Shown: one piece after another, positions 1 to 64,000 of the stretch
How the letters are laid out: each line of letters starts with the position of its first letter
How positions within the stretch are numbered: the stretch's first letter is position 1
From: an uncultured Chloroflexia bacterium
Lineage (GTDB): Bacteria > Chloroflexota > Limnocylindria > Limnocylindrales > CSP1-4
Direction: 5' to 3'
Assembly (NCBI GenBank): GCA_963734535.1
Contig: CAVTHS010000011.1
Span: forward strand, 146,894 to 210,893
DNA: 64,000 bases
Position numbers and translations under genes: made by a program
Notes under the pieces: generated by a model
Told to the model about the DNA's origin: nothing
The model's input: the letters and a program-made list of their open reading frames with translations, nothing else
The model's database searches: none

Positions 1-1
1 G

Positions 2-655
2 GTGATCCTCGAGGGCGAGGGCCGTCTCCGCCGCGTGCACGGCGGGGCGGTGGGCGGCGCTGCGACGCGCCAGTTCGGGACCTACGCGGGCAAGGCCCGG
101 GAGCGCCGCGCGGAGAAGGCACGCATCGGGGCGGCCGCGGCCGCGATGATCTCGGCCGGAGACGTCGTCTTCCTCGATTCCGGGACGACCGTGGCTGCCG
201 TCGCGGCTCGAATCCCCGGCCCGCTTCGCCGCGCGAACGCGATCACGGTGGTGACGCATTCGCTGCCCGTGGTCGAGGAGATCGGGGCCTGGGAATCGCC
301 GCACCTCATCTGCCTGGGCGGCCTCTACCTTCCCGACTACCGGGCGCTGGTCGGCCCCCAGACCGTCGCCGGCCTCCGCGAGCTGTCCGCCGACGTCGTC
401 TTCCTGGGCTGCGAGGGGCTGACCATCGGGGACGGCCTCACCACTCCGCACGTGCTCGTGGCGGAGGTCGGGGCGATCATGGCCGCCCGCGCGCGGCGGG
501 TCGTGGTTGTTGCCGACGCGTCCAAGCTCGGGCAGGCCGGGTTCACCCCGATCGTCCCGCTCGCAGCCGTCGACACGCTCGTTACCGACAGCTCGGCGAA
601 TCCCGAGCACCTGTCCCGCATCCGCGCCGCCGGAGTGCAGGTGATCCTCGCCTGA
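2..655 (+). CDS. DeoR/GlpR family transcriptional regulator (5' end outside window)
   Basis: RRVHGGA end of the HTH, then EKARIG and VFLDSGTT sensor motifs and VVADASKLG; typical DeoR C-terminal domain. Confidence 0.9.
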   Translation: MILEGEGRLRRVHGGAVGGAATRQFGTYAGKARERRAEKARIGAAAAAMISAGDVVFLDSGTTVAAVAARIPGPLRRANAITVVTHSLPVVEEIGAWESPHLICLGGLYLPDYRALVGPQTVAGLRELSADVVFLGCEGLTIGDGLTTPHVLVAEVGAIMAARARRVVVVADASKLGQAGFTPIVPLAAVDTLVTDSSANPEHLSRIRAAGVQVILA

Positions 656-799
656 CCGCCCGCGTGGTCGAGGGCCGGAGCTTTCGGCGGGCGCCGCGCC
701 CGGTGAACCGCTCCAGGCCGATATCGCGTTCTCGTCTGCGCCGGGCTCGACTCCGTCGCCGCGGCGGAGAACGGGCGGGTTCGGCCGTTCGCTGAGGGG

Positions 800-1993
800 T
801 CAGCCCGCCCAGGCCACGTGCCAGACCCGCCAGAGGGCGGTCGGGTCGGAGAGGGGATCGCCGTGGACGAGGCTGAAGTCCGCCGGCCCACCCTCGCGGA
901 TGACCCCGGCCTCCGGCTCGTCGAGCAGGTCGCCGCCGCGCCAGGTTGCGGCGCCGAGCGCCTCCCACGGCTCCAACCCGGCCGCCACCAGGCATTCCAC
1001 CTCCCACGCCAGGTGGTTCGCCCGGGTCGACCCGCCGCCGAAGTCCGTTCCGGTCGCGATGGCCACGCCCGCGGCGTGGGCAAGCCGAACGCTCTCCTCC
1101 GCCCGGGCCTGGCGCTCCAGGATCCGTGTTCGGCGCTCGGGAAGCGTGAAGCGCTCGATCGAGGTGGTGGTCGCGAAGCTGCGCCACGAGCGGAAGATCG
1201 CGAGCGTCGAGACGAGAACGGTGCCGCGCGCGGCCATCTCCGCGACGACGGCGGCATCGAGCTCCATCCCGTGCTCGATCGAGTCGACGCCGGCGGCGAC
1301 GCCGACCCGCGCGCCCGCCAGGTCCCCGGAATGGGCCGTCACCTTGACGGCTCGCGCGTGCGCGGCAGCGATGACGGGCACCAGCTCGTCGGTGGACCAG
1401 GGGGCGACGCCCGGCTCCGGCCCGTCCAGGTAGACCTTGAGCAGGTCGGCGCCGTCGTCGAGCTGGCCGATCGCGAGGCGTAGCAGCTCATCGGCGTCGC
1501 TGGCCTCCACGCTCCTGGGGCCGGGCATCGTGCCAGCGCGATCCAGCCACGACCCGGCCGCCCGGACGTGCGGGAAGCCCGCACGATCCCGCCACCGGTC
1601 GCGCACGCCCAGGCTGAGGGCGCGCAGGCGCCCGTCGACCGGATCCTCCACCCGCGGCGCCCCGACATCGCGCGCCCAGCGCACGCCCGCCGCGGTCATC
1701 AGGCGCCCGTTGCCCTCGGCGACGGCGAGGAGCCGCTCGGGCGGATCGTCGATGCGATCGATCCAGTGGGCGCCGCCAGGCAGGGTCACGTGGCTGTGGC
1801 AGTCGACCATGCCTGGCACGAACGTCGAGCCGCTCGCGTCGACGAGGTCGGCTCCGCCCGGAACCTGGCCCTCGTCGTCGCGCGGACGGATCCATGCAAT
1901 CACACCGTCCGCGACGAGGATGCTCGTGCCCGGCTGCAGACGATCCGAGCGCCCGTCGGCCAGGGCACCGTCCCGGTAGAGCGTCGTCTTCAT
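800..1993 (-). CDS. Metal-dependent amidohydrolase (Xaa-Pro dipeptidase-like)
   Basis: PGMVDCHSH, KVTAH, DSIEHG, ATGTDFG and GGPADF motifs; start MKTTLY follows an AGGAG. Confidence 0.85.
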   Translation of the reverse strand: MKTTLYRDGALADGRSDRLQPGTSILVADGVIAWIRPRDDEGQVPGGADLVDASGSTFVPGMVDCHSHVTLPGGAHWIDRIDDPPERLLAVAEGNGRLMTAAGVRWARDVGAPRVEDPVDGRLRALSLGVRDRWRDRAGFPHVRAAGSWLDRAGTMPGPRSVEASDADELLRLAIGQLDDGADLLKVYLDGPEPGVAPWSTDELVPVIAAAHARAVKVTAHSGDLAGARVGVAAGVDSIEHGMELDAAVVAEMAARGTVLVSTLAIFRSWRSFATTTSIERFTLPERRTRILERQARAEESVRLAHAAGVAIATGTDFGGGSTRANHLAWEVECLVAAGLEPWEALGAATWRGGDLLDEPEAGVIREGGPADFSLVHGDPLSDPTALWRVWHVAWAG

Positions 1994-2021
1994 CGGTTGC
2001 TCCTGCTCAAGATGTGCCAGC

Positions 2022-3722
2022 CTATCCACCGGGCGCGAGGGCGCCCAGGCGCTCGGTGAGGCGCAGGTTCTCTCGGTAGTCGATGGGAACCTCCACCAGG
2101 CTCGGGCCGGGGTGGGCCAGGGCCCGCATCAGGGTCGGATAGAGGTCCTCGGCGGACGCGGGCCGGAACGCGGCAAGGCCGAACGATCGGGCGTAGGCCA
2201 CGAAGTCGGGGTTCGTGAACGCCACCCCGAACGGGTGCCCGAACTCGGTGCGCTGCTTCCAGTCGATCAGCCCGTAGCCGTCATCGCGCCAGACGACCAC
2301 CGTGACGTTCGCGCCGATCCGGCGGGCCGTCTCGAGCTCCTGTGAGTTCATGAGGAACCCGCCGTCGCCGCAGAGGGCGACGACGCGCCGATCCGGGTGG
2401 ACGAGCTTCGCGGCGATGGCCCCCGGCACCGAGATTCCCATCGCGGCGAAGCCGTTGGAGATGATCACCGTGTTCGGTTCGTAGGCCTGGTACAGCCGCG
2501 CCACCCAGATCTTGTGCGCCCCGACGTCGCTGACAACGATGTCGGCCGGCTCGAGCGCGCGGCGAAGGTCGGCAATCGCCTTCTGTGGCCGGATCGGCCA
2601 GCCGTCGTCGTGCTCGTAGGCGCCCAGCTCCGCGAGCATCGCCGTGCGCAGGTCCTGGTGGACGAGCGTCTCGCGGGCCGCGTGGCGCTGGCCCGCGTCA
2701 CGGCCGCCGATCCCGTAGGGGAGGACGGCCGCGAGCAATCGCCGCAACGTTCCGCCGATGTCGCCGATCAGCTCGACCTCGGGCTGGTAGGAGGCGTCGA
2801 CCTCCGCCGGCTGCGTGTCGACGTGGACGATCCGCTTCTGCCGGTCCGGGTTCCAGCGAGACGGCGCGTACTCCACGAGGTCGTATCCGATCGACACGAC
2901 GACGTCGGCTCGGTCGAAGCCCGACAGGACGTGATCGCGAGCCTGCATCCCGACGGCCATCAACGAGAGGTGGCTGCGATCGTCCACGGCGCCCTTGCCC
3001 ATGAACGTCACCGCGACCGGGACGTGGAGCCCTTTCGCGAAGGCCCGCAGCTCCGCGGCGGCATGCCGCCGGATCACGCCGTTGCCGGCCAGCACGAGAG
3101 GCCGGCTCGACCCGGCGAGGAGCCGGGCCGCGTGGGCGATCGCCTCGTCGGTCGGCTCCGGGAAGTAGGCCTGCGACGGCTCGATGGGTCGGAGGGCGGC
3201 GTCGACCTCCATCGCCGCGATGTTCTCGGGCAGCTCGACGTGGGTCGGGCCCGGCTTCGCAAGCTGCGCCACGCGAAACGCCTTGCGCATGATCTCCGGG
3301 AGGGCGCCCGGCTGTCCGACGCGCTGGTTCCATTTCGTGACCGGCTCGAGCATCCGGACGATATCGACGAACTGGTGGGCTTCCTTGTGGATCTTGTCGG
3401 AACCGGCCTGCCCGGTCAGGGCGACCATGGGCGCCCTGTCGAGATGGGCGTCCGCGATCCCCGTGACCAGGTTGGTCGCGCCGGGACCCAGGGTTGACAT
3501 CGCGACCGCCGCCCGGCCGGTCAGGCGCCCGTAGACGTCGGCCATGAACGCCGCACCCTGCTCGTGTCGGGTCGTGATGTGGCGGACGGCGTCCTGGCGG
3601 CTCAGCGCGTCCAGGACGTCCATCGTCTCCTCCCCGGGCACGGAGAAGACGTATTCGCACTCCTCCGCAGCGAGGCACTCGACCAGGAGGGAAGCTGCGG
3701 TTCGGGCGGGCGCGGGAGCCAT
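2022..3722 (-). CDS. Acetolactate synthase large subunit-like ThDP enzyme
   Basis: TRHEQGAAFMAD, STLGPGATN, SDVGAH and the GDGGFLMN ThDP motif. Confidence 0.9.
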   Translation of the reverse strand: MAPAPARTAASLLVECLAAEECEYVFSVPGEETMDVLDALSRQDAVRHITTRHEQGAAFMADVYGRLTGRAAVAMSTLGPGATNLVTGIADAHLDRAPMVALTGQAGSDKIHKEAHQFVDIVRMLEPVTKWNQRVGQPGALPEIMRKAFRVAQLAKPGPTHVELPENIAAMEVDAALRPIEPSQAYFPEPTDEAIAHAARLLAGSSRPLVLAGNGVIRRHAAAELRAFAKGLHVPVAVTFMGKGAVDDRSHLSLMAVGMQARDHVLSGFDRADVVVSIGYDLVEYAPSRWNPDRQKRIVHVDTQPAEVDASYQPEVELIGDIGGTLRRLLAAVLPYGIGGRDAGQRHAARETLVHQDLRTAMLAELGAYEHDDGWPIRPQKAIADLRRALEPADIVVSDVGAHKIWVARLYQAYEPNTVIISNGFAAMGISVPGAIAAKLVHPDRRVVALCGDGGFLMNSQELETARRIGANVTVVVWRDDGYGLIDWKQRTEFGHPFGVAFTNPDFVAYARSFGLAAFRPASAEDLYPTLMRALAHPGPSLVEVPIDYRENLRLTERLGALAPGG

Positions 3723-3873
3723 GTCGGCGCGAGTCTACCGTCCCCGTCAGCGGGCCGGCCGGGACGCGCCAGGCGCGGCGTCCGCCTGGGACCCGGAGGA
3801 CGCACGGGGCCGTGATCGCGAGGAGACCCCCGATCGCGGGGAGGCCCACGATCGCGCATGCTGGGCCGCGGTT

Positions 3874-3898
3874 GAACGTTTTGCCGGCGCCAGTCGTC
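3874..3898 (+). promoter_or_regulatory. Putative ECF-type autoregulatory promoter
   Basis: GAAC (3874-3877), 17 nt, CGTC (3895-3898), ending 8 nt before the sigma ATG at 3907. Confidence 0.55.
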
Positions 3899-3906
3899 TG
3901 GTGAGC

Positions 3907-4476
3907 ATGACCGGAATGGAGCGAGCTGCCGTGGTGAACATCGGGGGGCCGGACCGCGACCGTACGGGCGGCGTGCGATCGAGGACCTTTGCCGAGCTGC
4001 TTGATCGGCGCGTGATCGACGGCGCCTATCGCTATGCGACGCTGATGATGGGCAACCGCGCAGACGCGGAGGACGCGACGCACGACGCCGCCCTGACCGC
4101 GTGGCGTCACCTTGGCGAGCTGCGCGACCCGGCGAAGTTCGAGGCATGGTTCGGGCGGATCGTGGTCAATGCGTGCCGCGACCGCCTCCGCTCGCGTCGC
4201 CGGATGCCCCTGCGGGTTGCGCTGGACCCGGAGCTGTCCAGCCCCGACCCGAACAGCGGGTTCGCCCGGCGTGACGCCCTCGCAGACGCAATCCGGTCGC
4301 TGAGCGCAGATCATCGCGAGGCCGTCGTGCTGCGGTTCTTCGCGGACCTCACGGTTGACCAGATCGCTGCTCGGACCGGGGTCGGTGCCGGGACCGTCAA
4401 GTCTCGCCTCCACTACGCGCTGCGCGACCTTCGTGCGGCCGTCGACGCCGAAGACCAGGGGAGATCCAGGCCATGA
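3907..4476 (+). CDS. ECF RNA polymerase sigma factor
   Basis: Region 2 DAEDATHDAALTAWR..FEAWFGRIVVNACRD; region 4 LTVDQIA..GTVKSRLHYAL. Confidence 0.9.
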   Translation: MTGMERAAVVNIGGPDRDRTGGVRSRTFAELLDRRVIDGAYRYATLMMGNRADAEDATHDAALTAWRHLGELRDPAKFEAWFGRIVVNACRDRLRSRRRMPLRVALDPELSSPDPNSGFARRDALADAIRSLSADHREAVVLRFFADLTVDQIAARTGVGAGTVKSRLHYALRDLRAAVDAEDQGRSRP

Positions 4477-5855
4477 AGAGCGACGAGTCCTTCGAGCGCG
4501 ACGTGCGTGCCTCACTCCTCTCGTCTGCCGACGAGCACGCGCCGGACGACCTCGTGGCGCGCATCGGGGAGATCCCTGCCCGGCAGCCGTCCCCATCGGC
4601 TGGCAGGGGTGGGCTGCACCTCGCCGCGCGCGCGGTCGTGAATCTTGCCGCCGCCGCGGTCGTCGTGGTCGCGGTCGCGGCGCTGATCGTGACGCGGAAC
4701 GGGAGCCTGCCCCCGGGCGCGCAGCCGTCGGGATCGGCAAACCTGCCCACGGCAAGCGCCCCGACCGCGACGCCGGCCGCCTCGGCGTCCCCCTCGCTCG
4801 CGTCGCCCGCACCATCCGCGACGCCGACCGGTGCATCGGCCGCGCCGACCTCGATCCTCGGGCTCAGCCCCGTCTCGGTGACCTTCGTGTCGGCCACGGA
4901 CGGCTGGGTGCTCGGGAAGGGCACGTGCCCGAGTGGATCCTGCGCGGCGATCATGCGGACCGCGGACGCCGGGCGCACCTGGACAGCGATCCCGGCACCC
5001 GATGCGCCGATCTTCCCCAGTCCCAGCCAGGTGACGCCGGGCATCAGCAGCATCCGCTTCGCCGACGCGCGCAACGGGTGGGCGTACGGGCCGGATCTCT
5101 GGACGACTCACGACGGCGGGGCCACGTGGGCCCGCCTGACGATCGCGGGGCTCGCCGCCGATTCCTCGGTCGTCGCCCTCGAAGCGGGAAACGGGTCGGT
5201 TCACGCGGCCGTGCTCGACGGACAGGGCTTTCGCATCGCGACGGCCGCGGTCGGAACGGACGACTTCCGCCTGTCCGCGGTTCGCGTCCCCGTGGGAGCG
5301 GGGCCGGTCCCCGCGGTGCAGCTGGTCCTTTCCGGGGCTGCCGGCTGGCTGCTCGAGAACGACCGGACGGTCGTCGGCGGTGCCCGCCTCGTCAACGGCG
5401 CCTGGGTCGCCTGGCAGCCGCCATGCCTCGACGTGGTGGGCCCGGCGTACCTCGCGGCGTCCAGCTCGACCGAGCTGGCGGCAGCCTGCGACGTGGGGCT
5501 CTGGGGCAGCCCGACGGGCAGCCACCTGTTCGTGTCGCATGACGGTGGCGCCACGTTCGCCGAGGCGGCGACGGCCGTGCCGCTGACCATGACCGGCCAG
5601 GTCACCGCGGCGTCGGCGTCCGTGACCGTGGTCGGCGGCACCGACGCGTCCGGAACCGTCCTCGTCGCGACGTTCGATGCCGGGCGGACATGGTCCGTGG
5701 TCGCACGGCTCGGGATGGCCGGCCTCGGTGACCTGGGGTTCACCACGCCGACGCAGGGCGTGCTGATCGCCACCTTCGCCAACGCGCCGGCGACGTTCTG
5801 GATGACCCGCGATGGGGGCCGCACGTGGAGCGTCGTCGGGGCTGCCGGGGGCTGA
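4473..5855 (+). CDS. Putative anti-sigma factor: short N-terminus, one TM helix, Pro/Ser/Ala linker, Ycf48/BNR-type beta-propeller
   Basis: ATGA overlap with the sigma gene; repeated Asp-box motifs (TADAGRTW, THDGGATW, SHDGGATF, TFDAGRTW, TRDGGRTW). Confidence 0.7.
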   Translation: MKSDESFERDVRASLLSSADEHAPDDLVARIGEIPARQPSPSAGRGGLHLAARAVVNLAAAAVVVVAVAALIVTRNGSLPPGAQPSGSANLPTASAPTATPAASASPSLASPAPSATPTGASAAPTSILGLSPVSVTFVSATDGWVLGKGTCPSGSCAAIMRTADAGRTWTAIPAPDAPIFPSPSQVTPGISSIRFADARNGWAYGPDLWTTHDGGATWARLTIAGLAADSSVVALEAGNGSVHAAVLDGQGFRIATAAVGTDDFRLSAVRVPVGAGPVPAVQLVLSGAAGWLLENDRTVVGGARLVNGAWVAWQPPCLDVVGPAYLAASSSTELAAACDVGLWGSPTGSHLFVSHDGGATFAEAATAVPLTMTGQVTAASASVTVVGGTDASGTVLVATFDAGRTWSVVARLGMAGLGDLGFTTPTQGVLIATFANAPATFWMTRDGGRTWSVVGAAGG

Positions 5856-5966
5856 TCGCGGTGCTGGCGGTCCGGCCGACGCCCGCCGCTGGGCGGACGC
5901 CCGGGCTGCGGCAACGCCGGGAGCGTGACCGACGCCCGGGGGCTCCGGCCGTCGCCGGCCGTACCC

Positions 5967-7577
5967 TCAGGACACCATCACGAGGATCCGGTGGTGCCCG
6001 CGTGCCCCGTCGGGGGCGGGATCGGAGCGCTGGTCCGTCTGGACGTCCCCGCTTCCGTCCGTGGCGCGGACCTCCAGGTTGTGCGCGCCGGGCGTGGCGG
6101 TCCAGGCCAGCGTCCACTGGACCCAGGTTGCCGTCGAGATCGGCCGGCTGATCCGGGCCGCCTGCCAGGACCCGTCGTCGATCTTCACCTCGACCGCGGT
6201 GATCCCGCGGTCGGGCGCCCAGGCGACGCCCGCGATGGCAACCACGCCCGCCCGCACCGAGGCACCGTCGGCCGGCACGTCGATCCGTGACTGGGTCAGG
6301 ATGGGCCCGTCCTTGGCCCAGCCGAGGGGCACCCAGTAGCCATCGACCGCCTCGCGGGTCGTGAGCTCGATCTCCGAGAGCCACTTGGTCGCCGAGACGT
6401 AGCCGTAGAGCCCGGGCACGATGAGGCGGGCCGGGAAGCCGTGGTTGGTCGGCAGCGGCTGGCGGTTCATGCCGACCGCGATCATCGGCTCCCGCCCGGG
6501 CGCCATCGCCCAGGCCGTCGGGAACCCCACCGTGAAGCCGTCGACCGAGCGCCCCACGATCTGGGTCGCGCCGGGAGCGACGCCTGCGCTCTCCAGCACG
6601 TCCTTGAGGCGCACCCCGGTCCACAGGGCGTTTCCCACCAGGTGGTCGCCGACCCGGTTGCTGACGCAGGCGATCGTGACGTACTGCTCGTAGAGGGGCA
6701 TCGCGAGCAGCTCGTCGTAGGTGAACGTGAGGGGATGCGCGACCATGCCTTTCACGTCCAGCTTCCAGGTGGCGGGGTCCACGCGCGGGACGAGCAGCGT
6801 CGTGTCGATCTTGTAGAAGTCGGCGTTCGGGATCACGAGCGGCGTGATGCCCGGGACCGCCAGCGCCTGGTCGGCCGCGAGCGGAGAAACCGCGAGGAAC
6901 GGGGCCGGGATCTTCGAGGAGCTCACGACCGCGTCGGCATGCTGCACGTCGATGAGCGACCGGCCCACCCCGCCCGCGACGATGACGCCACCGAGCGTGC
7001 CTGCGCTCGCGATCAGGAATCGGCGACGGTTCCACTCGGGGCTCTCGAAGGCCGTGACCGGGTCGTCGGTGCCGCGCCGGGCGGCGGCGGCGCTCGCGAG
7101 CCCGAGCAGGCCCAGCAGCGTGACGATGCCCGCGCTCACCGCGACGGCGGCATTGCCCACGGCGAGCGCCTGTGACGCGAGGGGGTCGCGGAGCGCGGCC
7201 GCGCCCGCGAGAAGCCCGACCGCCCCGAACGTGACCACCCCCAGCCAGCGCCGTCGCGCCGCGAGGATGCCGGCGAGGGCGGCGAGCACCAGCGCGACGA
7301 CGACCACGGCGACGTTGAGGGCGACCTTGTCGTTGGTCCCGAACAGATTGACCACGAGGTCCTTGGCGCCGGGTGGCTGCAGGCTGATCACCAGCGACCC
7401 GATCGCCGCGACCAGGGAGGGCGCGCCCTGGACCAGGCCCGCGACAAGCTCGGACGCCGCGATCGCCACGCCCGCAGCGAGGGCCCCTGCGACGGCGCCG
7501 GGCCAGCGAAAGGAGAGGCGTCCCAGCCGGGCCGGATGGCGACCGGGCATCGGGCCCGGCGCGTTCGTGGCGTCCAT
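5967..7577 (-). CDS. Membrane-anchored molybdopterin oxidoreductase (sulfite oxidase family)
   Basis: N-terminal TM helices, RRRFL motif, VTIACVSN Mo-ligand Cys, HGFPARL, GLYGYVSATKW, C-terminal Ig-like dimerisation domain. Confidence 0.88.
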   Translation of the reverse strand: MDATNAPGPMPGRHPARLGRLSFRWPGAVAGALAAGVAIAASELVAGLVQGAPSLVAAIGSLVISLQPPGAKDLVVNLFGTNDKVALNVAVVVVALVLAALAGILAARRRWLGVVTFGAVGLLAGAAALRDPLASQALAVGNAAVAVSAGIVTLLGLLGLASAAAARRGTDDPVTAFESPEWNRRRFLIASAGTLGGVIVAGGVGRSLIDVQHADAVVSSSKIPAPFLAVSPLAADQALAVPGITPLVIPNADFYKIDTTLLVPRVDPATWKLDVKGMVAHPLTFTYDELLAMPLYEQYVTIACVSNRVGDHLVGNALWTGVRLKDVLESAGVAPGATQIVGRSVDGFTVGFPTAWAMAPGREPMIAVGMNRQPLPTNHGFPARLIVPGLYGYVSATKWLSEIELTTREAVDGYWVPLGWAKDGPILTQSRIDVPADGASVRAGVVAIAGVAWAPDRGITAVEVKIDDGSWQAARISRPISTATWVQWTLAWTATPGAHNLEVRATDGSGDVQTDQRSDPAPDGARGHHRILVMVS

Positions 7578-7582
7578 CGCGA

Positions 7583-7960
7583 TCAGCCGCGCTCCACCCA
7601 CGTGGCCCGCCACTCGGGCGCGGGGAACGGCTTTGCCCAGTACACGGTCTCGCGGACGATCCGGCCGTCGCGACACTCGAAGATGAAGACGACCTGGTAC
7701 GTCTCGGTGCCGTAGTCGAGCACCGCCTCCATGGTCACCAGGTCGCCGGAGGAGACGGTGCGGTAGGGGGTGATCGTCGGGAGCGATGGGAAGGCGCGGT
7801 AGATGCCCTGGCGGTTCGCCCTGCCCCGGATGATCTCGCCGGACTGCGGCCAGGAAAGGACGGAGTCGTCGACGAACACCTCGTTCATGACCTCGACGTC
7901 CTTCGCGTTGAGGCCCGCCACCAGGCGTTCGACGGCGCGCACGTTGGCGGTTTCGCTCAT
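7583..7960 (-). CDS. SnoaL/NTF2-like protein
   Basis: WPQSGEIIRGRAN and DGRIVRETVYW..PFPAPEWR motifs. Confidence 0.8.
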   Translation of the reverse strand: MSETANVRAVERLVAGLNAKDVEVMNEVFVDDSVLSWPQSGEIIRGRANRQGIYRAFPSLPTITPYRTVSSGDLVTMEAVLDYGTETYQVVFIFECRDGRIVRETVYWAKPFPAPEWRATWVERG

Positions 7961-8215
7961 CCGGCAACCCCCCTTCGTGTTTGAGCGCCTGGACAACGCG
8001 GGTCCGGTCGCGGTCCCGCCGCGTCGTCCGCCGGCGCGCTCCGCTTCCGCGATCGTACGCCGGAGTCGCCCGATCGTCGTTCCTGGCCTCCGGTCGAGGA
8101 CCCGCCCCGTGCTGTCGGCGCCCCGACGACCCTCGCCGGCATGGCCGGCCCGCGATACCCTGACGCTGGAACGGCCGGCCGATCCGGCCAGGTCCGGGTC
8201 GAAGGGGGGTTCGGC

Positions 8216-8917
8216 ATGCGGAGCATCGGTCCCACCCTTCCCGGCCGCGTGCTCGTCCTGGTCCCGGCATTCAACGAGGCTGGGCGGATCGGTGCCGTCG
8301 TGCGAGGGGCGCGCGTCCATGTGCCGGTCCTCGTGGTCGACGATGGGTCGACGGACGCCACCGCAGCCGAGGGCGAGGAAGCCGGCGCCAGCGTCCTTGT
8401 CCAGCGCCCGAACCAGGGCAAGGGTGCCGCGTTGCGGGCCGGATTCCGCTGGGCGCTCGAGCGCGGCTTCGAGGCCGTGGTGACGCTCGACGGCGACGGC
8501 CAGCACGATCCCGCCTCGATCCCCGCCTTCCTGACGGCGCGGACCATCGCCGGCGACGTGCTGGTCATCGGCTGCCGCGACTTCCGGCGGATGCCCCTGT
8601 CGCGCAGGCTGGCCAACTCCGCCGGCGGCCGGGCGTTCTCGTGGGCGGTCGGCCGCGACATCCCCGACAACCAGTCCGGGTATCGGCTGATCGACCGGCG
8701 GCTCATGGTCGCCCTGCTGGCCAGCCGGGAGACGGGCTTCGCGTTCGAGGTCGAGATGATCACCACCTGCATCCGCGGCGGGTGGCCGATGGCATGGGTG
8801 CCGATCGGCACGATCTATGCGGGCGAGCACAGTCACATCCGGCCCCTCCGGCACCTCGTGAGCTTCATTCGTGTCGTACGGCAGGCACGACAAACTGTTC
8901 GGCTGCCACTCCCGTAG
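8216..8917 (+). CDS. Glycosyltransferase family 2 (DPM synthase-like)
   Basis: VPAFNEA, VVDDGSTD, NQGKGAA, TLDGDGQH and DNQSGYR. Confidence 0.9.
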   Translation: MRSIGPTLPGRVLVLVPAFNEAGRIGAVVRGARVHVPVLVVDDGSTDATAAEGEEAGASVLVQRPNQGKGAALRAGFRWALERGFEAVVTLDGDGQHDPASIPAFLTARTIAGDVLVIGCRDFRRMPLSRRLANSAGGRAFSWAVGRDIPDNQSGYRLIDRRLMVALLASRETGFAFEVEMITTCIRGGWPMAWVPIGTIYAGEHSHIRPLRHLVSFIRVVRQARQTVRLPLP

Positions 8918-9096
8918 CCAGGGTGTCAGTCGGCGGTGGCGCCCGGGGTGGGCGGCAGTCGCTCTCCGGTCGGGTCGGGTGCCGTTGCGCAACGGAGATA
9001 CGAGCAACCCGGGCGGCATCCGGACCCGGAGGCCGGTCGCCGCGGCCAGCGCCGGCGGCCCGCGCGGCCCGGTCGAGCGGCCTACCCTAGGCGACG

Positions 9097-9756
9097 ATGC
9101 CCCGCCCCAGGACCGCCCGCGTTCCATCGGCAACCCCGGGCGCCGCGCCCGGAGCCCCGGCCCGCTGGCCGCGATCGGCCAAGGTCGCCTTCATCGGCTC
9201 GCACGGGATCCGCAAGACGAGCGCCGTGCTTGCGTTCGCGGCGACCGTCCAACGCGCGGGCTGCTCGGCGGAGCTGGCCCGCGAAGTTGTTCGTGACAAC
9301 CCGCTCGGGATCAACGAGGGCGCCACCGGGGAAGCGCAGCTGTGGGTGCTCGTCTCGCAGATCCGGCAGGAGCTCGAGCTGGCCCGCAAGGCCGACGTCC
9401 TCGTGACTGATCGCGGCGTGATGGACAACTTCGGCTACTACCTTCGGGCCTGCGGCGGGGCCGACCGGTACGCGGTGGAGCCGCTCGTCCGCAGCTGGTC
9501 CGGGACGTACGACCTGGTGGTCCGGCTCCTGCCGGACATCGAGCTCCAGCCGGATGGGGTCCGGAGCACGAATGACGCGTTTCGCGACGAGGTCGAGGAG
9601 ATCCTCGATCGCGTCCTTCCGACGCTGGTGGAGACGGGCCGGCTGGTCACGCTCCGCGCGTCGGAGGTGACGAGCCGCTACGACTGGTGGGCGCTGCTGG
9701 AGCGGCTGGCCGCGTCCGTCGGTGCCCTGATTCGCCCGCCGACCATCTGGACGTAG
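9097..9756 (+). CDS. NadR/Ttd14-like P-loop protein (AAA_28)
   Basis: KVAFIGSHGIRKTS, ELAREV, VTDRGVMD and DGVRS; the Walker A motif is atypical. Confidence 0.7.
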   Translation: MPRPRTARVPSATPGAAPGAPARWPRSAKVAFIGSHGIRKTSAVLAFAATVQRAGCSAELAREVVRDNPLGINEGATGEAQLWVLVSQIRQELELARKADVLVTDRGVMDNFGYYLRACGGADRYAVEPLVRSWSGTYDLVVRLLPDIELQPDGVRSTNDAFRDEVEEILDRVLPTLVETGRLVTLRASEVTSRYDWWALLERLAASVGALIRPPTIWT

Positions 9757-9850
9757 CGCCGCCGCGATCCGCCAGGCGGCATCCCGGAGTGCCGGCCCGG
9801 CGGCATCGCGAACGACCGGCCCCACCCGTGGCGCCGCCGCCACCCGCCGC

Positions 9851-11095
9851 TCAGAACATCGTGCTGCACCAGGGTGCCCGCGCGGCCGCGAACAGCGCGT
9901 CGGCGCGGAGGAGCGCCCCGGCGGTGCTCTCGACGACGCGCCCCACCCGCGCGAGCTCCGAGAACCGGAAGGTGCCGAGATACGTCGCGCCGAGGTCGGC
10001 CGCGTCGAGCGTGACGTCCGGCTCGGCGGTCGTGGATTCCACGCGTCCACTCCCATCGTCGCCGACGTCGAGACGCCAGCGACCGGCATTCCACGGGCAG
10101 AAGCCGTCCCGGACCTCGAGCACGAGCGAGCCCGCGCGCCCGTAGGTGCGCGCCGCCAGCGCGGCCGGGACGTCCACGACCCGGAGCCAGATCGCGTCGC
10201 CGACCGTGAAGCCCAGGCGGCGCGGATCCGCGAGCAGCAGCTGGAGCGGGTGCGGGACGGGACCGCGGACGGCGCGAACCAGCCGGACCAGGTCCACCTC
10301 GAAGAGCCACCTCCAGAGGTCGCGGGTCGCCCGCGGCGTCGTCGCCAGCACCTCCAACGCGACGAGCCGGCCATTCGGGCCCCGGTCGTCCCAGTCGGGC
10401 TTGACGCGGTAGAGGGCGGTCCCTTCCACCTGCCCGTCCGCTTCGTACACGGCGAGGAACTTCATGCCGTTCACGCCACGCATGTGATCGGTGTCACGGA
10501 GCGTGATCCAGCGCCACCACGTCTCGCTGCGGCCCACCATCCCCGGCGTCTCGACCCGCACCCGGTCAAAGAGCGCGGGGAAGAGGCCCAGCGCCGTCTC
10601 GAGGTCGACGAGGCGGACGGTTCCCTCGATGGGAGCCTGCCGCGCGAAGCCGGCGGCTCCCCGCTCGATCTCGAAGGTCCCGCTGAGCGTGGCCAGGCCG
10701 TACCCGAATCGCTGGTAGATGGCGCCCTCGGAGGCCCACAGGATCGCGAGGGACTCGCCCCGGGAGTGGATGTCGTCGAGCTGGTGGCGCATCATCGAGC
10801 GCAGGATGCCGCGCCGGCGGTGGGAGGGGCTGACCCCGACGAGCGTCACGCCCGCGGCGGCCGCCTCGCCGCCCGGCACGCTCATGCGGAACGTCAGGGC
10901 CCCGGCCGACGCGACCGGCTGCGTGCCGTCGAACGCCGCGATGATCCGGTCCGGCTCCCAGGTTCGGCGTTCCTCGTCGCCCGGGTCCGGCATGTCCGCG
11001 AAGGCGAGGTTGAGCGGGGCGACGAACGCCTCGACCGTCTCGAGGGTCGCCGTCCGGATGGGATACCGGTCCGCCGTCCCCGGCGTGTCCATCAT
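9851..11095 (-). CDS. Eis-family GNAT acetyltransferase
   Basis: VGVSPSHRRRG, LWASEGAIYQRFGYG, WLRVVDVPAALAAR and an SCP2-like C-terminus. Confidence 0.88.
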   Translation of the reverse strand: MMDTPGTADRYPIRTATLETVEAFVAPLNLAFADMPDPGDEERRTWEPDRIIAAFDGTQPVASAGALTFRMSVPGGEAAAAGVTLVGVSPSHRRRGILRSMMRHQLDDIHSRGESLAILWASEGAIYQRFGYGLATLSGTFEIERGAAGFARQAPIEGTVRLVDLETALGLFPALFDRVRVETPGMVGRSETWWRWITLRDTDHMRGVNGMKFLAVYEADGQVEGTALYRVKPDWDDRGPNGRLVALEVLATTPRATRDLWRWLFEVDLVRLVRAVRGPVPHPLQLLLADPRRLGFTVGDAIWLRVVDVPAALAARTYGRAGSLVLEVRDGFCPWNAGRWRLDVGDDGSGRVESTTAEPDVTLDAADLGATYLGTFRFSELARVGRVVESTAGALLRADALFAAARAPWCSTMF

Positions 11096-12099
11096 GCGTC
11101 GAACCTCCCGTGCACGAGCGTTGCCACCATCGCCGACACTGCCTCGATCTGGCCCGGCGAGACTCGACAGCATCCGCCGACGATCGTCGCTCCCGCCTTG
11201 ATCCAGCGGCGCGCGACGGGCCCATCGACCCCGGGGCCGGCAGCTCCGACCCACGTCTTCGAGTCCGGGTCCCAGCCCTCCCCGCTGTTCGGGTAGACGA
11301 TCAGCGGCTTCGCCGTCGCGCCCCGGGCGCGGGCGAGCAGCTCGTCAACGAACTCCGGCCCCGTGCAGTTCACCCCGACCGCGAGCACGCGCGACGACTG
11401 CTCGGCCAGCGCGAACGCCTCCTCCACGGGCGCGCCGCTCCGGAGCCGGGCGCCGTCGGCGCACGAGAAGCTCAGCCAGCCTCGCGCGCCCGGCGTTGTC
11501 TCGAGCAGCTCGACGAGCGCGATCCCCTCCTCGAGCTCCGGGATCGTCTCGCAGGCGAGCAGGTCGGCCTCCGTGTCGGTCAGGATCTCGAGCCGCTCGC
11601 GATGGAAGTCGCGGAGCTGGGCAACGCTGCGCCCGTAGCGGCCGGTGTATTCGCCGCCATTCGCCTGGAACGCGCCGTACGGCCCGATCGACGCCGCCAC
11701 CAGGAGTGGGCTGACGTCGCGGTGGGGCCGCTCGGCCTGCCAGGCCGCCCGCGCCTCGGACGCCAGCGCCACGCTCCGGCGCAGGAGGCCGATCGCGCCC
11801 GCGTGGTCGATCCCGCGAGCGGCGAAGCCCTCGAACGTGGCCTGGTAGCTGGCGGTCGTCGCGACCGCGGCGCCCGCCCTGTAGAAGGCGAGATGGGCGC
11901 GCACGATCTCGCCCGGGTTCTCCAGCAGCAGCCGGGCCGACCAGAGCGGGTCGGCCAGGCTGTTCCCCTGGGCCTCGAGCTGGGTCGCGAGTCCGCCGTC
12001 GAGGACCACGATGCCGCGCAGCGCGAGGATCGGCGCGAACGGGTCGTCGGCGAGCGCGCCCGGGTCCGACGGCCCCTCGTTGGCGTGGACGCCGTGCAT
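11092..12099 (-). CDS. mmuM: Homocysteine S-methyltransferase
   Basis: LDGGLATQLE, LWSARLL, SIGPYGA, ACETIP, GVNC, YPNSGE and GGCCR. Confidence 0.92.
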   Translation of the reverse strand: MHGVHANEGPSDPGALADDPFAPILALRGIVVLDGGLATQLEAQGNSLADPLWSARLLLENPGEIVRAHLAFYRAGAAVATTASYQATFEGFAARGIDHAGAIGLLRRSVALASEARAAWQAERPHRDVSPLLVAASIGPYGAFQANGGEYTGRYGRSVAQLRDFHRERLEILTDTEADLLACETIPELEEGIALVELLETTPGARGWLSFSCADGARLRSGAPVEEAFALAEQSSRVLAVGVNCTGPEFVDELLARARGATAKPLIVYPNSGEGWDPDSKTWVGAAGPGVDGPVARRWIKAGATIVGGCCRVSPGQIEAVSAMVATLVHGRFDA

Positions 12100-12561
12100 T
12101 CAGCCGGCGCCGCCGATGTCCAGCTGGTAGGCCTCCCAGACGAGGTCCGCGCCGTGCTGCCGATGGCGGATCAGGCGGCCCATGAGCCGCTGGAGGTCGT
12201 CGCGCAGGGCGTTCAGATCGGTCGCCTCCGGGAACGGCGTATCGAAGCGTGCGATCGCGTCGCCGATCGCGCCCGTCAGCGGTGGGTGCTCCTCGCGGAG
12301 CCGGCGAGCCTTGCCCTGCACGTGGGGCGCGATCTCCTCCATCTCGTCGTACAGGCCGCCGGTGGCTTCGGTCTCGGCAACGTGCTCGGCGAACGCTTCG
12401 CGCAGGCCCAGGAGGCGTGCCGTCACGCCCAGGCGCCAGCGTTCGGGATCGTGAACGGAGGACGCGACCGCGTCCTCGAGGACCACGAGCGCGTCCCGCA
12501 GCTCGCGCCGCCGTCGCGCCGCCGCTTCAAGAGCCTGGGTTGCCTGGTTCTCCTGGTTCAC
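12100..12561 (-). CDS. Hemerythrin-like domain protein
   Basis: All-helical with EHVAETE, EEH and RH metal-ligand-like motifs; abuts mmuM. Confidence 0.65.
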   Translation of the reverse strand: MNQENQATQALEAAARRRRELRDALVVLEDAVASSVHDPERWRLGVTARLLGLREAFAEHVAETEATGGLYDEMEEIAPHVQGKARRLREEHPPLTGAIGDAIARFDTPFPEATDLNALRDDLQRLMGRLIRHRQHGADLVWEAYQLDIGGAG

Positions 12562-12609
12562 GGGATCGCCTCCGGGTGGCGGGCTGTCGCCCGCCCATGG
12601 TAGGCCCGG

Positions 12610-13161
12610 TCAGGGTTCCCGGCGAGGTCGGACTGCGATCGGCCCGATCACCTCGCGCCAGGCCCGCGTGAGGGCCCGGAACTCGGCGGCGGGAATCCGC
12701 TCGACCGCGACCACGGCGGCCGCGGTCTCGGCGGCGCACTCGGCTGCCAGGCGCCGCAGCGCGGCGTCGGGAAGCTCGACGAGCGCCGCCAGGGCGGCGT
12801 CCCGCGCCCCGGTCGCGGCCGCGAGGGCGACCACGTCGCGCTCGTTGGCGAATGCCCGGTCGCGGGCTCGTCGCGCCGCGGCCGGGGCCTTGCTGGCCCG
12901 CGGGTCGTAGTCCAGGGCGACACGCCGGGCCGCCTCCAGCCGTGCCGCCTCGTCGGGGTCCAGCGACCCGGCCCGAGCCACGATCCCGACGACGATCTCT
13001 GCGCGGGGCCCATAGGCGCCGGTCGCGCAGATCTCGACGACCCGCCGGCGCCGGCGCCGCCCATCGAGGAGGTGGAACGCGGCAAGGATCCCGAACCCGC
13101 CGAGGAGCACAACCCAGACGAGCAGCTCGGAGGCGAGGTCGCGAACCTGGGCTGCGGTCAT
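12610..13161 (-). CDS. Hypothetical single-TM protein
   Basis: N-terminal hydrophobic helix; CACAAT 6 nt upstream of the ATG (leaderless layout). Confidence 0.6.
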   Translation of the reverse strand: MTAAQVRDLASELLVWVVLLGGFGILAAFHLLDGRRRRRRVVEICATGAYGPRAEIVVGIVARAGSLDPDEAARLEAARRVALDYDPRASKAPAAARRARDRAFANERDVVALAAATGARDAALAALVELPDAALRRLAAECAAETAAAVVAVERIPAAEFRALTRAWREVIGPIAVRPRREP

Positions 13162-13255
13162 GCGTGGATTGTGGGGGACGCGGTCCAGCGTGGCCCGGCG
13201 GTCAGGCTGGAGCCAGCGGCCGGTCTTCGTCGGACCGCCGCCCAGGTTCGGGGCG

Positions 13256-14191
13256 TCAGCGCCGCCCCGCCGCGTCGAAACGCTCGGACTCGCTCGTGAG
13301 CCGGTCCAGCTCGTCCGGCGCCAGGGCCAGGTCCGCCGCCGCGGCGTTCTGCTCCAGCTGCTCCAGCGTCCGGGCTCCGGGGATCGCGGCCGTGTTCGGA
13401 TGCGCGATGACCCACGCGAGGGCCACCTGCGCCGGGGTGGCGCCATGGGCCACCGCGATCTCGCGGACGGCCGCCAGAAGCGGCTGAGCGCGGCGAAGCG
13501 CGGCGTCGCGAAACAGCGGGTTCATGCGCCGCGTGCCACTGCGGCGCTGCGCCGGATCGTCGGCGGCCAGGAACGCCTGCCCGAGCGGGCTGTAGGCGAT
13601 GACCAGCCTGTCGCGCTCGGCGGCGTACGGGACCAGGTCCCAGTGGGGCGACGGGGTCGCCAGGCTGAAGCGCACCTGGTTCGAGATCACCGGCCGCCGA
13701 AGCGCCGACTCGAGGGCCCGCCAGCGCCCGAGACCGTGGTTGCTCACGCCGACGCGGCGCGCGAGCCCCGCATCGAGGACGCGCCGCAGGCCGGCGGCCT
13801 GGGTGCGGACCGGAACGATCGGGTTCGGCCAGTGGAGCTGGTAGAGGTCGAGCGCGGCAACCTCCAGGCGATCGCGGCTGGAGGCCGCCCGCGACACCAT
13901 GATCGAGGGCAGTGGCAGGATCGGCAGCAGCTTCGTGGCAACGAACGCTCGGGCCGCGAGATCCGGGCCGGCCGCGGCGAGGCCGCGCGCGACGATCCGT
14001 TCCGACTCGCCGAAGCCGTAGACCTCCGCGGTGTCGATCAGCGTGACGCCGAGCTCCAGCGCGCGCCGGACCATGGCCGGGGCCTCGTGCGCCGCGTATT
14101 CCGCCCCGTAGCCCCATTCGCGCGACCCGAACTGCCACGTGCCCAGGCCGATGACGGAGACCCGAACGCCGCCGACCTCGAGATACCTCAT
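13256..14191 (-). CDS. Aldo/keto reductase
   Basis: GLGTWQFG, IDTAEVYG, ATK, DLYQLHWP, GVSN, AYSPLG and IPGA. Confidence 0.92.
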   Translation of the reverse strand: MRYLEVGGVRVSVIGLGTWQFGSREWGYGAEYAAHEAPAMVRRALELGVTLIDTAEVYGFGESERIVARGLAAAGPDLAARAFVATKLLPILPLPSIMVSRAASSRDRLEVAALDLYQLHWPNPIVPVRTQAAGLRRVLDAGLARRVGVSNHGLGRWRALESALRRPVISNQVRFSLATPSPHWDLVPYAAERDRLVIAYSPLGQAFLAADDPAQRRSGTRRMNPLFRDAALRRAQPLLAAVREIAVAHGATPAQVALAWVIAHPNTAAIPGARTLEQLEQNAAAADLALAPDELDRLTSESERFDAAGRR

Positions 14192-14249
14192 GTCCTCACC
14201 TGCTCCCGGCGGCTCGGATCGGTGCGCGCGCCCGGGTTGGCCGGGGCCG

Positions 14250-15275
14250 TCAGTACGAGTGTTCGTCAAGGTGCACGGGACCCCGGAACGTCCGGTAGAT
14301 CCAGGCCGTGTAGGCGAGCACGAACGGGAAGCCGACCACCGTGATCACCAGCATCACGGTCAGGGTCAGGTCGGATGAAGCGGTCGTCGACACGGCCAGC
14401 GAGACGCCCTGGTCGCGCGCCGGCACCAGGTTCGGCCAGAGGCCGATCCCGAGCGTGGCGATCATGGCGGCAATGGCGGCCGACGACGCGGCGAACGCGG
14501 CGACGACCCGGCCACGCCGGACCAGGACCGGGAATGCAAGGAGTGCCGCGACCAGGGCAATCGGCGCAAGCCAGGCCGGGATGAACCCGAACCCATCCCA
14601 GAGCGCCGGCGCCTCGGATCGGGACCAGGCTGTCACGACGACCCACAGGACGAGCGTCGCGGCCATGCCGACGTTCGCCGTCCGTCGCGCGCGGTCGCGA
14701 ACGTCGCCCTCCGTCTTGGTGAGCAGCCAGGCGGAACCCTGCATCAGGAACATCGCCGCGGACAGAAGGCCCACGGAGAGCGCGAACGGCGACAGCAGCC
14801 CCGTGAACGTGCCCGCGTAGTCGCCCTGGCCGTCGAGCGGCACGCCGCGCATGACGTTGCCGATCGCGACCCCGAACAGGACCGCCGGCAGGAGCGAGCC
14901 GACGCAGAATGCGACGTCCCAGGTCGTCCGCCATGCCCGTCCCCGTTCCTTCGAGCGGAACTCGAGCGAGACCGCCCGCAGGATCAGGGCCGCCAGCACC
15001 AGCATCAGGGCCAGGTAGAAGCCCGAGAAGACCGTCGCGTAGACCTTCGGGAACGCCGCGAACAGGGCGCCACCGGCCGTGATGAGCCAGACCTCGTTCC
15101 CGTCCCAGACCGGCCCGATGCTGTTCATGAGGATCCGGCGCTCGTCGTCCGTGCGTGCCGTCGTCAGGTGCTGCATGCCGACGCCCAGGTCGAACCCGTC
15201 GAGGATCGCGTAGCCAACCAGGAGCACCCCGATGAGGAGGAACCAGGCGGCCTGGAGGAATCCGTTCTCGGCCAT
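14250..15275 (-). CDS. cydB: Cytochrome bd quinol oxidase subunit II
   Basis: LDGFDLGVG, IGPVWDGNEVWL and LRAVSLEFR. Confidence 0.95.
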   Translation of the reverse strand: MAENGFLQAAWFLLIGVLLVGYAILDGFDLGVGMQHLTTARTDDERRILMNSIGPVWDGNEVWLITAGGALFAAFPKVYATVFSGFYLALMLVLAALILRAVSLEFRSKERGRAWRTTWDVAFCVGSLLPAVLFGVAIGNVMRGVPLDGQGDYAGTFTGLLSPFALSVGLLSAAMFLMQGSAWLLTKTEGDVRDRARRTANVGMAATLVLWVVVTAWSRSEAPALWDGFGFIPAWLAPIALVAALLAFPVLVRRGRVVAAFAASSAAIAAMIATLGIGLWPNLVPARDQGVSLAVSTTASSDLTLTVMLVITVVGFPFVLAYTAWIYRTFRGPVHLDEHSY

Positions 15276-15287
15276 CGTCGTGCCTCC

Positions 15288-16697
15288 CTACGCCACGTCC
15301 TGGCCCGCCCGGAGGGCGATCTCGTGTCTCGGCAGCTCGTCGAGCGCGGCGTCATCGCCCCCATCGCCGGGCGCCGGCGCCGGACCGTGACCCAGCTCGC
15401 GACGCATGAGGTAGAGCCACAGCGCCCCGAGGAGGACGTACAGCCCCACCAGCAGGCCCAGCGAGATGGCGACCTGCTCGGCGGGCACGACCCTGCTCAC
15501 GCCATCGGCCGTTCGCATCACGCCGTAGACGATCCATGGCTGGCGACCGATCTCCGCCGTCGCCCAGCCCAGCTGGATCGCGATCAGCGGGAGCGGCGTC
15601 GCCAGCACCGCCGCCCGGAGCCAGAAGGGTCGCCGGAAGAGGCTCCGTTGCCACAGGTAATAGGCGCCGAAGGCCATCACGAGCAGCATCAACGTGCCGA
15701 GCAGGACCATGTTGTGGTACGAGAGGAAGCTCAGCGCGATCGGCGGCCAGTCCTGCGCCGGGAACTGGTCGAGCCCCGCGACCGGCGCGTTCCAGTCGCC
15801 GTACGTCATGAACGAGAGAAGGCGCGCCACCTGGAGCTCCGGTCCCTGCGGGATGTCGGCCGGGTTCTGCGTCGGCGGCAGCGCGAAGATCGTCATCGGG
15901 ACGCCGGCCGACGTCGAGTAGATGGCCATGATCCCGGCGAACTTCGCGGGCTGCGTCCTGGCCACCTGCTTGGCGCTCATGTCGCCGGTGGCGAACATGG
16001 CGGCCGACCCGACGAAGGCGGTGACGAGCGCGATCGGCACCACGGCCCGCGCCACCGAGAGGTGCCTCCGCTTGAGGACGTACCAGGCCGAGACGCCCAG
16101 GGCGAGGAAGGCGCCGGCCGTGAGGGCCGAGGCCACGGTGTGCAGGTACCGCGGAACGATCGACGGATTGAGGGCAGCCGCGAAGAAGTCCGTCAGCCGG
16201 GCGCGCCCATCGACGATCTGGTAGCCGGCCGGCGTCTGCATCCAGCTGTTCGCGATCAGGATCCAGACCGCCGAGAGGAGCGTTCCGACGACGACCATGA
16301 GCGCCGCGAACCAGCGGACGCGGGAGCTGATCCGACCCTGGCCGAAGAGGAGCAGGCCCAGGAACGAGGACTCGAGGAAGAAGGCCAGGATCCCCTCGGC
16401 CGCCAGCGGGGCGCCGAAGATGTCGCCCACGAACGCGGAGTACTGCGCCCAGTTGGTCCCGAACTGGAACTCCATGACGAGGCCGGAGGCGACCCCGACG
16501 ACGAAGGTCAGGGCGAAGATCCGGGTCCAGAACGCGGCGGCCCGATCGTACGTCTCGGCCTTCCCGTGGCGATTCCGGACCCGCAGCGTCTCGAGCACGA
16601 GAACGATCGCCCCGATCCCGATCGAGATGCTGGGGAAGAAGAAGTGGAACCCGATCGTGATCGCGAACTGGATCCGGGCAAGCTGCTCGACGTCCAC
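15288..16697 (-). CDS. cydA: Cytochrome bd quinol oxidase subunit I
   Basis: LARIQFA..FHFFF, EFQFGTNW, ANSWMQTP, QPAKFA and EIGRQPW. Confidence 0.95.
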   Translation of the reverse strand: MDVEQLARIQFAITIGFHFFFPSISIGIGAIVLVLETLRVRNRHGKAETYDRAAAFWTRIFALTFVVGVASGLVMEFQFGTNWAQYSAFVGDIFGAPLAAEGILAFFLESSFLGLLLFGQGRISSRVRWFAALMVVVGTLLSAVWILIANSWMQTPAGYQIVDGRARLTDFFAAALNPSIVPRYLHTVASALTAGAFLALGVSAWYVLKRRHLSVARAVVPIALVTAFVGSAAMFATGDMSAKQVARTQPAKFAGIMAIYSTSAGVPMTIFALPPTQNPADIPQGPELQVARLLSFMTYGDWNAPVAGLDQFPAQDWPPIALSFLSYHNMVLLGTLMLLVMAFGAYYLWQRSLFRRPFWLRAAVLATPLPLIAIQLGWATAEIGRQPWIVYGVMRTADGVSRVVPAEQVAISLGLLVGLYVLLGALWLYLMRRELGHGPAPAPGDGGDDAALDELPRHEIALRAGQDVA

Positions 16698-16826
16698 GCG
16701 CTGACCTCCACCAATGCGGCCGTCGCACTGTGGCCCGAGCGCCCCAAGCCCCGGTAGCGCCGCGCGGCCCGGACGGTCAGGCCGAAGGGCACGCGGCGAG
16801 GGCCATCGTGCCCGGTCGCCGCCGCG

Positions 16827-18239
16827 TCAGTCGGCGTCGGTCCGCACGTAGCGCCGGCCGATCAGGGCGAACGCGGGAAGCCGTCCAAGCCAGGCGGAGA
16901 GCGGCTGCGTTGGCCGCCCCTCCCTGCCGGCGATCGCGAGGCGGGCGTTCGCCTCGTCGCCGCTGGGTCGCGCGTCCACGATCGCCAGGTCGATCGCGAC
17001 CCGGCCGGGGATGCCTTCGCCGAGAGTGGCGATGGCCTCCGCCGGGGGCGGTCCGACCTCGTACTCCGCACGCACCTCGGCCTCGGCGCGCCAGCGGGGC
17101 CGGCGGAGCAGGATCCGCGACCAGGTCGCGGCGACGTCCGGCGTCACGTGCCCGTCGCCGGGCCTGGGCGCCTGCCCGACCTCCAGCCCGCGGGCCCAGC
17201 GGGCGGCCCGGTGGAGGAGCGCGTACTCGTCGAGGTCCGCGAAGCCGGCCAGGTCGTCCGCGGGCGAGGCGTCCCCGAAGAGCGCGGCGATCGACGTCGC
17301 GAAGACGCCCGCCAGGTCGAGGTCGATTCCCCGCACCGTCCGGTGGAAGTAGACCTGCTGGTACATGAACAGGCGTGCCGTCAGGAACATCTCCAGGGCG
17401 CTGATGCCGGACTCGTAGAGGGTCAGCCCGCGTTCGGAGATGAAGGCGTAGCGCCGCAGCCGCTCGGCGTCCACCGGTCCGGCCGAGACGCCCGTCAGGT
17501 AGGCGTCGCGCCGGACGTAGTCCAGGTTGTCGACCGTGAACACGCCGGAGAGCAGGGGCTGGAGCCAGCGGACCCAGAGCGGCATGGCCGCGTCGTCCAG
17601 GGGCGGCTTCGAGATGAGGAACGCCACCCAGGCCGGGTCGATCTCCTCGCCGGGCTCGATCGCGTCGCGCCCGGGCACCCCGCCCGGCGCCCGTCGGAGG
17701 CCGCGGATCAGGGGTGCCAGCTCCCTGGTCACGATGAGCTGCGAGAGGTCCTCGTGGGAGAGCGCCTTCGGGCCGCTGCGCCGCTCGTCGTGTGGCGCCG
17801 GGAAGCGCGCCAGCACGTGCTCGTCGTAGAAGTGGGCGAACGGGCCGTGACCAACGTCGTGGAGCAGGCCCGCCACGCGGAGCGTCTCGACCACCAGCCC
17901 CTCCGACGGGACGGGCCCTGCGGCCGCCGCGGTCGCCAGCGCGTCGGCGAGCGACGGGTAGAGCTGGCGTGCCCACAGGCCCGCCTCGTGCATCACGCCA
18001 AGGCCGTGCGTGAACCGCGAATGCTCCGCGGTGGGAAAGACCCAGCGCGCGCTCTGGAGCTGGCTGATCCTGCGCAGGCGCTGCAGCCAGACGGTGTCGA
18101 GGAGATCCTCCTCCGCCGTCTCCTCGTCCGGGAGCCCGGCCGCCATGGCGGCCCCCGACGAGAGACGCTTCGTCAGCTCGATGTAGCCGTGGATCGGGTC
18201 GCTGATCAGGTTGACGGCGGCGAAGCGGGCCGGTCGCAT
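16827..18239 (-). CDS. HD-domain phosphohydrolase, dNTPase/SAMHD1-like (COG1078)
   Basis: DPIHGYI, QRLRRISQL, HSRFTHGLG, LLHDVGHGPFAH, DNLDYVRRD and MYQQVYFH. Confidence 0.88.
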   Translation of the reverse strand: MRPARFAAVNLISDPIHGYIELTKRLSSGAAMAAGLPDEETAEEDLLDTVWLQRLRRISQLQSARWVFPTAEHSRFTHGLGVMHEAGLWARQLYPSLADALATAAAAGPVPSEGLVVETLRVAGLLHDVGHGPFAHFYDEHVLARFPAPHDERRSGPKALSHEDLSQLIVTRELAPLIRGLRRAPGGVPGRDAIEPGEEIDPAWVAFLISKPPLDDAAMPLWVRWLQPLLSGVFTVDNLDYVRRDAYLTGVSAGPVDAERLRRYAFISERGLTLYESGISALEMFLTARLFMYQQVYFHRTVRGIDLDLAGVFATSIAALFGDASPADDLAGFADLDEYALLHRAARWARGLEVGQAPRPGDGHVTPDVAATWSRILLRRPRWRAEAEVRAEYEVGPPPAEAIATLGEGIPGRVAIDLAIVDARPSGDEANARLAIAGREGRPTQPLSAWLGRLPAFALIGRRYVRTDAD

Positions 18240-18262
18240 GGCTCGATTGTGGCCCTTCGCGA

Positions 18263-19270
18263 TCACCCGCGTGGGTAGCGCTCGGCGGCTCCATGGACGA
18301 TCCCGCCGATCTCGCGGCGGAGCGCTTCGGGCTGGATGACCTCGACGTCGGCGCCCCAGCCGAGGATCCAGGGCCGGATCTCCAGCGTGCCGGATACCCG
18401 CGCGCGCCAGGTCAGGGAGCCGTCGGCGCTCCTCGCAAGCGTCTGGGTCGGGTGCCAGGTCGTCTCGGCCACGCGCGACGCGACAGATGGTGCGAAGCGC
18501 AGGACGACCTCCACCACGGCCTGGTCGGCCACGATCCCCCACGCTCGGTCGAGTGCCGCCTCGATCTCGCCATCGGGCGGCGGCTCGAACTCGACGGGAG
18601 TCATGGCCAGGCTGCGGATCCGCTCGAGCTTGAAGGTGCGAATCCCGCCTTTCGTCTCGTCGTAGCCGATCAGGTAGAGCGCGTGCGTGTCGGCCGAGGG
18701 CTCGATGAGATACGGCCGGACGCGGGCCGCGCGCGGCCGGCGGGTGGGGTCGTAGGTGCTTGGGTCGTAGGTCAGCTCCACGACCCGCCGCTCCGCCCAT
18801 GCCTGCGTCAGCAGCCGCAGGTTGCGGCTCCCCACGGGGTCCAGCGGCCGGGCGGCCATCACGTCGAGGGTTCGCTGCACGTGGCGGGCAAGGACCGGCG
18901 GCAGGGCCTCCCCGAGCTTCTGGAACGCTGCCGCCAGGTCGGGGTCGTATGAATCTGCGTAGCGCGCCATCAGGCGGGCCGCCAGGAAGACGGCCATCGC
19001 CTCAGCGCGGGTCAGCCGGAACGCGGGCAGGAAGGCCCGATCCTCGATTCCCCACCGGCCGCCCTCCGCCCAGAGCGGGATATCCAGCTCGTCCTGGAGG
19101 GCCCGAAGGTCGCGGTAGGCATTCCTCCTGGACATCCCGACGAAGGCGGCGATCTGGTCGGGCGTCGCGCCCTCCGAGTGTGCCTCGAGATAGGTCGTCA
19201 CGCGGTAGAAGCGGGCCAGTCGGTCACGCTTGCGCCCGGCCGCGTCGGTGCCCGAATCCCAGCGATCCAT
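18263..19270 (-). CDS. WYL-domain transcriptional regulator (HTH-WYL-WCX)
   Basis: HTH MSRRNAYRDL; WYL region VRPY..LYLIGYD..RTFKLERI; WCX region WILGWGADVEVIQPEALR. Confidence 0.92.
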   Translation of the reverse strand: MDRWDSGTDAAGRKRDRLARFYRVTTYLEAHSEGATPDQIAAFVGMSRRNAYRDLRALQDELDIPLWAEGGRWGIEDRAFLPAFRLTRAEAMAVFLAARLMARYADSYDPDLAAAFQKLGEALPPVLARHVQRTLDVMAARPLDPVGSRNLRLLTQAWAERRVVELTYDPSTYDPTRRPRAARVRPYLIEPSADTHALYLIGYDETKGGIRTFKLERIRSLAMTPVEFEPPPDGEIEAALDRAWGIVADQAVVEVVLRFAPSVASRVAETTWHPTQTLARSADGSLTWRARVSGTLEIRPWILGWGADVEVIQPEALRREIGGIVHGAAERYPRG

Positions 19271-19286
19271 GGGGTCGTCCTTCCCG

Positions 19287-20471
19287 TCAGCGCGCAGGCG
19301 CCACGATCGTGATCGAGCTGCCGCGCTCCGTGGCGATCATGCTCGCGTCGAGACGGCCGCGGATGGCGCCGGCCTGCAGCGTGAATCCCTCGCCCTCGAT
19401 CCAGGCGTCCGCCCGGCCCAGCTGGCCGTCCGTGAAGATCCAGTACTCGAGCTCGCCCCGCCACCGGTGCAGATCGGCGTCTCCCGCGAGCCAGCGGACC
19501 TGGGGGAAGGCCCGCCGGAAGGTATCGCCGTCGATCGCCAGGCGGCAGTGCCGCGCTCGTGCGCCCTCCACGTATGCGATCCCGATCTCCTCCGCTGCGG
19601 CGCGGGCCTCCGTGTCGAGGGCCTCGCGAAGGACGGCCAGATCGATCGATTCGTCCTCGACGGCCGATCCGGGCACGCTGCCCCAGGAGCCGCCGGGCTC
19701 GCGCAGCCATCCCTGCGTCGCCACGAGCGCGGCCCCACCGAGCCCGAGCGCCCGGACGGTCGCGACCTCGGACGTCCACGAGAAGTCGAGGCCCGCCCGC
19801 GCGCCGCGGACCCGGGCCCCACCTATCGGGCGCAGGTCGATGGAGCCGCTCAGCGTCAGCGAGAGCCGGGCGCTGCTCCCGGCGGTGATGAGCGCGTCAC
19901 AGGTCGGCGGAAGCAGGCTCGGATCGGTGGGTCCGAACTGGGACGACCCCGCGGGCTTCCCGGCGAGGGCCAGGTTGTTCCCGACCGCGACGGACGCCAG
20001 CAGGCTCGCGGTGAAGAGGGCGGTCCCGAGCCCGGCGCCCAGTGATGCCGCCAGCCTGGGCCGACGCGGCGCGCCCGGCCCGAAGACCCGCCTGGCGACG
20101 CCAAGGGCCGCGAAGAGCGAGGTCCCGAGGATCGCCAGGACCCACGGGTAGCCGGCCTCCAGCGATGGAACGAGCGTCTGGAGGCCGGCATCCGCGATCT
20201 GGCGCCAGAGGCTGGCCAGCGAGGGCAGGAGGACCAGGCCCGTTCCCACCGCGAGGCCCCCGATCAGGCGGAACGACTGCGCCCCGTGAGCGGCGGGTGG
20301 CCACACCACCGCCGCCGACGCGATCCCGACCGGCACGAGCAGGGCGACGCCCACGAGGAGGTCGGCGGGTCCGCCGGGCCGGTAGGCCGCCAGGACGAGG
20401 AGGCTCGTGGCGGCCCACAGGGCGGTGAGGCTCGCCGCGAGCAGCCGCATCTCGAAGACCCGGGCGCGCAC
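19287..20471 (-). CDS. Hypothetical multi-TM membrane protein with soluble C-terminal domain
   Basis: About five hydrophobic helices; GTG start 7 nt after TAGACT. Confidence 0.65.
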   Translation of the reverse strand: MRARVFEMRLLAASLTALWAATSLLVLAAYRPGGPADLLVGVALLVPVGIASAAVVWPPAAHGAQSFRLIGGLAVGTGLVLLPSLASLWRQIADAGLQTLVPSLEAGYPWVLAILGTSLFAALGVARRVFGPGAPRRPRLAASLGAGLGTALFTASLLASVAVGNNLALAGKPAGSSQFGPTDPSLLPPTCDALITAGSSARLSLTLSGSIDLRPIGGARVRGARAGLDFSWTSEVATVRALGLGGAALVATQGWLREPGGSWGSVPGSAVEDESIDLAVLREALDTEARAAAEEIGIAYVEGARARHCRLAIDGDTFRRAFPQVRWLAGDADLHRWRGELEYWIFTDGQLGRADAWIEGEGFTLQAGAIRGRLDASMIATERGSSITIVAPAR

Positions 20472-20597
20472 GTCCCCGAGTCTAGCCGAGCATTCACCCG
20501 GCGACGCTCCCGGTAGGACGGCGGGCGCTCCGGAGGGGGCGCTCCGGAGGGGTCGGCCGCTCGGGTACACTCTCGCCGGTCCCGACACGGAGGAGAT

Positions 20598-21612
20598 GTG
20601 CGTACCATGCGAACCTCATTCCGCCCCGCAGTGGCTCTCGCGCTCGTGGGCGCGCTGGTCGCCGCCTGTTCCGGCGCGGCGACGCCAACGCCCGCCCCAT
20701 CCGCCGCCCCGTCGGTGGCGCCCTCGGTCGCCGCGTCGGCGGCCGCCTCCCCGAGCGAGGCGGTCGCGCCGAGCCCGAGCCCGAGCCCGTCGCCTGACCC
20801 ATGTGCGCCGGCCAATCTGAAGCTCGTCACAGCCGGCACGCTGACGATCGGCACCGACAACCCCGCCTACCCGCCGTACTATGCCGTTCCCGCGACCGGG
20901 AACGCGCCCAAGCCGTGGCAGCTCGGCGATCCCACGAACGGCCAGGGCTTCGAGAGCGCCTTCGCCTACGCGCTGGCGGCCAAGCTCGGCTTCGCGAAGG
21001 ACAAGGTCACCTGGATCGTGGTGCCCTTCGACTCTTCGTACGCCCCCGGCGCCAAGAAGTTCGACCTCGACATCAACCAGGTCTCCTACACGCCCGAGCG
21101 CGCCACCGCTGTCGACCTGTCGGACGGCTACTACTTCCTGTCGCAGTCGGTCGTCGCCCTCAAGACCAACCCGATCGTGAAGGTGACCTCGATCGCGGCC
21201 CTCACGGCATACAAGTTCGGGGCGCAGCAGGGCACCACGAGCTACGACACGATCCAGAACGTGATCAAGCCGACCGCCAAGACGTCCGTCTACTCGTCGA
21301 ACGACGACGCGATCTCGGCGCTCAAGGCCAAGCAGATCGACGCCATCGTGGTGGACCTGCCGACCGCCTTCTACGTCACGGCCGCCCAGATCACGGACGC
21401 CAAGGGCAACGCCCTGGCGAACATCGTGGGCCAGTTCCCGGTCCAGGCCGGGGCGGCCGCCGAGCACTTCAGCGCCGTGCTCGCGAAGGGCAGCCCGCTC
21501 ACCGCGCTGCGTCAACGGGGCGATCGCGGCAATGAAGGCCGATGGGTCGCTGGACCAGGTCACGAAGGAGTGGCTCTCGGACAAGGCGTCGGCACCGATC
21601 TTCGCCCCGTAG
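20598..21612 (+). CDS. Polar amino-acid ABC transporter substrate-binding lipoprotein (frameshift near 21507)
   Basis: Lipobox LVAAC; GTDNPAYPP, FDLDINQVS and GAQQGTT; the true C-terminus DGSLDQVTKEWL..FAP* lies in another frame. Confidence 0.88.
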
Positions 21613-21633
21613 CGGTCGTCGTTCCCGACCTCG

Positions 21634-22515
21634 ATGTCGCATCTCGGCGGCCCACTCGATACCAGCGGCATGCTCGCCGTCGGTCCACCGGGTGGGCCGC
21701 TCCGCGCCCGGGGCCGCCCGCGAACGGCGCTCCGCTCCACGCTGGTCGCGCTCGTCAGCACCGTCGTGGTCTTCGGGATCCTGGTCTGGATCACCGTCAA
21801 CGCGCCCGGCTGGGCCGAGGTCCAGGTCTCGTTCTTCAACGCGACCGTGTTCACGAACGCCTTCCCGGACATCGTGGCGGCCTTCTGGCTCAACATCCAG
21901 CTGTTCGCGATCGCCGAGGTGCTGATCCTCGTCCTCGCGCTGGTGCTGGCCGTCTTTCGCAGCCTTCCGGGACCGGTCTTCTTCCCGCTCCGGTTCCTGG
22001 CCACGATCTACGCCGACATCTTCCGGGCGGTGCCGGGCGTCCTGGTCATCTACATCCTCGGTTTCGGGATCCCCGGCCTCGGGCTGCCGGGCATCCCCAC
22101 CGACCCCTTCCCGTACGCCGTGATCGCTCTGACGCTGATCTACTCGGCCTACGTGTCGGAGGTCTACCGGGCGGGGATCGAGTCGGTCCACCCCAGCCAG
22201 GAGGCCGCCGCGCGGTCGCTCGGGCTCACGCGGCTCCAGGCGCTCCGCTACGTGATCCTCCCGCAGGCGGTCCGGCGCGTGATCCCGCCGCTCCTCAACG
22301 ACTTCATCGGCCTCCAGAAGGACACCGTGCTCGTCTCGTACATCGGGGTCGTGGAGATCTTCCGCCAGTCCCAGATCACGCAGCAGGCGAGGTTCAACTA
22401 CACGCCGTACATGGCGACGGCGCTCGTCTTCATCGCGGTCACGATCCCGCTGGCGCGCCTGACCGACATCCTCGTGTCGCGCGACCGGCGGCGGGCCGCG
22501 GCGAGCGCCCGTTGA
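21634..22515 (+). CDS. Amino-acid ABC transporter permease
   Basis: AYVSEVYRAG, EAA loop QEAAARSLG, and LPQAVRRVIPPLLNDFIGLQKDT. Confidence 0.92.
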   Translation: MSHLGGPLDTSGMLAVGPPGGPLRARGRPRTALRSTLVALVSTVVVFGILVWITVNAPGWAEVQVSFFNATVFTNAFPDIVAAFWLNIQLFAIAEVLILVLALVLAVFRSLPGPVFFPLRFLATIYADIFRAVPGVLVIYILGFGIPGLGLPGIPTDPFPYAVIALTLIYSAYVSEVYRAGIESVHPSQEAAARSLGLTRLQALRYVILPQAVRRVIPPLLNDFIGLQKDTVLVSYIGVVEIFRQSQITQQARFNYTPYMATALVFIAVTIPLARLTDILVSRDRRRAAASAR

Positions 22516-23300
22516 CCGGCGGGGCAGGGAGTCCGGGCACGGGGCCGGCAGCCGGGACGCCGGCACTGGTCGTGGAAGGCGTCCACAAGTCGTTCGGGCA
22601 CCTGGAGGTCCTCGCGGGGATCGACATGACGGTTGCCCAGCACGAGGTTGTCTGCCTGATCGGCGCCTCGGGGAGCGGGAAGTCCACCCTCCTGCGCTGT
22701 GTCAACCTGCTCGAGCCGATCGACGCGGGGCGGATCGTGGTGGCCGGCGAGGACATCTGCGCGCCCGGCGTGGATGTCAACCGGGTCCGGCGCCGGATCG
22801 GGATCGTCTTCCAGGCCTTCAACCTGTTCCCCCACATGAGCGTCCTCGACAACGTCACCCTCGCGCCGCGCAAGGTCCTGCACCTCGCGCCGGCCGAGGC
22901 CGCGGCCCGGGCGCTCGCGCTCCTGGAGCGCTTCGGGCTCGCCGACAAGCAGCGCGAGTTCCCCGACCGGCTCTCGGGCGGCCAGCAGCAGCGCGTCGCG
23001 ATCGTGCGGGCGCTCGCCATGGAGCCCGGGCTCCTGCTCCTCGACGAGGTGACCAGCGCCCTCGACCCCGAGCTCGTGGCGGAGGTCCTGGCCGTGATCC
23101 GGGAGCTGGCGCGGGGCGGGATGACGATGCTCATCGCGACGCACGAGATGGGATTCGCGCGCGACATCGCCAACCGGGTCTGCTTCCTCGACGCGGGCCG
23201 GATCCTCGAGGACGGGCCGCCCGAGCAGATGTTCCGGGCGCCGCGCGCCGAGCGGACGCAGCGCTTCCTCCAGCGGGTCATGGAGGCGGGTCGGCTGTAG
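22512..23300 (+). CDS. Amino-acid ABC transporter ATP-binding protein (GlnQ family)
   Basis: GASGSGKST, LSGGQQQR, DEVTSALDPE and THEMGF; TTGA overlap with the permease. Confidence 0.92.
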   Translation: MTGGAGSPGTGPAAGTPALVVEGVHKSFGHLEVLAGIDMTVAQHEVVCLIGASGSGKSTLLRCVNLLEPIDAGRIVVAGEDICAPGVDVNRVRRRIGIVFQAFNLFPHMSVLDNVTLAPRKVLHLAPAEAAARALALLERFGLADKQREFPDRLSGGQQQRVAIVRALAMEPGLLLLDEVTSALDPELVAEVLAVIRELARGGMTMLIATHEMGFARDIANRVCFLDAGRILEDGPPEQMFRAPRAERTQRFLQRVMEAGRL

Positions 23301-23367
23301 GGCAGCCCCGGCCGGCGCGACCCACCTCGCGATCCCGGCCGGCCCCGGGGCTCGCCGGACCGGGCGA

Positions 23368-24492
23368 TCAGGGAGCTGCGACGCCCAGGAGCTCGGAAAG
23401 CGAGACGACCCGCAGGCCGTTGGCGGCCAGCCCGTCCAGGATCGATGGCAGCGCTTCGAGCGTGTGCGTGCCCCCCAGCGCCAGGCGGACGATGGACCCA
23501 CCGGCCGCGCGTGAGACCACCCTGGCCGTGATGTCGGCGGCGATCGGGCCACCGGCGGCGGGCGTGGTCCCATCGCCCGGGTCGACGTCCGCGCCGATCA
23601 CCCACCTCCAGCCGGTCGAGCCGATGACGCCGAGGCCAGCCGCGTCCAGGGCGCCCGGGACCCGAAGCCAGGGCGCGGTCGAGTGGCCGAGGAGCGGGAC
23701 CAGGCGCGCATCGGCGGCCCGAACGGCCGTGTCCCAGGAGGCGCCCGGACCGGGGGGCGACGGCAGGAGGCCGGGCGTGATGCCGGCCGGCGCCGCCGCG
23801 AGGCGCCCAAGGACTGCCTGCCCCGTCGCGTCGGCCGGATCCGCCGCTGCCGGAGCCACGAAGACGGTGGCGGCCACGCCCCTCGCGACGAGCCACTGGA
23901 GCAGGGCATCCGGGCCGGTCGCAGTCGTCGCGCCCGCGCCCGGTCCACCGAAATACTCGAATGTCAGCGCCACGGTATCGCTGCCGCGGGGCGCGTGGGC
24001 CACGAGGATCGCGCTCCCATCGGCCGGGAGCACCGGGAACGGCTCCAGGCTGCCCACGGGCACGGACGGGATTGCGGCAGGTGGCGGGTTCTCCGGGTCG
24101 ACAACCTGGCCCGGCACGTAGTCGAGCCGCCAGCCGGTCTCGATCCGGTTCGGCGCGTAGGCGCGGGACTCGGGGTCGAGCGTCGGGTAGCGGGCCCGGT
24201 TCCAGTACGCGAGGCTTTCGACGGTCGTGCCGAAGCGGTCGGCGAGCGCGGCAAGCGTGTCGCCGGCCCGCACGACGTATGCGGTGAGCGTCGGCGCCGG
24301 GGCCGGCGTGGGCCGGTACGGCCGGTTCGCACCTGGTGCCGGCGATCCGGACGGCGCCGCCGAGGCGGCGGCCGACCCGGGCGGGGCGATCGGGGTCGAG
24401 GCGACAGGTGCCGCGCAGCCCGTCAGCACGATCGCGACGGCGACGAGCACCGCTGTCGACCGTGCGGCGGCGCGCGGTCGGCGACCCGGCAT
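23368..24492 (-). CDS. Lipoprotein with LysM domain and degenerate NodB polysaccharide deacetylase domain
   Basis: Lipobox LTGC; LysM YVVRAGDTL..LAYWN; NodB fold motifs VALTFE, ATVFV and GSIV; TACCAT 6 nt before the ATG. Confidence 0.78.
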   Translation of the reverse strand: MPGRRPRAAARSTAVLVAVAIVLTGCAAPVASTPIAPPGSAAASAAPSGSPAPGANRPYRPTPAPAPTLTAYVVRAGDTLAALADRFGTTVESLAYWNRARYPTLDPESRAYAPNRIETGWRLDYVPGQVVDPENPPPAAIPSVPVGSLEPFPVLPADGSAILVAHAPRGSDTVALTFEYFGGPGAGATTATGPDALLQWLVARGVAATVFVAPAAADPADATGQAVLGRLAAAPAGITPGLLPSPPGPGASWDTAVRAADARLVPLLGHSTAPWLRVPGALDAAGLGVIGSTGWRWVIGADVDPGDGTTPAAGGPIAADITARVVSRAAGGSIVRLALGGTHTLEALPSILDGLAANGLRVVSLSELLGVAAP

Positions 24493-24523
24493 CACCCGAT
24501 GGTACGCCCGCCCCGGGGGTCCC

Positions 24524-27487
24524 TCAGCCCGGGCCCGGTGCACCGGATCCATCGGCGTCGGCTCCGACAACGTGAAGTCCGCCGCCAGCGCCAGGCCCTC
24601 TGCGGCCGTGGCGATCAGGTCGCGCCCACGTCGCTTGGCCACGAAGCACGCCCGGTCGGCCGCCAGCAGGATCTCGGCATGCGTCGTCCCGTCGGACGGA
24701 TAGGTCGCGACGCCGATCGAGGCGCTCACCAGCGGGGCCGCCATCGAGCCCCGCAAGCCGGCGGGGAAGCTCCCGGAGCACCTGGCGGATCCGGCGCGCG
24801 ACGGCCATTGCGGCCGTCGGCTCGGGGGCCGCCACGATCACGGCGAACTCGTCACCGCCATACCGGAAGACGCGGTCCGAGTCGCGGCCGGCGTCCGAGA
24901 TCGCCCGGGCGATCTGCCGCAGGAGCTCGGTGCCGGCCTCGTGGCCCATCGTCTCGTTGATCTCCTTGAAGTGGTCCAGGTCGAGCATGAGGAGCCCGAA
25001 TCGCTCGTCCGGCATCGCCGGCTCGCTGGAGCCAGGTCCGGAACGTGCCGGCGTTGAGCAGCCCGGTCACCTGGTCGGTCTGGGCTTCGATCTCCTTGAC
25101 GCGGAAGGCAGCCGCGTTGCGGAGGGCGATGGAGACCTGGCCGGCGAAGAGCTGGACGAGCTCGAAGTCATCCTCGTCGAACCGCTCCTCCGACCCGAGT
25201 CGCTCCATCGAGACGACTCCCAACGCGCCGTCCGGGCCGCGCAGCGGGACGCAGATGAGGCTGCCCTCGAGCGGCCCGGTCGTGGGAAACTGGCGCACCC
25301 TGGGGTCGAGAAGCTCGTCGCGGACGAGCTGGGGCTCGCCGTGGGCAACGACCCAGGTCGCAAGCCCTTCCTCGCCCGGCTCCCACGGCTCGAGGTAGGC
25401 GGCCGCGTGCACGCCCCGCGCCAGGACCGGCCGGAGCACCCCGGACTCCGGGGTCGAGCAGCTCGATCGAGATCGTGTCGAGCCGGACGACCGCGCTGAG
25501 GCGGTCGACGACCTGCTCGAGGATCTGCCGCGTCTCGAGCGTTCCGAGGATCGATTCGGTGGTCGCCAGGAGCGCTCGCTGGCTGGCCAGCCGTCGCTCC
25601 AGTCGCGTGGACTGCGCCCGCAGGTGCTCGCTCGTCTCGGCGTTCGCGATCGCCTGCGCGGCGAGGCTGGCGTAGATGACGAGGAGGCGCAGGTCGTCGT
25701 CGGAGAACTGGTGGAGGCCCAGCTTGGAGAGGACGATCACGCCGAGGACCTCGTCCTCGTAGACCATCGGCGCCAGCAGCATCGACTCCTCGAGGTCGTC
25801 TTGCGTGCCCGCGATCGTCTGGGCCCGATCGTCGTTGGCGGCGTCCCCCAGGTTCTGCGGCAGGTTGTTGCGAGCGACCCAGCCCGTGATCCCCTCGCCG
25901 ATCCGGATGCGGAGCAGGTCCGGCGTCTCGTCCTTGAACTCGCCGACGAGCCCGCGCATCGCCACGGGAACGAGCCAGCCGTCCGTCGCGCAGCCGGTAG
26001 ACACGGACGTTGTGGAAGGCGATGAGCGCCTCGAGCTCGTTCGAGATGGCGTCGCCGATCTCCTTCTCGGTGGTGAGGCGCGAGAGCTGCGCGCCGAGCT
26101 GCTGGATCGACTGCAGCTGCGCCGTCCAGGTGGCCATGCGCGCGAACTGCTGGGCGTTCTTCACCGCGGTGGTTGCGTGCGCCGCGAAGCCGGCGAGCGC
26201 CTCGAGCTCCTCCGGATCCCAGCGGTGCGGTCGGTCGTGGCAGATGGTGACGAGTCCCAGTGCGCCGTCGGTGCCCAGGAGCGGCGCGGCGCAGAGCGTC
26301 TCGAAACCCTCCTGGACCACCGCTGCGCGGACCGGCTGCGCCCGCGGGTCGTCCCGGTACCGTTCCGAGAAGAGCGGCCGCTGCTCGGCAAGCAGCCTCC
26401 GTGCGGGGAGCGCCGGAAGCGGAAGGTCACGCGTGGCGGCGAGGTAGCCGGCCGAGAGGCCGCGGCTGGCCTCGGCGGTCATCCGGCCGTCGGCGCCAAG
26501 GAGCGAGGCGGCCGCGCGCTCGGCCCCGAACAGGATGCGGGCGTGGTCGACGACGCCCGCGAGGATCTCGCCGATGTCGAGCGTCCCGCCGAGGTCGATC
26601 GCGATGCGGCGAAGCGCCTCGACGCGGTGGAGCCGGAGCGCCGCGTCGCCGCGCAGCCGTTCCGCATGGATCGCGATGCCGAGCGAGCGGGCAACCGCGG
26701 ACACGAACGCCGTTCGTTCCGGGGGGACCGCCGCGCCTTCGTCGGCCACGAGCAGGACGCCCCACGCATGGTCGTCCGCGTCGCGGATCGGCGCCGCCAC
26801 GCGGGATCGCAGGAGGCTCGCTGATCCTCCGAGCCAGTCCGGGCCGGCGTGACCCGTCTCGGCGACCGGGCTCTCGCCCCGCAGGGCGCGGGCGGGCAGG
26901 CCGTGTGCGTCCGAGAGCGACCCGAGCCGGTCCACGCCCGCCCCACGCGCAGTCCGCGTCACGAGCCGCCCGTCGCGGTGCTCGAGGATCGCGACGAGCC
27001 CGTGCCCCGCGCGGTCGTGCAGGTCGTCCACCGCGGCCCGCATCGCGACATCCGCGTCCGCGTCCGCGACGACGAGGTCGGCGAGCCGGGCGAGGATCGC
27101 GACGTCGGGGCGGGTGCGCGCCGCGGTCCGGTAGCCGGCGTGCGAGGAGGCGATCCGAACGGCGGCCGCCGGGTCGGCGGATGCGCGCTCCGACGGCCGC
27201 GTCCGCTGTTCGACCGTGTCGGCGCCGATCGACGGGGCCACGGGCGCGGCGGAGCTCCGGCCGAGACCGCGGCGCCCGCGGACGGGCTCGCGCTTCGTCT
27301 CCGCCTCGGCGAGGAAGCGCTGGAGGTCACCGAGCCGGTAGCGCCGGTCGCCGCGCTCGTTGATCCGCAGGAACGAGAGCCGCCCCTGGTCGCTCCACGC
27401 CCGGATCGTGTTCGGGTGCACGCCCAGGAGGCGTGCCGCCTTGGTGACCGAGAGCGTGGCGTCCACGGGACGCTTGATCGATGTCAT
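24524..27487 (-). CDS. BldC/MerR-like wHTH, 4x GAF, GGDEF diguanylate cyclase (several frameshifts)
   Basis: SVTKAARLLGVHPNTIRAWSDQG..GDRRY; four GAF-like segments over three ORFs; TDQVTGLLN, DLDHFKEIN, RDSD-5aa-GGDEF, SASIGVA and AKRRGR. Confidence 0.85.
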
Positions 27488-27527
27488 GACGTGTGGTCGC
27501 GACCTTCTCGATGGAGGATTCGTGAAG

Positions 27528-27573
27528 TTGGACGGGAGTCTGTCCGACCTGCCAAATCTTGCCAATAGGACAA
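27528..27573 (-). promoter_or_regulatory. Phased direct repeats upstream of the HTH-GGDEF gene
   Basis: TGCCAA at 27550 and 27560 (10-nt period), with related TGTCCG at 27541 and GGACAA at 27568, in an AT-enriched patch. Confidence 0.45.
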
Positions 27574-27691
27574 ACGTCACGGGCCGGCCGTCGGATTGCC
27601 GCGTCACCGCGACCGGGTCGCCCGATGGATCCTGCCCGGGCCCGGTGGAGCCGGCCGGGGGCGCCGGCGGATCGTGTCGGCGCCCCGCAGC

Positions 27692-27947
27692 TCAGGGTCG
27701 CGAGGTCAGCCGGACGTAGAGCAGCGTCGCGCCAACCGCGATGAGCCCGATCAGCGACGACCCCGGCGAGCGCGAACAGCGGATCGCCCACGAGCCCGGG
27801 CGCGGTCGAGCTGGTGCGCACGTCGCCGGTCGCGGGGCTCGCCGTCGGGTCCGCGGCGAGCACGGGGGCCGCCGCGACGAGGAGCGACGCGAGAAGCCAT
27901 CCCGCTGCGCCGAGGCAGCGGCCAGGCGCGGCCAGGATGCGGCTCAT
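27692..27947 (-). CDS. Small secreted/membrane protein (frameshift near 27757)
   Basis: Signal-like N-terminus; GDVRTSSTAPGLVGDPLFAL continues in another frame into a TM helix ..GATLLYVRLTSRP*; ATGA overlap with the upstream gene. Confidence 0.55.
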
Positions 27948-28663
27948 CCGGCCGTCCCGGCCACCAGCGCCCATCCGATCCCGACCACGAGGAGGGCCAG
28001 GCCGCCCGCGAGGCTGACGGCAGCCGCGACGGGTCGGGCCCGCGCCCCGTCCGCCAGGACGCGCATCGCCTCCTCCTGCTCGAGCGTGCAGACGACGAGC
28101 GGCCGGCCCGTCCCGCGCGTCATCCGGCATCTTCCCTCGGCGTCCGCGAGCGGCACGCCCAGGACCACCGCGTGCTCGACGGACGAGAGCTGCTCGATCC
28201 GCAGGCGGATGCTCGTGTCCGGTGCAAGCCTCGAGGTGAGCGGACCCGTGACCTCGGCGGCAGTCCCGACCGACTCCCGGACCAGGGTCACGAGGCCCTC
28301 GTCGATCGCCTCGGCGTCCACGCCGATCTCGTCGGCACCCTCGCGAAGCTGGAAGGCGACCGATTTCCGCTGCTCGTCGAGCACCCGCCAGCCGCCCCGG
28401 AGGCGGGCCTCGACCCGCCTGCGACGAAAGACGAGCGGGCGGTCGTGCTCGTCCGGGAAGACCTCGTCGGCGTCCAGCCGCCCGTCGACCCGCACGTAAC
28501 GCCGTGCCCCGGTCGAGGCCAGGCCCCGGGCCGCCGCGATGGTCACGGTCGGCGTCACGGCAAGGAGGCGCCCGACCCGGACCCGCGGCCCGTACGAGCG
28601 GAGGAGGAGGGAGCCGATCGCGAGCGCGACGATCCCGGCGGCGATCACGAGGAGGGGTGTCAC
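27944..28663 (-). CDS. Hypothetical membrane protein (N- and C-terminal TM helices)
   Basis: Two TM helices around a beta-rich soluble domain; TACCAT 8 nt before the GTG. An alternative start with an SD is at 28828. Confidence 0.65.
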   Translation of the reverse strand: MTPLLVIAAGIVALAIGSLLLRSYGPRVRVGRLLAVTPTVTIAAARGLASTGARRYVRVDGRLDADEVFPDEHDRPLVFRRRRVEARLRGGWRVLDEQRKSVAFQLREGADEIGVDAEAIDEGLVTLVRESVGTAAEVTGPLTSRLAPDTSIRLRIEQLSSVEHAVVLGVPLADAEGRCRMTRGTGRPLVVCTLEQEEAMRVLADGARARPVAAAVSLAGGLALLVVGIGWALVAGTAG

Positions 28664-28999
28664 GGGCGGGGATGGTAGCAGCCCGCGGACGGGTCGCTGT
28701 CGCCCCACGGCCACCGTCGCGCCACGGCCGTCGCGCCGGACGTCGCCGCGCCGGGCGCGAAGCGACCCGGAGGAACCTCCGCATCGCGTGGGCCTCGGCC
28801 GTGAAGCCTCCGCCGTTAGCGAGCTCATGACCCCTCCGGGTCGACATCAACGCTACCCGTCCCGATCCGAGCGGACAACGGCCGCCGTCCACGAATCGTG
28901 CCCGGCGGACGCCGATTGTCCACACTCCGTCCACAGTGGGAGCGCAACCGGGGCGCGGGCTGCGCGAGCCGGGGTCCGGCGGATCGACGCCCCGGCCCG

Positions 29000-29572
29000 T
29001 CAGGGCAGCGCGCGTCCCGTTGCCGGGTCGAGCGCCGAGACCAGGCCGGCGTAGCTCGTCAGGACCAGGCGCCCGCCGACCAGCTCGGCGTCGGCGACGA
29101 CGTCGGAGTGGCCGACGCGCCAGCGCACCTCGCCGTCCTCCTCGAGCGCAAAGGTCTCGATCTCGGCCTGGACGAGGACGTGCGACAGGCGGGACGAGCC
29201 GATGACGGCCTGGACCGGCGATCCGGACCGATGCGACCAGCGAAGCTCGCCCGTCCGGGCGACCAGCCCGTAGGTGATGAACCCGTACTTCACGACGAGC
29301 AGGCCCGCCGAGTCCCACGCGGCGCCGGCGGGAGCGTCGAAGATCGCGGAGGCGAGGCGCGCGGCCCATGCTCCGGCCGGGCTCTCGACACGGATCTCGG
29401 CGCGGCAGAGCCGCTCGAAGCCGACCCCCGCGCGGTCGCCGTACTCGAAGAGCTCGCCCCCGGCCTCGGTGAGGGCGAAGACGGCGTCGCCGCCCCCGGT
29501 GCCCGCCCAGCGGTAGCGGACCCGGAGGCCGCCGGGGTACCCGACGCTCGCCTGGCGCGGCTCCGCCGTCAC
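29000..29572 (-). CDS. Hypothetical beta-propeller-like protein
   Basis: PQQ-like motifs TGELRW, DGEVRW and LDPATG; GTGA overlap at 29569-29572 suggests a separate gene although it is in frame with YbaK here. Confidence 0.55.
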   Translation of the reverse strand: MTAEPRQASVGYPGGLRVRYRWAGTGGGDAVFALTEAGGELFEYGDRAGVGFERLCRAEIRVESPAGAWAARLASAIFDAPAGAAWDSAGLLVVKYGFITYGLVARTGELRWSHRSGSPVQAVIGSSRLSHVLVQAEIETFALEEDGEVRWRVGHSDVVADAELVGGRLVLTSYAGLVSALDPATGRALP

Positions 29573-30145
29573 GACTCGGTGCGTTGCCGGCCCCGGTGCC
29601 GGGGTCTCCGCCGAGGGACCCTCGGCGATCTCCGCGACGATCGCGTTGGTGAGCGCCCGGAGCCCGGCCGGCGAGATGGGGAACACGGAGCGATCGTGAC
29701 CTGCCGCAGCCCAGACCTCGGCGTAGCGGCCGAGATCCGGGTCCATGACGACTCGCACCGGCCGCGGGTGGCCGAGGGGCGGGATCCCACCGATCGAGAA
29801 GCCCGTCAGCTCGCGGGCCTCCCGCGCCGTCGCCCGCCGGACGCCGGCCTCGCCGGTGACTGCCGCCAGGAGCGCAAGGCTCACCCGGTTGGTCCCCGCG
29901 ACCAGGCAGATGATCGGTTCCGGGAGACCCTCGTCGCGGGGCGCCACGAACACGAGGGACTTCACGATCTGCGCCTGCCCGACGCCGAGCGCCCGGGCAG
30001 CGTCCTCGGCCGTGTGCGTCGTATCGGCGAGCTCGTGGACCTCGAGCCGCACGCCGCGCCGGGCGGCCGCATCGATCACGCGACGAACGGCGGGGTCGCT
30101 CGCGGCATCCTGGGCGGGCGCTCGTGGATCGGCGGGATCGGGCAC
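29569..30145 (-). CDS. YbaK/EbsC aminoacyl-tRNA deacylase family protein
   Basis: THTAEDAA, QIVKSLVF, TGFSIGGIPPLGH and VWAAAG; GTG 7 nt after TAGACT. Confidence 0.85.
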
Positions 30146-30235
30146 GGCCGCGAGTCTAGCATCGGCCGCGGGCGCGTCCGTCCGTCGCATCCGTCAATCG
30201 CCGCCATCGGTCGCCGACCCGCTACGATCGTGGCC

Positions 30236-30872
30236 GTGCGCGCCGTCCTCTTCGACTGGGATGGAACCCTCGTCGACACGCTCCCGTTCATGTACGCCGC
30301 GACCCAGCTCGTCATGGCGGAGTACGGGTCGCCCATCACCTGGGACGACTACCGGCGCCATTTCACGCCCGACTGGCGGCTTCTCTACCGCCGGTTCCTG
30401 CTGCCGGAGGACGCCATCGAATCGGTCGGCGACCGCTGGTGGGCGCTCTACCGCGGTCATGACGAGGCGGTCCTGCTCCCCGGGGCCGCCGATGCGCTCC
30501 GTCGCCTGGCCGGCGCCGGGCTCGCGCTCGGGATCGTCACCGCCGGCCGTCGCGACAGCGTGGAGCCCCAGCTCGAGCGCCACGGCCTGGCCGCGCTCCT
30601 GCCGGCTCGCGTCTACGGTGACGACCCGTTCGAGCCGAAGCCGGGTCCGGCCGGCCTCCACCACGCGCTCGAGACGCTCGGCATGGCCGGACACGCGGCG
30701 GAGGCTGTCTACGTGGGCGATGCGCTCGACGACATGCGGATGGCGGTCGCCGCCGGGGCGCGCGGCGTCGGGATCCGGACGGACCTCGCGACCGAGATCG
30801 AGCTTCGCGACGCGGGCGCCGGCGAGGTGTGGGGCTCTGTCGGCTGCCTGGGTCGACGGCCTGCTCGGCTGA
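30236..30872 (+). CDS. HAD-family hydrolase (frameshift near 3' end)
   Basis: LFDWDGTLVDT, GIVT, KP and YVGDALDD; GTG 7 nt after TACGAT. Confidence 0.88.
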
Positions 30873-30906
30873 TCGAACCCGCCCGAGCGCGAGGACGGAT
30901 CCCGCG

Positions 30907-32235
30907 TCACCGGGCGAGCGACCGCCGCAGCTTCGTCAGGGCCACGTAGACGACGAGGCTCGCGCCGAGCGACGGGAGGGTGCCGCCGAGCCACGGCGCG
31001 GTGTTGATCACGAGCAGGTAGCTGCCGATGCCCGCTGCCCAGGCGATGAGGGCCACCGGGTTGATCCCCATCGGCCATGCGGCCCCGGGGCTCGTCGGGT
31101 AGAGCTCCGCCGTCGGGTAGACGCGTCTGCGCAGGAGGAAGTAGTCGGCGAAGAGGACCCCGAACAGCGGCGTGAACAGCGAGCCGACGAGGAACAGGAA
31201 GTTCTGGTACTGGGTGAGGTCCACGGCCAGGGCGATCCCGAGGACGATCGCCCCGACGCCAACCACGAGCCAGCGCGTCGACCAGCCGGGTCGGACGTTT
31301 CGCACGGAGATCGCCGCCGAGTAGATGTCCGCGAATGCGTTGTCCGCCTCGTCGCCGAGGAGGAGCGCAAGGCCGGCAGCCCCGAACGCGATCGACAGGA
31401 TCGAGCCGATGAGGTCGTCGCCGGGCAGGACCAGGATGAGCAGCACGCCGAGCGCGTAGAAGCCGATGTTCGCGACGGCGAAGCCGGCAACCGTGCCCCA
31501 GAACGCGGAACGCGTGTCGCGCGCGAACCGGTTGTAGTCGGCGACGAGCGGCAGCCAGCTGATCGGCATGACCACGACGAGGTCGATGGCCTGCGCGAAC
31601 GTCAGGCTCCCGTCGCCGGGTCGGGCGACCGCGGCGCCGAGGTCGAAGTGGGTGACGACGTAGATCGTCATCCAGGCCGCGGTCGCGAGGACGATCCAGA
31701 TGCCGGCCTTCTCCAGCCACTGGCGAACGACGACGAGCGGCCCGCCCAGGCCCATGAGGATCACCACCGCGCTCCACGCGACGGCCCAGGCCGGGTAGGA
31801 ACCCGGGCCGACGATCGGCGCCGCGAGTCGGGCCGAGGCCTGGGCCATGATGATGACCTCGAACGCGCCGAACCCGACGAGCTGGATGACGTTGACGAGG
31901 CTGGGCAGGTAGCTTCCGCGGATCCCGAAGCTCGGCCGGAGACCGACCATCGAGGGGACCGCGAGGTCGGACCCGACGACGCCCGCGAGCCCGAGCAGGA
32001 GCACGCCGGCGAGTGTCCCCAGCGCGATCGCCGCCATCGCCGGCCAGAAGCCGAGCCCGGGCACCAGGAGCGTCCCGGCCAGCAGCACGAGGAGCCCGAC
32101 GCCGAAGTCGGCCCACAGGACGAAGTAGTCGAGGAAGCCCAGCACGCGATGGCGCGCGGGGACCGGCTCGATCCCGAGCTGGGCGGCGGCCAGGTCGTCC
32201 CGCGGGGCGTCGGGCAGCCGGGCCGGGGCAGTCAT
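30907..32235 (-). CDS. cytX: Putative hydroxymethylpyrimidine transporter (NCS1 family)
   Basis: About 12 TM helices; LRPSFGIRG, MPISWLPLVADY and DNAFADIYS; last gene of the thi operon. Confidence 0.85.
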   Translation of the reverse strand: MTAPARLPDAPRDDLAAAQLGIEPVPARHRVLGFLDYFVLWADFGVGLLVLLAGTLLVPGLGFWPAMAAIALGTLAGVLLLGLAGVVGSDLAVPSMVGLRPSFGIRGSYLPSLVNVIQLVGFGAFEVIIMAQASARLAAPIVGPGSYPAWAVAWSAVVILMGLGGPLVVVRQWLEKAGIWIVLATAAWMTIYVVTHFDLGAAVARPGDGSLTFAQAIDLVVVMPISWLPLVADYNRFARDTRSAFWGTVAGFAVANIGFYALGVLLILVLPGDDLIGSILSIAFGAAGLALLLGDEADNAFADIYSAAISVRNVRPGWSTRWLVVGVGAIVLGIALAVDLTQYQNFLFLVGSLFTPLFGVLFADYFLLRRRVYPTAELYPTSPGAAWPMGINPVALIAWAAGIGSYLLVINTAPWLGGTLPSLGASLVVYVALTKLRRSLAR

Positions 32236-33214
32236 CAGAACGCCACGTATCCCCGTTCGGCCGGCTCGATCGGCTGGCCGTCCTCCACGAGCCGGGCGTC
32301 GCCGGCAGGCACGCGATCGGTCACCTCGCCGAGGACCGTCGGCCCCCGTCGACGTCGAGGGCGTCGCGAGCTCGGCGCCGGAGCCGCGGGTCGACGGTGA
32401 ACAGCAGCTCGTAGTCCTCGCCGCCGCTGATCGCCAGCTCGCGGCTGCGGCGATCACCGAGCAGCTGGACTGCAGCAGGCGCGAGCGGCACCCGGTCGAC
32501 GTCGATCTCGATGCCGACCCCGCTGGCGCGGGCAAGGTGAAGGGCCTCGCTGGCGAGGCCGTCGCTGATGTCGATCGCGCACCGGACCCCACGGGACGCG
32601 AGCACCTGCCCGGCCGCGAGCCGCGCGTGCGGCCGATGGTGCGCGACGAGGAGCGGCCCTGCGGCGGGATCCGTCGGGCCGGCGCCTTCCGAGAGCAGCG
32701 CAAGCGCTGCCGCCGACGCGCCGAGGACGCCCGTGACGCCGACGAGATCGCCCGCCCGCGCGGCGTCGCGGCGAAGGAGCCGGTACGGATCCGCCTCGCC
32801 GAAGAGGGCGACGTTGATCACGAGCGGACCGGGCGAGCGGACCGTGTCGCCGCCGACGATCCACGTGCCCGTCAGCGCGGCGAGGGATTGCAGCCCTCGG
32901 GCGACCTCGAGACCAGCTCCCGCCGGGCCGGGTCGATGGCGATCGAGACCAGCGCGCGGCCGGGCGTCGCGCCCATCGCGGCGAGGTCGGAGAGGTTGGC
33001 CGCAAGGGCCTTCCAGCCGAGATCCACGCGGGCTCGGTCCAGTCCAGCCGGAAGTGGATGCCCTCGACGAGCATGTCGGTCGTCGCCACGGCGATGGTGC
33101 CGTGGCCGCCGGCCACGTGGCCGCGTCGTCGCCGATCCCGAGGCCCTCGGGCGGCGTCCCGAACAGCGCGGCGAGCTCGGCGATGAGCGCGAACTCGCCC
33201 CGACCTTCGGTCAC
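32235..33214 (-). CDS. thiL: Thiamine-monophosphate kinase (frameshifted)
   Basis: GEFALIA, GIGDDAA, TTDMLVEGIHF, GGDT, IDISDGLA and GGEDYELLF across frames. Confidence 0.9.
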
Positions 33215-33913
33215 CTCGGCGCCCCGGCTGCGTCGGGCCGCGCCCGCCGGGCGATCGCGACGACCTCGAGCAGGTGCCGCGCCGCGGATGCAGGATCAGC
33301 AGCGCCGGCGATCGCGCCGATCACCGCCACGCACGTCGGCGCCGGCCCGGACGGCCGCGGCGGCATTCTCCGGGGTGATCCCGCCGATCGCGACGATGGG
33401 CACGGCTCCACAGCCGCACGAGCCGCCGGCGAGGAGCTCGAGCCCCGTGTGCTGCGCATCCGCCTTCGAGTCGGTCGGGAAGACCGCGCCAACCCCGAGG
33501 TAGTCGGCGTCGCGCACGTCGGGCATCTCGAGCTGCGCGGGATCGGTGATCGAGAGTCCGATCAGGGCGTCAGGCCCGAGGATCGCGCGGGCGACTGCGA
33601 CCGGCACGTCATCCTGGCCGAGGTGGACCCCGTCCGCGTCGGCCGCCAGGGCAAGGTCGAGCCGATCGTTGACGAGGAGGAGCGCTCCGTGCTCGCGCGT
33701 GGCGCTGCGGAGCGCCAGCGCGATCTCCAGGCCGCGTCGCGCGGTCCCCAGCTTCTCGCGGACCTGCACGACCCCGATCCCGGCCGCGATGGCCGCCGCC
33801 GCGATCTCCACCGACGTGCGCCCGCCGCTGAGCGCCTCCTCGGTCACGAGGTAGACGCCGGCGGCGCGGAGCCGTTCCCGGCGCTGCACGCGACGATCGC
33901 CGAGCCCGGTCAC
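33211..33913 (-). CDS. thiE: Thiamine-phosphate synthase (frameshifted at 3' end)
   Basis: VQVREK, LVNDRLDLA, DGVHLGQDD, GAVFPTDSK and AIGGI. Confidence 0.92.
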
Positions 33914-34734
33914 GCCGGCATCATCGGTGTGATCATTGCCCGAGTCCGGGCGCGGATCACGTCGCCGTCAAGGCCGTAGACCGCGTCCATGAGGTGCTGG
34001 CGAAACGTGCCGGGACCGGCGCTTCGCTCCGCCGCGATCTCACCGGCGATCCCGAACGCGATCATCGCGGCCGTGGCGGCCAGGAACGCGTCGGGCTGGA
34101 CGGCCCGGAAGGCGCCCACGAGGGCGGTCGCCATGCAGCCCGACCCCGTGATCGCCCCCATCAGCGGGTGGCCGTTTTCCACCCTGGCGGCGCGCGTCGC
34201 GTCGGCGACGTGATCGATCGCGCCGCTGGCAACCGCGGCGCTGCCCGTCCGCCGGGCGACGATCCGGGCGGCCACATCCGGCGCGTCCGCGGAGATGGAG
34301 TCGACGCCCTGGATCTCCGCGGCAAGCCCGGCGATGGCCGACAGCTCGGCGGCATTGCCGCGAACCACGTCGACGTGGACCGCGGCGAGGATCGCCTCCA
34401 CGGCATCGGTCCGCAGCGTGGTCGCGCCGACCCCCACCGGGTCCAGCACCACCGGCACGCCGCGCTCGTTCGCCTCGCTGCCGGCGGCGAGCATCGCCTC
34501 GATCCAGGCCGGCTCCAGCGTCCCGATATTGAGCACGAGGGCACCCGCGTGGCGGACCATCTCGCGGACCTCGCCGATCGCGTGGGCCATGACCGGCGAG
34601 GCACCGATGTGGAGGGTGACATTGGCCGTGTCGTTCATGACCACGTAGTTGGTGATCTGGTGGATCAGCGGGTGGCGGTCCCGGATCTCGGCAAGGGCAT
34701 CGGCCGTGACGGCCCCGAGGTCGAGCTCACGCAT
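33910..34734 (-). CDS. thiM: Hydroxyethylthiazole kinase
   Basis: PLIHQITNYV, GASPVMA, NIGTL, LDPVG, RGNAAE and ITGSGC. Confidence 0.95.
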   Translation of the reverse strand: MRELDLGAVTADALAEIRDRHPLIHQITNYVVMNDTANVTLHIGASPVMAHAIGEVREMVRHAGALVLNIGTLEPAWIEAMLAAGSEANERGVPVVLDPVGVGATTLRTDAVEAILAAVHVDVVRGNAAELSAIAGLAAEIQGVDSISADAPDVAARIVARRTGSAAVASGAIDHVADATRAARVENGHPLMGAITGSGCMATALVGAFRAVQPDAFLAATAAMIAFGIAGEIAAERSAGPGTFRQHLMDAVYGLDGDVIRARTRAMITPMMPA

Positions 34735-35560
34735 CGCGGTATCTCCACAGGTGATTCACGGGGCCGCGGCCCGCCCCGAGCGGCTCGGCGTGCTCGATCG
34801 CGCCCTGCAGGAAGACCTTTGCGGCCCGGGCCGCGTCGAGCGGCGTCGCTCCGCGGGCAAGGCCGGCCGCGATCGCCGCCGAGAACGTGCAGCCGGTCCC
34901 GTGCGTGTGGGGCGTGTCGATGCGCGGACTCGAGAGCACCTCGAACGTGGTCCCGTCGAACGCGATGTCCTCGGAGCGTTCGCCGCCGAGGTGGCCGCCC
35001 TTGACGATGACCAGGCGCGATCCGAGCGCGTGGATCCGGCGGGCGGCCTCGCGCGCCGTCCGCGCGTCCACGACGTCGAGGCCGGCGAGCACGGAGGCCT
35101 CCGGGGCGTTCGGCGTGACCACTGCGGCGATCGGAAGGAGCATGTCACGCAGCGCCGCGATCGCGTCCTCGCGCAGGAGCCGGTCGCCGCCCTTCGCGAT
35201 CATCACCGGATCGACGACGAGCCGCGTTATGCCGTGGGCGCCAAGGCAGCCGGCCACCGCCTCGACGATCGCCGCGCTGAAGAGCATCCCGGTCTTGACC
35301 GCGTCTGCGCCGATGTCGGAGAGCACGGCGTCGATCTGGGCCGCCACGACGTCCGCCGGGACCTCGTGGATCATCCGAACGCCTGTCGTGTTCTGGGCGG
35401 TGATCGCGGTGACCGCCGAGGCGCCATACACCCCGAGCGCTGCGAACGTCTTGAGATCGGCCTGGATCCCGGCTCCCCCGCCCGAATCGGACCCGGCGAT
35501 CGTGAGCGCGCGCGGCCGCGGACGGCCGATCACACTGATCGCCTCATTGGTGGACGCCAC
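34727..35560 (-). CDS. thiD: Hydroxymethylpyrimidine/phosphomethylpyrimidine kinase
   Basis: [35 protein letters not shown] and HTHGTGCT. Confidence 0.95.
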
Positions 35561-35586
35561 GGGATCCTGCGCCTCCTGACAATCGA

Positions 35587-35617
35587 GATGCCGTCCGTCG
35601 AGGAACGGGACGGCATC
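35587..35617 (-). terminator. Hairpin downstream of the TPP aptamer (likely expression platform)
   Basis: GATGCCGTCC...GGACGGCATC 10-bp inverted repeat between the aptamer and the thiD SD; U-tract is weak. Confidence 0.5.
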
Positions 35618-35632
35618 GAGTCAGGTGAGGCC

Positions 35633-35720
35633 TGCTTCCTTCGCTGGTACGAGCCAGATCAGGTTCGGCGGGTCTGTGGCTGGTGCCACACTCTCAGCGC
35701 TGTGCGCTCCCCGGAGGCGA
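35633..35720 (-). promoter_or_regulatory. TPP riboswitch
   Basis: Minus strand reads GGGGAGC..GCTGAGA..GACCC..GAACCTGATCTGG..TACCAGCGAAGGAAG; upstream of thiD; TATACT -10 box at 35738-35743. Confidence 0.95.
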
Positions 35721-35847
35721 TCTTCAGTTCGGTCGGCAGTATACGGGATGGCCGGATCGCGGCGGCGGGTGGCCCAGGGCGTGCAGAACGGCGCGAGGGC
35801 GTTCGCGACGCGTCGGGGCTATCCTCCGGTGAGTGTCATCCTCCTCT

Positions 35848-36006
35848 GCGTCTCACGGTCTGGCTCGTATGCTCCCTGCCCACCCAGTGGGTGTGGCTTC
35901 CATGCGTTTTGCCGGCCGTGAGACTCGGTGGACCGGCCGGCGTGACTTGATAGGAGCGTGGCTTCGCCCCGACTCAGGTGTGTCCGCCGACCGGCCCGGT
36001 GTCACC
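35848..36006 (+). ncRNA. Putative IS110 bridge RNA (target-binding and donor-binding hairpins)
   Basis: Hairpin 1 (35850-35924) has internal-loop strands TATGCTCC and CATGCGTT matching the flanks; hairpin 2 (35930-35997) shows ATAGGAGCG matching the IS end. Confidence 0.75.
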
Positions 36007-36029
36007 TCGGATGAGGAGGAGACGCAGAC

Positions 36030-37076
36030 ATGGTCGTCCTGGGCGCGGATCTGCACAAGCGGAGTCACACCGTCGTCGTGATCGATGCAACGGGTCGCCA
36101 GCTGGCCGAGAAGACGATCGCCGCGACGGACGCGGGCCACCTCGAGCTCCGCCGCTGGGCGGCGCGATGGCCCGAGCGGCGTGGGCCTCGAGGACTGCCG
36201 CCACCTGTCGCGCCGGCTCGATGCCGAACTCGTCCGGGCCGGTGAGTCGGTCGTCCGGGTCTCGCCCAAGCTGATGGCCGGCGCCCGCCGCTCCGGACGA
36301 GAGCCCGGCAAGAGCGATCCGATCGACGCCCTCGCGGTCGCCCGCGCCGTCCTGCGCGAGCCCAACCTGCCCGTCGCCTCGCTCGACGGCCCCGACCGCG
36401 AGGTGCGTCTCCTCGTCGACCATCGCGAGGATCTCGTCGGCGAGCGGACCCGCCACGAGCAGCGCCTGCGCTGGTTCCTCGTCGAGCTGGCCGTCGCCGA
36501 GCCCGCGCCCCGCTCACTCGGTCGGGCGGTCGTCCAGGCCGCGCTCACGGCGGCGCTCGCCGGTCGCACCGAGCCGGTGGCCCGCTTCGCCCGTGATCTG
36601 CTCGCCCGGATCGTCGAGCTGAGCGCCGCCATCCGCACCCTCGAGCACGAGATCGAGAGCCTGGTCCGAGTCGCGGCGCCGAGACTCCTGGCCTTGCCCG
36701 GCTGCGGCGCCCTGACAGCGGCCAAGATCATCGGCGAGACGGCCGGGATCAGCCGCTTCCGGTCCAAGGAGGCCTTCGCCCGGCACAACGGCACCGCGCC
36801 CAGTCCCGGTCTGGTCGGGCAACGTCGTCCGCCACCGCCTCAACCGGCGGCGGCAACCGCCAGCTCAACGTCGCCCTCCACCGGATCGCCATCACCCAGA
36901 TCCGGCTCGCCGGTCCGGGCAAGGCGTATCTCGAACATCGACACGCCTCGGGTGACACCCGGACCGAAGCCATCCGCGCCCTTCGCCGACGGCTCAGCGA
37001 CGAGGTCTTCCGCCGCCTGCGAGCCGATGAGGCTCTCCGGGCGACCGAGCGGGCCCCGCTCGCGACAGCCGCTTGA
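36030..37076 (+). CDS. IS110 family transposase/recombinase (frameshifts near 36183 and 36803)
   Basis: GADLHKRSH, LEDC, GKSDPIDA, LPGCG..AAKIIGE, HNGTAP..WSG, GGNRQLN and LRRRLSDEVFR. Confidence 0.92.
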
Positions 37077-37090
37077 CATAGGAGCAACGC

Positions 37091-37579
37091 ATGTCGCAGA
37101 TGCCAGCCGCCGGCGATCCGGCTCCCGCGATCGCCCTCCCCGACGAATCGGGCACGCTCCATCGCCTCGCCGACCGAGCCGGCGCCTGGACGGTTGTCTA
37201 CTTCTACCCGGAGGACGACACGCCGGGCTGCACGACCGAGGCCTGCGAGTTCCGCGACAGCTTCGCGAGCCTGCGCGCCGACGGCGCCGAGGTCTGGGGG
37301 ATCAGCCCCGACGATGCCGGCAGCCACGCGAAGTTCCGGGCCAAGTTCGAGCTTCCGTTCACGCTCCTCTCCGACGAGGGCGCGGCGGTGACCAGCGCGT
37401 ACGGCGCGTGGGCCGAGCGGACGAAGGACGGCCGGACGACGATGCGGACCATCAGGTCGACGTTCCTCGTCGGCCCCGACGGACGGATCGCGCACGCCTG
37501 GCCGGCCGTCAAGCCGGAGGGCCACGCCGCCGACGTCCGCGCGGTCCTGGCGGCCGCGAAGGCACGGGCGGGACGCTGA
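37091..37579 (+). CDS. bcp: Thioredoxin-dependent peroxiredoxin (BCP/PrxQ)
   Basis: YFYPEDDTPGCTTEACEFRD, GISPD, LLSD and RSTFL. Confidence 0.95.
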   Translation: MSQMPAAGDPAPAIALPDESGTLHRLADRAGAWTVVYFYPEDDTPGCTTEACEFRDSFASLRADGAEVWGISPDDAGSHAKFRAKFELPFTLLSDEGAAVTSAYGAWAERTKDGRTTMRTIRSTFLVGPDGRIAHAWPAVKPEGHAADVRAVLAAAKARAGR

Positions 37580-37662
37580 TCCCCGGTGAAGAAGACTCCA
37601 GCGTGCCCGCGGGCGACGACGTGCCGTCGCCGCGTCCCGTCCGCGGCCGCCTGCGCCGGGCG

Positions 37663-38455
37663 ATGACGCCCGAGCAGCCGGCCGAAGGGGCCGTCGTCGC
37701 GCCGCACGTCTGGCGAGCCGCCCGGTTCATGGTGATCGTGGCGCACCCGGACGATGCGGACTTCGGCCCGGCCGCGACGGCGTCCCGCTGGATCGACGCC
37801 GGCTCCGTGGGCCGGCTCGTCTGCTGCACGAGCGGCGACCAGGGCGGCGAGGATACCGAGATCGACCCGCTCGAGCTCGCGGCCACGCGCGAGGCGGAGC
37901 AGCGCCTGGCGGCTGCCGTCGTCGGCTATGACGAGGTTCGCTTCCTCCACCAGCCCGACGGGGCCCTCGCCAACAAGCTGCCGCTTCGCGAGCTGCTGGT
38001 GCGCGAGATCCGCGACTTCCGGCCGGACGCGGTGTTCACGCACGATCCGGAGGTCCTGTTCTACCAGGGGAGCGGTGTCAACCACACGGACCACCGAGCG
38101 GCCGGGATCGCGGCCGTCGACGCGGTCTACCCGGCCGCCCGCAACCCGATGGCGTTCCCGAGCCTGGCCCGGGCCGGGTTCGCGCCCCACAAGGTCCGCC
38201 GGCTCTACCTGTTCTGGCCGGGCGCGCGCCACGGCGTGGGTCGACGTCGGCGCGGCGATCGAGCGCAAGATCGACGCGCTGCGCTGCCACGCAAGCCAGC
38301 TCAGCGTCGACGCCGCGTTCGACCAGCGGATGCGAGACTGGGCTGCCGAGGAGGGCGGCGCGATCGGCGTCGCGTCGGCGGAGGCGTTCCGCCTGGTCGT
38401 CATCGACGACGACGAGGAGCCCGCCGAGCCCATTGGACCGGAGCCCGCCGAGTAA
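37663..38455 (+). CDS. PIG-L family deacetylase (frameshift near 38222)
   Basis: AHPDDADFG, TSGDQG, REAEQ, NHTDH and ALRCHASQ. Confidence 0.88.
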
Positions 38456-38506
38456 CCCGCCGACCCGGCCGAAGAGCCCGACGACCGGGCACTGCGTCGC
38501 CGCGCT

Positions 38507-39953
38507 TCAGGGCACCTCGAGGAGAAGCGGTCGCACGCGACCCCACGCGTTCCAGAGCTCGGCGAGCGGCTCTGCCCGACGCCCCAGCAGATCCACCATC
38601 TCGCCCATCGTCAGCCCACCGGCGGACTCCGCGAGGTGGCGTCCCGCTTCGACGCGCACGTCGCGGAACAGCTCCGGCATCTGCGCCTCGCTCGGCCAGC
38701 GACGGATCCGCATCGGGTCCTCGCCCGCGTAGCCGAGCGCGAGCGAGAGGTCGCGCTGGCTGGGCGTCCGTCCGTCGGCGATGCCGCCCATGCCGTCGAA
38801 GCGATAGCCGAGCGCGGCCATGGCCGAGGCGATCTCGCGGCACTGGGTCTGCGTGTAGGGTCCCCAGAAGACGTGGTCGGTCGGGAACGTCAGCGCCGAC
38901 GCGTCGATCGCTCGCGCCACGACCGCGTCGACGAGATCGGAGAGGAGGAGCTGCCATCGGCGCTGCTCGTCCGGGTCGCTGCCCCCGAGGCGTTCCACGA
39001 TCGAACGCATGGTCGCGCGGTCGCCCCGGAGGAGTCGCAGGATCGCGATGTCCTCTCCGGGGGCCGCGGGCAGGCCCGCCATCCCGGCGTCCTCCGAGGC
39101 CAGCCGGCGCGGGGCCGCAGGAGTGACCGGCGCGGGTGGGGCAGACCCGAGGCGCTCCGCCTCCTCGCACTTGCGAGCGCCGTGAGCGCGGCCCGGCTTT
39201 CGTCGGCCGCGTGCTCGCTTCCGATCCGGGCGACGTCCGCGTCGAGGCCCGCCTTCTCGACGGCGCGGAGCAGTTCCGCCTCCACGCTGGCTTCGCGCGA
39301 CATCACGAGCGCCGCCTCGCGGGTCCGTGCGTTGATCCGGTTGATCTCGCGGAGCCAGGCAGCGGCGGCCGCCTCGACGGCCGCCCGGTCCTGTGCTGCG
39401 AGCCGGCTCCGGCGGAACTGCGCCTGGGCCTCGTCCTTCGCGGCGCGAATCGTCCGCGGATCGACCGTCGACGCCGCGCGCTCGCGGCGTCCCGCGTGCT
39501 CGTCGTAGGCGCGTCGCGCCTCGCGCAGTCGCGCGAGCGCTGCCTCGGCGACGGCGCCATCCGGTCCGCGTGCGCGTTCGCCTCGTCGACGGCCGCGCGC
39601 TGCGCCGCGCACGGGTCCACTGCCTCGGCCTGGGCCGCGCCGGGCCCACGCCCGAGGGCCGCCGCACGCATCGGATCCCGGGCCGCCCGCGCCTCCACCC
39701 CCGACCGCCCCGAACGGACGTTCTCGCTCGCGGCCCGTGAGGCCACGACATCGTCCTGCCCTCGCGCCATCTCGAAGGCCAGGAGCGGCGTTGCCAGCGT
39801 CGCGGCGCGACCCCCGGAGGGGCCCGTGGAGATCGTCAGGCGAACCTCGCGCCTGGCCGCCGGGCGTGCCCGGATGATCTCGATGAGGGCGCCACCGGCG
39901 AGCACGCCGAGTGCGAGGCCACCGGCCAGGAAGACGAACTCGCTGGGACTCAC
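38507..39953 (-). CDS. Hypothetical protein: N-terminal TM helix, coiled-coil, globular C-terminal domain (frameshifted)
   Basis: Three protein-like segments in successive frames (SPSEFVFLAGG.., LREARRAYDEH.., FWGPY..LGYRFDG..WNAWGRVRPLL). Confidence 0.6.
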
Positions 39954-40390
39954 GGGACGTTCCTCGGACTGATCCTTGTGGTCGGCGTGACGATCGACGA
40001 GGGACGCGTCTGCGGGTCGAGGGTAGCTGCGCCACGTCGGCGCGTCAATCCGAGCAGGCGCCCGTGCCGAGCCGGCCGAGGCGCCTGCCAGCCTGGAGGA
40101 GGCGAACACCGCAGACCGGGCGCGCCGGCGAGGCGCGGCACGACGCGCAACGGCGCGTCGCGGCCGACGGGAGGGGGCGAAGCACCCGCAGGACCGGGCA
40201 CGCCCGGCGCAGTCGCATGGCCGTCGGAGCGTGGGCCGCCGCACTGCCACGTGGTCCGTGCGTGCGCTCGGGCCCGTCGTCGTGTAGATTCCGGCCCGTC
40301 GATCCCCCCGGCGTCGGCCGGCGCGCACGCCGCGCCGCTTCCGCGCACTCGAGCTCCGGCAGCCGCAGGTACGAACGAGGCGACCGCATC

Positions 40391-42225
40391 GTGGCCATCG
40401 ACCCCAACCAGGAGTTCCTCGTCCAGCCGGTGGACGCGTCGTGGCTCCAGTGCAACATCGAGTGCCAGGAAGCCTGCCCGGTCGGGACGAACTGCCGCGG
40501 CTACCTCAACCTGGCCGCAGAGGGCCGGTTCGAGGAGGGCTACCTCCTCTCGCGCGAGCCGAACCCGGTTGCGGCCATGTGCGCCTACGTCTGCTCGGCA
40601 CCCTGCGAGCGCGCATGCCGACGCGGGGACATCGATCGGCCGCTGGCGATCCGGGCGATGAAGCGCTTCCTCGTCGAGTGGCACGAGGCGTCGGGCATCC
40701 CGGACGTCATCCCGCCGATCACGCCGCGCGACGAGCGCGTCGCCGTGGTCGGCGCCGGGCCGGCGGGCATCGCGGTCGCCCGCGAGCTCGCGGTGAAGGG
40801 CTACCGGGTGACCGTCTTCGACAGCCTGCCCTTCGCCGGCGGCACGATGCTGATCGGCGTCCCAGCCTTCCGCCTGCCGCGCGAAGCGATCGAGATGGAC
40901 GTCCGGCTCGTGGAGCGCCTCGGGGTCACCTTCCGCTACAACACGAAGATCGGGCCGGACATCAGCTTCGAGACGCTGCAGCGCGACTTCGACGGGGTCG
41001 CGATGTGCGCCGGCGCGATGGACCCCGTGGGCTGGACGTCCCTGGCGCCGAGCTGGCCGGCCTTCAGTACGGCGTCGACTTCATGCGCAAGGCCAACCTC
41101 GGCGAGCCGCTCGAGGTGGGCCGCAACGTCGTCGTCGTCGGCGGCGGCTACACGGCCATGGACTGCTCCCGGACGAGCCTCCGGCACGGCGCCGAGAACG
41201 TGACGATCGCCTACCGCCGGACGCGCTCCGAGCTGGTCGTCGACGAGGAGGAGCTGGGCGAGACGGAGCGCGAAGGCGTCCGGATGGAGTTCCTGGTCAG
41301 CCCGATCGAGCTGGTGGGCGAGGACGGGAAGCTCACGGGCGTGCGGTTCATCCGCAACAAGCTCGGCGAGCCCGACGCCTCCGGTCGGCGGTCGCCGGTT
41401 CCGATCCCGGGCTCCGAGTTCGTGGTGCCCGCGGACACGGTCATCCCGGCGGTCTCGCAGGCGGCCGACCTCACCTTCCTGCCCGTGGAGGCGACGTTCG
41501 AGGTCGCCCGCGGTCGCCTCAAGGTGGACCCGGCGACCTACGCGACGAACGTCCGCGGCGTCTTCGCCGCGGGTGACTTCGTGACCGGTCCGGCAACCCT
41601 CATCGAGGCCGCCGGCCACGGCAAGAAGTGCGCCTACGCCATCGACCGCTACCTGGCCGGGCACGTCGACGTCTCGGTGGCCGCCAACGTCAAGATCACG
41701 TCGTCGTGGCGCCACGACATGCCCGAGTACTACGACGTCCTCCCGCGTCAGCACATCCCCATGCTGCCCGTCGAGGCGCGGATGGCGTCGCGCGAGCCGG
41801 AGGTCAACTTCACGACCGGGGTCGAGCTCGGCTACAGCGCCACGCACGCCGTCGCGGATTCCACCCGCTGCCTGATGTGCAACTACAACATCTGGTTCGA
41901 TCCCTTCCGGTGCGTCCTGTGCGGAGCCTGCGCGGACGTCTGCCCGGAGGGCGTGATCCACATGATCGACGTGAACCAGATGAAGTCGGAGGGGTTCCTG
42001 CCGGAGCTCGAGGAGGCGTACGGCTGGGACGAGGGCGCCGCCATGATCCTCGACGAGGAGCGCTGTATCCGCTGCGCGTTGTGTGTCAAGCGTTGCCCGT
42101 TCGACGCCATTACGATGGAGCGGTTCGAGCTCCAGGAGATATCGACCGACGGTCGGCTCTACAAGGAGTCGTACCGGGACGCGCAGCTTGCCGGCACGGC
42201 CGGCGTCGCAGGAGGGGCCAGGTGA
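40391..42225 (+). CDS. GltD/NfnB/DsrL-like NAD(P)H flavo-iron-sulfur oxidoreductase with C-terminal 2x[4Fe-4S] domain (frameshift near 41030)
   Basis: CQEACP and CAYVCSAPCERAC; GAGPAG; GGGYTAMD..YRR; AAGDFVTG; RCLMC; CVLCGACADVCP; CIRCALCVKRCP. Confidence 0.88.
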
Positions 42226-42949
42226 GTTTCCTGGAGCGGGTGGATCAGTCGATCCGGCGGAGCCCCGTCTTCCGGTCCATCTTCCGCAACCCGTACCCCA
42301 ACGACGAGCGGTCGCGGGCGTACGCGGTGATGAACAACGTATTCCTGCACCTGCACCCGGTCCGCGTCCGCCAGCACGCGGTCAAGTTCGCCTACACGTT
42401 CTGCCTGGGCGGGCTGTCGTTCTTCCTGTTCCTCGTGCTGACCGTCACCGGCGTCTACCTGATGTTCTTCTACGCCCCGTCGGCGACGCAGGCGTACTCG
42501 GACATCCTGCGGATCCAGTCCGAGGTGCCGTTCGGGCTCCTGACGCGGAACGTCCACCGGTGGGCCGCCCACCTGATGGTCTTCTTCGTCTTCCTGCACA
42601 TGATGCGGGTCTTCTACCACGGGGCCTACAAGCCGCCACGCGAGTTCAACTGGGTCGTCGGGGTCGTCCTGCTGTTCCTGACCATCTTGCTGAGCTTCAC
42701 CGGCTACCTGCTGCCGTGGGACCAGATCGCCTACTGGGCCATCACGATCGGCGGGAACATGGCCGGCTACGCGCCGCTCTTCAACACGCCGTCGAAGGTC
42801 CTGCTGCTCGCCGGACTGGAGGTCAGCGGCAACACGCTGCTCCGGTTCTACGTGCTCCACATCATGGTCTTCCCGCTCGTCGCGGCGGTGTTCCTGGCGG
42901 TCCACTTCTGGCGGATCCGCAAGGACGGCGGGATAGCGGACCGCTATGA
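42222..42949 (+). CDS. Cytochrome b6-like subunit of a Rieske/cyt b complex (indel near 3' end)
   Basis: FCLGG (heme ci Cys), HRWAAHLM..LHMMRV, FTGYLLPWDQ, H-x14-H in helix D, and the C-terminus GGI/SGPL*. Confidence 0.92.
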
Positions 42950-43076
42950 CGGGCCATCGCGTCGTTGTCGCCTCGCGCCGTACTCGCGCTCCGCACCTCA
43001 GGTGTGGCGCGCTCGCGTGCTCGGCTCCGCCGAGCGCTGACCTCGTCCTGGCGGCCCCGAGGGACGAGGAGTCGCG

Positions 43077-43673
43077 ATGACGGACCAGAAGGCGCCGCCC
43101 GAGCGCCGCGTCGTCCTGCCGGTGGATCCGACCCGGCGGACGGAGATCGACAAGCAGCGCGTGCCGATGTCGGCACGCCCATACCGCCTGCTCGCGCTCG
43201 TCAAGCAGGACGCCGTGGTCCGGGTCCAGAAGGAACCCGACGACACGGTCATGACCTGGCCGCACCTGCTGTCGATCGAGTTCCTGGCGGCAGTCTTCAT
43301 GAGCATCTTCGTCCTGTTCATGGGCCTCTTCGTGAACGCACCGCTCGAGGAGCTGGCCAACCCGAACGTCACGCCGGAGGTCGCCAAGGCCCCGTGGTAC
43401 TTCCTGGGACTCCAGGAGCTGCTGGCCTACTTCCACCCGACCGTCGCGGGCGCCCTCTCGCCCCTCTTCGTGCTGGTCGGCGCGGCGCTCATCCCGTTCG
43501 TCGATCGCGAGAACATCCGGGCCAATCGACCGTCGGATCGCAAGACGGCGGTCGTCCTCTTCACGCTGTTCTGCGCGCTCGGGCTCGTGCTGACGTTCCT
43601 GGGCATCTTCTTCCGCGGTCCCGGGTACGCGTTCACGTTGCCCTGGATCAGCGGATTCCACTTCAGCCTGTGA
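43077..43673 (+). CDS. Cytochrome b subunit IV-like (PetD/QcrC type)
   Basis: TWPHLL..E, APLEELANP..TP, KAPWYFLGLQELL (PEWY-equivalent) and IPFVDR. Confidence 0.88.
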   Translation: MTDQKAPPERRVVLPVDPTRRTEIDKQRVPMSARPYRLLALVKQDAVVRVQKEPDDTVMTWPHLLSIEFLAAVFMSIFVLFMGLFVNAPLEELANPNVTPEVAKAPWYFLGLQELLAYFHPTVAGALSPLFVLVGAALIPFVDRENIRANRPSDRKTAVVLFTLFCALGLVLTFLGIFFRGPGYAFTLPWISGFHFSL

Positions 43674-43680
43674 GCGTCCC

Positions 43681-44353
43681 ATGAGCAACTACCACGTCGA
43701 GCCCGCCAGCAAGCCCCAGGCCCTCACGAGCGAGGCGCTCAAGTCGATGCGCACGGAGGCCCCGAAGGGCCTCTCGCGACGGCAGCTCCTCCGGACGTCG
43801 CTCGGCGCGAGCGTCGGCCTCTGGCTCCTGGAGGTGTCGCGCCGGCACGCATCGGGTTCCTGTGGCCGAACCTGTCGGGCGGCTTCGGCGGGCAAGGTCG
43901 AGATCGGCACGCTCCAGGACATCAAGAACACGAACTCGTCCCTGCCGATCGGGGACGGCTTCCCGGCCTACTACCAGGAGGCCCGGGCCTTCATCATGCT
44001 CGTGGACCCCACCCGCCAGGAGTTCGTCCCCGGCGAGGATCGCTCCGGCGACGGCACGGCGCTCAACGTCCGCGCGCTCTACCAGCGCTGCCCGCACCTG
44101 GGCTGCAAGCCGAACTTGTGCCTGAAGAGCTTCTGGCTCGAATGCCCGTGCCACGGCTCGCGCTACGATCGCCTGGGGACGAAGGTCAAGGAGCTGGGGC
44201 CGGCGCCGCGCTCGATGGACCGGTTCGCCGTGATCGTCCAGGCCGACGGGAAGCTCGTCCTCGACACCAGCAAGATCACGCTCGGGCCGCTGCCGGTGGC
44301 GCTCGGCCAGCCCGGGCCTCATCCCGTCGAAGAGCTCGACCGGCTGCATCTGA
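43681..44353 (+). CDS. Rieske 2Fe-2S subunit (indels near 43837-43885 and 44315)
   Basis: Tat motif SRRQLL; CPHLGC and CPCHGSRY boxes; GPAPRSMDRF. Confidence 0.9.
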
Positions 44354-44384
44354 GCCGACCGATGACCACGACCCGAGAACCCCG

Positions 44385-45520
44385 ATGACCGACCAGCCCG
44401 GCGCAGCGCCCGGAGGAGCGCCTGCCCGTCCCGCGCGAGCCGTCCGAGGTCGCCCGGGAGGGCGTGCGGCGACGGGTCGTTCGGCGACCGATCGCCGCCG
44501 ACCGAGCGGTTCACCGCGCACCCGACCGCGCATCGCGTCGGGCTCTCGCCGGAGCGCGCCGCGAAGATCGTCACCCAGAGCGCCAGCGCCCGCTGGGTCG
44601 CCTTCCTCGCCGTCTCGATCGTCGCGCTCTTCGTGATCGTCTACTACTTCTACGACCTGGGCGTGCCCGGCGTGGCGAACACCAGCCGCCTCGAGAAGGA
44701 GGTCGCGGTCCAGCAGGTCACCGACGTGACGGCCGGCTACAAGCTCTTCGAGGCGAACTGCGCGCGCTGCCACGGCGCCCAGGGGCAGGGCGGGATCGGG
44801 CCGGTCCTCAACGACCAGGCGAAGCTCCTCACCCACCTGACGCCGAAGTACCTGACGACGGTCCTGACGGTCGGCGGCCGGTACGTCTGCGGCGACGCCG
44901 CCTCGCTGATGCCGGCCTGGCTCGAGCCCAACGGCCCGCTCAACTACCGCGACGTCGAGGAGCTCGTCGCGTTCATCCGGGCGCCGTCGACGACTCGAGT
45001 TCCAGGGAGTCGACCCGGCGACCGGCCTGATCACCACGCTGAACGGCTGGCGCGACCCGGCCTTCGCGCCCGCCCCGGGCTCCACGCCGGTCCCGAACTG
45101 CTGGAAGGACGCCTTCGCGTCCTCCGTCGGCCGCCCCGAGCGCGGGGGCGAGCGGCGCTCCGGCCGAGCGGCGCCCCGAGCGCGGCACCCTCGGGTAGCC
45201 CGGCCGCCTCGCCCGCCGCGTCGGGCGGCGCGGCCGGCACGGTCCTCGAGCTCACGGCCTCCGGCATCGCGTTCGACAAGGCCGACCTGACCGCCCCGGC
45301 CGGGGTCGCCTTCCAGATCAAGTTCACCAACAACAACGCGGGGATCCCCCACAACGTCGCGATCCACAAGGACTCGCCGACCGGCGAGATCGTCTGGCAG
45401 GGCGAGATCTTCAGCGGGGTCGACAGCCGGACCTACGACGTCCCGGCGCTTCCCGCGGGGACCTACGGCTTCTCGTGCATCGTCCACCCGAACATGACGG
45501 GGACGCTCACGGTCAAGTAG
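44385..45520 (+). CDS. Membrane-anchored cytochrome c fused to a C-terminal cupredoxin (frameshifted)
   Basis: TM helix; CARCH heme motif and LMPAW Met ligand; Ser/Ala/Pro linker; type-1 Cu ligands PHNV...CIVHPNM. Confidence 0.82.
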
Positions 45521-45572
45521 CGGGGCGCGGCCGCCGGGCGGGAGGTCCCGCGGTCGCGTGCAGGGAGGACAG

Positions 45573-47090
45573 ATGGCGGAACAGGCGCTCGGTCCAGGCG
45601 GCAGGGTGGCGCGCAGGCGGGCCTTCTTCGGGCTGCTCGACGCGAACGGCTGGGGCTGGGCGGGCGTCAAGGCCGCGGTCTGGTTCGTCCTCATCATCAT
45701 GCTCATGGCGTACCTGCCCGGACCGCGCGCTCTACGCCACGGTCCAGAACACGATCGACCTCGGCGTCTCGCTCAAGGTGTTCAACCCGGCCCTCGACCT
45801 GACCCCGATCAGCTTCTGCCCCGCCTCGAACCGGAGCGTGCCGTGCCCGGCTCCCGCCGGGACGGTCCTGCCATGGGAGCCGAACCCGGCCGAGCTGCTC
45901 TTGCCGGCGCCGCGCGCGCGGACGCAGCGATCGTCGGGGCCGGCCTCCAGACGCTCCTGGTCGGCGGCACGGACGGGAAGACGGCCCAGGCGAGCGTCTT
46001 CGCGACCGTCATCCGGCCGGACGGCAACATCGACGCGTGGAGCCGAGGGCGCACGCCCTGCCGGCGCCGCGCGCCCAGGCATCGGCCGTCTTCTTCTCCG
46101 GCGTCGCGTACGTCATCGGCGGGGTCGACGCGGGCGGCGCGCCGACCGACACCGTCTTCGCGGGCACGCCGGACGCGGCGACCGGCAAGATCGCGGCCTG
46201 GGCCGAAATCGACGGACCTGAAGCTGCCCGCGCCCGCGCGCCGGGGCCGCGGTCGTGGTCGCCGGCGATGGGGTCTTCCTCATCGGCGGGACCGACGGGA
46301 AGGGGCCGGTCGACACCGTCTGGAAGGCGACGCTCGACGCGAAGAGCGGCAAGCTGAAGGCGTGGGTGCCCAACGCGCCGCTCACCTCGTTCGACGCGGC
46401 CGGGGCCGCCGCAGCCGGCGCCGCGCGTCCACGCCATCGCCGACGCTCATCGGCCAGAACCTCTTCGTGTGGGGCGGCGAGGACGCGGCGGGCCCGACCA
46501 CGCACATCCTCCGAGGCGACGTCTCCGTCGCCAAGGAGACGCTCGGGCGAGGTGACCCGGTGGGCGAGCCCGACCGCTGCGTCCGCCGCGCAGCAGGATC
46601 TCCCGGCCGCTCACCTGGGCGCATTCGGCTGGGTGGCCAACGGCAACCTCTACTACGCGGGCGGCGATGGCGCCAACGGCGAGGTGATCTGGGCGATCCC
46701 GGACGCGGCCGGCAACATCACGGGCTGGAAGCACCTGGCCGCGAGCGATCTCCCGCCCGACCTCGCGCTCCGCGACTCGGCGCCCGATCGTCTCGGGCTC
46801 GCACGTCTTCCTCGTCGGCGGCCTCGCGCAGGGCAACCCGACGACCGGGACGGCGCGGGCGGACCTCGCGCCGAAGGCGCCGTTCTTCCAGCTCGGCCTC
46901 TTCTACATCGTGGTCCCGGCGATGGGGATCCAGGGCGAGGTCGGCCAGCAGCTCTCCTACCTGGTCGCCGCCGGCGTGGCGACCGGCAGACTTCGTGCTC
47001 CTCCTGCTGATCGGCTACGCGTTCAACCACAAGGAGCGAACGCGGGCGTTCCTGCAGGATCTGCGCAACCGACGGCGCCGGACCGCCTGA
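45573..47090 (+). CDS. Membrane protein with Kelch-like beta-propeller (multiple frameshifts)
   Basis: TM helices at both ends; repeated hhhGG motifs (LLVGG, YVIGG, FLIGG, FVWGG, YYAGG, FLVGG). Confidence 0.65.
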   Translation: MAEQALGPGGRVARRRAFFGLLDANGWGWAGVKAAVWFVLIIMLMAYLPGPRALRHGPEHDRPRRLAQGVQPGPRPDPDQLLPRLEPERAVPGSRRDGPAMGAEPGRAALAGAARADAAIVGAGLQTLLVGGTDGKTAQASVFATVIRPDGNIDAWSRGRTPCRRRAPRHRPSSSPASRTSSAGSTRAARRPTPSSRARRTRRPARSRPGPKSTDLKLPAPARRGRGRGRRRWGLPHRRDRREGAGRHRLEGDARREERQAEGVGAQRAAHLVRRGRGRRSRRRASTPSPTLIGQNLFVWGGEDAAGPTTHILRGDVSVAKETLGRGDPVGEPDRCVRRAAGSPGRSPGRIRLGGQRQPLLRGRRWRQRRGDLGDPGRGRQHHGLEAPGRERSPARPRAPRLGARSSRARTSSSSAASRRATRRPGRRGRTSRRRRRSSSSASSTSWSRRWGSRARSASSSPTWSPPAWRPADFVLLLLIGYAFNHKERTRAFLQDLRNRRRRTA

Positions 47091-47154
47091 CGGGAGCGTC
47101 ACCCTTCGCCGGGGGAGGGCTCCGGCCGGTCGTGAGCGTTGGCTGGCCGACGGG

Positions 47155-47556
47155 TCAGCCGGCCCCGCCATCCCCGGGCGCGTCGCCCTCGCCGGGCGCG
47201 AGCGGCCCCCGCCGAACCTCGAGCCCGGCCCGCTCCCAGGCGTCCATGCCGCCGGCCACGTTCCAGGCGTCGGCCCAGCCGTTGCGGAGGAGGAACGCGG
47301 TCACCGCCGCGGAGCGGTTGCCCGTGTGGCAGATGACATGGAGAGGGCGGTCCCGGGGAAGCTCCTCGAAGTGGGCCAGGAAGGTCGAGGTCGGATAGAG
47401 GAGCGCGCCCGGGACGCGGACGGCGACGAACTCGTGCCGCTCGCGCACGTCGAGCAGGATCGGCGCGGACTGCCCTGCCGGGGTGCCGACGCCCCCTGCG
47501 CGGGCCGCGTCGGCGTCGACCGCGCTGATCGTCGGGAGCGGGCCCTGGGGCTGCAT
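47155..47556 (-). CDS. Rhodanese-like domain protein
   Basis: LLDVRERHEF, ICHTGNRS and NVAGGMDAW. Confidence 0.9.
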   Translation of the reverse strand: MQPQGPLPTISAVDADAARAGGVGTPAGQSAPILLDVRERHEFVAVRVPGALLYPTSTFLAHFEELPRDRPLHVICHTGNRSAAVTAFLLRNGWADAWNVAGGMDAWERAGLEVRRGPLAPGEGDAPGDGGAG

Positions 47557-48214
47557 CAGGCCGGCGTCCGGGGGATCGGGATCGGCGGGATCGCGACCGG
47601 CGCCCTGCGGAACCGGCCGGCCGGCCCGGCGACATCGTGCGGCGGCGCGACCAGGCCCGCGTCCAGCGCCGCCGGGCTCGCGCCCACCGCGGACGCCGCG
47701 CCACGTCCGCGCTCACGTCCGCGCCCCGGCTGCCCTCCGGGGCCGCCTCGGGACCCTGGCAGATCATCTCGATTCGCGCCAGCCGGTCGTCGACCGCGTC
47801 GAGAAGCGCCGGCAGGTCGATCCGCTCGGTAGCCCCCGACCACCCGGGCGTCGGCGCGGCCGGGCCGGTCCGCGCGCCGGCGTTGGCCGGAGCGGTGACG
47901 GCGGCTGCGGCCAGGCGCTCGCGGGCACCCCGGAGGTTCGTCCGGACGCCGAGCGGGTTCCCCCGCTCCGCGTGCACGTACGCGGCCGCGACCTTGATGA
48001 GGCCGCTCAGGAGCGCCCGCTCGGCCAGGTCGTCGGTCCCCATCCACGCCGGTTCCAGCTCCTCGTGGGCGAGGTACCAGGCGCCGCGCTCGTAGGCGGC
48101 GAGCCCCCGTGCCACGGCCGCCGTCCTGACGTTGGCCGGCAGCGGCCGATGCGCCTTCGAGCGCCCTCGCTCCATGACGCGCCCGGGGGCCGCGATCGCG
48201 CGCGGACCGGTCAC
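47556..48214 (-). CDS. DUF309 family protein (frameshifted C-terminus)
   Basis: WYLAHEELEPAW..LSGLIKVAAAYVH..GN; GTGA overlap with the upstream gene. Confidence 0.75.
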
Positions 48215-48672
48215 GTGAGCTCGATGAGCGGTCGCCGTCCCCCGAAGCCCGACGTCAGGTCGTGCCAGAAGTGGATCTCGTCCTCGCCGAGCTGCCAGCA
48301 GAGCCACACCTGGCGCCCGTTGACGAGCGCGGGGAAGTCCGCCAGGCCGTCCTCGATGTCGCGAAGCTGCACGCTCCACTCGTCCAGGCGAGCGACGGCG
48401 GCCTGCATCTGGTCGATGACGGCGCGGATCCGCGCGTCGAGGACGCGGGGGGAGTCGGACGTCGCCGATCCGTGCGTGCCGTCGGCTGCTTCGCCGAGCG
48501 CCTCGTCGACCAGCGTCCGTCCGTTGCTCGGAACTTCCGCCCGTCGGCGCGCCACGATGAGCCGATCGCGGAGTGCCACCAGCTCGCTCCGCTCCGAGCG
48601 GAGCTGCTCCAGCACGGCCCGGACCTCGGGGAGGCGGGCGTTCGCGCGGTCGATGTCGTAGAAGTCCGTCAC
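48211..48672 (-). CDS. DUF2203 family protein
   Basis: FYDIDRANARLP and RDIEDGLADFP..WLCWQLGE..FWH..GFGGRRP; GTG 6 nt after TATCAT. Confidence 0.85.
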   Translation of the reverse strand: MTDFYDIDRANARLPEVRAVLEQLRSERSELVALRDRLIVARRRAEVPSNGRTLVDEALGEAADGTHGSATSDSPRVLDARIRAVIDQMQAAVARLDEWSVQLRDIEDGLADFPALVNGRQVWLCWQLGEDEIHFWHDLTSGFGGRRPLIELT

Positions 48673-48733
48673 CCCGCGATGATACCGGGAGACCGCCTGA
48701 AGGCCCGTCACGGGGCGGGGAGCAAGGTGCCCG

Positions 48734-50066
48734 TCACCAGCCTGGCAGCAGCTGCCGGTCCAGCCACTCCGCCGGCTCCATGCGCGGCCGGATCAGGGAC
48801 GATCTCCCGCCGCTGATCGCGACCTCGGCCGGGATCGGGTGGCTCAGGAACAGCGGCATCGACTCGGTGAAGCCGTACGCACCCGTGTCGAGCACGGCGA
48901 CGAGGTCGCCGACGGCCGGTGCGGGCAGCCGTGCGTTGGCCGCGAAGATGTCCAGCCCGGAGCAGAGCGGCCCGGCGATGGTGACCGGCCACGAGCGAGC
49001 GGCCCGTGCGCTGGCTCCAAGGATTCGCACCCGGTGCTCCTGCCCGACGAGAGCCGGCCGGACCAGGTGATGGACGCCTCCGTCGAGGATGGCCACCTCT
49101 GCCTCGCCGACACGCTTGCGGTCGACGACCCGCGCGACATACGCACCGGCGGTCCCCACGAGCCAGCGGCCGGGCTCCAGCAGCAGCCGGAGGTTGCGCA
49201 GGCCCGGCGTGGTCGCCCAGCCCTCCGCGACCGACGCCACGCGGCGCCCGAAGCCGGCCACGTCGAGCGACTCCTCGTTGGGCTCGTATGGGATCCCGAG
49301 GCCACCGCCCGCGTCCACGAGGCGAAGCTCCACCCGGGCGTGCCCGGCCACCGCCCGCGCCAGCTGCACCGTCTCGGCGACGTGAGCCGCCAGGCGGCTC
49401 GCGTCGAGGACGTTCGACGCGCCGAAGCGGTGGATCCCGAGCAGCTCCAGGTGGGACGACCGGGCGGCCGTCCGCGCCGCCGCCCGCAGGTCCGGCTCGT
49501 CCATGCCGAACTTCCCGGCCCCATCGTCGCCGACGAGCCGGACTCGCTCCAGGCCGTCGGCCATCCCGACGGACGCCCGCAGGAGGATCGGGCACCCGCC
49601 TGCCCGCGGCTGACGCGGTCGCCTCGAGGCGGTCGAGCTCGCCCGGCAATTCGACCGTGATCGCGCGCACGCCGGCCGCGACGGCATCGCGCAGCTCCGC
49701 GTCACGCTTGCCGGGGCCCGTGACGACGATCCGGTCCTCGGGGATGCCCGCCCGGCGCGCGGTGGCGAGCTCGCCGCCGGAGGCGACGTCCGCGCCGAGC
49801 CCGAGGGAGCCGAGGTGGGCGACGATCGCGAGCGCCGGGTTGGCCTTGACCGCGTACGCGATCTCGACGAATGGCGGCAGGGCCGCCCGCAGCGTCTCGA
49901 CCTGGCGCTCGATCACGTCGAGGTCGTAGACATGGAACGGCGTGCCGTACAGCGCCGCGAGGTCGGCCGGGTCGAGCCCGCCCAGCCGGTCGCCCCGCAG
50001 GATCTCGTTGCGGGCCGGCGGCCGCCCGCGCCGCGGCGCGTCGATGCCCGGGGCCGGCGTCGTCAT
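48734..50066 (-). CDS. lysA: Diaminopimelate decarboxylase-like fold-III PLP enzyme (frameshift near 49605)
   Basis: GTPFHVYD, YAVKAN, DVASGGEL, KFG, DAGGGLG, EPGR, GPLC and TGAYG; last gene of the dap operon. Confidence 0.78.
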
Positions 50067-50959
50067 CGGAGCGCGTCCTCCAGCGCGACCCGCGCGTCGG
50101 TGCGGGCGTCACGCTGCTTCACGATGAGGGCGACCTGCCCACCGAGCCCGTGCTCCCCCGCGAACTCGCCCGGGAGCGAGCGCGTTCCCGGCACGACGAC
50201 GGCGCCCGGCGGCACGCAGAGGGGCGCGTCGGGCGTCCCGGCCAGGACCCGCTCGCCGACGAGGTCGTACAGGCGCGACGTCCCCGTCAGCGTGACCCCC
50301 GCAGCCAGGACCGCGCCCCGCCCGACCAGCACGCCGTCGAGCAGCAGGCAGCCCGCGCCGACGAACGCATCGTCCTCGATGATCACGGGCCGCGCACCGG
50401 CAGGCTCCAGGACGCCGCCCACCATGACCCCCGCCGAGAGGTGGACGCGCGCCCCGACCTGGGCGCACGAGCCGACGAGCACGTGCGAGTCGACCATCGT
50501 GTCGGTCCCGATCCAGGCGCCGACGTTCACGTACGACGGTGGCATCAGCACGACGCCGGGCTCGAGGTGCGCGCCCGCCCGGATCGACGTCCCACCGGGC
50601 ACGATCCGCCACGGCCGACCGGCGGCCGTCGCGGCCCGCGCATCCGGGGAATCCGTGACGTCCTTCGGGGGCAGGCCGACCCGATCCACGAACCCGAACG
50701 TCTCGCCGGCGGACCACCGCCGGGTGGCGCGGTCGGCGAAGAGCGCCAGGATGGCGGCGCGCGCGCCGGGGTCGAGCCCCCAGCCGCCAGCCGCCCCGGA
50801 ATCCGGCGCTGCCGCCCGGAGGCTCCCCGACTCGAGGGCGGCGATGACCTCGTCCGCTGCCTGGGCCGCGGACGCTGCCACCGTCGCCGCGGCCGTCGCC
50901 GGCGTCCCGGCAGCAGGGGCCGAATCCCCCGCTGCCGCGGCACGGCTGCCCGCGCTCAT
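50063..50959 (-). CDS. dapD: Tetrahydrodipicolinate N-succinyltransferase
   Basis: RIVPGG, MPPSYVNVGA, MVDSHVLVGSCAQVG and GGVLEP..PVIIED. Confidence 0.9.
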   Translation of the reverse strand: MSAGSRAAAAGDSAPAAGTPATAAATVAASAAQAADEVIAALESGSLRAAAPDSGAAGGWGLDPGARAAILALFADRATRRWSAGETFGFVDRVGLPPKDVTDSPDARAATAAGRPWRIVPGGTSIRAGAHLEPGVVLMPPSYVNVGAWIGTDTMVDSHVLVGSCAQVGARVHLSAGVMVGGVLEPAGARPVIIEDDAFVGAGCLLLDGVLVGRGAVLAAGVTLTGTSRLYDLVGERVLAGTPDAPLCVPPGAVVVPGTRSLPGEFAGEHGLGGQVALIVKQRDARTDARVALEDALR

Positions 50960-51945
50960 GCCGCCCCCTCGACCGCCATCACGGCCTCCGGCAGTGCCCG
51001 GCCACCGGGGAGCTCAAGGAGGCCGAGCGAGCGGAGCAGGTGCGCCAGTCGCTCACGGGCGTCGTCGTCGAGCGGAAGGAGCGGCCGCCGGACTGCGTCG
51101 GTGGCGAGCCCCATGAGGGCGAGCGCCGCCTTGACCGGGACCGGGTTCGGGGCGCCCCGGAAGTTGGCCAGCATGAGCGGCAGCCACCGCTCGTGGATCC
51201 GCCGGGCATGCTCCCAGTCGCCGGCCCCGGCGGCCGCGCACAGCGCGGCCATCTCGCCGGGGATCTCGTTCGAGGCGACCGAGATGACGCCGTTCCCGCC
51301 CAGCGCGAGGATCGGCAGGGTCCAGGCGTCGTCGCCGGCCAGGACGGCCACGTCCCGCGGCCGCTCGCGGCAGATCCGCGCGATCTGCTCGAGGTTCCCG
51401 GAGGCCTCCTTGACGGCCACGATCCGCGGGTGCGCGGCCAGCCGCAGGAACGTGTCCGCCTCCACGTTCGTGCCGGTCCGCGACGGGACGTTGTAGACGA
51501 CCACGGGCAGCCCGCCCTCGTCGGCGACGGCCCGGAAGTGGCTCTCCAGCATCCGCTGGTCCGGACGGTTGTAGTACGGGGCCACGACGAGGGCCGCGTC
51601 CGCGCCGAGCTCGGCGGCTCGCCGGGTTGCGCGGATCGTCGCGTCCGTGTCGTTCGTGCCGGTGCCGGCGACGATCGTCACGCGCCGGCGCGACGGGCGT
51701 GAGGCCGCCACCTCGACGGTGATCGCGATCAGGCGCTCGCGTTCCGCCTGGCTGAGGGTCGGGGCCTCGCCGGTGGTCCCGCACGGGACGAGGCCGTCGA
51801 TCCCGGAGAGGACCTGCCAGCTGACGAGGCGACGGAAGGCGTTCTCGTCGAGCGCGCCGTCCGGCGTGAACGGCGTGACGAGGGCGGTGAATGCGCCACG
51901 GAGGGCTGGGCGGGCGCGGCCGGGGGAGCGGGCGATGGGGGTCAT
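50956..51945 (-). CDS. dapA: 4-hydroxy-tetrahydrodipicolinate synthase
   Basis: ALVTPF, CGTTGE, PYYN, YNVPSRTG, KEASG, GDD and NPVPVK. Confidence 0.95.
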   Translation of the reverse strand: MTPIARSPGRARPALRGAFTALVTPFTPDGALDENAFRRLVSWQVLSGIDGLVPCGTTGEAPTLSQAERERLIAITVEVAASRPSRRRVTIVAGTGTNDTDATIRATRRAAELGADAALVVAPYYNRPDQRMLESHFRAVADEGGLPVVVYNVPSRTGTNVEADTFLRLAAHPRIVAVKEASGNLEQIARICRERPRDVAVLAGDDAWTLPILALGGNGVISVASNEIPGEMAALCAAAGAGDWEHARRIHERWLPLMLANFRGAPNPVPVKAALALMGLATDAVRRPLLPLDDDARERLAHLLRSLGLLELPGGRALPEAVMAVEGAA

Positions 51946-52013
51946 CGGTGGGTTCCTTTCGAAGGGTCGCGGGGAGGGGAGTCGGCGCGGTCGGGGTCGA
52001 CCGGGTCGCGGCG

Positions 52014-52776
52014 TCAGCTGGCAGCGGTCACCTCCATGCCGCTCGTCGACCTCGAGGACGGCCTCGAACGGGTGGAGGCCTGCCGATCGGGGCTCGGCGA
52101 GGAGCCAGTCGACGGCCGCAGCGACGCCCGAGGCGCAGGCGCCCCGGTCGCGGGCGGTCAGCGTCAGCTCGATCGTCTCGCCGGGGCCGTCGAAGCCCAC
52201 GAGGTGCCGGCCCGGGTTCGTGCCCGCCCGCACCCCGACGACCTCGAGGGTTCCCGTCTCGGCGGGACCGTCGGCCGGGGTGGAGACGCGATCGCGCGCG
52301 GGGTCGACCGCGAGGATGCGCCGTGCGAGGTCGCGAGCCGTGCCCGACGGACGGTCGGCCTTCCCGTGCCGGTGCCACTCGACGATGTACGGCTCGTAGC
52401 CCGGGAGTCGCGCCGTGAGCCGTGCGGCCATCTCCGCGAGCTGCGCGAAGACGAGCGCGCCCGGGCTGAAGTTGGACGCGGCGACCGCGGACGCGCCGCG
52501 CGCGCGCAGCAGCTCTGCGACGGCGCGCCGGTCGGCTTCCCAGGCCGTGGTGGCGATCGCGAACCGACGGACGCCGCCCTCGACGGCGGCCGCGACGTTG
52601 CCGAGGACCGAATCGCCGCGCGACGCGTCGACGACGACGTCCACTCCCGCGAAGGCGGCGGGGTCGTGCCCGCCCGCCGCCGGGCGACCGGCGAGCCGGA
52701 CGGCCATGCCGCGTGCCCCGAGGGCGTCGGCGACCGCCCGTCCGAACGGGCCATCGCCCAGGATCAGTGTCTGCAT
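52014..52776 (-). CDS. dapB: 4-hydroxy-tetrahydrodipicolinate reductase (indel near 3' end fuses it to dapA in the ORF track)
   Basis: ATT, ASNFS, EWHRHGKADRPSGTA, RAG..PGRH and ARDR. Confidence 0.85.
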
Positions 52777-52847
52777 CGTGGTGTCCTCCGCGTCTGTTGC
52801 CATCACGCGGGTCCGCCGGGGAGAGAGGGTCGGTTCGCCGTCGGGCG

Positions 52848-52883
52848 AATTAAGAAGCCGCGGTCACCATCGGTGTCCGCGGC
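52848..52883 (-). terminator. Intrinsic terminator/attenuator hairpin in the dap operon leader
   Basis: Minus strand GCCGCGG-A-CACC-GAT-GGTG-A-CCGCGGC followed by TTCTTAATT. Confidence 0.75.
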
Positions 52884-52934
52884 CCTCGGAGCCTCCGTTC
52901 CCTGGAGACCCCCGGTCGTCGTCTGCGCGCGCCG

Positions 52935-53012
52935 TCAGAGCCCCAGGGCCCGTGCCTCCCGGCAGGGCCGCCAGGGCTTCTTCGCCTCGTTCGAGACAAG
53001 ATGCCGGCGCAT
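52935..53012 (-). CDS. Putative lysine-sensing leader peptide MRRHLVSNEAKKPWRPCREARALGL
   Basis: ATG 7 nt after TATGGT; tandem AAG AAG codons; followed by a terminator and then dapB. Confidence 0.65.
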   Translation of the reverse strand: MRRHLVSNEAKKPWRPCREARALGL

Positions 53013-53138
53013 GGCGCGGACCATACCCTGTCCCGGCCGTTCGGCGCAACCATTTGTCCGCACCACCTCTCCTGGCGTTGCGGGCGCTGAAGCCGGGCAC
53101 ACCGGCCGGCCGTGTGCCGGGTATCGTCTACGCCGCGT

Positions 53139-53213
53139 GGGCCCGTAGCTCAGCGGCAGAGCGAGGGACTTTTAATCCCTGCGTCCTGGGTTCGAATCCC
53201 AGCGGGCTCACCA
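53139..53213 (+). tRNA. tRNA-Lys (anticodon TTT)
   Basis: Acceptor GGGCCCG/CGGGCTC-ACCA, D arm GCTC..GAGC, anticodon arm AGGGA-CTTTTAA-TCCCT, T loop GGTTCGAATCC. Confidence 0.97.
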
Positions 53214-53360
53214 GGATTTCGTGCTCCGGATGGCCGCTACCCTGACCGGCAAGAGGCCGCGGGTGCCCACGTTGCACTGGGTCGTGATGCGCATCGACTT
53301 CGAAGCCAATGACCGTCCACCGGACCGCCAGCCCTCCACGAAACCGCGAAGGAGACGCCC

Positions 53361-54092
53361 ATGCGTGCACCGATCATCCTGGTCCCCGGGTTCTGGCTCG
53401 GCGCGTGGGCGTGGGACGAGGTGGCCGAGAAGCTCCGCGCTGACGGCCATGACGTGACCGCGCTGACGCTGCCCGGTCTCGAGTCTGCCGACGCCGACCG
53501 CTCCTCGATCCATTTCGCCGACCACGTCGAAGCGATTGTCCGGGCGATCGAGGCGGCCGACGCTCCGGTCGTCCTCGCGGTCCACAGTGCCGCCGGCTAC
53601 TCGGGCTATGCGGCGAGTGACCGCGCGCCCGAACGGATCGCCGCGATGGTCTACGTCGATACCGCGCCCGGGAAGCCGCCGCTCGACCCCGACTTCGCCG
53701 ACGTCGAGAAGCCGCTCGTCTGGGGGGACCTCGCGGCCGAGGAGAACCTGGACGGCCTGTCCGAAGCGCAGCTGGCTGCGTTCCGCGAGCGGGCAGTCCC
53801 CGTCCCCGGTGCCCTGCTGCGCGAGGGCTACGAGTTCACGAATGACGCTCGCCTGGACATCCCCTCGACGATCATCGCGACGGGGTACTCGGCGGCCGAT
53901 TACCAGACGTACGCGACGGAGCACCCGGAGTGGTTGTTCCTCGCGGGGATCCCCGAGCTCCACGACATCAGCTGGATCGACCTGCCGACGAGCCACTGGC
54001 CGATGTGGTCGCGCCCGGCCGAGGTCGCCACGATCATCGGAGACGTTGCGACGAAGGCCGGCTCGGCGGATGCGGCCGGGGCGTCGCGATGA
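53361..54092 (+). CDS. Alpha/beta hydrolase
   Basis: LVPGFWLGAWAW, nucleophile elbow VHSAAG, and TSHWPMWS. Confidence 0.88.
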   Translation: MRAPIILVPGFWLGAWAWDEVAEKLRADGHDVTALTLPGLESADADRSSIHFADHVEAIVRAIEAADAPVVLAVHSAAGYSGYAASDRAPERIAAMVYVDTAPGKPPLDPDFADVEKPLVWGDLAAEENLDGLSEAQLAAFRERAVPVPGALLREGYEFTNDARLDIPSTIIATGYSAADYQTYATEHPEWLFLAGIPELHDISWIDLPTSHWPMWSRPAEVATIIGDVATKAGSADAAGASR

Positions 54093-54586
54093 CCTCGCTC
54101 CTTGACGATCCATTTGCCCACCACATCTGGGCGACGGAACGACTCATCGACGCCTGCGCCACCCTCACCCGCGAGCAGCTGGGCACCTCCACGCCCGGGA
54201 CCTACGGCCCGATCATGGCGACGCTCGCGCACCTGGTCTCGAGCGACGGCTGGTATCTCTCGTTCTTCCGCGAGCAGCCCGCGCCGATCGACGAGGAGTC
54301 GGACGTGACCCTCGCCGACCTGCGGGCGGCGATCGCGGCCAACGGCGCCGTCTGGCGCGACATCCTGGCCGGCGCCCCCGACCCTGAGGCCGATCTCCTC
54401 GAGCGCGGCGATGGGTGGGAGTTCCACCAGCCGGCCGGCCTGCGCCTTGCCCAGGCGATCCATCACGGCACCGATCACCGAAGCCAGGTCTGCACGGCGC
54501 TGACGAGTCATGGCATCGAGCCGCCCGGGATCGACCTGTGGGCCTACGGCGAGGCGACCGGCCGCACGAGGGCGATCGAGGCGTGA
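54089..54586 (+). CDS. DinB family protein
   Basis: HHIWAT, TLAHLV and HHGTDHRSQ His triad. Confidence 0.85.
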   Translation: MTSLLDDPFAHHIWATERLIDACATLTREQLGTSTPGTYGPIMATLAHLVSSDGWYLSFFREQPAPIDEESDVTLADLRAAIAANGAVWRDILAGAPDPEADLLERGDGWEFHQPAGLRLAQAIHHGTDHRSQVCTALTSHGIEPPGIDLWAYGEATGRTRAIEA

Positions 54587-55098
54587 CGATCCGCCTCTTC
54601 TACGACCGCTGGCCGCAGTACGAGCGGCGTCTCGTCGAGTCGATGAAGGACCTCACGCGCGAGCAGCTGGCGCTCCGGGCCGCCCCGGAGCACTGGCCCG
54701 TCTGGGCGATCGCCAGCCACGTGGCCGGCACGCGCGTCTACTGGCTCTGCCACGTCCTGGGCGAGCCCGGTGCCGACGCCACGCCGTTCGCCGACAAGGA
54801 CGGCGACGGCTGGGAGGACAACCCCGATCACCCGAGGAGCGCGGCGGAGGTCGTCGGTGCGCTCGAAGCCACGTTTGCGATTATCGACGCTGCCCTCGAC
54901 CGCTGGACGCCCGAGATGATGTCGGACACCGTGGAACGGTCGTACCGGGATGTGCTCCAGGTCCATTCCCGGACGTCGATCCTCCAGCGCCTCCTGACGC
55001 ACGAGGCCTACCACGGCGGCGAGCTGGCCATCGCCCTCGGCAGTCACCAGCTGGATCCGACGTACATCTGGCGCGCGGACGACCCGCTCCAGTCCTGA
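54583..55098 (+). CDS. DinB family protein
   Basis: WAIASHVAG and HEAYHGGE; GTGA overlap with the upstream gene. Confidence 0.85.
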   Translation: MTIRLFYDRWPQYERRLVESMKDLTREQLALRAAPEHWPVWAIASHVAGTRVYWLCHVLGEPGADATPFADKDGDGWEDNPDHPRSAAEVVGALEATFAIIDAALDRWTPEMMSDTVERSYRDVLQVHSRTSILQRLLTHEAYHGGELAIALGSHQLDPTYIWRADDPLQS

Positions 55099-55256
55099 CG
55101 GCGCAGCGCGACGAGTGGCAGGACGGAACACGCCCGACCACGGGCTCAGCGTGGCGCGGTGGCCCGCCCGGTCGTCGCCTCCTGTTCTCCGTGCATGCTC
55201 CGGCAGCCGGATTCCGGTACCCTCCCGCAAGTCACGGCGGGGAGGGTCAGATTCGG

Positions 55257-58200
55257 GTGGCGTGTTCGAGGTGCGGCGCCGAGAACAGGGTGGGGCGCAG
55301 GTTCTGCGCGGAGTGCGGAGCCAGCCTCGCATCGGCATGCCCTGCCTGCGGCGCGGCCAACGAACCCGGCGAGAAGTTCTGCGGTCAATGCGGCTCGGTC
55401 CTGCCGGACTCGACCGCGCCCGGAGCCAGCCAGTCGCGTGGGACGCCGACATCCTCCGGATCGCTGCCAACCGCGGAGCGCCGCCTCGTCTCCGTGCTGT
55501 TCGCGGACCTGGTCGGCTTCACGCCGTTCGCCGAGGAGCGCGACAGCGAGGAGGTCCGCGACACCCTGACCCGCTACTTCGACCTCGCCAGCGACGTCAT
55601 CACGCGCTATGGCGGAACGGTCGAGAAGTTCATCGGTGACGCGGTCATGGCCGTGTGGGGCGCCCCTGTCGCACGGGAGGACGATGCCGAGCGGGCGGTC
55701 CGGGCCGGGCTCGACCTCGTCGACGCGGTCCGCTCGCTCGGCCCCTCGATCGAGGCACGAGCGGGGGTGCTCACCGGCGAGGCCGCGGTCACCTTGGGCG
55801 CGACCAACCAGGGCATGGTCGCGGGCGACCTCGTCAACACGGCCAGCCGGCTGCAGTCGGTCGCCCAGCCTGGCACCGTCCTCGTCGGGGAAGCGACCCA
55901 TCGGGCAGCGAGCCGCGCGATCGCCTTCGAGCAGGTGGGCGGACAGCTCCTCAAGGGCAAGACCAGTCCCGTGCCGGCCTGGCGCGCGCTCCGGGTGGTC
56001 GCCGAGGTCGGCGGACGCAACCGGTCCGAGACGCTCGAGGCTCCGTTCGTGGGCAGGGACGAGGAGTTCCGGCTCCTCAAGGACCTCTTTCACGCGACAG
56101 GGCGTGAGAAGCGTGCGCGCCTGATTTCCATCATCGGTCCCGGCGGGATCGGTAAGTCACGACTGTCCTGGGAGTTCAGCAAGTACACCGACGGCCTCAT
56201 GGAGACGACGTACTGGCACGTCGGCCGCTCGCCGGCCTATGGGGAGGGGATCACCTTCTGGGCCCTCGGCGAGATGGTCCGGCGCCGGGTGGGGCTGGCC
56301 GAGACGGACGACGAGCCCACGACGCGGGCCAAGGTGGCCGAGACGTTGGCCACCTGGGTCCCCGACGAGGACGAGCGGCGCTGGATCGAGCCGGCGCTCC
56401 TGGCGCTGCTCGGGATCGAGCGCGGGCGCGGCTCCGAACAGCTCTTCAGCGCCTGGAGAACGTTCTTCGAGCGACTGGCGGCGAAGGGTACCGTCACCCT
56501 CGTCTTCGAGGACCTCCACTGGGCGGACGCTGGCACGCTCGACTTCATCGACCACCTCCTGGAGTGGAGCAGGAACGTCCCGATCTACGTCCTCACCCTC
56601 GCCCGTCCCGAGCTCGTCGAGAAGCGCCCGGCCTGGGGCGCCGGGAAGCGCAACTTCATCTCGCTCTACCTCGAGCCGCTTCCGGAGGCCGCGATCCGCG
56701 AGCTTCTGGTGGGCCTCGTGCCGGGCCTGCCCGAGACCGTGGTCCGGGCGATCGTCGCCCGCGCCGACGGGATCCCGCTCTACGCGGTCGAGACCGTCCG
56801 GATGCTCGTCGCCGATGGTCGGCTCGAACAGCGCGACGGGAGCTACGTCCCGATCGGGGACCTGCAGACCCTCGCGGTCCCCGAAACGCTCACCGCGCTG
56901 ATCGCCTCCCGGCTCGACGCGCTCGCGCCGGAGGACCGCGCCCTCGTGCAGGACGCGGCCGTCGTCGGCCAGAGCTTCACCCTTGCGGGCGTCGCTGCCG
57001 TGTCGGGCATCACGGAGGCCGCCCTCGAGCCTCGCATGCGAGGCCTCGTCCAGCGCGAGCTCCTGGCGCTCGACGCGGACCCGCGGAGCCCGGAGCGGGG
57101 TCAGTACGCGTTCGTCCAGGCGCTCATCCGCGAGGTCGCGTACAACACCCTCGCGAAGCCCGACCGCAAGGTCCGCCACCTCGCGGCGGCGCGGTTCTTC
57201 GAGGCGCTCGGCTCGGATGAGCTGGCCGGGGCGCTCGCGAGCCACTATCTCGCCGCCCACCTGAACGCGCCCGACGGCGCGGAACGCGACGCGCTCGCCG
57301 GCCAGGCACGGATCGCCCTCAGGAGCGCGGCCGAGCGGGCCGCCGCCCTCGGCGCCCACGAGCAGGCCGTGGCCTTCCTCGAGCAGGCCCTGACCGTCAC
57401 GTCGCGCGCGGCCGACCAGGCCGAGCTCCTCGAGCGGGCCGGGATCTCCGCGATGAACGCCGGGCACACCAGCCAGGCCGACTCGCTCCTTCGCCGGGCG
57501 CTCGCCCTGCATCGCGAGCGCGGCGACCGGCCGGCCGCTGCCGCCGCTGCCGCCTCGCTCGGCTGGACCCTGATCCACGGGCGCCGGCTCGACGATGCGC
57601 TCGCCCTGCTGGTCCCCGCCGCCGAGGAGTACGGCGACCTGTTCCCGGATCCAGCCGCCGTCTCGCTCGAGGGTCAGCTCGCGCGTGCGTACTTCCTGCA
57701 CGAGGAGCCGCGCCGCTCGCTCGACGTGGCGGAGCGCGTGCTCGATGCCGCGGAGCATGCGGACCTGCTCGACGTGCTCGCCGACACCCTCGTCACGAAG
57801 GGAACCGCGCTCGGCAACCTGGGCCGTCTGCGCGAGGGGATCGGTGTCATCGAGATCGGCGAGAGGATCGCCAGTGCACACGACCTCACGGTCACGCTCG
57901 TGCGCGCCCTCAACAACCGCTCGGCGATGCTCCGGGATATCGACCGCAGAGGGGCAGCCGAGGCCGCCCGCGATGGCCTGGCGCTCGCTCGCCGGATCGG
58001 GTCGCGCCCCGGGATGTACTCGTGCCTCACCGGCGTCGGCGACTATGAGCTCGCCTGCCTCGGCGACGCCGATGCGGCGCTGGCGACGTTCGAGAGTGGG
58101 CTGGGGGACGAGACGGACTCCGGCGATCGGCTCCAGCTCCTGAGCGGCGTGTTCCTCGTCCGGGCCATCCGGGGCGAGGACGTCTCGGCCATCCTCCGCG

Positions 58201-58809
58201 AGATGGAGGGCCTGGCGTCGACGGTGTCCGATCCGCGCTTCGGGGGGTCCCCGGAGCGGGCCATGCTCGCCCTCCTCGATGGCCGGTACGGCACCGCCCG
58301 CGACGGATGGCGGGCCGCCGTGACGAGCCTCGAGCATGCCGTCGAGAACCATGCATGGGCTGCCCGCGCGGCGCTCCGGGCCGGAGATGCGCTGGAAGCT
58401 CGGGCGGATCTCGCGGCGATCGTGGCGACCGGCCTTCACGCGCCCGTCATCGACCTCCACCGGCAGGTGGTCGAGGCCGGAAATCGCCGCCGTCGACGGT
58501 CAAACCGAGGATGCGCTGGTCCACTACGGCGAGGCGCTTCGCGGCTGGGCCGACCTCGGCATCAGCTGGGAAGAAGGGATGACCGGGCTGGACATGACGG
58601 CCCTTCTCGACCCGACGATCCCGAGAGTCCGCGCGGCCGCCGAACGGGCCCGGGCGATCTTCGCGGGGCTGCGGGCGACGCGGCTGCTCGAGCTGCTCGA
58701 CGAGGCTACCGGGCGCACGAGCTCGCCCGAAGCGTCATCGACCGGTGCTCCCTCCCAGGCTGACGGCGCGTCCTCCCGTGCCGAGCGCGCGATTCGCCGC
58801 CCGTCCTGA
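55257..58809 (+). CDS. Double zinc ribbon, class III adenylate/guanylate cyclase, STAND ATPase, TPR protein (frameshift near 58480)
   Basis: Four CxxC pairs; ERRLVSVLFADLVGFT, KFIGDAV, VNTASRLQ, GPGGIGKSR, FEDLHWAD and helical repeats. Confidence 0.9.
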
Positions 58810-58916
58810 CGCGGACGGGCCGGGCGTACCGCGGCCGCGGTTTCTCGACCGCGATGGCGGCCAGCTCGGCGTACCGACGGCCACATAGCAGCCCCTTCGG
58901 CCCGGCAGCGCGCCCG

Positions 58917-59562
58917 CTATCCCGGTCTGGCGGCGCTGAGCACGAACGCCGCGACCCGGTCCAGCACGTCGTCGAGGACCGCGGCCAGCCCGTGGCCCTG
59001 GCGCGGGTACGTGACGAGCTCCGCGTGCGGGAGCCGCTCGGCCACCGCCCGCTGGAGCAGAGCTGGCTGGGCGAACGGGTCCGATGTCCCGGACAGCAGG
59101 ATCACCGGGCAGGTGAGCCGCGGCCAGTGCGCCGTCCGTGCGTCCCAGTCGTCCGGGCGTCCCGGAGGGTGGAGCGGGTAGGAGAGCAGGACCAGCGCGA
59201 GGGGTGGCCGGCCCGCGTCGCACGCATCCGCGGCCGCGAGGCTCGCGACACGCCCGCCGAACGAGTGGCCGCCGACGGCGATCTCCGGCCCTGCCGCGAC
59301 TGGAGCCCCCGCCGCGGGCCGAGGCCCGGCGGCAACGTCTCGCTCGCCGGCCGCGTGCCCCCGTCCGGCACCCGCGCGGCCGCCGGCCATGAGCGCTGCG
59401 AACAGCGGGACGGCGCGTTCGGCGCGCCCTTTCGGGAGGTCGATCGCGCGGGCGTCGATCCCGCGGGCACGGAGGCCCGCGACGTGCGGCGCCATCGTCG
59501 CTGCCGACCCGGATGCCCCGTGGCCGAGGACGACGATCGGGGCGCCCCGGACTGGTCTGCAT
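58917..59562 (-). CDS. Alpha/beta hydrolase (KANL3/Tex30-like; indel near start)
   Basis: LGHGASG, GGHSFGGR, LSYPLHPPG, SGTSDPF and GHGL; ATG 7 nt after TATCGT. Confidence 0.82.
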
Positions 59563-59599
59563 GCCCGGCACGATAGCGCGCCGGGCCAACGAGGGTCCC

Positions 59600-61679
59600 T
59601 CAGACCGCCTGGTCGAGCGCCTCGACGAACTGGCTGTTGTAGAGGTCGGCGTAGAAGCCGTTGCTGCGCCAGCAGCTCCTCGTGCGTGCCCTGCTCGATG
59701 ATCCGGCCGTGGTTCATGACGAGGATCGTGTCGGCGTCGCGGATCGTCGAGAGGCGGTGGGCGATCACGAAGCTCGTGCGGCCCTTCATGAGCTTGGCCA
59801 TCGCGCGCTGGATGAGGACCTCGGTCCGGGTGTCCACCGAGCTCGTCGCCTCGTCCAGGATCAGGATCGGCGGGTCGATCAGGAACGCCCGCGCGATCGT
59901 GATGAGCTGCCGCTCGCCCTGGGAGACGTTCGAGGCCTCGTCGTCGAGGACGGTGTCGTAGCCGGCGGCGAGGGTTCGCACGAAGTGGTCCACGTGGGCC
60001 GCCCGGGCGGCGTCGAGGATCGCCTCCTCGCTGACGTCGTCCATGCCGTAGGCGATGTTCTCGCGGATCGTGCCCTTGAAGAGCCAGGCGTCCTGGAGGA
60101 CCATCCCGAACGTCCGCCGGAGGTCGTCGCGCGTCACCTCGCGGGTGTCGATCCCGTCGACCGTGATCCGGCCGCCGTCGATCTCGTAGAAGCGCATCAG
60201 CAGGTTCACGAGCGTCGTCTTGCCGGCACCGGTCGGGCCGACGATCGCGACCGTCTGGCCCGGGTTCACGACCAGGTTCAGGTCCTCGATGAGCGGCGTC
60301 TCGGGCTCGTAGCGGAACGAGACGTCGTCGAGCACGACGCGCCCGACGGCATCGTGGAGCGGCCGCGGGGTCGCGGTGTCCGGGGCCTCCTCGGCCTCGT
60401 CGAGCAGCTCGAAGACGCGCTCGGCCGACGCGACCGCCGACTGCAGCACGTTCATGATGCTGGCCGCCTGCACGATCGGCATCGTGAACTGGCGCGTGTA
60501 CTGGATGAAGGCCTGGACGTCGCCGAGCGACATCTGGCCGTTCGCCACGCGCACGCCGCCGATGACGCAGATCGCCACGTAGTTGAGGTTGGCGATGAAG
60601 TTCATCGAGGGCTGGATGATCCCCGAGATGAACTGCGCGCGGTAGCTCGCCAGGAACAGCCGCTGGTTCTCCCGGTCGAAGGTCTCGAGCGCCTCGTCGC
60701 GGTGGCCGAAGACCTTCACGATGTTGTGCCCCGTGTGCATCTCCTCGACGTGCCCGTTGAGCGCGCCGGTGGACTCCCACTGGGCGGCGAACTGCTTCTG
60801 CGAGCGCCGCGCGATGAGGATCGTCATCACGATCGAGAGCGGGATGGTCAGCAGCGCGATCACGGCCAGGAGCGGGCTGATCCAGAACATCATGATCAGC
60901 ACGCCGATGATCGTGAAGAGCGACGTGATGAGCTGGGTCAGGCTCTGCTGGAGCGTCTGGGAGATGTTGTCGATGTCGTTCGTGACGCGGCTCAGGATGT
61001 CGCCCCGCGAGTGGCTGTCGAAGTAGCGCAGCGGCAGGCGCGCGAGCTTCTCGTCGACCTGCCGGCGCATCCGGTAGACGGTCCGCTGGGTGGCGCCGGC
61101 CATGATGTACGACTGGGCCCAGCTGAAGAGCGAGCTCAGCAGGTAGATGCCGATCAGCACGAGGAGGATGTTCCCCAGGGCCCCGAAGTCGACCCCGGCG
61201 CCCGGCTTGACGTTCATGCTCGCGAGCATGTCCGCGAGCTGGGTCTGGCCCTGGGCGCGGAGCCCCGCCACCGCCTGCTCCGCGGTGACGCCGGCGGGAA
61301 TCTGCTTGCCGACCACGCCCTCGAACAGGATGTTCGTGGCGTTCCCGAGGATCTTCGGCCCGACCACGGCGAACGCCACGCTGACGATCGCGAGGAGCAT
61401 CACGAGGACGATCTGGCGGGCCTCGGGGCGCAGCTCGCCGAGCAGGCGCCGGAACGATCCGCGGAAGTCCTTCGACTTCTCGGCCGACATCATCATGCCC
61501 ATGTGCGCGCCGGGCCCGCCGCCGAAGCCGCCGCGTCGCATCGGCGGGCGCCCCGGGCCGTCAGCGCCGGCAGCGCCGCCGGGACGCGCCCGGCCGCCAG
61601 CGGCAGCGCCTGCCGGGCCACCGGCGCCGCCCGGCGCACCACCGCCCGGGTGCCCGCCCGTGCCCGGCCGCCCGCTCAT
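59600..61679 (-). CDS. ABC exporter subunit (TMD plus NBD; indel near 3' end)
   Basis: GDILSRVTND, GPTGAGKT, VSQGERQ, DEATS and AHRLST; true end ..FYADLYNSQF..QAV*. Confidence 0.92.
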
Positions 61680-63499
61680 GCGACCTCCGCCGCGCTGAGC
61701 TGCGAGAGGACGATCTCCTGGTATGTCGGGCACGTCTCCATCAGCTCGGCATGGGTGCCGATCCCGACGACCGTGCCGTCATCCATGACCACGATCCGGT
61801 CGGCCTGCATGATCGTCCCGACGCGCTGGGCCACGATGATCACCGTGGCGGTGCCGAGCTCCCTGCGGAGCGCCGCCCGGAGCAGCGAGTCGGTCTTGAA
61901 GTCGAGCGCCGAGAAGCTGTCGTCGAAGATGTAGACCTCCGGCCGCTTCGCGAGCGCCCGCGCGATCGCAAGCCGCTGGCGCTGGCCGCCGGAGACGTTC
62001 GAGCCGCCCTGGGTGATCGGCGCCGCCAGGCCCTCGGGCATCTCCAGGACGAACTCGCGGGCCTGGGCGACGTCGAGCGCGTGGAGCACCTCGTCGTCGG
62101 TTGCGTCGGGATCGCCGTAGCGCACGTTGCTCGCGATCGTCCCGTTGAACAGGAACGCCTTCTGGGGGACGACGCCGACCTTCCGCCAGAGGTCCTCCTG
62201 CCGCATCTCGCGGACGTCCACGCCGTCCACCAGGACGCTGCCCGAGGTCACGTCGTAGAAGCGCGGGATCAGGTTGATCAGCGTCGACTTGCCGCTCCCG
62301 GTGCTCCCCACGATCGCCGTGGTCTCGCCGGGGCCGGCGGCGAACGAGATCCCCCGCAGGACCGGATCCTCGGCGCCGGGGTAGCGGAACTCGACGTCGC
62401 GGAACTCGACGAACCCGTGGGTCGCGCTGGGCGTCGCCGGCACGGCGGGATCCTCGACGGACGGCTCGGCCTCGAGGACCTCCTGGATCCGGCCCGCGGA
62501 GACGGCCGCCCGGGGGACCATGACGAACATGATCGTGGCCATCATCACGGACATCAGGATCTGCATGATGTACATGAGGAAGGCGGTCAGGTTCCCGATC
62601 TGCATGTCGCCGCTGTCGACGCGAATGCTGCCGAACCACATGATCGCGACGGCCGACAGGTTGAAGATCCCCATCAGCGTGGGGATCATGAGCGCGAAGA
62701 TCCGGTTCACGCTGAGGGCGGTCCGCGTCAGGTCGACGTTGGCGTCGTCGAAGCGCTTCGCCTCGTGATCGGTGCGCACGAAGGCCCGGATCACCCGGAC
62801 ACCGCTCAGCGTCTCGCGCACGACCTGGTTGATCCGGTCGATCTTCTTCTGCATGGCCATGAAGAGCGGCACGACCCGGGCCATCAGGAGCCCGATGACC
62901 AGGCCCATCAGCGGGACGATCACGACGATGAGGCCGGAGAGCGGGACGTCCTGGCGGAGGGCCATGATGATGCCGCCGACGGCCATGATCGGGGCCGAGA
63001 TCATCATGTTCAGGGCCATCGCGACGACCTGCTGCACCTGCTGCACGTCGTTGGTGTTGCGGGTGATGAGGGACGGCGTCCCGAACAGGTTCACCTCGGT
63101 CTGCGAGAAGTCCTGTACCTTCCCGAAGATCGCGCTCCGGACGTCGCGCCCGAACGCCATCGCCGTCTTCGAGCCCCAGTAGACCGAGACGATCGACGCG
63201 ATCGCGAGCAGCAGCGTCACGCCGAGCATGAAGCCGCCGGTCGACACGATGTAGGCGGTGTCGCCCTTGATGACGCCGTTGTTGATGATGTCGGCGTTCA
63301 GGTCCGGCAGGTACAGGTTCGCGATCGCCTGCACGAGCAGCAGGACCATCACGAAGGCGAGCGCCCGCCGGTACGGGCGCAGGAAGCGCGTCAGGAGCCT
63401 GGTCATCCGGTGCAGATCGGTCGCCCGGACGGGTGGGGAAAGGCGTGCTGGCGAGGCGCCTGCCGGCCCGGCCGCTGCGGGCGCAGCGGTGGCGGTCAC
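61676..63499 (-). CDS. ABC exporter subunit (degenerate-site half of a heterodimer)
   Basis: SLITRNTND, GSTGSGKST, VSGGQRQR, DDSFSALD and AQR. Confidence 0.92.
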   Translation of the reverse strand: MTATAAPAAAGPAGASPARLSPPVRATDLHRMTRLLTRFLRPYRRALAFVMVLLLVQAIANLYLPDLNADIINNGVIKGDTAYIVSTGGFMLGVTLLLAIASIVSVYWGSKTAMAFGRDVRSAIFGKVQDFSQTEVNLFGTPSLITRNTNDVQQVQQVVAMALNMMISAPIMAVGGIIMALRQDVPLSGLIVVIVPLMGLVIGLLMARVVPLFMAMQKKIDRINQVVRETLSGVRVIRAFVRTDHEAKRFDDANVDLTRTALSVNRIFALMIPTLMGIFNLSAVAIMWFGSIRVDSGDMQIGNLTAFLMYIMQILMSVMMATIMFVMVPRAAVSAGRIQEVLEAEPSVEDPAVPATPSATHGFVEFRDVEFRYPGAEDPVLRGISFAAGPGETTAIVGSTGSGKSTLINLIPRFYDVTSGSVLVDGVDVREMRQEDLWRKVGVVPQKAFLFNGTIASNVRYGDPDATDDEVLHALDVAQAREFVLEMPEGLAAPITQGGSNVSGGQRQRLAIARALAKRPEVYIFDDSFSALDFKTDSLLRAALRRELGTATVIIVAQRVGTIMQADRIVVMDDGTVVGIGTHAELMETCPTYQEIVLSQLSAAEVA

Positions 63500-63945
63500 G
63501 GCTGGTCCCCGATCGAACGCTCCGCGATCAGGCAGACCAGGCGGTGGAACTCGGCCAGCTCATCCGGCGCAAGGACGCCGAGGGCCCGGCGCGCCATCTC
63601 GATGCGCCGGCCGGACATCTCGTCGATCAGGCCGCGACCGACGTCCGTCAGGACGCAGTCGACGACCCTCCGATCGTCCGTGCGGTGCTGGCGCACGACC
63701 AGGCCATGCCGCTCCAGGCGGTCCACGATCCCCGACGCGGAGGCGACCGAGACCCCGAGCATCTCGGCGATCCGGCCCATCGGCAGCGGGGCCTCGTGCG
63801 CGATCAGGAAGAGGGTCCGGACCTGCGCAAGCGTCAGGTCCTGGGCCAGCCAGCCGGGAAGGCCCGGTCCGGGAGCGTGGAACGCGTGGGCCATGTCCGC
63901 GATGACGGTGGCGAGGCGATCGGGCGTGGCGACGGCGTTGGACAC
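63496..63945 (-). CDS. MarR family transcriptional regulator
   Basis: DLTLAQVRTL, SGIVDRLERHGLV and DRRV..LT..G; GTG 6 nt after TAGTAT. Confidence 0.9.
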   Translation of the reverse strand: MSNAVATPDRLATVIADMAHAFHAPGPGLPGWLAQDLTLAQVRTLFLIAHEAPLPMGRIAEMLGVSVASASGIVDRLERHGLVVRQHRTDDRRVVDCVLTDVGRGLIDEMSGRRIEMARRALGVLAPDELAEFHRLVCLIAERSIGDQP

Positions 63946-64000
63946 CCCGCGATACTACGCTGCAACCTAAAGTATTGTCAACAAGCCAAACGATCTACGA

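Follow-up and report, generated by a model that had tools for sequence, protein, structure and literature searches.

Two questions are raised by the locus of bcp in the window (the whole stretch of 64,000 nt that was analysed): what separates this gene from its promoter, and what brought it there? We consider it probable that positions 35830–37088 are a dead IS110-type insertion sequence, guided by a bridge RNA and located between the -10 hexamer of bcp and its start codon. This judgement covers the whole explanation jointly, i.e. the element, its two-loop RNA, the guide format of its clade and the consequences derived from them.

The insertion at bcp and its left end

The features of the locus are as follows (+, forward strand):

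35820–35825, +: host -10-type hexamer TATCCT, the left target, kept in IS-free alleles 6 nt before the bcp ATG
35826–35829, +: CCGG, target-derived spacer left of the crossover, according to IS-free alleles and the 2-nt variation before TGAGTG
35830–37088, +: decayed IS110-type insertion sequence, 1259 bp, with the ends TGAGTG...GGAGCAAC
35837–35842, +: CATCCT with TG in front of it; predicted to act as -10 in the junction promoter, 17 nt after TTGACA once the ends are joined
35850–35924, +: target-binding stem-loop (basal stem 35850–35864/35911–35924, apical stem 35878–35885/35890–35897)
35865–35877 and 35898–35910, +: internal loops of the target stem-loop in the consensus fold
35868–35876, +: left target guide TATGCTCCC, in the sense of the top strand of the -10 region
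35901–35905, +: right target guide CATGC, complementary to GCATG (37089–37093)
35906–35908, +: GTT, complementary to the last 3 nt of the element, AAC; proposed handshake/core-type pairing
35930–35997, +: donor-binding stem-loop (stem 35930–35946/35982–35997, apical stem 35960–35962/35966–35968; helices 3–5)
35950–35957, +: left donor guide, with the same sequence ATAGGAGC as the right end (37078–37085); invariant in the clade
35972–35976, +: ACTCA, the right donor guide, which complements TGAGT in the left end (35830–35834)
36030–37076, +: transposase pseudogene (DEDD/RuvC-like and Transposase_20), with three frame changes near 36183, 36810 and 36845
37073–37078, +: TTGACA, predicted to be the -35 of the junction promoter; it overlaps the TGA stop of the transposase (37074–37076)
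37081–37084, +: GGAG in the right end, 6 nt before the bcp ATG, Shine-Dalgarno-like and in front of a formerly leaderless gene
37089–37093, +: right target GCATG, including the bcp start codon (37091–37093)
37091–37579, +: bcp, AhpC/TSA family peroxiredoxin (Pfam PF00578 at 4.6e-36)

The insertion sequence lies in the same direction as bcp. The bcp start codon is in its right flank, as the earlier note on this DNA had stated. Intact transposase genes in relatives have 345–349 aa, and the window transposase aligns to an intact relative over amino acids 1–340, in three frames. With three frameshifts in its transposase, and with no second copy found in the genome, the window copy cannot move by itself.

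The intact relative from G007 matched PF01548 (1.5e-20) and PF02371 (2.8e-17) in Pfam. The solved bridge recombinases were matched by sequence (ISCro4 at 3e-8, IS621 at 4.6e-4), with the motifs GxDxxK, KSDxxDA and SG aligned. The 'vwSGn' of the element family aligns with the 'yeSGs' of ISCro4, and by analogy the aligned serine in the Transposase_20 domain would be the conserved, catalytic one. The non-coding region upstream of the transposase is 200 nt long (35830 to the ATG at 36030), and only 12 nt follow the stop codon. No target-site duplication was found, as the two flanks lacked a common repeat in all 12 of the copies. Both domains, the upstream non-coding region and the missing duplication identify a member of the IS110 family, of the IS110 type rather than the IS1111 type.

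The left end (~200 nt) has a bridge-RNA-like fold of two stem-loops that contain internal loops. Its minimum free energy in the window copy is -102.9 kcal/mol (z -3.77), better than 200 of 200 shuffles. The pairing of GTCTCACGG (35850–35858) with CCGTGAGAC (35916–35924), described in the earlier note, is present. The two-hairpin structure was found in 56 relatives by a covariance model: 97.4% of cells were paired and 26 of 38 pairs had changed on both sides (15 of 21 in helices 1 and 2, the target stem-loop), in an alignment that was fitted to the model, which favours the structure. This covariation was reached by none of 500 shuffles. The covariance search was run without L065–L067, L069 and L071 (same places as G007/G019 loci) and without L073 and L075 (no left end). 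The covariation and the two Pfam domains agree with the IS110 element with a bridge-RNA-like left end that the earlier note had proposed. An Rfam search of 35830–36030 gave a best match of only 9.5 bits (E 9.2), and the sole match above the gathering score in 35500–37400 was a TPP riboswitch.

Four guide–DNA matches were found, namely the left and right target guides with the flanks and the left and right donor guides with the element ends. On the left, TATGCTCC (35868–35875) agrees with TATCCTCC (35820–35827) at seven of eight positions, which is the match reported earlier. On the right, guide and flank agreed in 28, 25, 34, 38 and 38 of 38 insertions at RT positions 1 to 5. Both donor guides covary with the ends. 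In a subclade, the left guide ACAGGAGC accompanies the end ACAGGAGC, and in L108 the guide ACAGGAGG accompanies the end ACAGGAGG. Across clades, the ends TGAGT, TCAAT and TCAGT each occur with a fitting right donor guide.

Element ends and empty sites

The element is TGAGTG...GGAGCAAC (35830–37088), because IS-free bcp alleles read TATCCT-CCGGCC-ATG. The alleles found were TATCCTCCGACCATG and TATCCTCCGAGCATG, with TATCCTCCGGCCATG in the nearest metagenome alleles; the spacer is 6 nt long and without AAC in every one. No IS-free bcp allele contained AAC, neither in 18 rows from the genus nor in the best 17 of 80 metagenome loci, the ones whose upstream region was read. All 15 IS-free alleles with a TATCCT- or TATTCT-type hexamer have a 6-nt spacer. 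In the nearest of them this spacer is CCGGCC, i.e. the layout is TATCCT-CCGG-CC-ATG. Moreover, copies that are internally identical over 1247–1263 nt vary in the 2 nt that precede TGAGTG.

These data correct the earlier note, which had reconstructed the empty site as TATCCT-CCAACGC-ATG and had itself listed a differing IS-free allele as refuting. The alleles differ from the reconstruction, and together with the 2-nt variation before TGAGTG they move the ends to 35830 and 37088. Of the proposed pairing of CATGCGTT (35901–35908), the complementarity stands: it is the reverse complement of AACGCATG (37086–37093). The latter is not pure target; it comprises 3 nt of the element end (AAC) and 5 nt of flank. 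Similarly, ATAGGAGCG (35950–35958) contains the left donor guide, and this part equals the right end as claimed. Its ninth base had been taken for the first left-end base at the circle junction. It does not report that junction, because the predicted circle junction is GGAGCAAC|TGAGTG, and the agreement is a coincidence. No circle junction was seen in the contigs of the sequencing runs, each of which contained ≤0.23 of the sampled words; this result bears on neither expression nor activity.

An isogenic empty site was found in the sister clade (...TTTCTTCGCG|AAGGAGACC). It corresponds to a simple insertion, lacks the ATC of the filled site and shows ends of the same kind as TGAGTG...GGAGCAAC. 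At the right junctions, the loop segment agreed with the 3 nt after GGAGC in 44 of 47 cases, with four covarying types (AAC, ATC, TTC and GAC).

The ends could also be drawn as in the earlier note, i.e. GGTGAG...ATAGGAGC (35828–37085). CATGCGTT would then pair with eight nucleotides of target, the empty site would be TATCCTCC joined to AACGCATG, ATAGGAGCG would mirror the circle junction, and this junction would read GGAGC|GGTGAGTG. The match in the window is indeed 8/8, and within a lineage the three bases that follow GGAGC do not vary, which a strict target requirement would likewise produce. One observation contradicts the ends TGAGTG...GGAGCAAC and fits GGTGAG...ATAGGAGC-type ends: in a 612-nt sediment contig (run X1), 97% like the G007 locus, TACGCTCC is directly joined to AACCCATG. 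This contig skips exactly 1250 nt of the G007 locus, and the joint has one ambiguous base. Nevertheless, we consider this version unlikely. It is opposed by the lack of AAC in the IS-free bcp alleles, by the nearest IS-free spacer, whose GG would belong to the element in this version, by the two variable nucleotides before TGAGTG in otherwise identical copies and by the sister-clade empty site without ATC. Furthermore, A[AT]C was found at -5 to -3 in only 10 of 486 leaderless-type sites of the genome, which is too few for three to five copies per genome; the count was similar at neighbouring offsets, so there was no enrichment.

Two further candidates were rejected. The ends TGAGTG...GGAGC, with GG and AAC both derived from the target, would give spacers of 9–11 nt and need an exact AAC insertion in the window bcp allele compared with every IS-free allele; the 6-nt peak of TANNNT spacers in this genome and the sister-clade empty site also speak against them. 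Footprints as a common feature were discarded since A[AT]C is not enriched at -5 to -3 of the leaderless-type sites.

Guides and targets across the clade

With the ends at 35830 and 37088, the bcp empty site is a leaderless layout even more canonical than the one first reconstructed, as its spacer is 6 nt long. In this genome, TANNNT before ORF starts peaks at a 6-nt spacer (75 vs a background of ~8). Ten TANNNT-N5-9-ATG/GTG sites opening at least 100 codons were found in the window, matching the roughly ten other genes of this layout counted before. In another hit gene, TACNNT 6–8 nt before ATG was kept in 12 of 12 orthologues.

Within the genus, all 12 full copies lie between TANNNT and ATG/GTG. 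For the wider comparison, 61 of 79 rows were used as independent left junctions (start TGAGTGT and at least 20 nt of left flank), with many loci coming from metagenome bins and copies within one genome not being phylogenetically independent. The rows left aside were 16 of an Actinomycetota clade, L100 (no flank) and L113 (left end not intact). A TANNNT-type (-10-type) guide was present in 48 of the 61. In 45 of these 48, the flank has a TANNNT whose end is 4 nt (26 cases), 5 nt (17) or 6 nt (2) from the element; the copies are thus not at sites unrelated to their loops, which the earlier note would have counted as refuting. On the right side, ATG/GTG was found within 1–3 nt of the junction in 42 of 42 cases, and 38 of 40 such start codons open at least 100 codons or run to the locus end (40 being the events with both TANNNT and a start codon).

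The variable bases of guide and flank correspond. The guide NNN equals the flank NNN at 116 of 135 positions, compared with a permuted mean of 60.7 (sd 5.2), and none of 20,000 permutations reached 116. The loop–flank covariation that the earlier note had suggested looking for is therefore present. In one genome with two lineages, the guide TACCCT occurs at TACCAT twice and the guide TAGACT at TAGACT three times. The covariation of guide and flank across independent insertions supports the reading that the target loop encodes a -10 hexamer plus a start codon, as first proposed from the window copy.

In a tree from the coding part alone (76 of 79 rows, those with at least 900 nt of coding part), there were 13 guide hexamers, at least 21 changes and two nested escapes to palindromic targets. 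The hexamers and the changes on the tree imply a natural reprogramming of the guides. The palindrome motif of the G066 lineage gave 27 matches vs 21 for a reversed control and is not a high-copy repeat; AAC is absent from two similar sites that carry no element.

The position at gene starts could instead result from selection or from open promoter DNA and not from RNA guidance, with the likeness of loop and flank being incidental or due to misdrawn ends. Insertions elsewhere could be lost by selection and would not be seen, and the hexamer-to-crossover distance varies by 2 nt, which would be unexpected if bases pair in a fixed register. This explanation is very unlikely, however, as the loop NNN tracks the flank NNN far beyond expectation, also for the two lineages in one genome, as the non-consensus guide TAGACC of L107 lies at a TAGACC flank, and as sister lineages whose loops differ are found at non-promoter sites that match those loops.

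Weakest of all is the idea that the left-end RNA is a mere leader which controls transposase translation and has no part in site choice: the 5' end of the window copy can pair with the ribosome site region, but this pairing is not conserved across 45 distinct left ends (z < -2 in 3 of them, median z -0.68), covariation links the two internal loops to the flanks and to both ends of the element, and the recombinase is related to solved bridge recombinases. A conserved masking of the transposase ribosome site by the first 24 nt, which would have silenced read-through transcripts, was accordingly dropped.

No shared core dinucleotide of the IS621 kind was found in register at both junctions among the copies compared. 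Cores of 2 nt (CG, GG or AC/TC) were tried by eye in several registers, and none fits all copies.

Proposed mechanism and known systems

Under RNA guidance, the first loop would bind the -10 region through its 5' strand: TATGCTCC has the sense of this region and would pair with its bottom strand. The 3' strand of this loop, CATGC, would pair with NN+ATG of the gene. After strand exchange, the next three bases (GTT) would pair with the incoming donor strand, i.e. with the last three bases of the element itself, following the logic of the IS621 structures. The second loop would read the element's own ends, with ATAGGAGC for the right end and ACTCA for the TGAGT of the left end. The clade appears to keep the guide format TANNNT...NNATG and to vary only NNN; therefore, each lineage would aim at leaderless starts with one -10 variant.

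What the data show are structure, covariation, positions and ends, whereas transcription, translation and activity are inferred. Capture of the host promoter would follow from the geometry. In the inserted state, transcription from the host promoter would enter the element, covering first the guide RNA and then the transposase. Between the transposase stop codon and the displaced gene lie 14 nt, and this gene would gain GGAG at a 6-nt spacing, which may serve as a donated Shine-Dalgarno site for bcp. Shine-Dalgarno cores are enriched at spacers of 6–10 in the genome. GGAG at the right end is kept also in lineages that do not target gene starts, and if it serves as a ribosome site, this may be just a by-product. 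Once the ends TGAGTG...GGAGCAAC are joined, TTGACA, 17 nt and TG-N-CANNNT (CATCCT in the window copy) would form the usual junction promoter, whose function is proposed by analogy with IS621. TTGACA is conserved in nearly all right ends listed, NANNNT is present at the predicted -10 in 44 of 45 distinct left ends, and TG one base before it in 45 of 45. A simple promoter and terminator scan of 35600–37300 returned nothing and is uninformative for this kind of promoter, as shuffles also gave about zero.

We put forward only tentatively that the clade has specialised on a functional grammar, the junction of -10 box and start codon in leaderless genes, and takes over host promoters. Taken jointly with the Shine-Dalgarno-led second cistron, the unlike overlap bases, the footprints and the reshaping of gene starts, this proposal is rather doubtful. 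If it is true, the host promoter becomes the element's own, and guide RNA and transposase are supplied steadily while the element is inserted, a step that limits IS621. The target gene would be rebuilt as a Shine-Dalgarno-led second cistron, so that insertion costs little. Recombination would proceed with unlike overlap bases in donor and target, occasional 3-nt footprints may lengthen the promoter-to-start spacer, and over time the element would reshape gene starts in leaderless-rich bacteria.

Repeats or conserved stretches of coding sequence are what bridge RNAs have so far been described to target in nature. In this clade, the guide seems to retain the format of a promoter plus a start codon as its variable bases drift. 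The clade would thus offer a natural series of reprogrammed guides paired with genomic targets and a case of recombination without a shared core. The hypothesis offered is that of an RNA-guided element which secures its expression from host promoters and spares the targeted gene. The elements may also mark leaderless promoters in poorly known Chloroflexota (Limnocylindria) without transcript data. Our search found no literature linking IS110 elements or bridge RNAs to leaderless genes, and the terms 'leaderless' and 'start codon' are both absent from the text of Durrant 2024; such sites may be listed in the target tables that supplement the 2024 papers.

The element resembles IS621 and ISCro4 in its DEDD/RuvC-like domain with a Ser-bearing C-terminal domain. 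Further likenesses are the ~200-nt 5' non-coding RNA with target- and donor-binding internal loops, left guides in top-strand sense and right guides complementary to the top strand, a loop segment that would pair with the partner DNA after strand exchange, and a predicted -35 in the right end with a predicted -10 in the left end. However, the recombinase is only distantly related (E 3e-8 for ISCro4, 4.6e-4 for IS621), there is no shared CT-like core (the 2–3 nt at the crossover are A[AT]C in the donor and mostly G/C in the target), and the register of the left match is flexible. The target of the clade is a -10 box and a leaderless start codon, with many guide variants, and not a REP-type repeat.

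ISEc21 and other seekRNA IS110-type elements need an upstream non-coding RNA for site choice; the circle abuts the ends and creates a junction promoter, and there is no target duplication (Siddiquee et al. 2024). The window element is like them in its upstream non-coding RNA, which would choose the site, and in the missing duplication; its predicted circle junction with a promoter would be a further likeness. ISEc21 aims at a conserved coding stretch of IS3-family transposases, whereas the window clade aims at gene starts. The Actinomycetota sister clade is like ISEc21 in that it sits in a repeated element.

The IS900 group of mycobacteria (IS900, IS901, IS902 and IS116) belongs to the IS110 family and is known for landing beside host translation signals. 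In the published consensus target, IS900 is inserted between ribosome binding site and start codon. Our literature search found no statement of this consensus, only a passage on hed, an ORF that IS900 carries opposite the transposase strand, without its own ribosome site or start codon. IS900 was compared by description only. Its left target part is a Shine-Dalgarno site and not a -10 box, and host signals there serve an antisense ORF, whereas the transposase of the window element has the orientation of the host gene, and the element targets the promoter–start junction of a leaderless gene.

ISPpu10 (IS110; 2026 preprint) recognises a repeated intergenic hairpin by a sequence and structure match and, in the available part of the preprint, is not about gene starts; the palindrome-targeting sister lineages of the clade resemble it.

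The window copy and its left end

The IS110-type element lies in a divergent region, with a TPP riboswitch/thiD-like/thiM-like operon on one side and bcp on the other.

Features beside and within the window copy
33910-34734, minus strand: thiM-like ORF, downstream of the TPP riboswitch
34727-35560, minus strand: thiD-like ORF, downstream of the TPP riboswitch
35618-35723, minus strand: TPP riboswitch, 65.2 bits (gathering threshold 54.3)
near 36183, 36810 and 36845: frame changes in the transposase, from alignment with an intact relative

The riboswitch was the sole above-gathering match near the left end, and no Rfam family matched the left end of the element itself. The transposase reading frame is broken (the alignment falls in three frames), and the window's genome was found to contain no second full copy, just a 65-nt left-end remnant on another contig. 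Therefore, the window copy is a fossil, unable to move on its own. A second thiD-bcp locus in the same assembly (L036, G000:C12:16400-18000; 93-97% identity) carries no IS, meaning that two strains are binned together (contamination 7.1%).

Relatives at 74-81% identity were found in the same genus, with up to four copies per genome, and most have intact genes (345-349 aa). One intact relative contains PF01548 (DEDD_Tnp_IS110) and PF02371 (Transposase_20). Its sequence also matched two bridge recombinases of solved structure, ISCro4 (E 3e-8) and IS621 (E 4.6e-4), with the acidic and SG motifs aligned. According to the record titles, further relatives mostly come from Limnocylindria-kind Chloroflexota and a more distant clade from Actinomycetota.

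The hairpin arms (35850-35858 and 35916-35924), the loop strings TATGCTCC (35868-35875) and CATGCGTT (35901-35908), ATAGGAGCG (35950-35958), the right end ATAGGAGC (37078-37085) and the bcp ATG (37091) were all found where the earlier note had located them. The left 200 nt had a minimum free energy of -102.9 kcal/mol (z -3.77), better than 200 of 200 shuffles. The consensus of eight left ends consists of two stem-loops with a large internal loop in each, and a covariance model built from these eight gave full-length matches in 56 chosen loci. In the 56-locus alignment, 97.4% of cells were paired and both sides had changed in 26 of 38 pairs; none of 500 shuffles reached these values. Pairing fell to 31-48% when the partners were slid by one to three columns. 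Fitting the alignment to the model introduces a bias towards the structure, yet the margin remains wide.

A solo remnant of an IS left end was present at locus L002 1501-1579 (G000:C2:217752-217830), with a TAGGCT hexamer on one side and the ATG of a tsaE-like gene on the other. From the target-binding stem-loop it keeps the 5' half (model positions 30-86, 22.6 bits). This leaderless-type gene appears to have gained a leader of ~90 nt of IS sequence.

Element ends and empty sites

The ends proposed in the earlier note (GGTGAG...GGAGC) and its empty site (TATCCTCC joined to AACGCATG) are contradicted by IS-free bcp alleles. The second strain in the same assembly has TATCCTCCGACCATG, and a sister species has TATCCTCCGAGCATG. 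The nearest metagenome bcp alleles (protein 96% identical, one difference in the upstream 50 nt) read TATCCT-CCGGCC-ATG. Among the 18 genus orthologues listed, six have a TATCCT- or TATTCT-type hexamer, all with 6-nt spacers: CCGACC, CCGAGC, CCGGCC (twice) and CGGGGC (twice). Because IS-free alleles have 6-nt spacers such as CCGGCC, GG before TGAGTG reads as host sequence and AAC after GGAGC does not.

The two bases before TGAGTG vary among copies with zero internal difference over 1247-1263 nt (CC/CC/CG; TC/GG; CC/CT/CT/CC/CC). The three bases after GGAGC are constant within every lineage and are the complement of the loop segment adjoining the right guide at 44 of 47 junctions, with four covarying types. 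At the corresponding place, A[AT]C occurs in 10 of 486 leaderless-type sites of the window's genome. Moreover, in a Kribbella genome (G067; L127, L255, L260, L261) a repeated element with at least six copies harbours the sister clade. An unoccupied repeat copy, identical up to the junction, reads ...TTTCTTCGCG directly followed by AAGGAGACC and is an isogenic empty site; at the filled site, TCAATG...GGAGCATC separates these halves.

As the IS-free alleles and four further lines of evidence agree, sequence comparison places the element at 35830-37088. The reported exact 8-mer between loop and right flank combines the last 3 nt of the element with 5 nt of flank, and the circle junction is now predicted as GGAGCAAC followed by TGAGTG. 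In the IS621 structures, once the top strands are exchanged, the right target guide region forms base pairs with the donor core then brought in and with bases next to it. By analogy, the complementarity of the loop segment to the element's last three bases would fit this pairing.

One contig of the sediment metagenome run X1 is at odds with the ends that all other data give. It is 97% like a locus of the relative G007 (L038 1503-2755) and joins 1503/1504 to 2754/2755, giving TACGCTCC followed by AACCCATG. AAC is kept and GG is lost, as in the empty site first proposed. The contig may stem from excision, as a footprint, or represent a naturally occurring allele. A footprint would be left if the two strands were exchanged at opposite edges of an overlap of 2-3 nt that differs between donor and target. 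If excision footprints exist, the A[AT]C standing immediately before TGAGTG at three left junctions might mark re-insertions into them; these triplets show no genome-wide enrichment at leaderless-type sites of the window's genome (the same 10 of 486). The distance from hexamer to crossover varies by up to 2 nt, and no shared core of the IS621 kind was found at the junctions. A 2026 preprint describes IS621 as mostly moving a single strand and requiring half of the match alone, which could, by analogy, bear on both observations.

Target sites and guides

The target layout is the leaderless one. TANNNT before ORF starts peaks at a 6-nt spacer in the window's genome (75 cases), with 34, 25 and 39 cases at 7, 8 and 9 nt and about 8 elsewhere. 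The window contains 10 such sites, in line with the roughly ten counted previously. For another target gene, the hexamer 6-8 nt before ATG is kept in 12 of 12 orthologues.

All 12 full copies in the genus stand shortly after TANNNT and shortly before ATG or GTG. The wider sample comprised 61 independent left junctions of the clade starting with TGAGTGT. Their first-loop guides were T[AG]NNN[TC] (48), C[AG]CTAT-type (8) and TTGGGTCGC (5, all in one genome). Beside the first type, the flank had TANNNT ending 4, 5 or 6 nt before the element in 45 of 48 cases (26, 17 and 2); the exceptions were CACGCT, CACCAT and TAGACC, the last with a guide that likewise reads TAGACC. Guide and flank agreed in their three variable bases at 116 of 135 positions, compared with 60.7 (sd 5.2) for randomly dealt guides, and 0 of 20000 permutations reached this value. 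In one genome with two lineages, each stood at its own hexamer. At the right junctions, ATG or GTG followed 1-3 nt after the element in 42 of 42 available cases (at 2 nt in 38), and the start codon opened at least 100 codons or ran to the locus end in 38 of 40.

The guides keep a common format and covary with their flanks, and the elements stand at real gene starts. The main claim of the earlier note, a guide for a -10 hexamer plus a start codon, is supported across independent insertions, and the loop-flank covariation sought among other copies was found. Its observation is real, while the ends and the empty site had to be corrected.

At one right junction (L010, genome G018), the start codon beside the IS opens 7 codons followed by two stops; this target gene may be damaged or misassembled.

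On a tree that used only the coding part and excluded the guide loops, -10-type guides fill the clade and two palindrome-targeting groups are nested within it, giving three changes of target class. The 13 guide hexamers correspond to at least 21 changes on this tree: the variable bases were reprogrammed repeatedly within a constant format. In a sister lineage (L081-L085 of genome G066, L160, L167), five identical copies lie inside the short palindrome GGTCGC[CT]-CGGCGACC (insertion at the hyphen). The guide of the G066 lineage, TTGGGTCGC, matches this palindrome, and the genome has two unoccupied look-alike sites. A subclade (L097, L098, L105, L108, L109, L118, L119, L134) has the right end ACAGGAGC and a guide changed accordingly, and sits in palindromes such as ACACGATGACC-ACGTCGTGT, away from gene starts. 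Between the left donor guide ATAGGAGC and the right end there is a match, which in the subclade is kept by a joint change to ACAGGAGC or ACAGGAGG. The ACTCA donor guide pairs with TGAGT, and in the distant clade, where the ends are TCAAT or TCAGT, it is altered to fit.

Proposed expression and comparison with known systems

From the arrangement of signals, we infer consequences for transcription, translation and a junction promoter. Because 4-6 nt separate the host -10 box from the inserted element, transcription would begin in the element's first bases and read through guide RNA and transposase. Work on IS621 describes weak guide RNA expression from inserted copies and inefficient excision; a host promoter ahead of the element would lift such a limit on guide RNA expression. 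Between the transposase stop codon and the target gene there are 14 nt, and a scan found no terminator-like site there. GGAG precedes the gene at a 6-nt spacing, a distance among those at which Shine-Dalgarno cores are enriched in the window's genome. Hence, the target gene may still be made, as a led cistron. The joined ends would form a junction promoter (TTGACA, 17 nt, TG-N-CATCCT), from which the RNA would begin at the base of the first stem. NANNNT is kept at the junction -10 place in 44 of 45 left ends.

The article texts searched held nothing relevant that links IS110 elements or bridge RNAs to leaderless genes, and the text of Durrant 2024 contains neither 'leaderless' nor 'start codon'. 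The window's system would work like IS621 and ISEc21, with the features of the family found except for the shared core. The difference is in the target, which here is a class of functional sites, a promoter box plus a start codon. In mycobacteria, IS900 carries the hed ORF, which lacks a ribosome site and start codon of its own. The IS900 group has a consensus target near host translation signals and is probably the nearest precedent for landing at them.

Follow-up and report, generated by a model that had tools for sequence, protein, structure and literature searches.

What role does an NAD(P)(H)-linked flavo-iron-sulfur protein play at the head of an operon for a Rieske/cytochrome b complex? 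Work on the function of such oxidoreductase-bearing complexes has so far been confined almost entirely to anammox bacteria. The locus investigated here lies in a 64-kb stretch of DNA, which was analysed whole and which we call the window. The host is a soil or freshwater Chloroflexota bacterium, and a cytochrome bd oxidase is also encoded within the window. We consider it fairly probable (roughly 0.6) that the locus specifies the respiratory Rieske/cytochrome b6-subunit IV complex (complex III) of Limnocylindria-class Chloroflexota, of the known kind to which a flavo-iron-sulfur NAD(P)(H) oxidoreductase is added on the cytoplasmic side.

Gene content and reading frames of the operon

The operon consists of six genes, whose content and order agree, by Pfam matches and translated motifs, with those given in an earlier reading of this DNA made without database searches (hereafter the sequence-only reading). 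The features are as follows.

40391..42225, + strand: NfnB/GltD-like oxidoreductase; start GTG 40391, stop 42223-42225; 611 aa if read through
42210..42225, + strand: ribosome-binding site AGGAGG (42210-42215) and GTGA (42222-42225), the cytochrome b start codon overlapping the oxidoreductase stop
42222..42949, + strand: cytochrome b6-type subunit; 242 aa in relatives; Pfam Cytochrome_B, 8e-44
43077..43673, + strand: subunit IV; 198 aa; Pfam Cytochrom_B_C, 2e-8
43681..44353, + strand: Rieske [2Fe-2S] protein; Pfam Rieske; the ORF as assembled ends at 44388
44385..45520, + strand: cytochrome c-cupredoxin fusion; start ATG 44385; 345 aa in the relative L010; Cupredoxin_1, 3e-8
45573..47090, + strand: Kelch-repeat beta-propeller protein; start ATG 45573; 498 aa in L010

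The GTGA overlap was found in the sequence as claimed, and the placing of Rieske, cytochrome c-cupredoxin and Kelch membrane protein genes after those for cytochrome b was upheld by Pfam and by the L010 orthologues. The implied continuity of the reading frames did not hold, since at least 18 frameshifts across the 6.7 kb had been passed over. Seventeen were found by GC3 frame plot, three-frame translation and frameshift-aware alignment of intact L010 proteins to the window: one in the oxidoreductase gene (a 1-nt deletion at ~41031, frame 2 to frame 1), four in the Rieske gene, four in the cytochrome c-cupredoxin gene (at ~44485, 44996, 45111 and 45163) and eight in the Kelch gene. The 18th, a 1-nt deletion at ~42935 in the cytochrome b gene, places the true stop at 42947-42949, the assembled ORF running on to 43040. 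Likewise, the Rieske frameshifts, all 1-nt insertions (43840, 43850, 43890 and 44311), place the true stop of that gene at ~44351-44353. For the cytochrome c gene, the start is ATG 44385 and not 44633.

Were these breaks real mutations, the operon would be a decaying pseudogene cluster, and their number within 6.7 kb, densest in the Kelch, cytochrome c and Rieske genes, speaks for that. However, GC3 is ~0.9 or above in every broken piece, and the Rieske frame is restored by three +1 events inside 50 nt. Identity to intact L010 is ~85-87% for the oxidoreductase (532/610 aligned codons) and cytochrome b (204/242) and 82% for subunit IV (163/199), with lower values elsewhere (Rieske 72%, cytochrome c 55%, Kelch 52%). 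In addition, all six genes are intact in close relatives, and two other genes of the window, the housekeeping gene lysA and one with GAF/GGDEF domains, are also broken between frames, so the breaks look assembly-wide. We conclude that the frameshifts are assembly errors, and we regard gene decay as extremely improbable.

The domain order claimed for the first gene was recovered by Pfam (Fer4_20, Pyr_redox_2/NAD_binding_8 and two Fer4 motifs) and by translation: an N-terminal 2x[4Fe-4S] domain (Fer4_20), FAD and NAD(P) Rossmann domains with the motifs GGGYTAMD and YRR, a linker bearing the conserved motif PRQ..P, and RCLMC with a 2x[4Fe-4S] ferredoxin domain. The protein has no transmembrane segment. 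Its Fer4_20 and Rossmann domains are features of the NfnB/GltD small subunit; no Pfam family of an NfnA or GltB partner was found in the flanks, where the neighbours are bc-complex genes. Intact 611-aa orthologues were found at 85-96% identity, the value for P0001 being 96% across the C-terminal 401 aa. Searches of the PDB by sequence (9n5u_A, 1e-108; 9bov_A/9bp5, 5e-108; 8oh5_C) and by Foldseek with an AlphaFold2 model of the L010 orthologue (pLDDT 86.6; 9bov_A at rank 1, then 8oh5_C and 9n5u_A) returned the same top three. Thus, the closest solved kin are the NADP(H) end-modules of NfnABC/StnABC, in which, by the titles of the PDB entries, the NADP(H) site lies in the module homologous to our protein. 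Other sequence matches were 5t5i_F (E 2e-12), 4ylf_B, 5jca_L and 2vdc_G, and the NCBIfam model PRK12771 scored 421 bits, under its cut-off of 516. The YRR motif is of a type known from NADPH-binding GltD and NfnB. In 46 of 70 family members its place is taken by [LI]E, a substitution that hints at NADH in other clades.

Cytochrome b is of the split b6 type, and its heme-ci cysteine and 14-residue histidine spacing, both noted in the sequence-only reading, were seen again by Pfam, translation and alignment. The four histidine ligands for hemes bL and bH lie on helices B and D, the spacing being that of helix D; H112, H126 and H213 occur in 60/60 aligned cytochromes b and H228 in 59/60, and all four are in the window translation. 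The heme-ci motif reads FCLGG in the window. CLGG is found in 21/60 sequences, all of the Limnocylindria-type clade, and the remaining 39 have YLG[TASMG], GLG[VG] or RLGF at this position. An n-side N-terminal extension of ~60 residues carries Arg22 and His43, both invariant (60/60). An extra heme b has been placed on His43 of the anammox protein Kuste4571 in AlphaFold3 models; the correspondence to our His43 is one of residue number, and the stretch of our monomer model in which this residue lies (residues 33-46) has pLDDT <50. Subunit IV also has an N-terminal extension of ~60 residues, together with three predicted helices and a AKAPWYFLGLQE (PEWY-type) motif; APWY is present in 50/50 aligned sequences.

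The Rieske protein has an RRQLL twin-arginine anchor and the motifs CPHLGC...CPCHGSRY, which contain the Ser/Tyr pair. This pair has been tied to potentials of about +300 mV (PMC12954380), and a high potential is therefore predicted. The next protein, a membrane-anchored mono-heme cytochrome c (CARCH) joined to a type-1 copper cupredoxin domain, replaces cytochrome f/c1 in the operon. The Kelch protein has transmembrane segments at its N- and C-terminus. Its repeats give one weak Pfam match in the window and are clear in the intact L010 orthologue, and the gene is limited to the closest (Limnocylindrales) relatives.

Pairing of the oxidoreductase with Rieske/cytochrome b genes

Synteny of the oxidoreductase with bc genes in relatives had been set as a check by the sequence-only reading, a lack of it to count as refutation. 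A genome scan with patterns taken from the oxidoreductase alone yielded 617 stretches that matched the patterns and 459 confirmed relatives, and the 80 best loci were carried forward; six of these loci end ≤630 nt past the oxidoreductase and were not assessable. Among the other 74, a cytochrome b gene lies downstream on the same strand, within 948 nt, in 71, so the sequence-only reading is not refuted by this check. The syntenic loci span at least seven phyla, including Chloroflexota, Acidobacteriota, Ignavibacteriota, Bacteroidota and Nitrospirota, and show two gene orders, with the oxidoreductase first in both and Rieske either last (n=23) or first (n=46). A FastTree phylogeny placed the three loci without cytochrome b in a basal clade of four rows, the other 67 rows forming one starred clade. 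The oxidoreductase and the next gene share a 4-nt stop/start overlap in 26/68 related loci (by heuristic start calls). Thus, adjacency to Rieske/cytochrome b genes is conserved across phyla and is often translationally coupled. In two loci from other phyla (L043 and L056), the module is followed by genes for c-type cytochromes and a cbb3-type oxidase, which supports a respiratory role.

The pairing of flavoprotein and Rieske/cytochrome b is real, widespread and already in print. It was described in cytochrome b "subfamily G", also outside anammox bacteria, by Dibrova et al. (2013, 2017) and by Kartal et al.; short cytochromes b of this subfamily occur with such oxidoreductases 'in many other cases' (Dibrova et al. 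2017), and in the accompanying supplement PF07992 is counted 26 times in cytochrome b neighbourhoods. The novelty that the sequence-only reading had implied by pointing to 'no photosynthesis or anammox genes' is therefore weak. Its background statements, on the anammox complexes and on FNR with b6f, are both borne out by PMC12954380 and PMC5600118.

The oxidoreductase might nevertheless be a soluble enzyme merely co-transcribed with the bc genes, such as a ferredoxin/NADPH oxidoreductase or a redox sensor of the same pathway, rather than a subunit. This would fit a protein lacking a transmembrane segment, the 3/74 assessable loci that have a relative and no cytochrome b gene, and the finding that none of the 12 longer homologues checked is a fusion with cytochrome b or Rieske. 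Yet the adjacency (71/74) has survived gene-order rearrangement across these phyla, stop/start overlaps are frequent, the cytochromes b of these operons have their own n-side extension with invariant Arg22 and His43, and anammox homologues have been reported as parts of the complexes (de Almeida 2016, cited in PMC5600118). We consider co-transcription alone improbable. Gene context, together with the analogy to the anammox complexome data cited there, suggests that the oxidoreductase is associated with the complex.

Direction of electron flow

The soluble oxidoreductase of such a complex would dock to the cytochrome b dimer at its n-side and exchange electrons with the hemes there, namely bH and heme ci, perhaps joined by a further heme on the invariant His43 of both monomers. 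Four FeS clusters and FAD would form the path between these hemes and NADP(H). On the p-side, the Rieske centre would hand electrons on to cytochrome c and its cupredoxin domain, and from there they would reach a terminal oxidase. As for direction, we tentatively favour, at somewhat less than even odds, the bifurcation of quinol at Qo, in which the downhill electron drives the second through the b hemes and the FeS wire to NADP+. Bifurcation at Qo toward NAD(P) reduction is Kartal's proposal for anammox bacteria and is carried over here to an aerobe. In favour of this direction we cite the YRR motif, the Rieske Ser/Tyr pair and the homologous NADP(H) module in NfnABC/StnABC. Against NADP+ reduction, the hosts look like aerobic heterotrophs, for which reverse electron flow has no evident use, and [LI]E stands in place of YRR in the 46 of 70 family members mentioned above. 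Competition from a normal Q cycle is also conceivable, since CxGG, which in b6f sits at the quinone-reducing Qi site, is kept.

The same complex could also run the other way, as the sequence-only reading had proposed: the flavoprotein would oxidise NAD(P)H and pass electrons through the FeS wire and heme ci/bH to quinone at Qi. Complex III would then have an NDH-2-like input of its own, analogous to the ferredoxin/FNR-driven cyclic flow at b6f. Such flow is thermodynamically downhill and needs no gating, and NADPH oxidation is the usual activity of GltD-type modules. It would also suit the heme-ci motif kept in the window and in the Limnocylindria-type clade, and an association of FNR with b6f has been published (Zhang 2001, cited in PMC5600118). 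However, YRR would point to NADPH and not to the catabolic carrier NADH, and the large driving force predicted from the Ser/Tyr pair would go unused on the high-potential branch. Moreover, 39/60 family cytochromes b lack the ci cysteine and are still accompanied by the oxidoreductase, so ci/Qi cannot be the general coupling point. We regard entry of NADPH electrons at Qi as doubtful, if nearly as likely as NADP+ reduction.

In the locus and its 71 syntenic relatives, the same module is found within respiratory operons of ordinary appearance, in aerobic phyla that are widespread, and in some of them it has cbb3-type oxidase genes beside it; the question of function thereby gains in ecological weight. 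It is conceivable, although we think it unlikely, that in abundant aerobic phyla of soil and freshwater (Limnocylindria, Acidobacteriota, Ignavibacteriota and others) flavoprotein complexes III serve as the main quinol:cytochrome c/cupredoxin oxidoreductases, and that Qo bifurcation in them makes NAD(P)H directly from quinol, by way of an inter-monomer heme on His43 and a wire of four FeS clusters. In that case they would work in respiration as a 'quinol-driven transhydrogenase', a mode hitherto suggested for anammox bacteria only. The window's own addition is modest: a Limnocylindria version of the operon in which the heme-ci motif occurs together with the cytochrome c-cupredoxin fusion and the Kelch membrane protein.

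Comparison with known systems

The sequence-only reading had called the layout of the oxidoreductase DsrL-like. The DsrL layout is 2x[4Fe-4S], FAD, NAD(P) and a C-terminal 2x[4Fe-4S] ferredoxin domain; this order is shared by our protein. The likeness is one of domain order only: the nearest solved structures are the NfnB-like modules of NfnABC/StnABC, no dsr genes were present among the 60 window segments scanned, and no DsrL-named model was among the best 25 NCBIfam hits. In the Bfu-family NfnABC/StnABC (9bov/9bp5, 9n5u, 8oh5), the match covers the Fer4_20, FAD, NAD(P) and ferredoxin domains (query residues 20-569). There, the module is a domain of a soluble subunit of ~950-1180 aa beside HydBC-like partners, whereas in the window it is a free-standing 611-aa protein whose gene lies beside membrane bc genes.

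Cytochrome b gave its best NCBIfam match to ExtP of the Geobacter selenite/tellurite operon, just above the cut-off (291.4 vs 290 bits). An ExtP/ExtQ identity was rejected because ExtQ scored 46.2, below its cut-off of 150. Cyanobacterial and chloroplast b6f with FNR resembles our complex in the split b6/subunit IV, the heme-ci cysteine, the 14-residue helix-D spacing, the C-terminal ...RKDGGISGPL ending (in the window's relatives) and an NADP(H) flavoprotein on the cytoplasmic side. It differs in that the window lacks cytochrome f and the small Pet subunits, cytochrome b has the extra N-terminal extension, and the flavoprotein is of the NfnB/GltD type with four FeS clusters and not a plant-type FNR. 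A cyanobacterial-type b6f proper was rejected, given the cytochrome c-cupredoxin fusion as p-side gene and a b6 NCBIfam score of 199 bits, under the cut-off of 325.

Members of subfamily G (e.g., Ktedonobacter racemifer, Ilumatobacter, Solibacter, Methylomirabilis and the Geobacter ExtP type) share with the window a short cytochrome b, a subunit IV with P-WY, CxGG in some members, and large FeS proteins with NAD(P)-binding domains that are reported to occur alongside. Our cytochrome b resembles the alignment blocks published there, a likeness by features; Limnocylindria are not among the carriers named in the available part of Dibrova et al.

The anammox complexes of Kuenenia (Kuste4569-4574 and Kustd1480-1485) likewise combine a FAD/NAD(P)/multi-FeS subunit with subunit IV, a Rieske protein and a short cytochrome b that carries a heme-c(n) motif, and they share the Rieske Ser/Tyr pair. 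A histidine numbered 43 lies in the cytochrome b N-terminus here as in Kuste4571, and the two may be equivalent. The structural relatives given for Kuste4570 in PMC12954380 are 9bp5 (NfnABC) and 5t5i (FwdF), which are also solved relatives of our oxidoreductase; this likeness runs via shared relatives. Multiheme and HAO-like cytochromes are absent from the window, as is an anammoxosome, in contrast to the anammox systems. Its p-side partner is a mono-heme cytochrome c-cupredoxin fusion with a Kelch membrane protein, in a Chloroflexota host with cytochrome bd oxidase in the same window.

Gene content and reading frames of the operon

Translation and Pfam searches revealed six co-directional genes on the + strand from 40391 to 47090, with the gene content, and the overlap between the first two genes, that the sequence-only reading had claimed.

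Genes of the operon, with frameshifts relative to the proteins of L010, a locus from a relative
Gene 1, +, GTG start at 40391: oxidoreductase; by Pfam, Fer4_20 (N-terminal FeS, 4.6e-15), Pyr_redox_2 (Rossmann domains for FAD and NAD(P), 6.8e-17) and two 4Fe-4S motifs at the C-terminus; one frameshift, ~41031
Gene 2, +: cytochrome b (Cytochrome_B, 8e-44) with FCLGG and b6-type histidine spacing
Gene 3, +: subunit IV, containing AKAPWYFLGLQE
Gene 4, +: Rieske protein with RRQLL anchor and CPHLGC...CPCHGSRY; four frameshifts, 43840, 43850, 43890 and 44311
Gene 5, +: cytochrome c (CARCH), membrane-anchored, with a fused cupredoxin; four frameshifts, ~44485, 44996, 45111 and 45163
Gene 6, +: Kelch-repeat protein with transmembrane segments at both termini; eight frameshifts, 45717 to 46985

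GGGYTAMD, YRR and RCLMC are all found in the oxidoreductase translation. In the sequence GTGA (42222-42225), its TGA stop and the start codon of cytochrome b overlap; AGGAGG precedes this start by 7 nt. A promoter and terminator scan of 39800-47500 gave no signal above shuffled expectation. For the Kelch protein, the matches in the ESM Atlas were Chloroflexota Kelch clusters only and gave no lead on function.

A GC3 frame plot showed changes of frame within genes of the operon, which the sequence-only reading, otherwise right in its observations, had left unreported. In L010, all six genes are present and uninterrupted; its oxidoreductase is 86-88% identical to that of the window, and its cytochrome b, subunit IV, Rieske protein and cytochrome c are 60-82% identical. 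DNA-level alignment with four relatives was unreliable in the divergent 3' genes, and the L010 proteins were instead aligned to the window by a protein-guided method that allows for frameshifts. Together with an additional 1-nt deletion in cytochrome b at ~42935, which leads to a stop at 42947-42949 (frame 2 reads SGPL*, like the relatives), the operon has at least 18 frameshifts. Two genes elsewhere are also broken.

48737-50051, -: lysA, split; positions 2-103 of the Orn_Arg_deC_N profile lie in one frame and 106-246 in another
24758-27496, -: GAF/GGDEF regulator, broken into four or more frame segments

Indels therefore occur window-wide, beyond the operon. Because these two genes are split as well, and each broken piece retains a GC3 of ~0.9, the frame breaks of the operon read, from the sequence, as assembly indels rather than decay. 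At 50956-52806 (-), we also observed a single 616-aa ORF with a DHDPS (dapA) Pfam domain at 51019-51927; its N-terminal part looks dapB-like by eye, with no Pfam family at 52495-52716. This ORF is either a true fusion or the product of a stop lost through error-prone assembly.

Conserved adjacency of the oxidoreductase and cytochrome b

We scanned one genome per species with peptide patterns of the oxidoreductase alone, taken from an alignment of 10 full-length homologues (A2). The scan yielded at least 617 pattern-matching stretches and at least 459 confirmed relatives, and in the best 80 loci we searched for neighbouring genes by tblastn with the window proteins. Absence of synteny with the bc genes in relatives had been named by the sequence-only reading as what would count against it. 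Instead, cytochrome b follows the oxidoreductase at 0-948 nt, in the same orientation, in 71 of these 80 (the best of at least 459 relatives). Six others stop within 630 nt after the oxidoreductase and are not assessable, so that linkage holds in 71/74 assessable loci; in the remaining three (L039, L076 and L077), tblastn found no cytochrome b. In a FastTree phylogeny of 70 oxidoreductases and the homologue P0001, to which long-branch warnings apply, a basal clade of four rows contains the three unlinked loci, and the remaining 67 rows group in a single starred clade. In 26/68 loci, with starts called heuristically, the gene that follows begins within a 4-nt overlap with the oxidoreductase stop. 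The alignments used below hold 70 of 75 called oxidoreductase ORFs (A4; four removed by a length/coverage filter, one by an internal stop), 60 of 67 cytochromes b (A3; excluding two short calls and five long, fused forms) and 50 of 62 subunit IV calls (A5).

Two gene orders were found. The order oxidoreductase-cytochrome b-subunit IV-Rieske occurs in 23 loci, from Chloroflexota, two Actinomycetota and one bin labelled Steroidobacteraceae. The Rieske gene is second, before cytochrome b and subunit IV, in 46 loci from Acidobacteriota, Ignavibacteriota, Bacteroidota, Nitrospirota, Thermodesulfobacteriota and Verrucomicrobiota; two further linked loci had no Rieske match by tblastn. The 'Steroidobacteraceae' locus (L019) falls within a Limnocylindria clade of the tree, and a 'Limnocylindrales' locus (L028) falls within Acidobacteriota and has the Acidobacteriota gene order; both are likely mis-binned contigs. 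In L051, L056, L065, L072 and L075, cytochrome b is long (428-510 aa), apparently through fusion with subunit IV, which is separate in the other oxidoreductase-linked family members.

Downstream of the module, gene content varies.

Genes after the module in other lineages (locus positions)
L043 (Ignavibacteriota), 13903-20176: two cytochromes c, then COX1, FixO and FixG (cbb3-type oxidase)
L056 (Thermodesulfobacteriota), 14108-20485: four cytochromes c, then COX1
L075 (Nitrospirota MAG), 7871-14101: directly after oxidoreductase-Rieske-cytochrome b, a molybdopterin enzyme, Fer4_11, an EB_dh heme subunit and a NarJ-like chaperone
L071 (Actinomycetes): a multi-sulfocyanin protein of 725 aa
L021 (Terriglobia), L053 (Cytophagia) and L072 (Opitutaceae): multi-domain cytochromes c

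The arrangement in L043 and L056 looks like a quinol-to-oxygen gene cluster, and the L075 genes are an Nxr/Nar-like set. In the closest Limnocylindria clade, a cytochrome c and then a Kelch protein follow; in a second Limnocylindria clade, the genes are a diheme cytochrome c and a ~195-aa ORF that received no assignment, and a Kelch gene is absent. The cupredoxin of the window query matched only L010 and L070, and at E <= 1e-3 Pfam recognized a cupredoxin domain in L010 and none in the cytochrome c ORFs of L006 and L008. Kelch matches to the window pieces occurred in 6/80 loci, with a Pfam Kelch assignment in 3/3 of these ORFs tested. From the surveyed neighbourhoods, the core therefore consists of the oxidoreductase, Rieske protein, cytochrome b and subunit IV, with variable p-side partners.

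Kinship and structure of the oxidoreductase and cytochrome b

The oxidoreductase is kin to known NADP(H) end-modules. A PDB sequence search was led by 9n5u_A ('NfnA', 1e-108, query 20-567), 9bov_A/9bp5 (5e-108) and 8oh5_C, followed by NfnB (4ylf_B, 5jca_L), GltD and DPD; the C-terminal domain also matched FwdF (5t5i_F). The AlphaFold2 model of the L010 orthologue (pLDDT 86.6, pTM 0.87, tail 590-611 disordered) gave the same leaders in Foldseek, namely NfnABC of Caldicellulosiruptor (9bov_A), StnABC (8oh5_C) and NfnABC of Thermococcus (9n5u_A). The best NCBIfam model, PRK12771, scored under its cut-off. The family numbers 22819 representatives at E <= 1e-3; the Limnocylindria clade stands apart in it, with 50% identity to the homologue P0124 and ~40% to the rest. 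The end of beta2 in the nucleotide-binding domain reads YRR in 24/70 oxidoreductases and [LI]E in 46/70, which we take, from GltD/NfnB and the Rossmann rule, to mark NADPH versus NADH preference. Pfam showed no fusion to cytochrome b or Rieske in twelve homologues; what they carried besides was a response-regulator, rubredoxin-like or 2Fe-2S domain, one more ferredoxin domain, or an N-terminus without assignment.

The oxidoreductase closes with ~22 residues (…YRDAQLAGTAGVAGGAR; residues 590-611, L010:11731-11794, window ~42157-42222) that have pLDDT <50; this disordered tail stops exactly at the cytochrome b start codon and, on the model, could serve in docking.

The four heme histidines are conserved across the cytochrome b alignment, and Arg22 and His43 of its N-terminal n-side extension are invariant (60/60). 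The heme-ci motif CLGG is present in 21/60, all from the Limnocylindria-type clade; Acidobacteriota-type proteins have YLG[TAS] in its place. The cytochrome b monomer model had an overall pLDDT of 71.7, with residues 33-46, including His43, below 50. Complex prediction on partial chains (cytochrome b dimer, two copies of subunit IV 1-95, oxidoreductase 425-611 and two 4Fe-4S clusters) scored 0.22 and 0.15, both below the tool's mark of 0.32 and neutral as to binding.

Host, electron flow and relation to published complexes

The window has a G+C content of ~73%, and its closest relatives come from Chloroflexota MAGs that bear the label Limnocylindria or Limnocylindrales. With the C-terminal 401 aa of the oxidoreductase as query, 3708 proteins among 8000 scored candidates matched at E <= 1e-3; the best 120 of these were 75-96% identical (all but one at least 84%) and mostly 611 aa long, and three carried the name 'Candidatus Limnocylindrales'. 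As the sequence-only reading had noted for photosynthesis and anammox genes, none of these families, nor dsr, was matched in the 60 window segments scanned. Thiamine and lysine biosynthesis genes are present, as are the following.

14265-16709, -: cydAB, cytochrome bd oxidase (cydA, Cyt_bd_oxida_I, 8e-150; cydB, 4e-106)
6126-7505, -: sulfite-oxidase-like molybdopterin oxidoreductase (Oxidored_molyb, 7e-45)
36229-36780, +: IS110-family transposase fragment (DEDD_Tnp_IS110, Transposase_20)

Given cydAB, the organism has, in addition, a quinol oxidase branch around complex III. The sulfite-oxidase-like enzyme might act in the periplasm as a donor of electrons to the cytochrome c/cupredoxin pool. 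The IS110 fragment lies ~3.6 kb upstream of the operon, inside a long spurious ORF.

According to PMC5600118, the short cytochromes b of subfamily G occur together with large, Cys-rich proteins that bind NAD(P) (citing Kartal 2011/2013, Dibrova 2013), with the same proximity 'in many other cases' on an updated tree, and such complexes are expressed in Kuenenia (citing de Almeida 2016). Its supplement counts PF07992 26 times among neighbourhood domains, gives CMGG in Brocadia and Ktedonobacter, and aligns Ktedonobacter racemifer, Ilumatobacter coccineus and Solibacter usitatus next to Methylomirabilis DAMO_0768, which it names as belonging to clade G. PMC12954380 presents the anammox proposal that NAD(P)H is made by bifurcation, with Rieske potentials of +303 and +335 mV, tuned by a Ser/Tyr pair, and menaquinone-7 at ~-70 mV; its AlphaFold3 models contain a linear heme-4 FeS-FAD wire and place an extra heme b at His43 of Kuste4571, a Kuenenia cytochrome b. 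Our literature search found no description of such an operon in Limnocylindria and no further account of the complex in aerobes; the operon is unmentioned in the passages covered of PMC13212565 (Limnocylindria), and those of PMC3578206 and PMC5220378 gave no relevant content.

From gene context and by analogy with the anammox complexes, the flavoprotein would bind the cytochrome b dimer from its n-side, exchanging electrons with the hemes there. An oxidoreductase that does not associate with the complex is improbable because of the conserved synteny with the bc genes. For the direction, we lean tentatively, at a probability of about 0.4, toward quinol-driven NADP+ reduction, since the Ser/Tyr Rieske protein predicts a strong high-potential branch, YRR suggests NADP(H), and the homologous module in NfnABC/StnABC is the NADP(H) site. 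Electrons may flow the opposite way, into Qi, as the retained heme-ci motif and simple thermodynamics would favour; we consider this direction only slightly less probable. Bifurcation of NADPH between quinone and ferredoxin by the flavin itself was dropped as a lead, the anammox models of PMC12954380 being a single linear wire.

The interpretation offered by the sequence-only reading is plausible, but this kind of complex is already in print. The locus is a Limnocylindria representative of that published kind, with the cytochrome c-cupredoxin fusion and the Kelch protein as lineage-specific additions.

Follow-up and report, generated by a model that had tools for sequence, protein, structure and literature searches.

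A probable lysine-codon leader-peptide attenuator ahead of the dapB-dapA-dapD-lysA genes of an uncultured Chloroflexota lineage

The leader of the dapB-dapA-dapD-lysA genes in an uncultured Chloroflexia bacterium very probably works as a transcription attenuator in which the ribosome senses charged tRNA-Lys. The known controls of DAP-pathway genes are lysine riboswitches, T-boxes and feedback on the enzymes. In the window, which is the whole analysed stretch of 64,000 nucleotides, a conserved short ORF, codons matched to the product of the pathway, and a predicted intrinsic terminator were found before the first gene of the operon. The anatomy of the leader, its conservation, and a codon swap in its paralogues were observed directly.

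Anatomy and conservation of the leader

The elements of the locus are listed below in window coordinates.

53139..53213, plus strand: divergent tRNA-Lys(UUU) gene, adjoining the leader promoter
53044..53049, minus strand: -35-like hexamer TTGCGC, 18 nt before the -10-like hexamer
53020..53025, minus strand: -10-like hexamer TATGGT
52935..53012, minus strand: leader ORF of 25 codons plus TGA, with its ATG at 53012, 7 nt after TATGGT
52977..52982, minus strand: putative sensing codons AAG AAG, at positions -3 and -2 before a Trp codon
52964..52971, minus strand: region 1, the proposed switch strand, GCGGCCCT, with two alternative predicted partners, one inside hairpin A and the other the terminator 5' arm
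52939..52978, minus strand: hairpin A, the putative protector inside the ORF, from the minimum-energy fold
52888..52912, minus strand: hairpin B, the middle hairpin, from predicted folds
52848..52886, minus strand: predicted intrinsic terminator, whose GC-rich stem (52884-52856) and U tail are both interrupted
52785..52789, minus strand: Shine-Dalgarno (SD) sequence GGAGG of dapB
50956..52776, minus strand: divergent dapB plus dapA, in one frame in the assembly
50063..50959, minus strand: dapD (NF008808, 244.5 bits, over the cut-off)
48734..50066, minus strand: lysA-like decarboxylase gene, in two frames in the assembly, with TIGR01048 matches on both halves

The operon genes were assigned using NCBIfam models. 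The dapB gene starts with the ATG at 52776 and matches TIGR00036 with 87.5 bits, under the cut-off of 122; dapA matches TIGR00674 over the cut-off (305.7 bits), and each of the two TIGR01048 matches of the lysA-like gene is under the cut-off. In relatives dapB is a separate, shorter frame, whereas here dapB and dapA form a single frame. This single frame and the split lysA suggest indel errors of the assembly. Many ORFs near dapB-dapA (50956-52806) and lysA (48708-50066) also appear frameshifted, probably by sequencing indels. A protein in the same cluster as DapD carries the label Candidatus Limnocylindrales, which belongs to the Chloroflexota class Limnocylindria. A second copy of the whole region (G000:C12:1-29150) has 84-98% identity to C11; with genome contamination at 7.1%, it probably comes from another strain binned together with this one. 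Fourteen metatranscriptome RNA runs contain minor portions of the stretch; four of these runs were examined as contigs only, and these contigs came from relatives. Elsewhere in the window there is a TPP riboswitch (35618-35723, minus strand, 65.2 bits).

The tRNA-Lys(UUU) gene was found upstream in 17 loci, 82 loci having at least 300 nt of upstream sequence, and the loci with this neighbour belong mostly to the source genus. The genome also encodes tRNA-Lys(CUU), and the Lys codons of the leader are AAG only. The tRNA-Lys(UUU) gene is probably a neighbour that lies outside the switch.

An earlier note on this DNA had described TATGGT, followed after 7 nt by an ATG that opens a 25-aa ORF with a Lys-Lys pair, and each of these elements was located at its place in the sequence. 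The note had also called the ORF leaderless. The spacing between hexamer and start is kept in the family, which agrees with this description; for the start site itself, we infer from the sequence that transcription probably begins at or beside the ATG. A simple promoter scanner called no promoter at the leader, where the hexamers have 7/12 consensus matches. Related leaders were collected using a pattern of 25 nt within the ORF's 3' half, which excluded the Lys codons, the start, the stop and the promoter. At least 120 metagenome stretches were retrieved. Distinct leaders numbered 135, and 128 of them have enough upstream sequence; in these, the promoter was assigned first and the start codon sought after it. 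A TTG-led hexamer 16-18 nt before the -10-like hexamer was placed in 125/128 leaders. In five of the 128, the 4-12 nt interval downstream of the best -10 contains no start codon. Among the other 123, the start codon is 6-7 nt past the -10 in 98, and the Lys frame is shared by 119 start codons, the other four being in another frame. These 119 leader ORFs have 9-14 codons before the Trp codon, and 112 of them stop at the same codon (TGA in 95, TAG in 13, TAA in 4). Conservation of the ORF in relatives, which the earlier note had proposed as a check, was thus found for start, frame, stop and Lys codons. Codons in the N-terminal part differ freely from leader to leader. Near-invariance at the nucleotide level, third positions too, marks the 3' half of the ORF; the invariance of the 25 nt behind the Lys codons is by construction, because the search pattern fixed those nucleotides. 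A DNA search for the leader gave matches in 21/61 genomes. Other leaderless leaders were sought across the genome with criteria so strict that even the dapB leader escaped them. At G000:C2:142547 on the minus strand, a further short ORF that may be leaderless carries His-His-Phe-Phe-Phe codons and precedes a strong hairpin and a T run.

The AAG AAG pair represents the sole Lys codons of the window's leader ORF. At the Lys frequency of this genome, the chance of adjacent Lys codons in a 25-codon frame is about 0.6%. Across the family the consensus is K-x-K, with the lysines four and two codons before the Trp codon (-4 and -2). In the pattern-found set, Lys is present at -2 in 119/119 ORFs, at -3 in 106/119, and at -4 in 111/119. 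Each ORF contains two or three Lys codons, every one of them AAG; in the long ORFs of the genome, AAG and AAA account for 1.55% and 0.05% of codons, respectively. Lys leaders found by a covariance model have Lys at -4 in 60/64 and at -2 in 62/64, and the middle codon is variable. Two of the misses at these positions, L237 and L219, appear one base out of frame. A pattern search for K-x-K plus the switch strand in 301 genomes was discarded, since the reversed control was about as frequent.

Folding analysis showed that the leader is more stable than 200/200 shuffles (z -4.06). The GC hairpin with a tail that had been noted before dapB is present; its energy is -22.4 kcal/mol for 52886-52852, and the tail reaches 52848. 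In a 72-sequence alignment, which is biased by the search pattern, the two parts of the terminator stem are 99.5% and 98.6% paired, and four pairs have two-sided changes. Hairpin A is paired in 97.1% of cells, with one two-sided pair change; hairpin B is 81.8% paired, some rows being out of register; the antiterminator is 98.8% paired, with no covariation.

As the note had claimed, GCGGCCCT (52971-52964) is perfectly complementary to AGGGCCGC (52886-52879), and the candidate antiterminator helix proposed from this match is conserved in diverged leaders, with compensatory changes. In this diverged set, all seven core pairs are present in 61/64 Lys leaders and 28/29 leaders with Met codons (described below). 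Full compensatory changes in the core were found in L258 and L218; their small number reflects how little the core varies. In L045/L092, L204 and L309, nucleotides inserted just ahead of the terminator lengthen the helix, as judged by eye. A second pairing had been claimed between AAGAAGCC over the Lys codons and GGCTTCTT in the terminator tail (52859-52852). It is perfect here, but it is not conserved in relatives, as all eight pairs occur in only 10/61 leaders, and it was rejected as a conserved element. An alternative antiterminator, formed by the 3' half of the ORF and the terminator 5' arm, is 97.7% paired with no covariation. Diverged leaders, for example L244 and L249, disrupt this alternative and keep the region 1 helix; the alternative might represent at most a minor state.

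The covariance model matched 81/122 genomes of the family, and 0/28 genomes of a sister family with small genomes. In a phylum sample, 2/10 genomes of one other family of the class were matched, with no match in the remaining families or beyond the class. A gene-first search found dapB of the locus type in 75/200 other genomes of the class. All of the 58 dapB-positive genomes common to both searches have the leader no more than 150 nt upstream, and five more dapB loci inspected also have it, four of them outside the model searches. With the same query, dapB of the locus type was absent in 10 checked genomes free of the Lys leader, bar one distant match. Leader and operon thus occur together; the relatives are kin, not independent samples. 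A related-locus search with dapB gave three distant loci only, and a plasmid search with dapA gave nothing relevant. The Lys leaders L064 and L068 have no tblastn match to the locus dapB in the 800-1400 nt downstream.

Methionine-codon paralogues

Among the weaker matches of the covariance model, 60 listed places were selected by score, and 95 matches were examined. Another long ORF, and no dapB, is downstream of 31 of these 95 matches. Two were dropped, namely L224, a partial match that has Met at -2 alone, and L271, a duplicate of L270, leaving a Met set of 29. In all 29 leaders, Met codons occupy positions -4 and -2, and their register relative to the switch strand is the same. Thirty downstream ORFs were tested, of which 22 were categorized as Cys/Met PLP enzymes, two as OsmC-like and three as other proteins, with three unmatched; the three compared with TIGR01326, O-acetylhomoserine sulfhydrylase, pass it. 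A Met copy is also present in the source genome, at C11:73564 on the minus strand (L291:1900-2160), with M-C-M before the same switch strand. The genes behind this copy encode an O-acetylhomoserine sulfhydrylase and, probably, a homoserine acetyltransferase; the copy has no Rfam match at E up to 1. The same scaffold is thus found with codons that match the downstream pathway, which is the strongest evidence for sensing through translation.

We moderately favour the view that these leaders belong to one modular family of attenuators, whose constant RNA switch is re-programmed by two codons, Lys before the DAP operon and Met before metY. The x-codon-x motif would then lie exactly at the leading edge of the ribosome, before the 7-nt switch strand. 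At one locus (L219:1501-2205, G235), a Lys leader before dapB and a Met leader are found back to back, about 350 nt apart; here the Met leader is followed by an SCO4226-like ORF, and the Lys leader has no obvious in-frame ATG. The Met leaders L278, L228, L276 and L224 have OsmC-like, polyketide-cyclase-like and rhodanese genes downstream, which may be unrecognised genes of the sulfur or methionine pathways.

Proposed switch and rival explanations

For the working of the switch, we infer the start site, translation, stalling, termination and the folding order. RNA polymerase would initiate at or beside the ATG, and a ribosome would load on the leaderless start. When lysine is scarce, the ribosome would stall on the AAG codons and hide the lower 5' arm of hairpin A. 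Region 1, about 12 nt from the P site, would be just beyond the leading edge of the stalled ribosome; it could pair with the emerging terminator 5' arm, closing a long rod. In the stalled model, the arms of hairpin B change partner and pair with the ORF's 3' half, giving a long rod beneath the antiterminator helix. The terminator would be blocked, and dapB-dapA-dapD-lysA would be transcribed. When lysine is plentiful, the ribosome would cross region 1, finish and depart; hairpins A and B and the terminator would then form, and transcription would end near 52850.

Nascent RNAs that end before the terminator 3' arm were folded with a ribosome footprint of -14 to +12, a helix being defined as at least 5 bp. 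The sets included 61 Lys and 28 Met leaders (L237, L233, L219, L224 and L271 were excluded). In these models, a stall that put the A site at -4, -3 or -2 gave the antiterminator in 46, 53 and 35 of the 61 Lys leaders, respectively; it formed in 21/61 without a ribosome, and in 0/61 with the ribosome at codon 0 or +3. The Met leaders gave 28, 28 and 26 of 28 at the same A-site positions, 12/28 when ribosome-free, and 0 and 0/28 at codons 0 and +3. In the window's leader, the predicted helix has 6.5 bp with the stall at the first Lys codon, 0.8 at the second, and 0.9 in free RNA. With a ribosome at the stop codon, the antiterminator formed in 44/61 Lys leaders, also in the window's leader, and in 22/28 Met leaders. 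This modelled result counts against a simple static model; the OFF state would need prompt ribosome release and local refolding of hairpin A. For the full-length RNA at equilibrium, the terminator wins in every ribosome state, and it likewise wins for E. coli thrL in the same test. The equilibrium test is therefore uninformative, and the switch must be kinetic.

The output of the stalled ribosome might also be different. It could act mainly on dapB translation, by release of the RBS, or on Rho-dependent termination, the hairpin being an inefficient intrinsic terminator; the mycobacterial polycysteine leaders provide a model for this, as far as the available part of their description goes (bioRxiv 10.1101/834739). 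Such a route would fit the interrupted U tail, the interrupted stem at which a simple scanner calls no terminator, and the 63-149 nt from the terminator arm to the dapB start. It would also fit the anti-SD-like CCTCC/CCCTC found between the terminator and the SD in 29/49 leaders. However, 54/61 Lys leaders have at least five T within 10 nt after the stem, and a T-rich run directly follows the stem in 28/28 Met leaders. Moreover, when the terminator 3' arm is freed, SD exposure barely shifts (median 0.12 vs 0.17), going up in six and down in four of the 49 leaders analysed (of 62). A translational switch on the dapB SD is unsupported by this folding, and we consider the route as a whole improbable.

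Direct sensing of a small molecule by an uncatalogued riboswitch or a protein-binding RNA, with the ORF being incidental, is still less likely. The near-invariance of the ORF 3' half down to third positions does show constraint at the RNA level; however, it can be accounted for by the two pairing partners of each strand. Start, frame and stop are kept with interchange of stop codons, and only the codons of the scaffold differ between the lysine and the methionine genes. Exclusion of the known RNA classes by Rfam had been advised in the earlier note, and neither the lysine riboswitch (RF00168) nor the T-box (RF00230) was matched at the locus at E up to 10. Both likewise control lysine genes by premature termination, but their models do not match here. 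The Rfam search of the locus, at the gathering score and at E up to 10, gave the tRNA and chance-level matches only. RF00168 is also absent from the genome, and the same search was positive in 4/14 control genomes. Two weak, sub-cut-off T-box-like matches are found on other contigs (C2:127120-127392 and C3:337262-337485; 48.9 and 32 bits).

An explanation resting on the peptide K-x-K motif named in the available part of PMC12583479 is hardly credible: K-x-K is the family consensus, but the downstream genes make lysine, M-x-M takes its place before methionine genes in the paralogues, and the peptide lacks conservation in its N-terminal half.

Relation to known attenuators

Attenuation of transcription through charged tRNA-Lys remains the preferred reading, and the leader as read here would work like the classical attenuators; it belongs to no catalogued family. 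The leader-peptide attenuators of E. coli include trpL, thrL, hisL, leuL, pheL and ilvL, whose mechanism is given in the available parts of PMC4007540 and PMC8079986. According to these, they share with the present leader a short ORF with codons for the product and a biosynthetic operon downstream; their mutually exclusive protector, antiterminator and terminator pairings resemble those predicted for the present leader. However, the present leader concerns lysine and the DAP operon, is probably leaderless, and has no match to an Rfam leader family. Its antiterminator strand is 5-8 nt past the sensing codons, in the 5' arm of the protector, whereas the classical strand is in the 3' arm. Unlike the classical attenuators, there is a third hairpin between the protector and the terminator.

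Leaders with leaderless starts have been reported in other high-GC bacteria. Deinococcus deserti has 14 putative leader peptides, nearly all of them leaderless (PMC4007540, available part); this set might include a lysine leader. In Streptomyces lividans, eight leaders were reported, including a Met leader (metL) before a methionine importer, and the available part of PMC8079986 contains no Lys leader. The mycobacterial polycysteine ORFs are leaderless and act on translation (bioRxiv 10.1101/834739, available part). As far as these sources extend, all three groups share with the present leader a leaderless start, a high-GC host, and amino-acid-specific codons. For Sinorhizobium, the accessible text of PMC10117765 describes a putative leader, rich in Thr and Lys, ahead of the gene for an aspartate dehydrogenase. 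A literature search that covered few subscription journals found no lysine leader peptide before dap genes; the available parts of PMC12612679, PMC13178558 and PMC3556520 contained nothing relevant, and term searches of the accessible text of PMC3356886 and PMC12998189 gave no matches.

The principle of attenuation is classical, so the surprise is limited. For lysine, a leader-peptide attenuator was reportedly described by Tsubouchi and co-workers (J Biol Chem, 2005) for the aminoadipate cluster of Thermus thermophilus, upstream of hcs. Tandem Lys codons in the leader ORF and attenuation of lysine synthesis would be shared, in another pathway and another phylum. The claim that the mechanism was undescribed therefore holds for the DAP pathway and for this lineage, within the searched literature, and does not hold for lysine if the Thermus report stands.

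A leader-peptide attenuator at this locus would bring the DAP operon, and an uncultured class of Chloroflexota, into the range of ribosome sensing. The pair of Lys and Met leaders suggests that the specificity of an attenuator changes through the swap of two codons, and it might be helpful as a tunable lysine or methionine sensor for high-GC production strains. If the modular reading is true, this would be the first ribosome-sensed control of a DAP operon, and a codon-programmable attenuator would have replaced the lysine and SAM riboswitches at both operons in a soil lineage.
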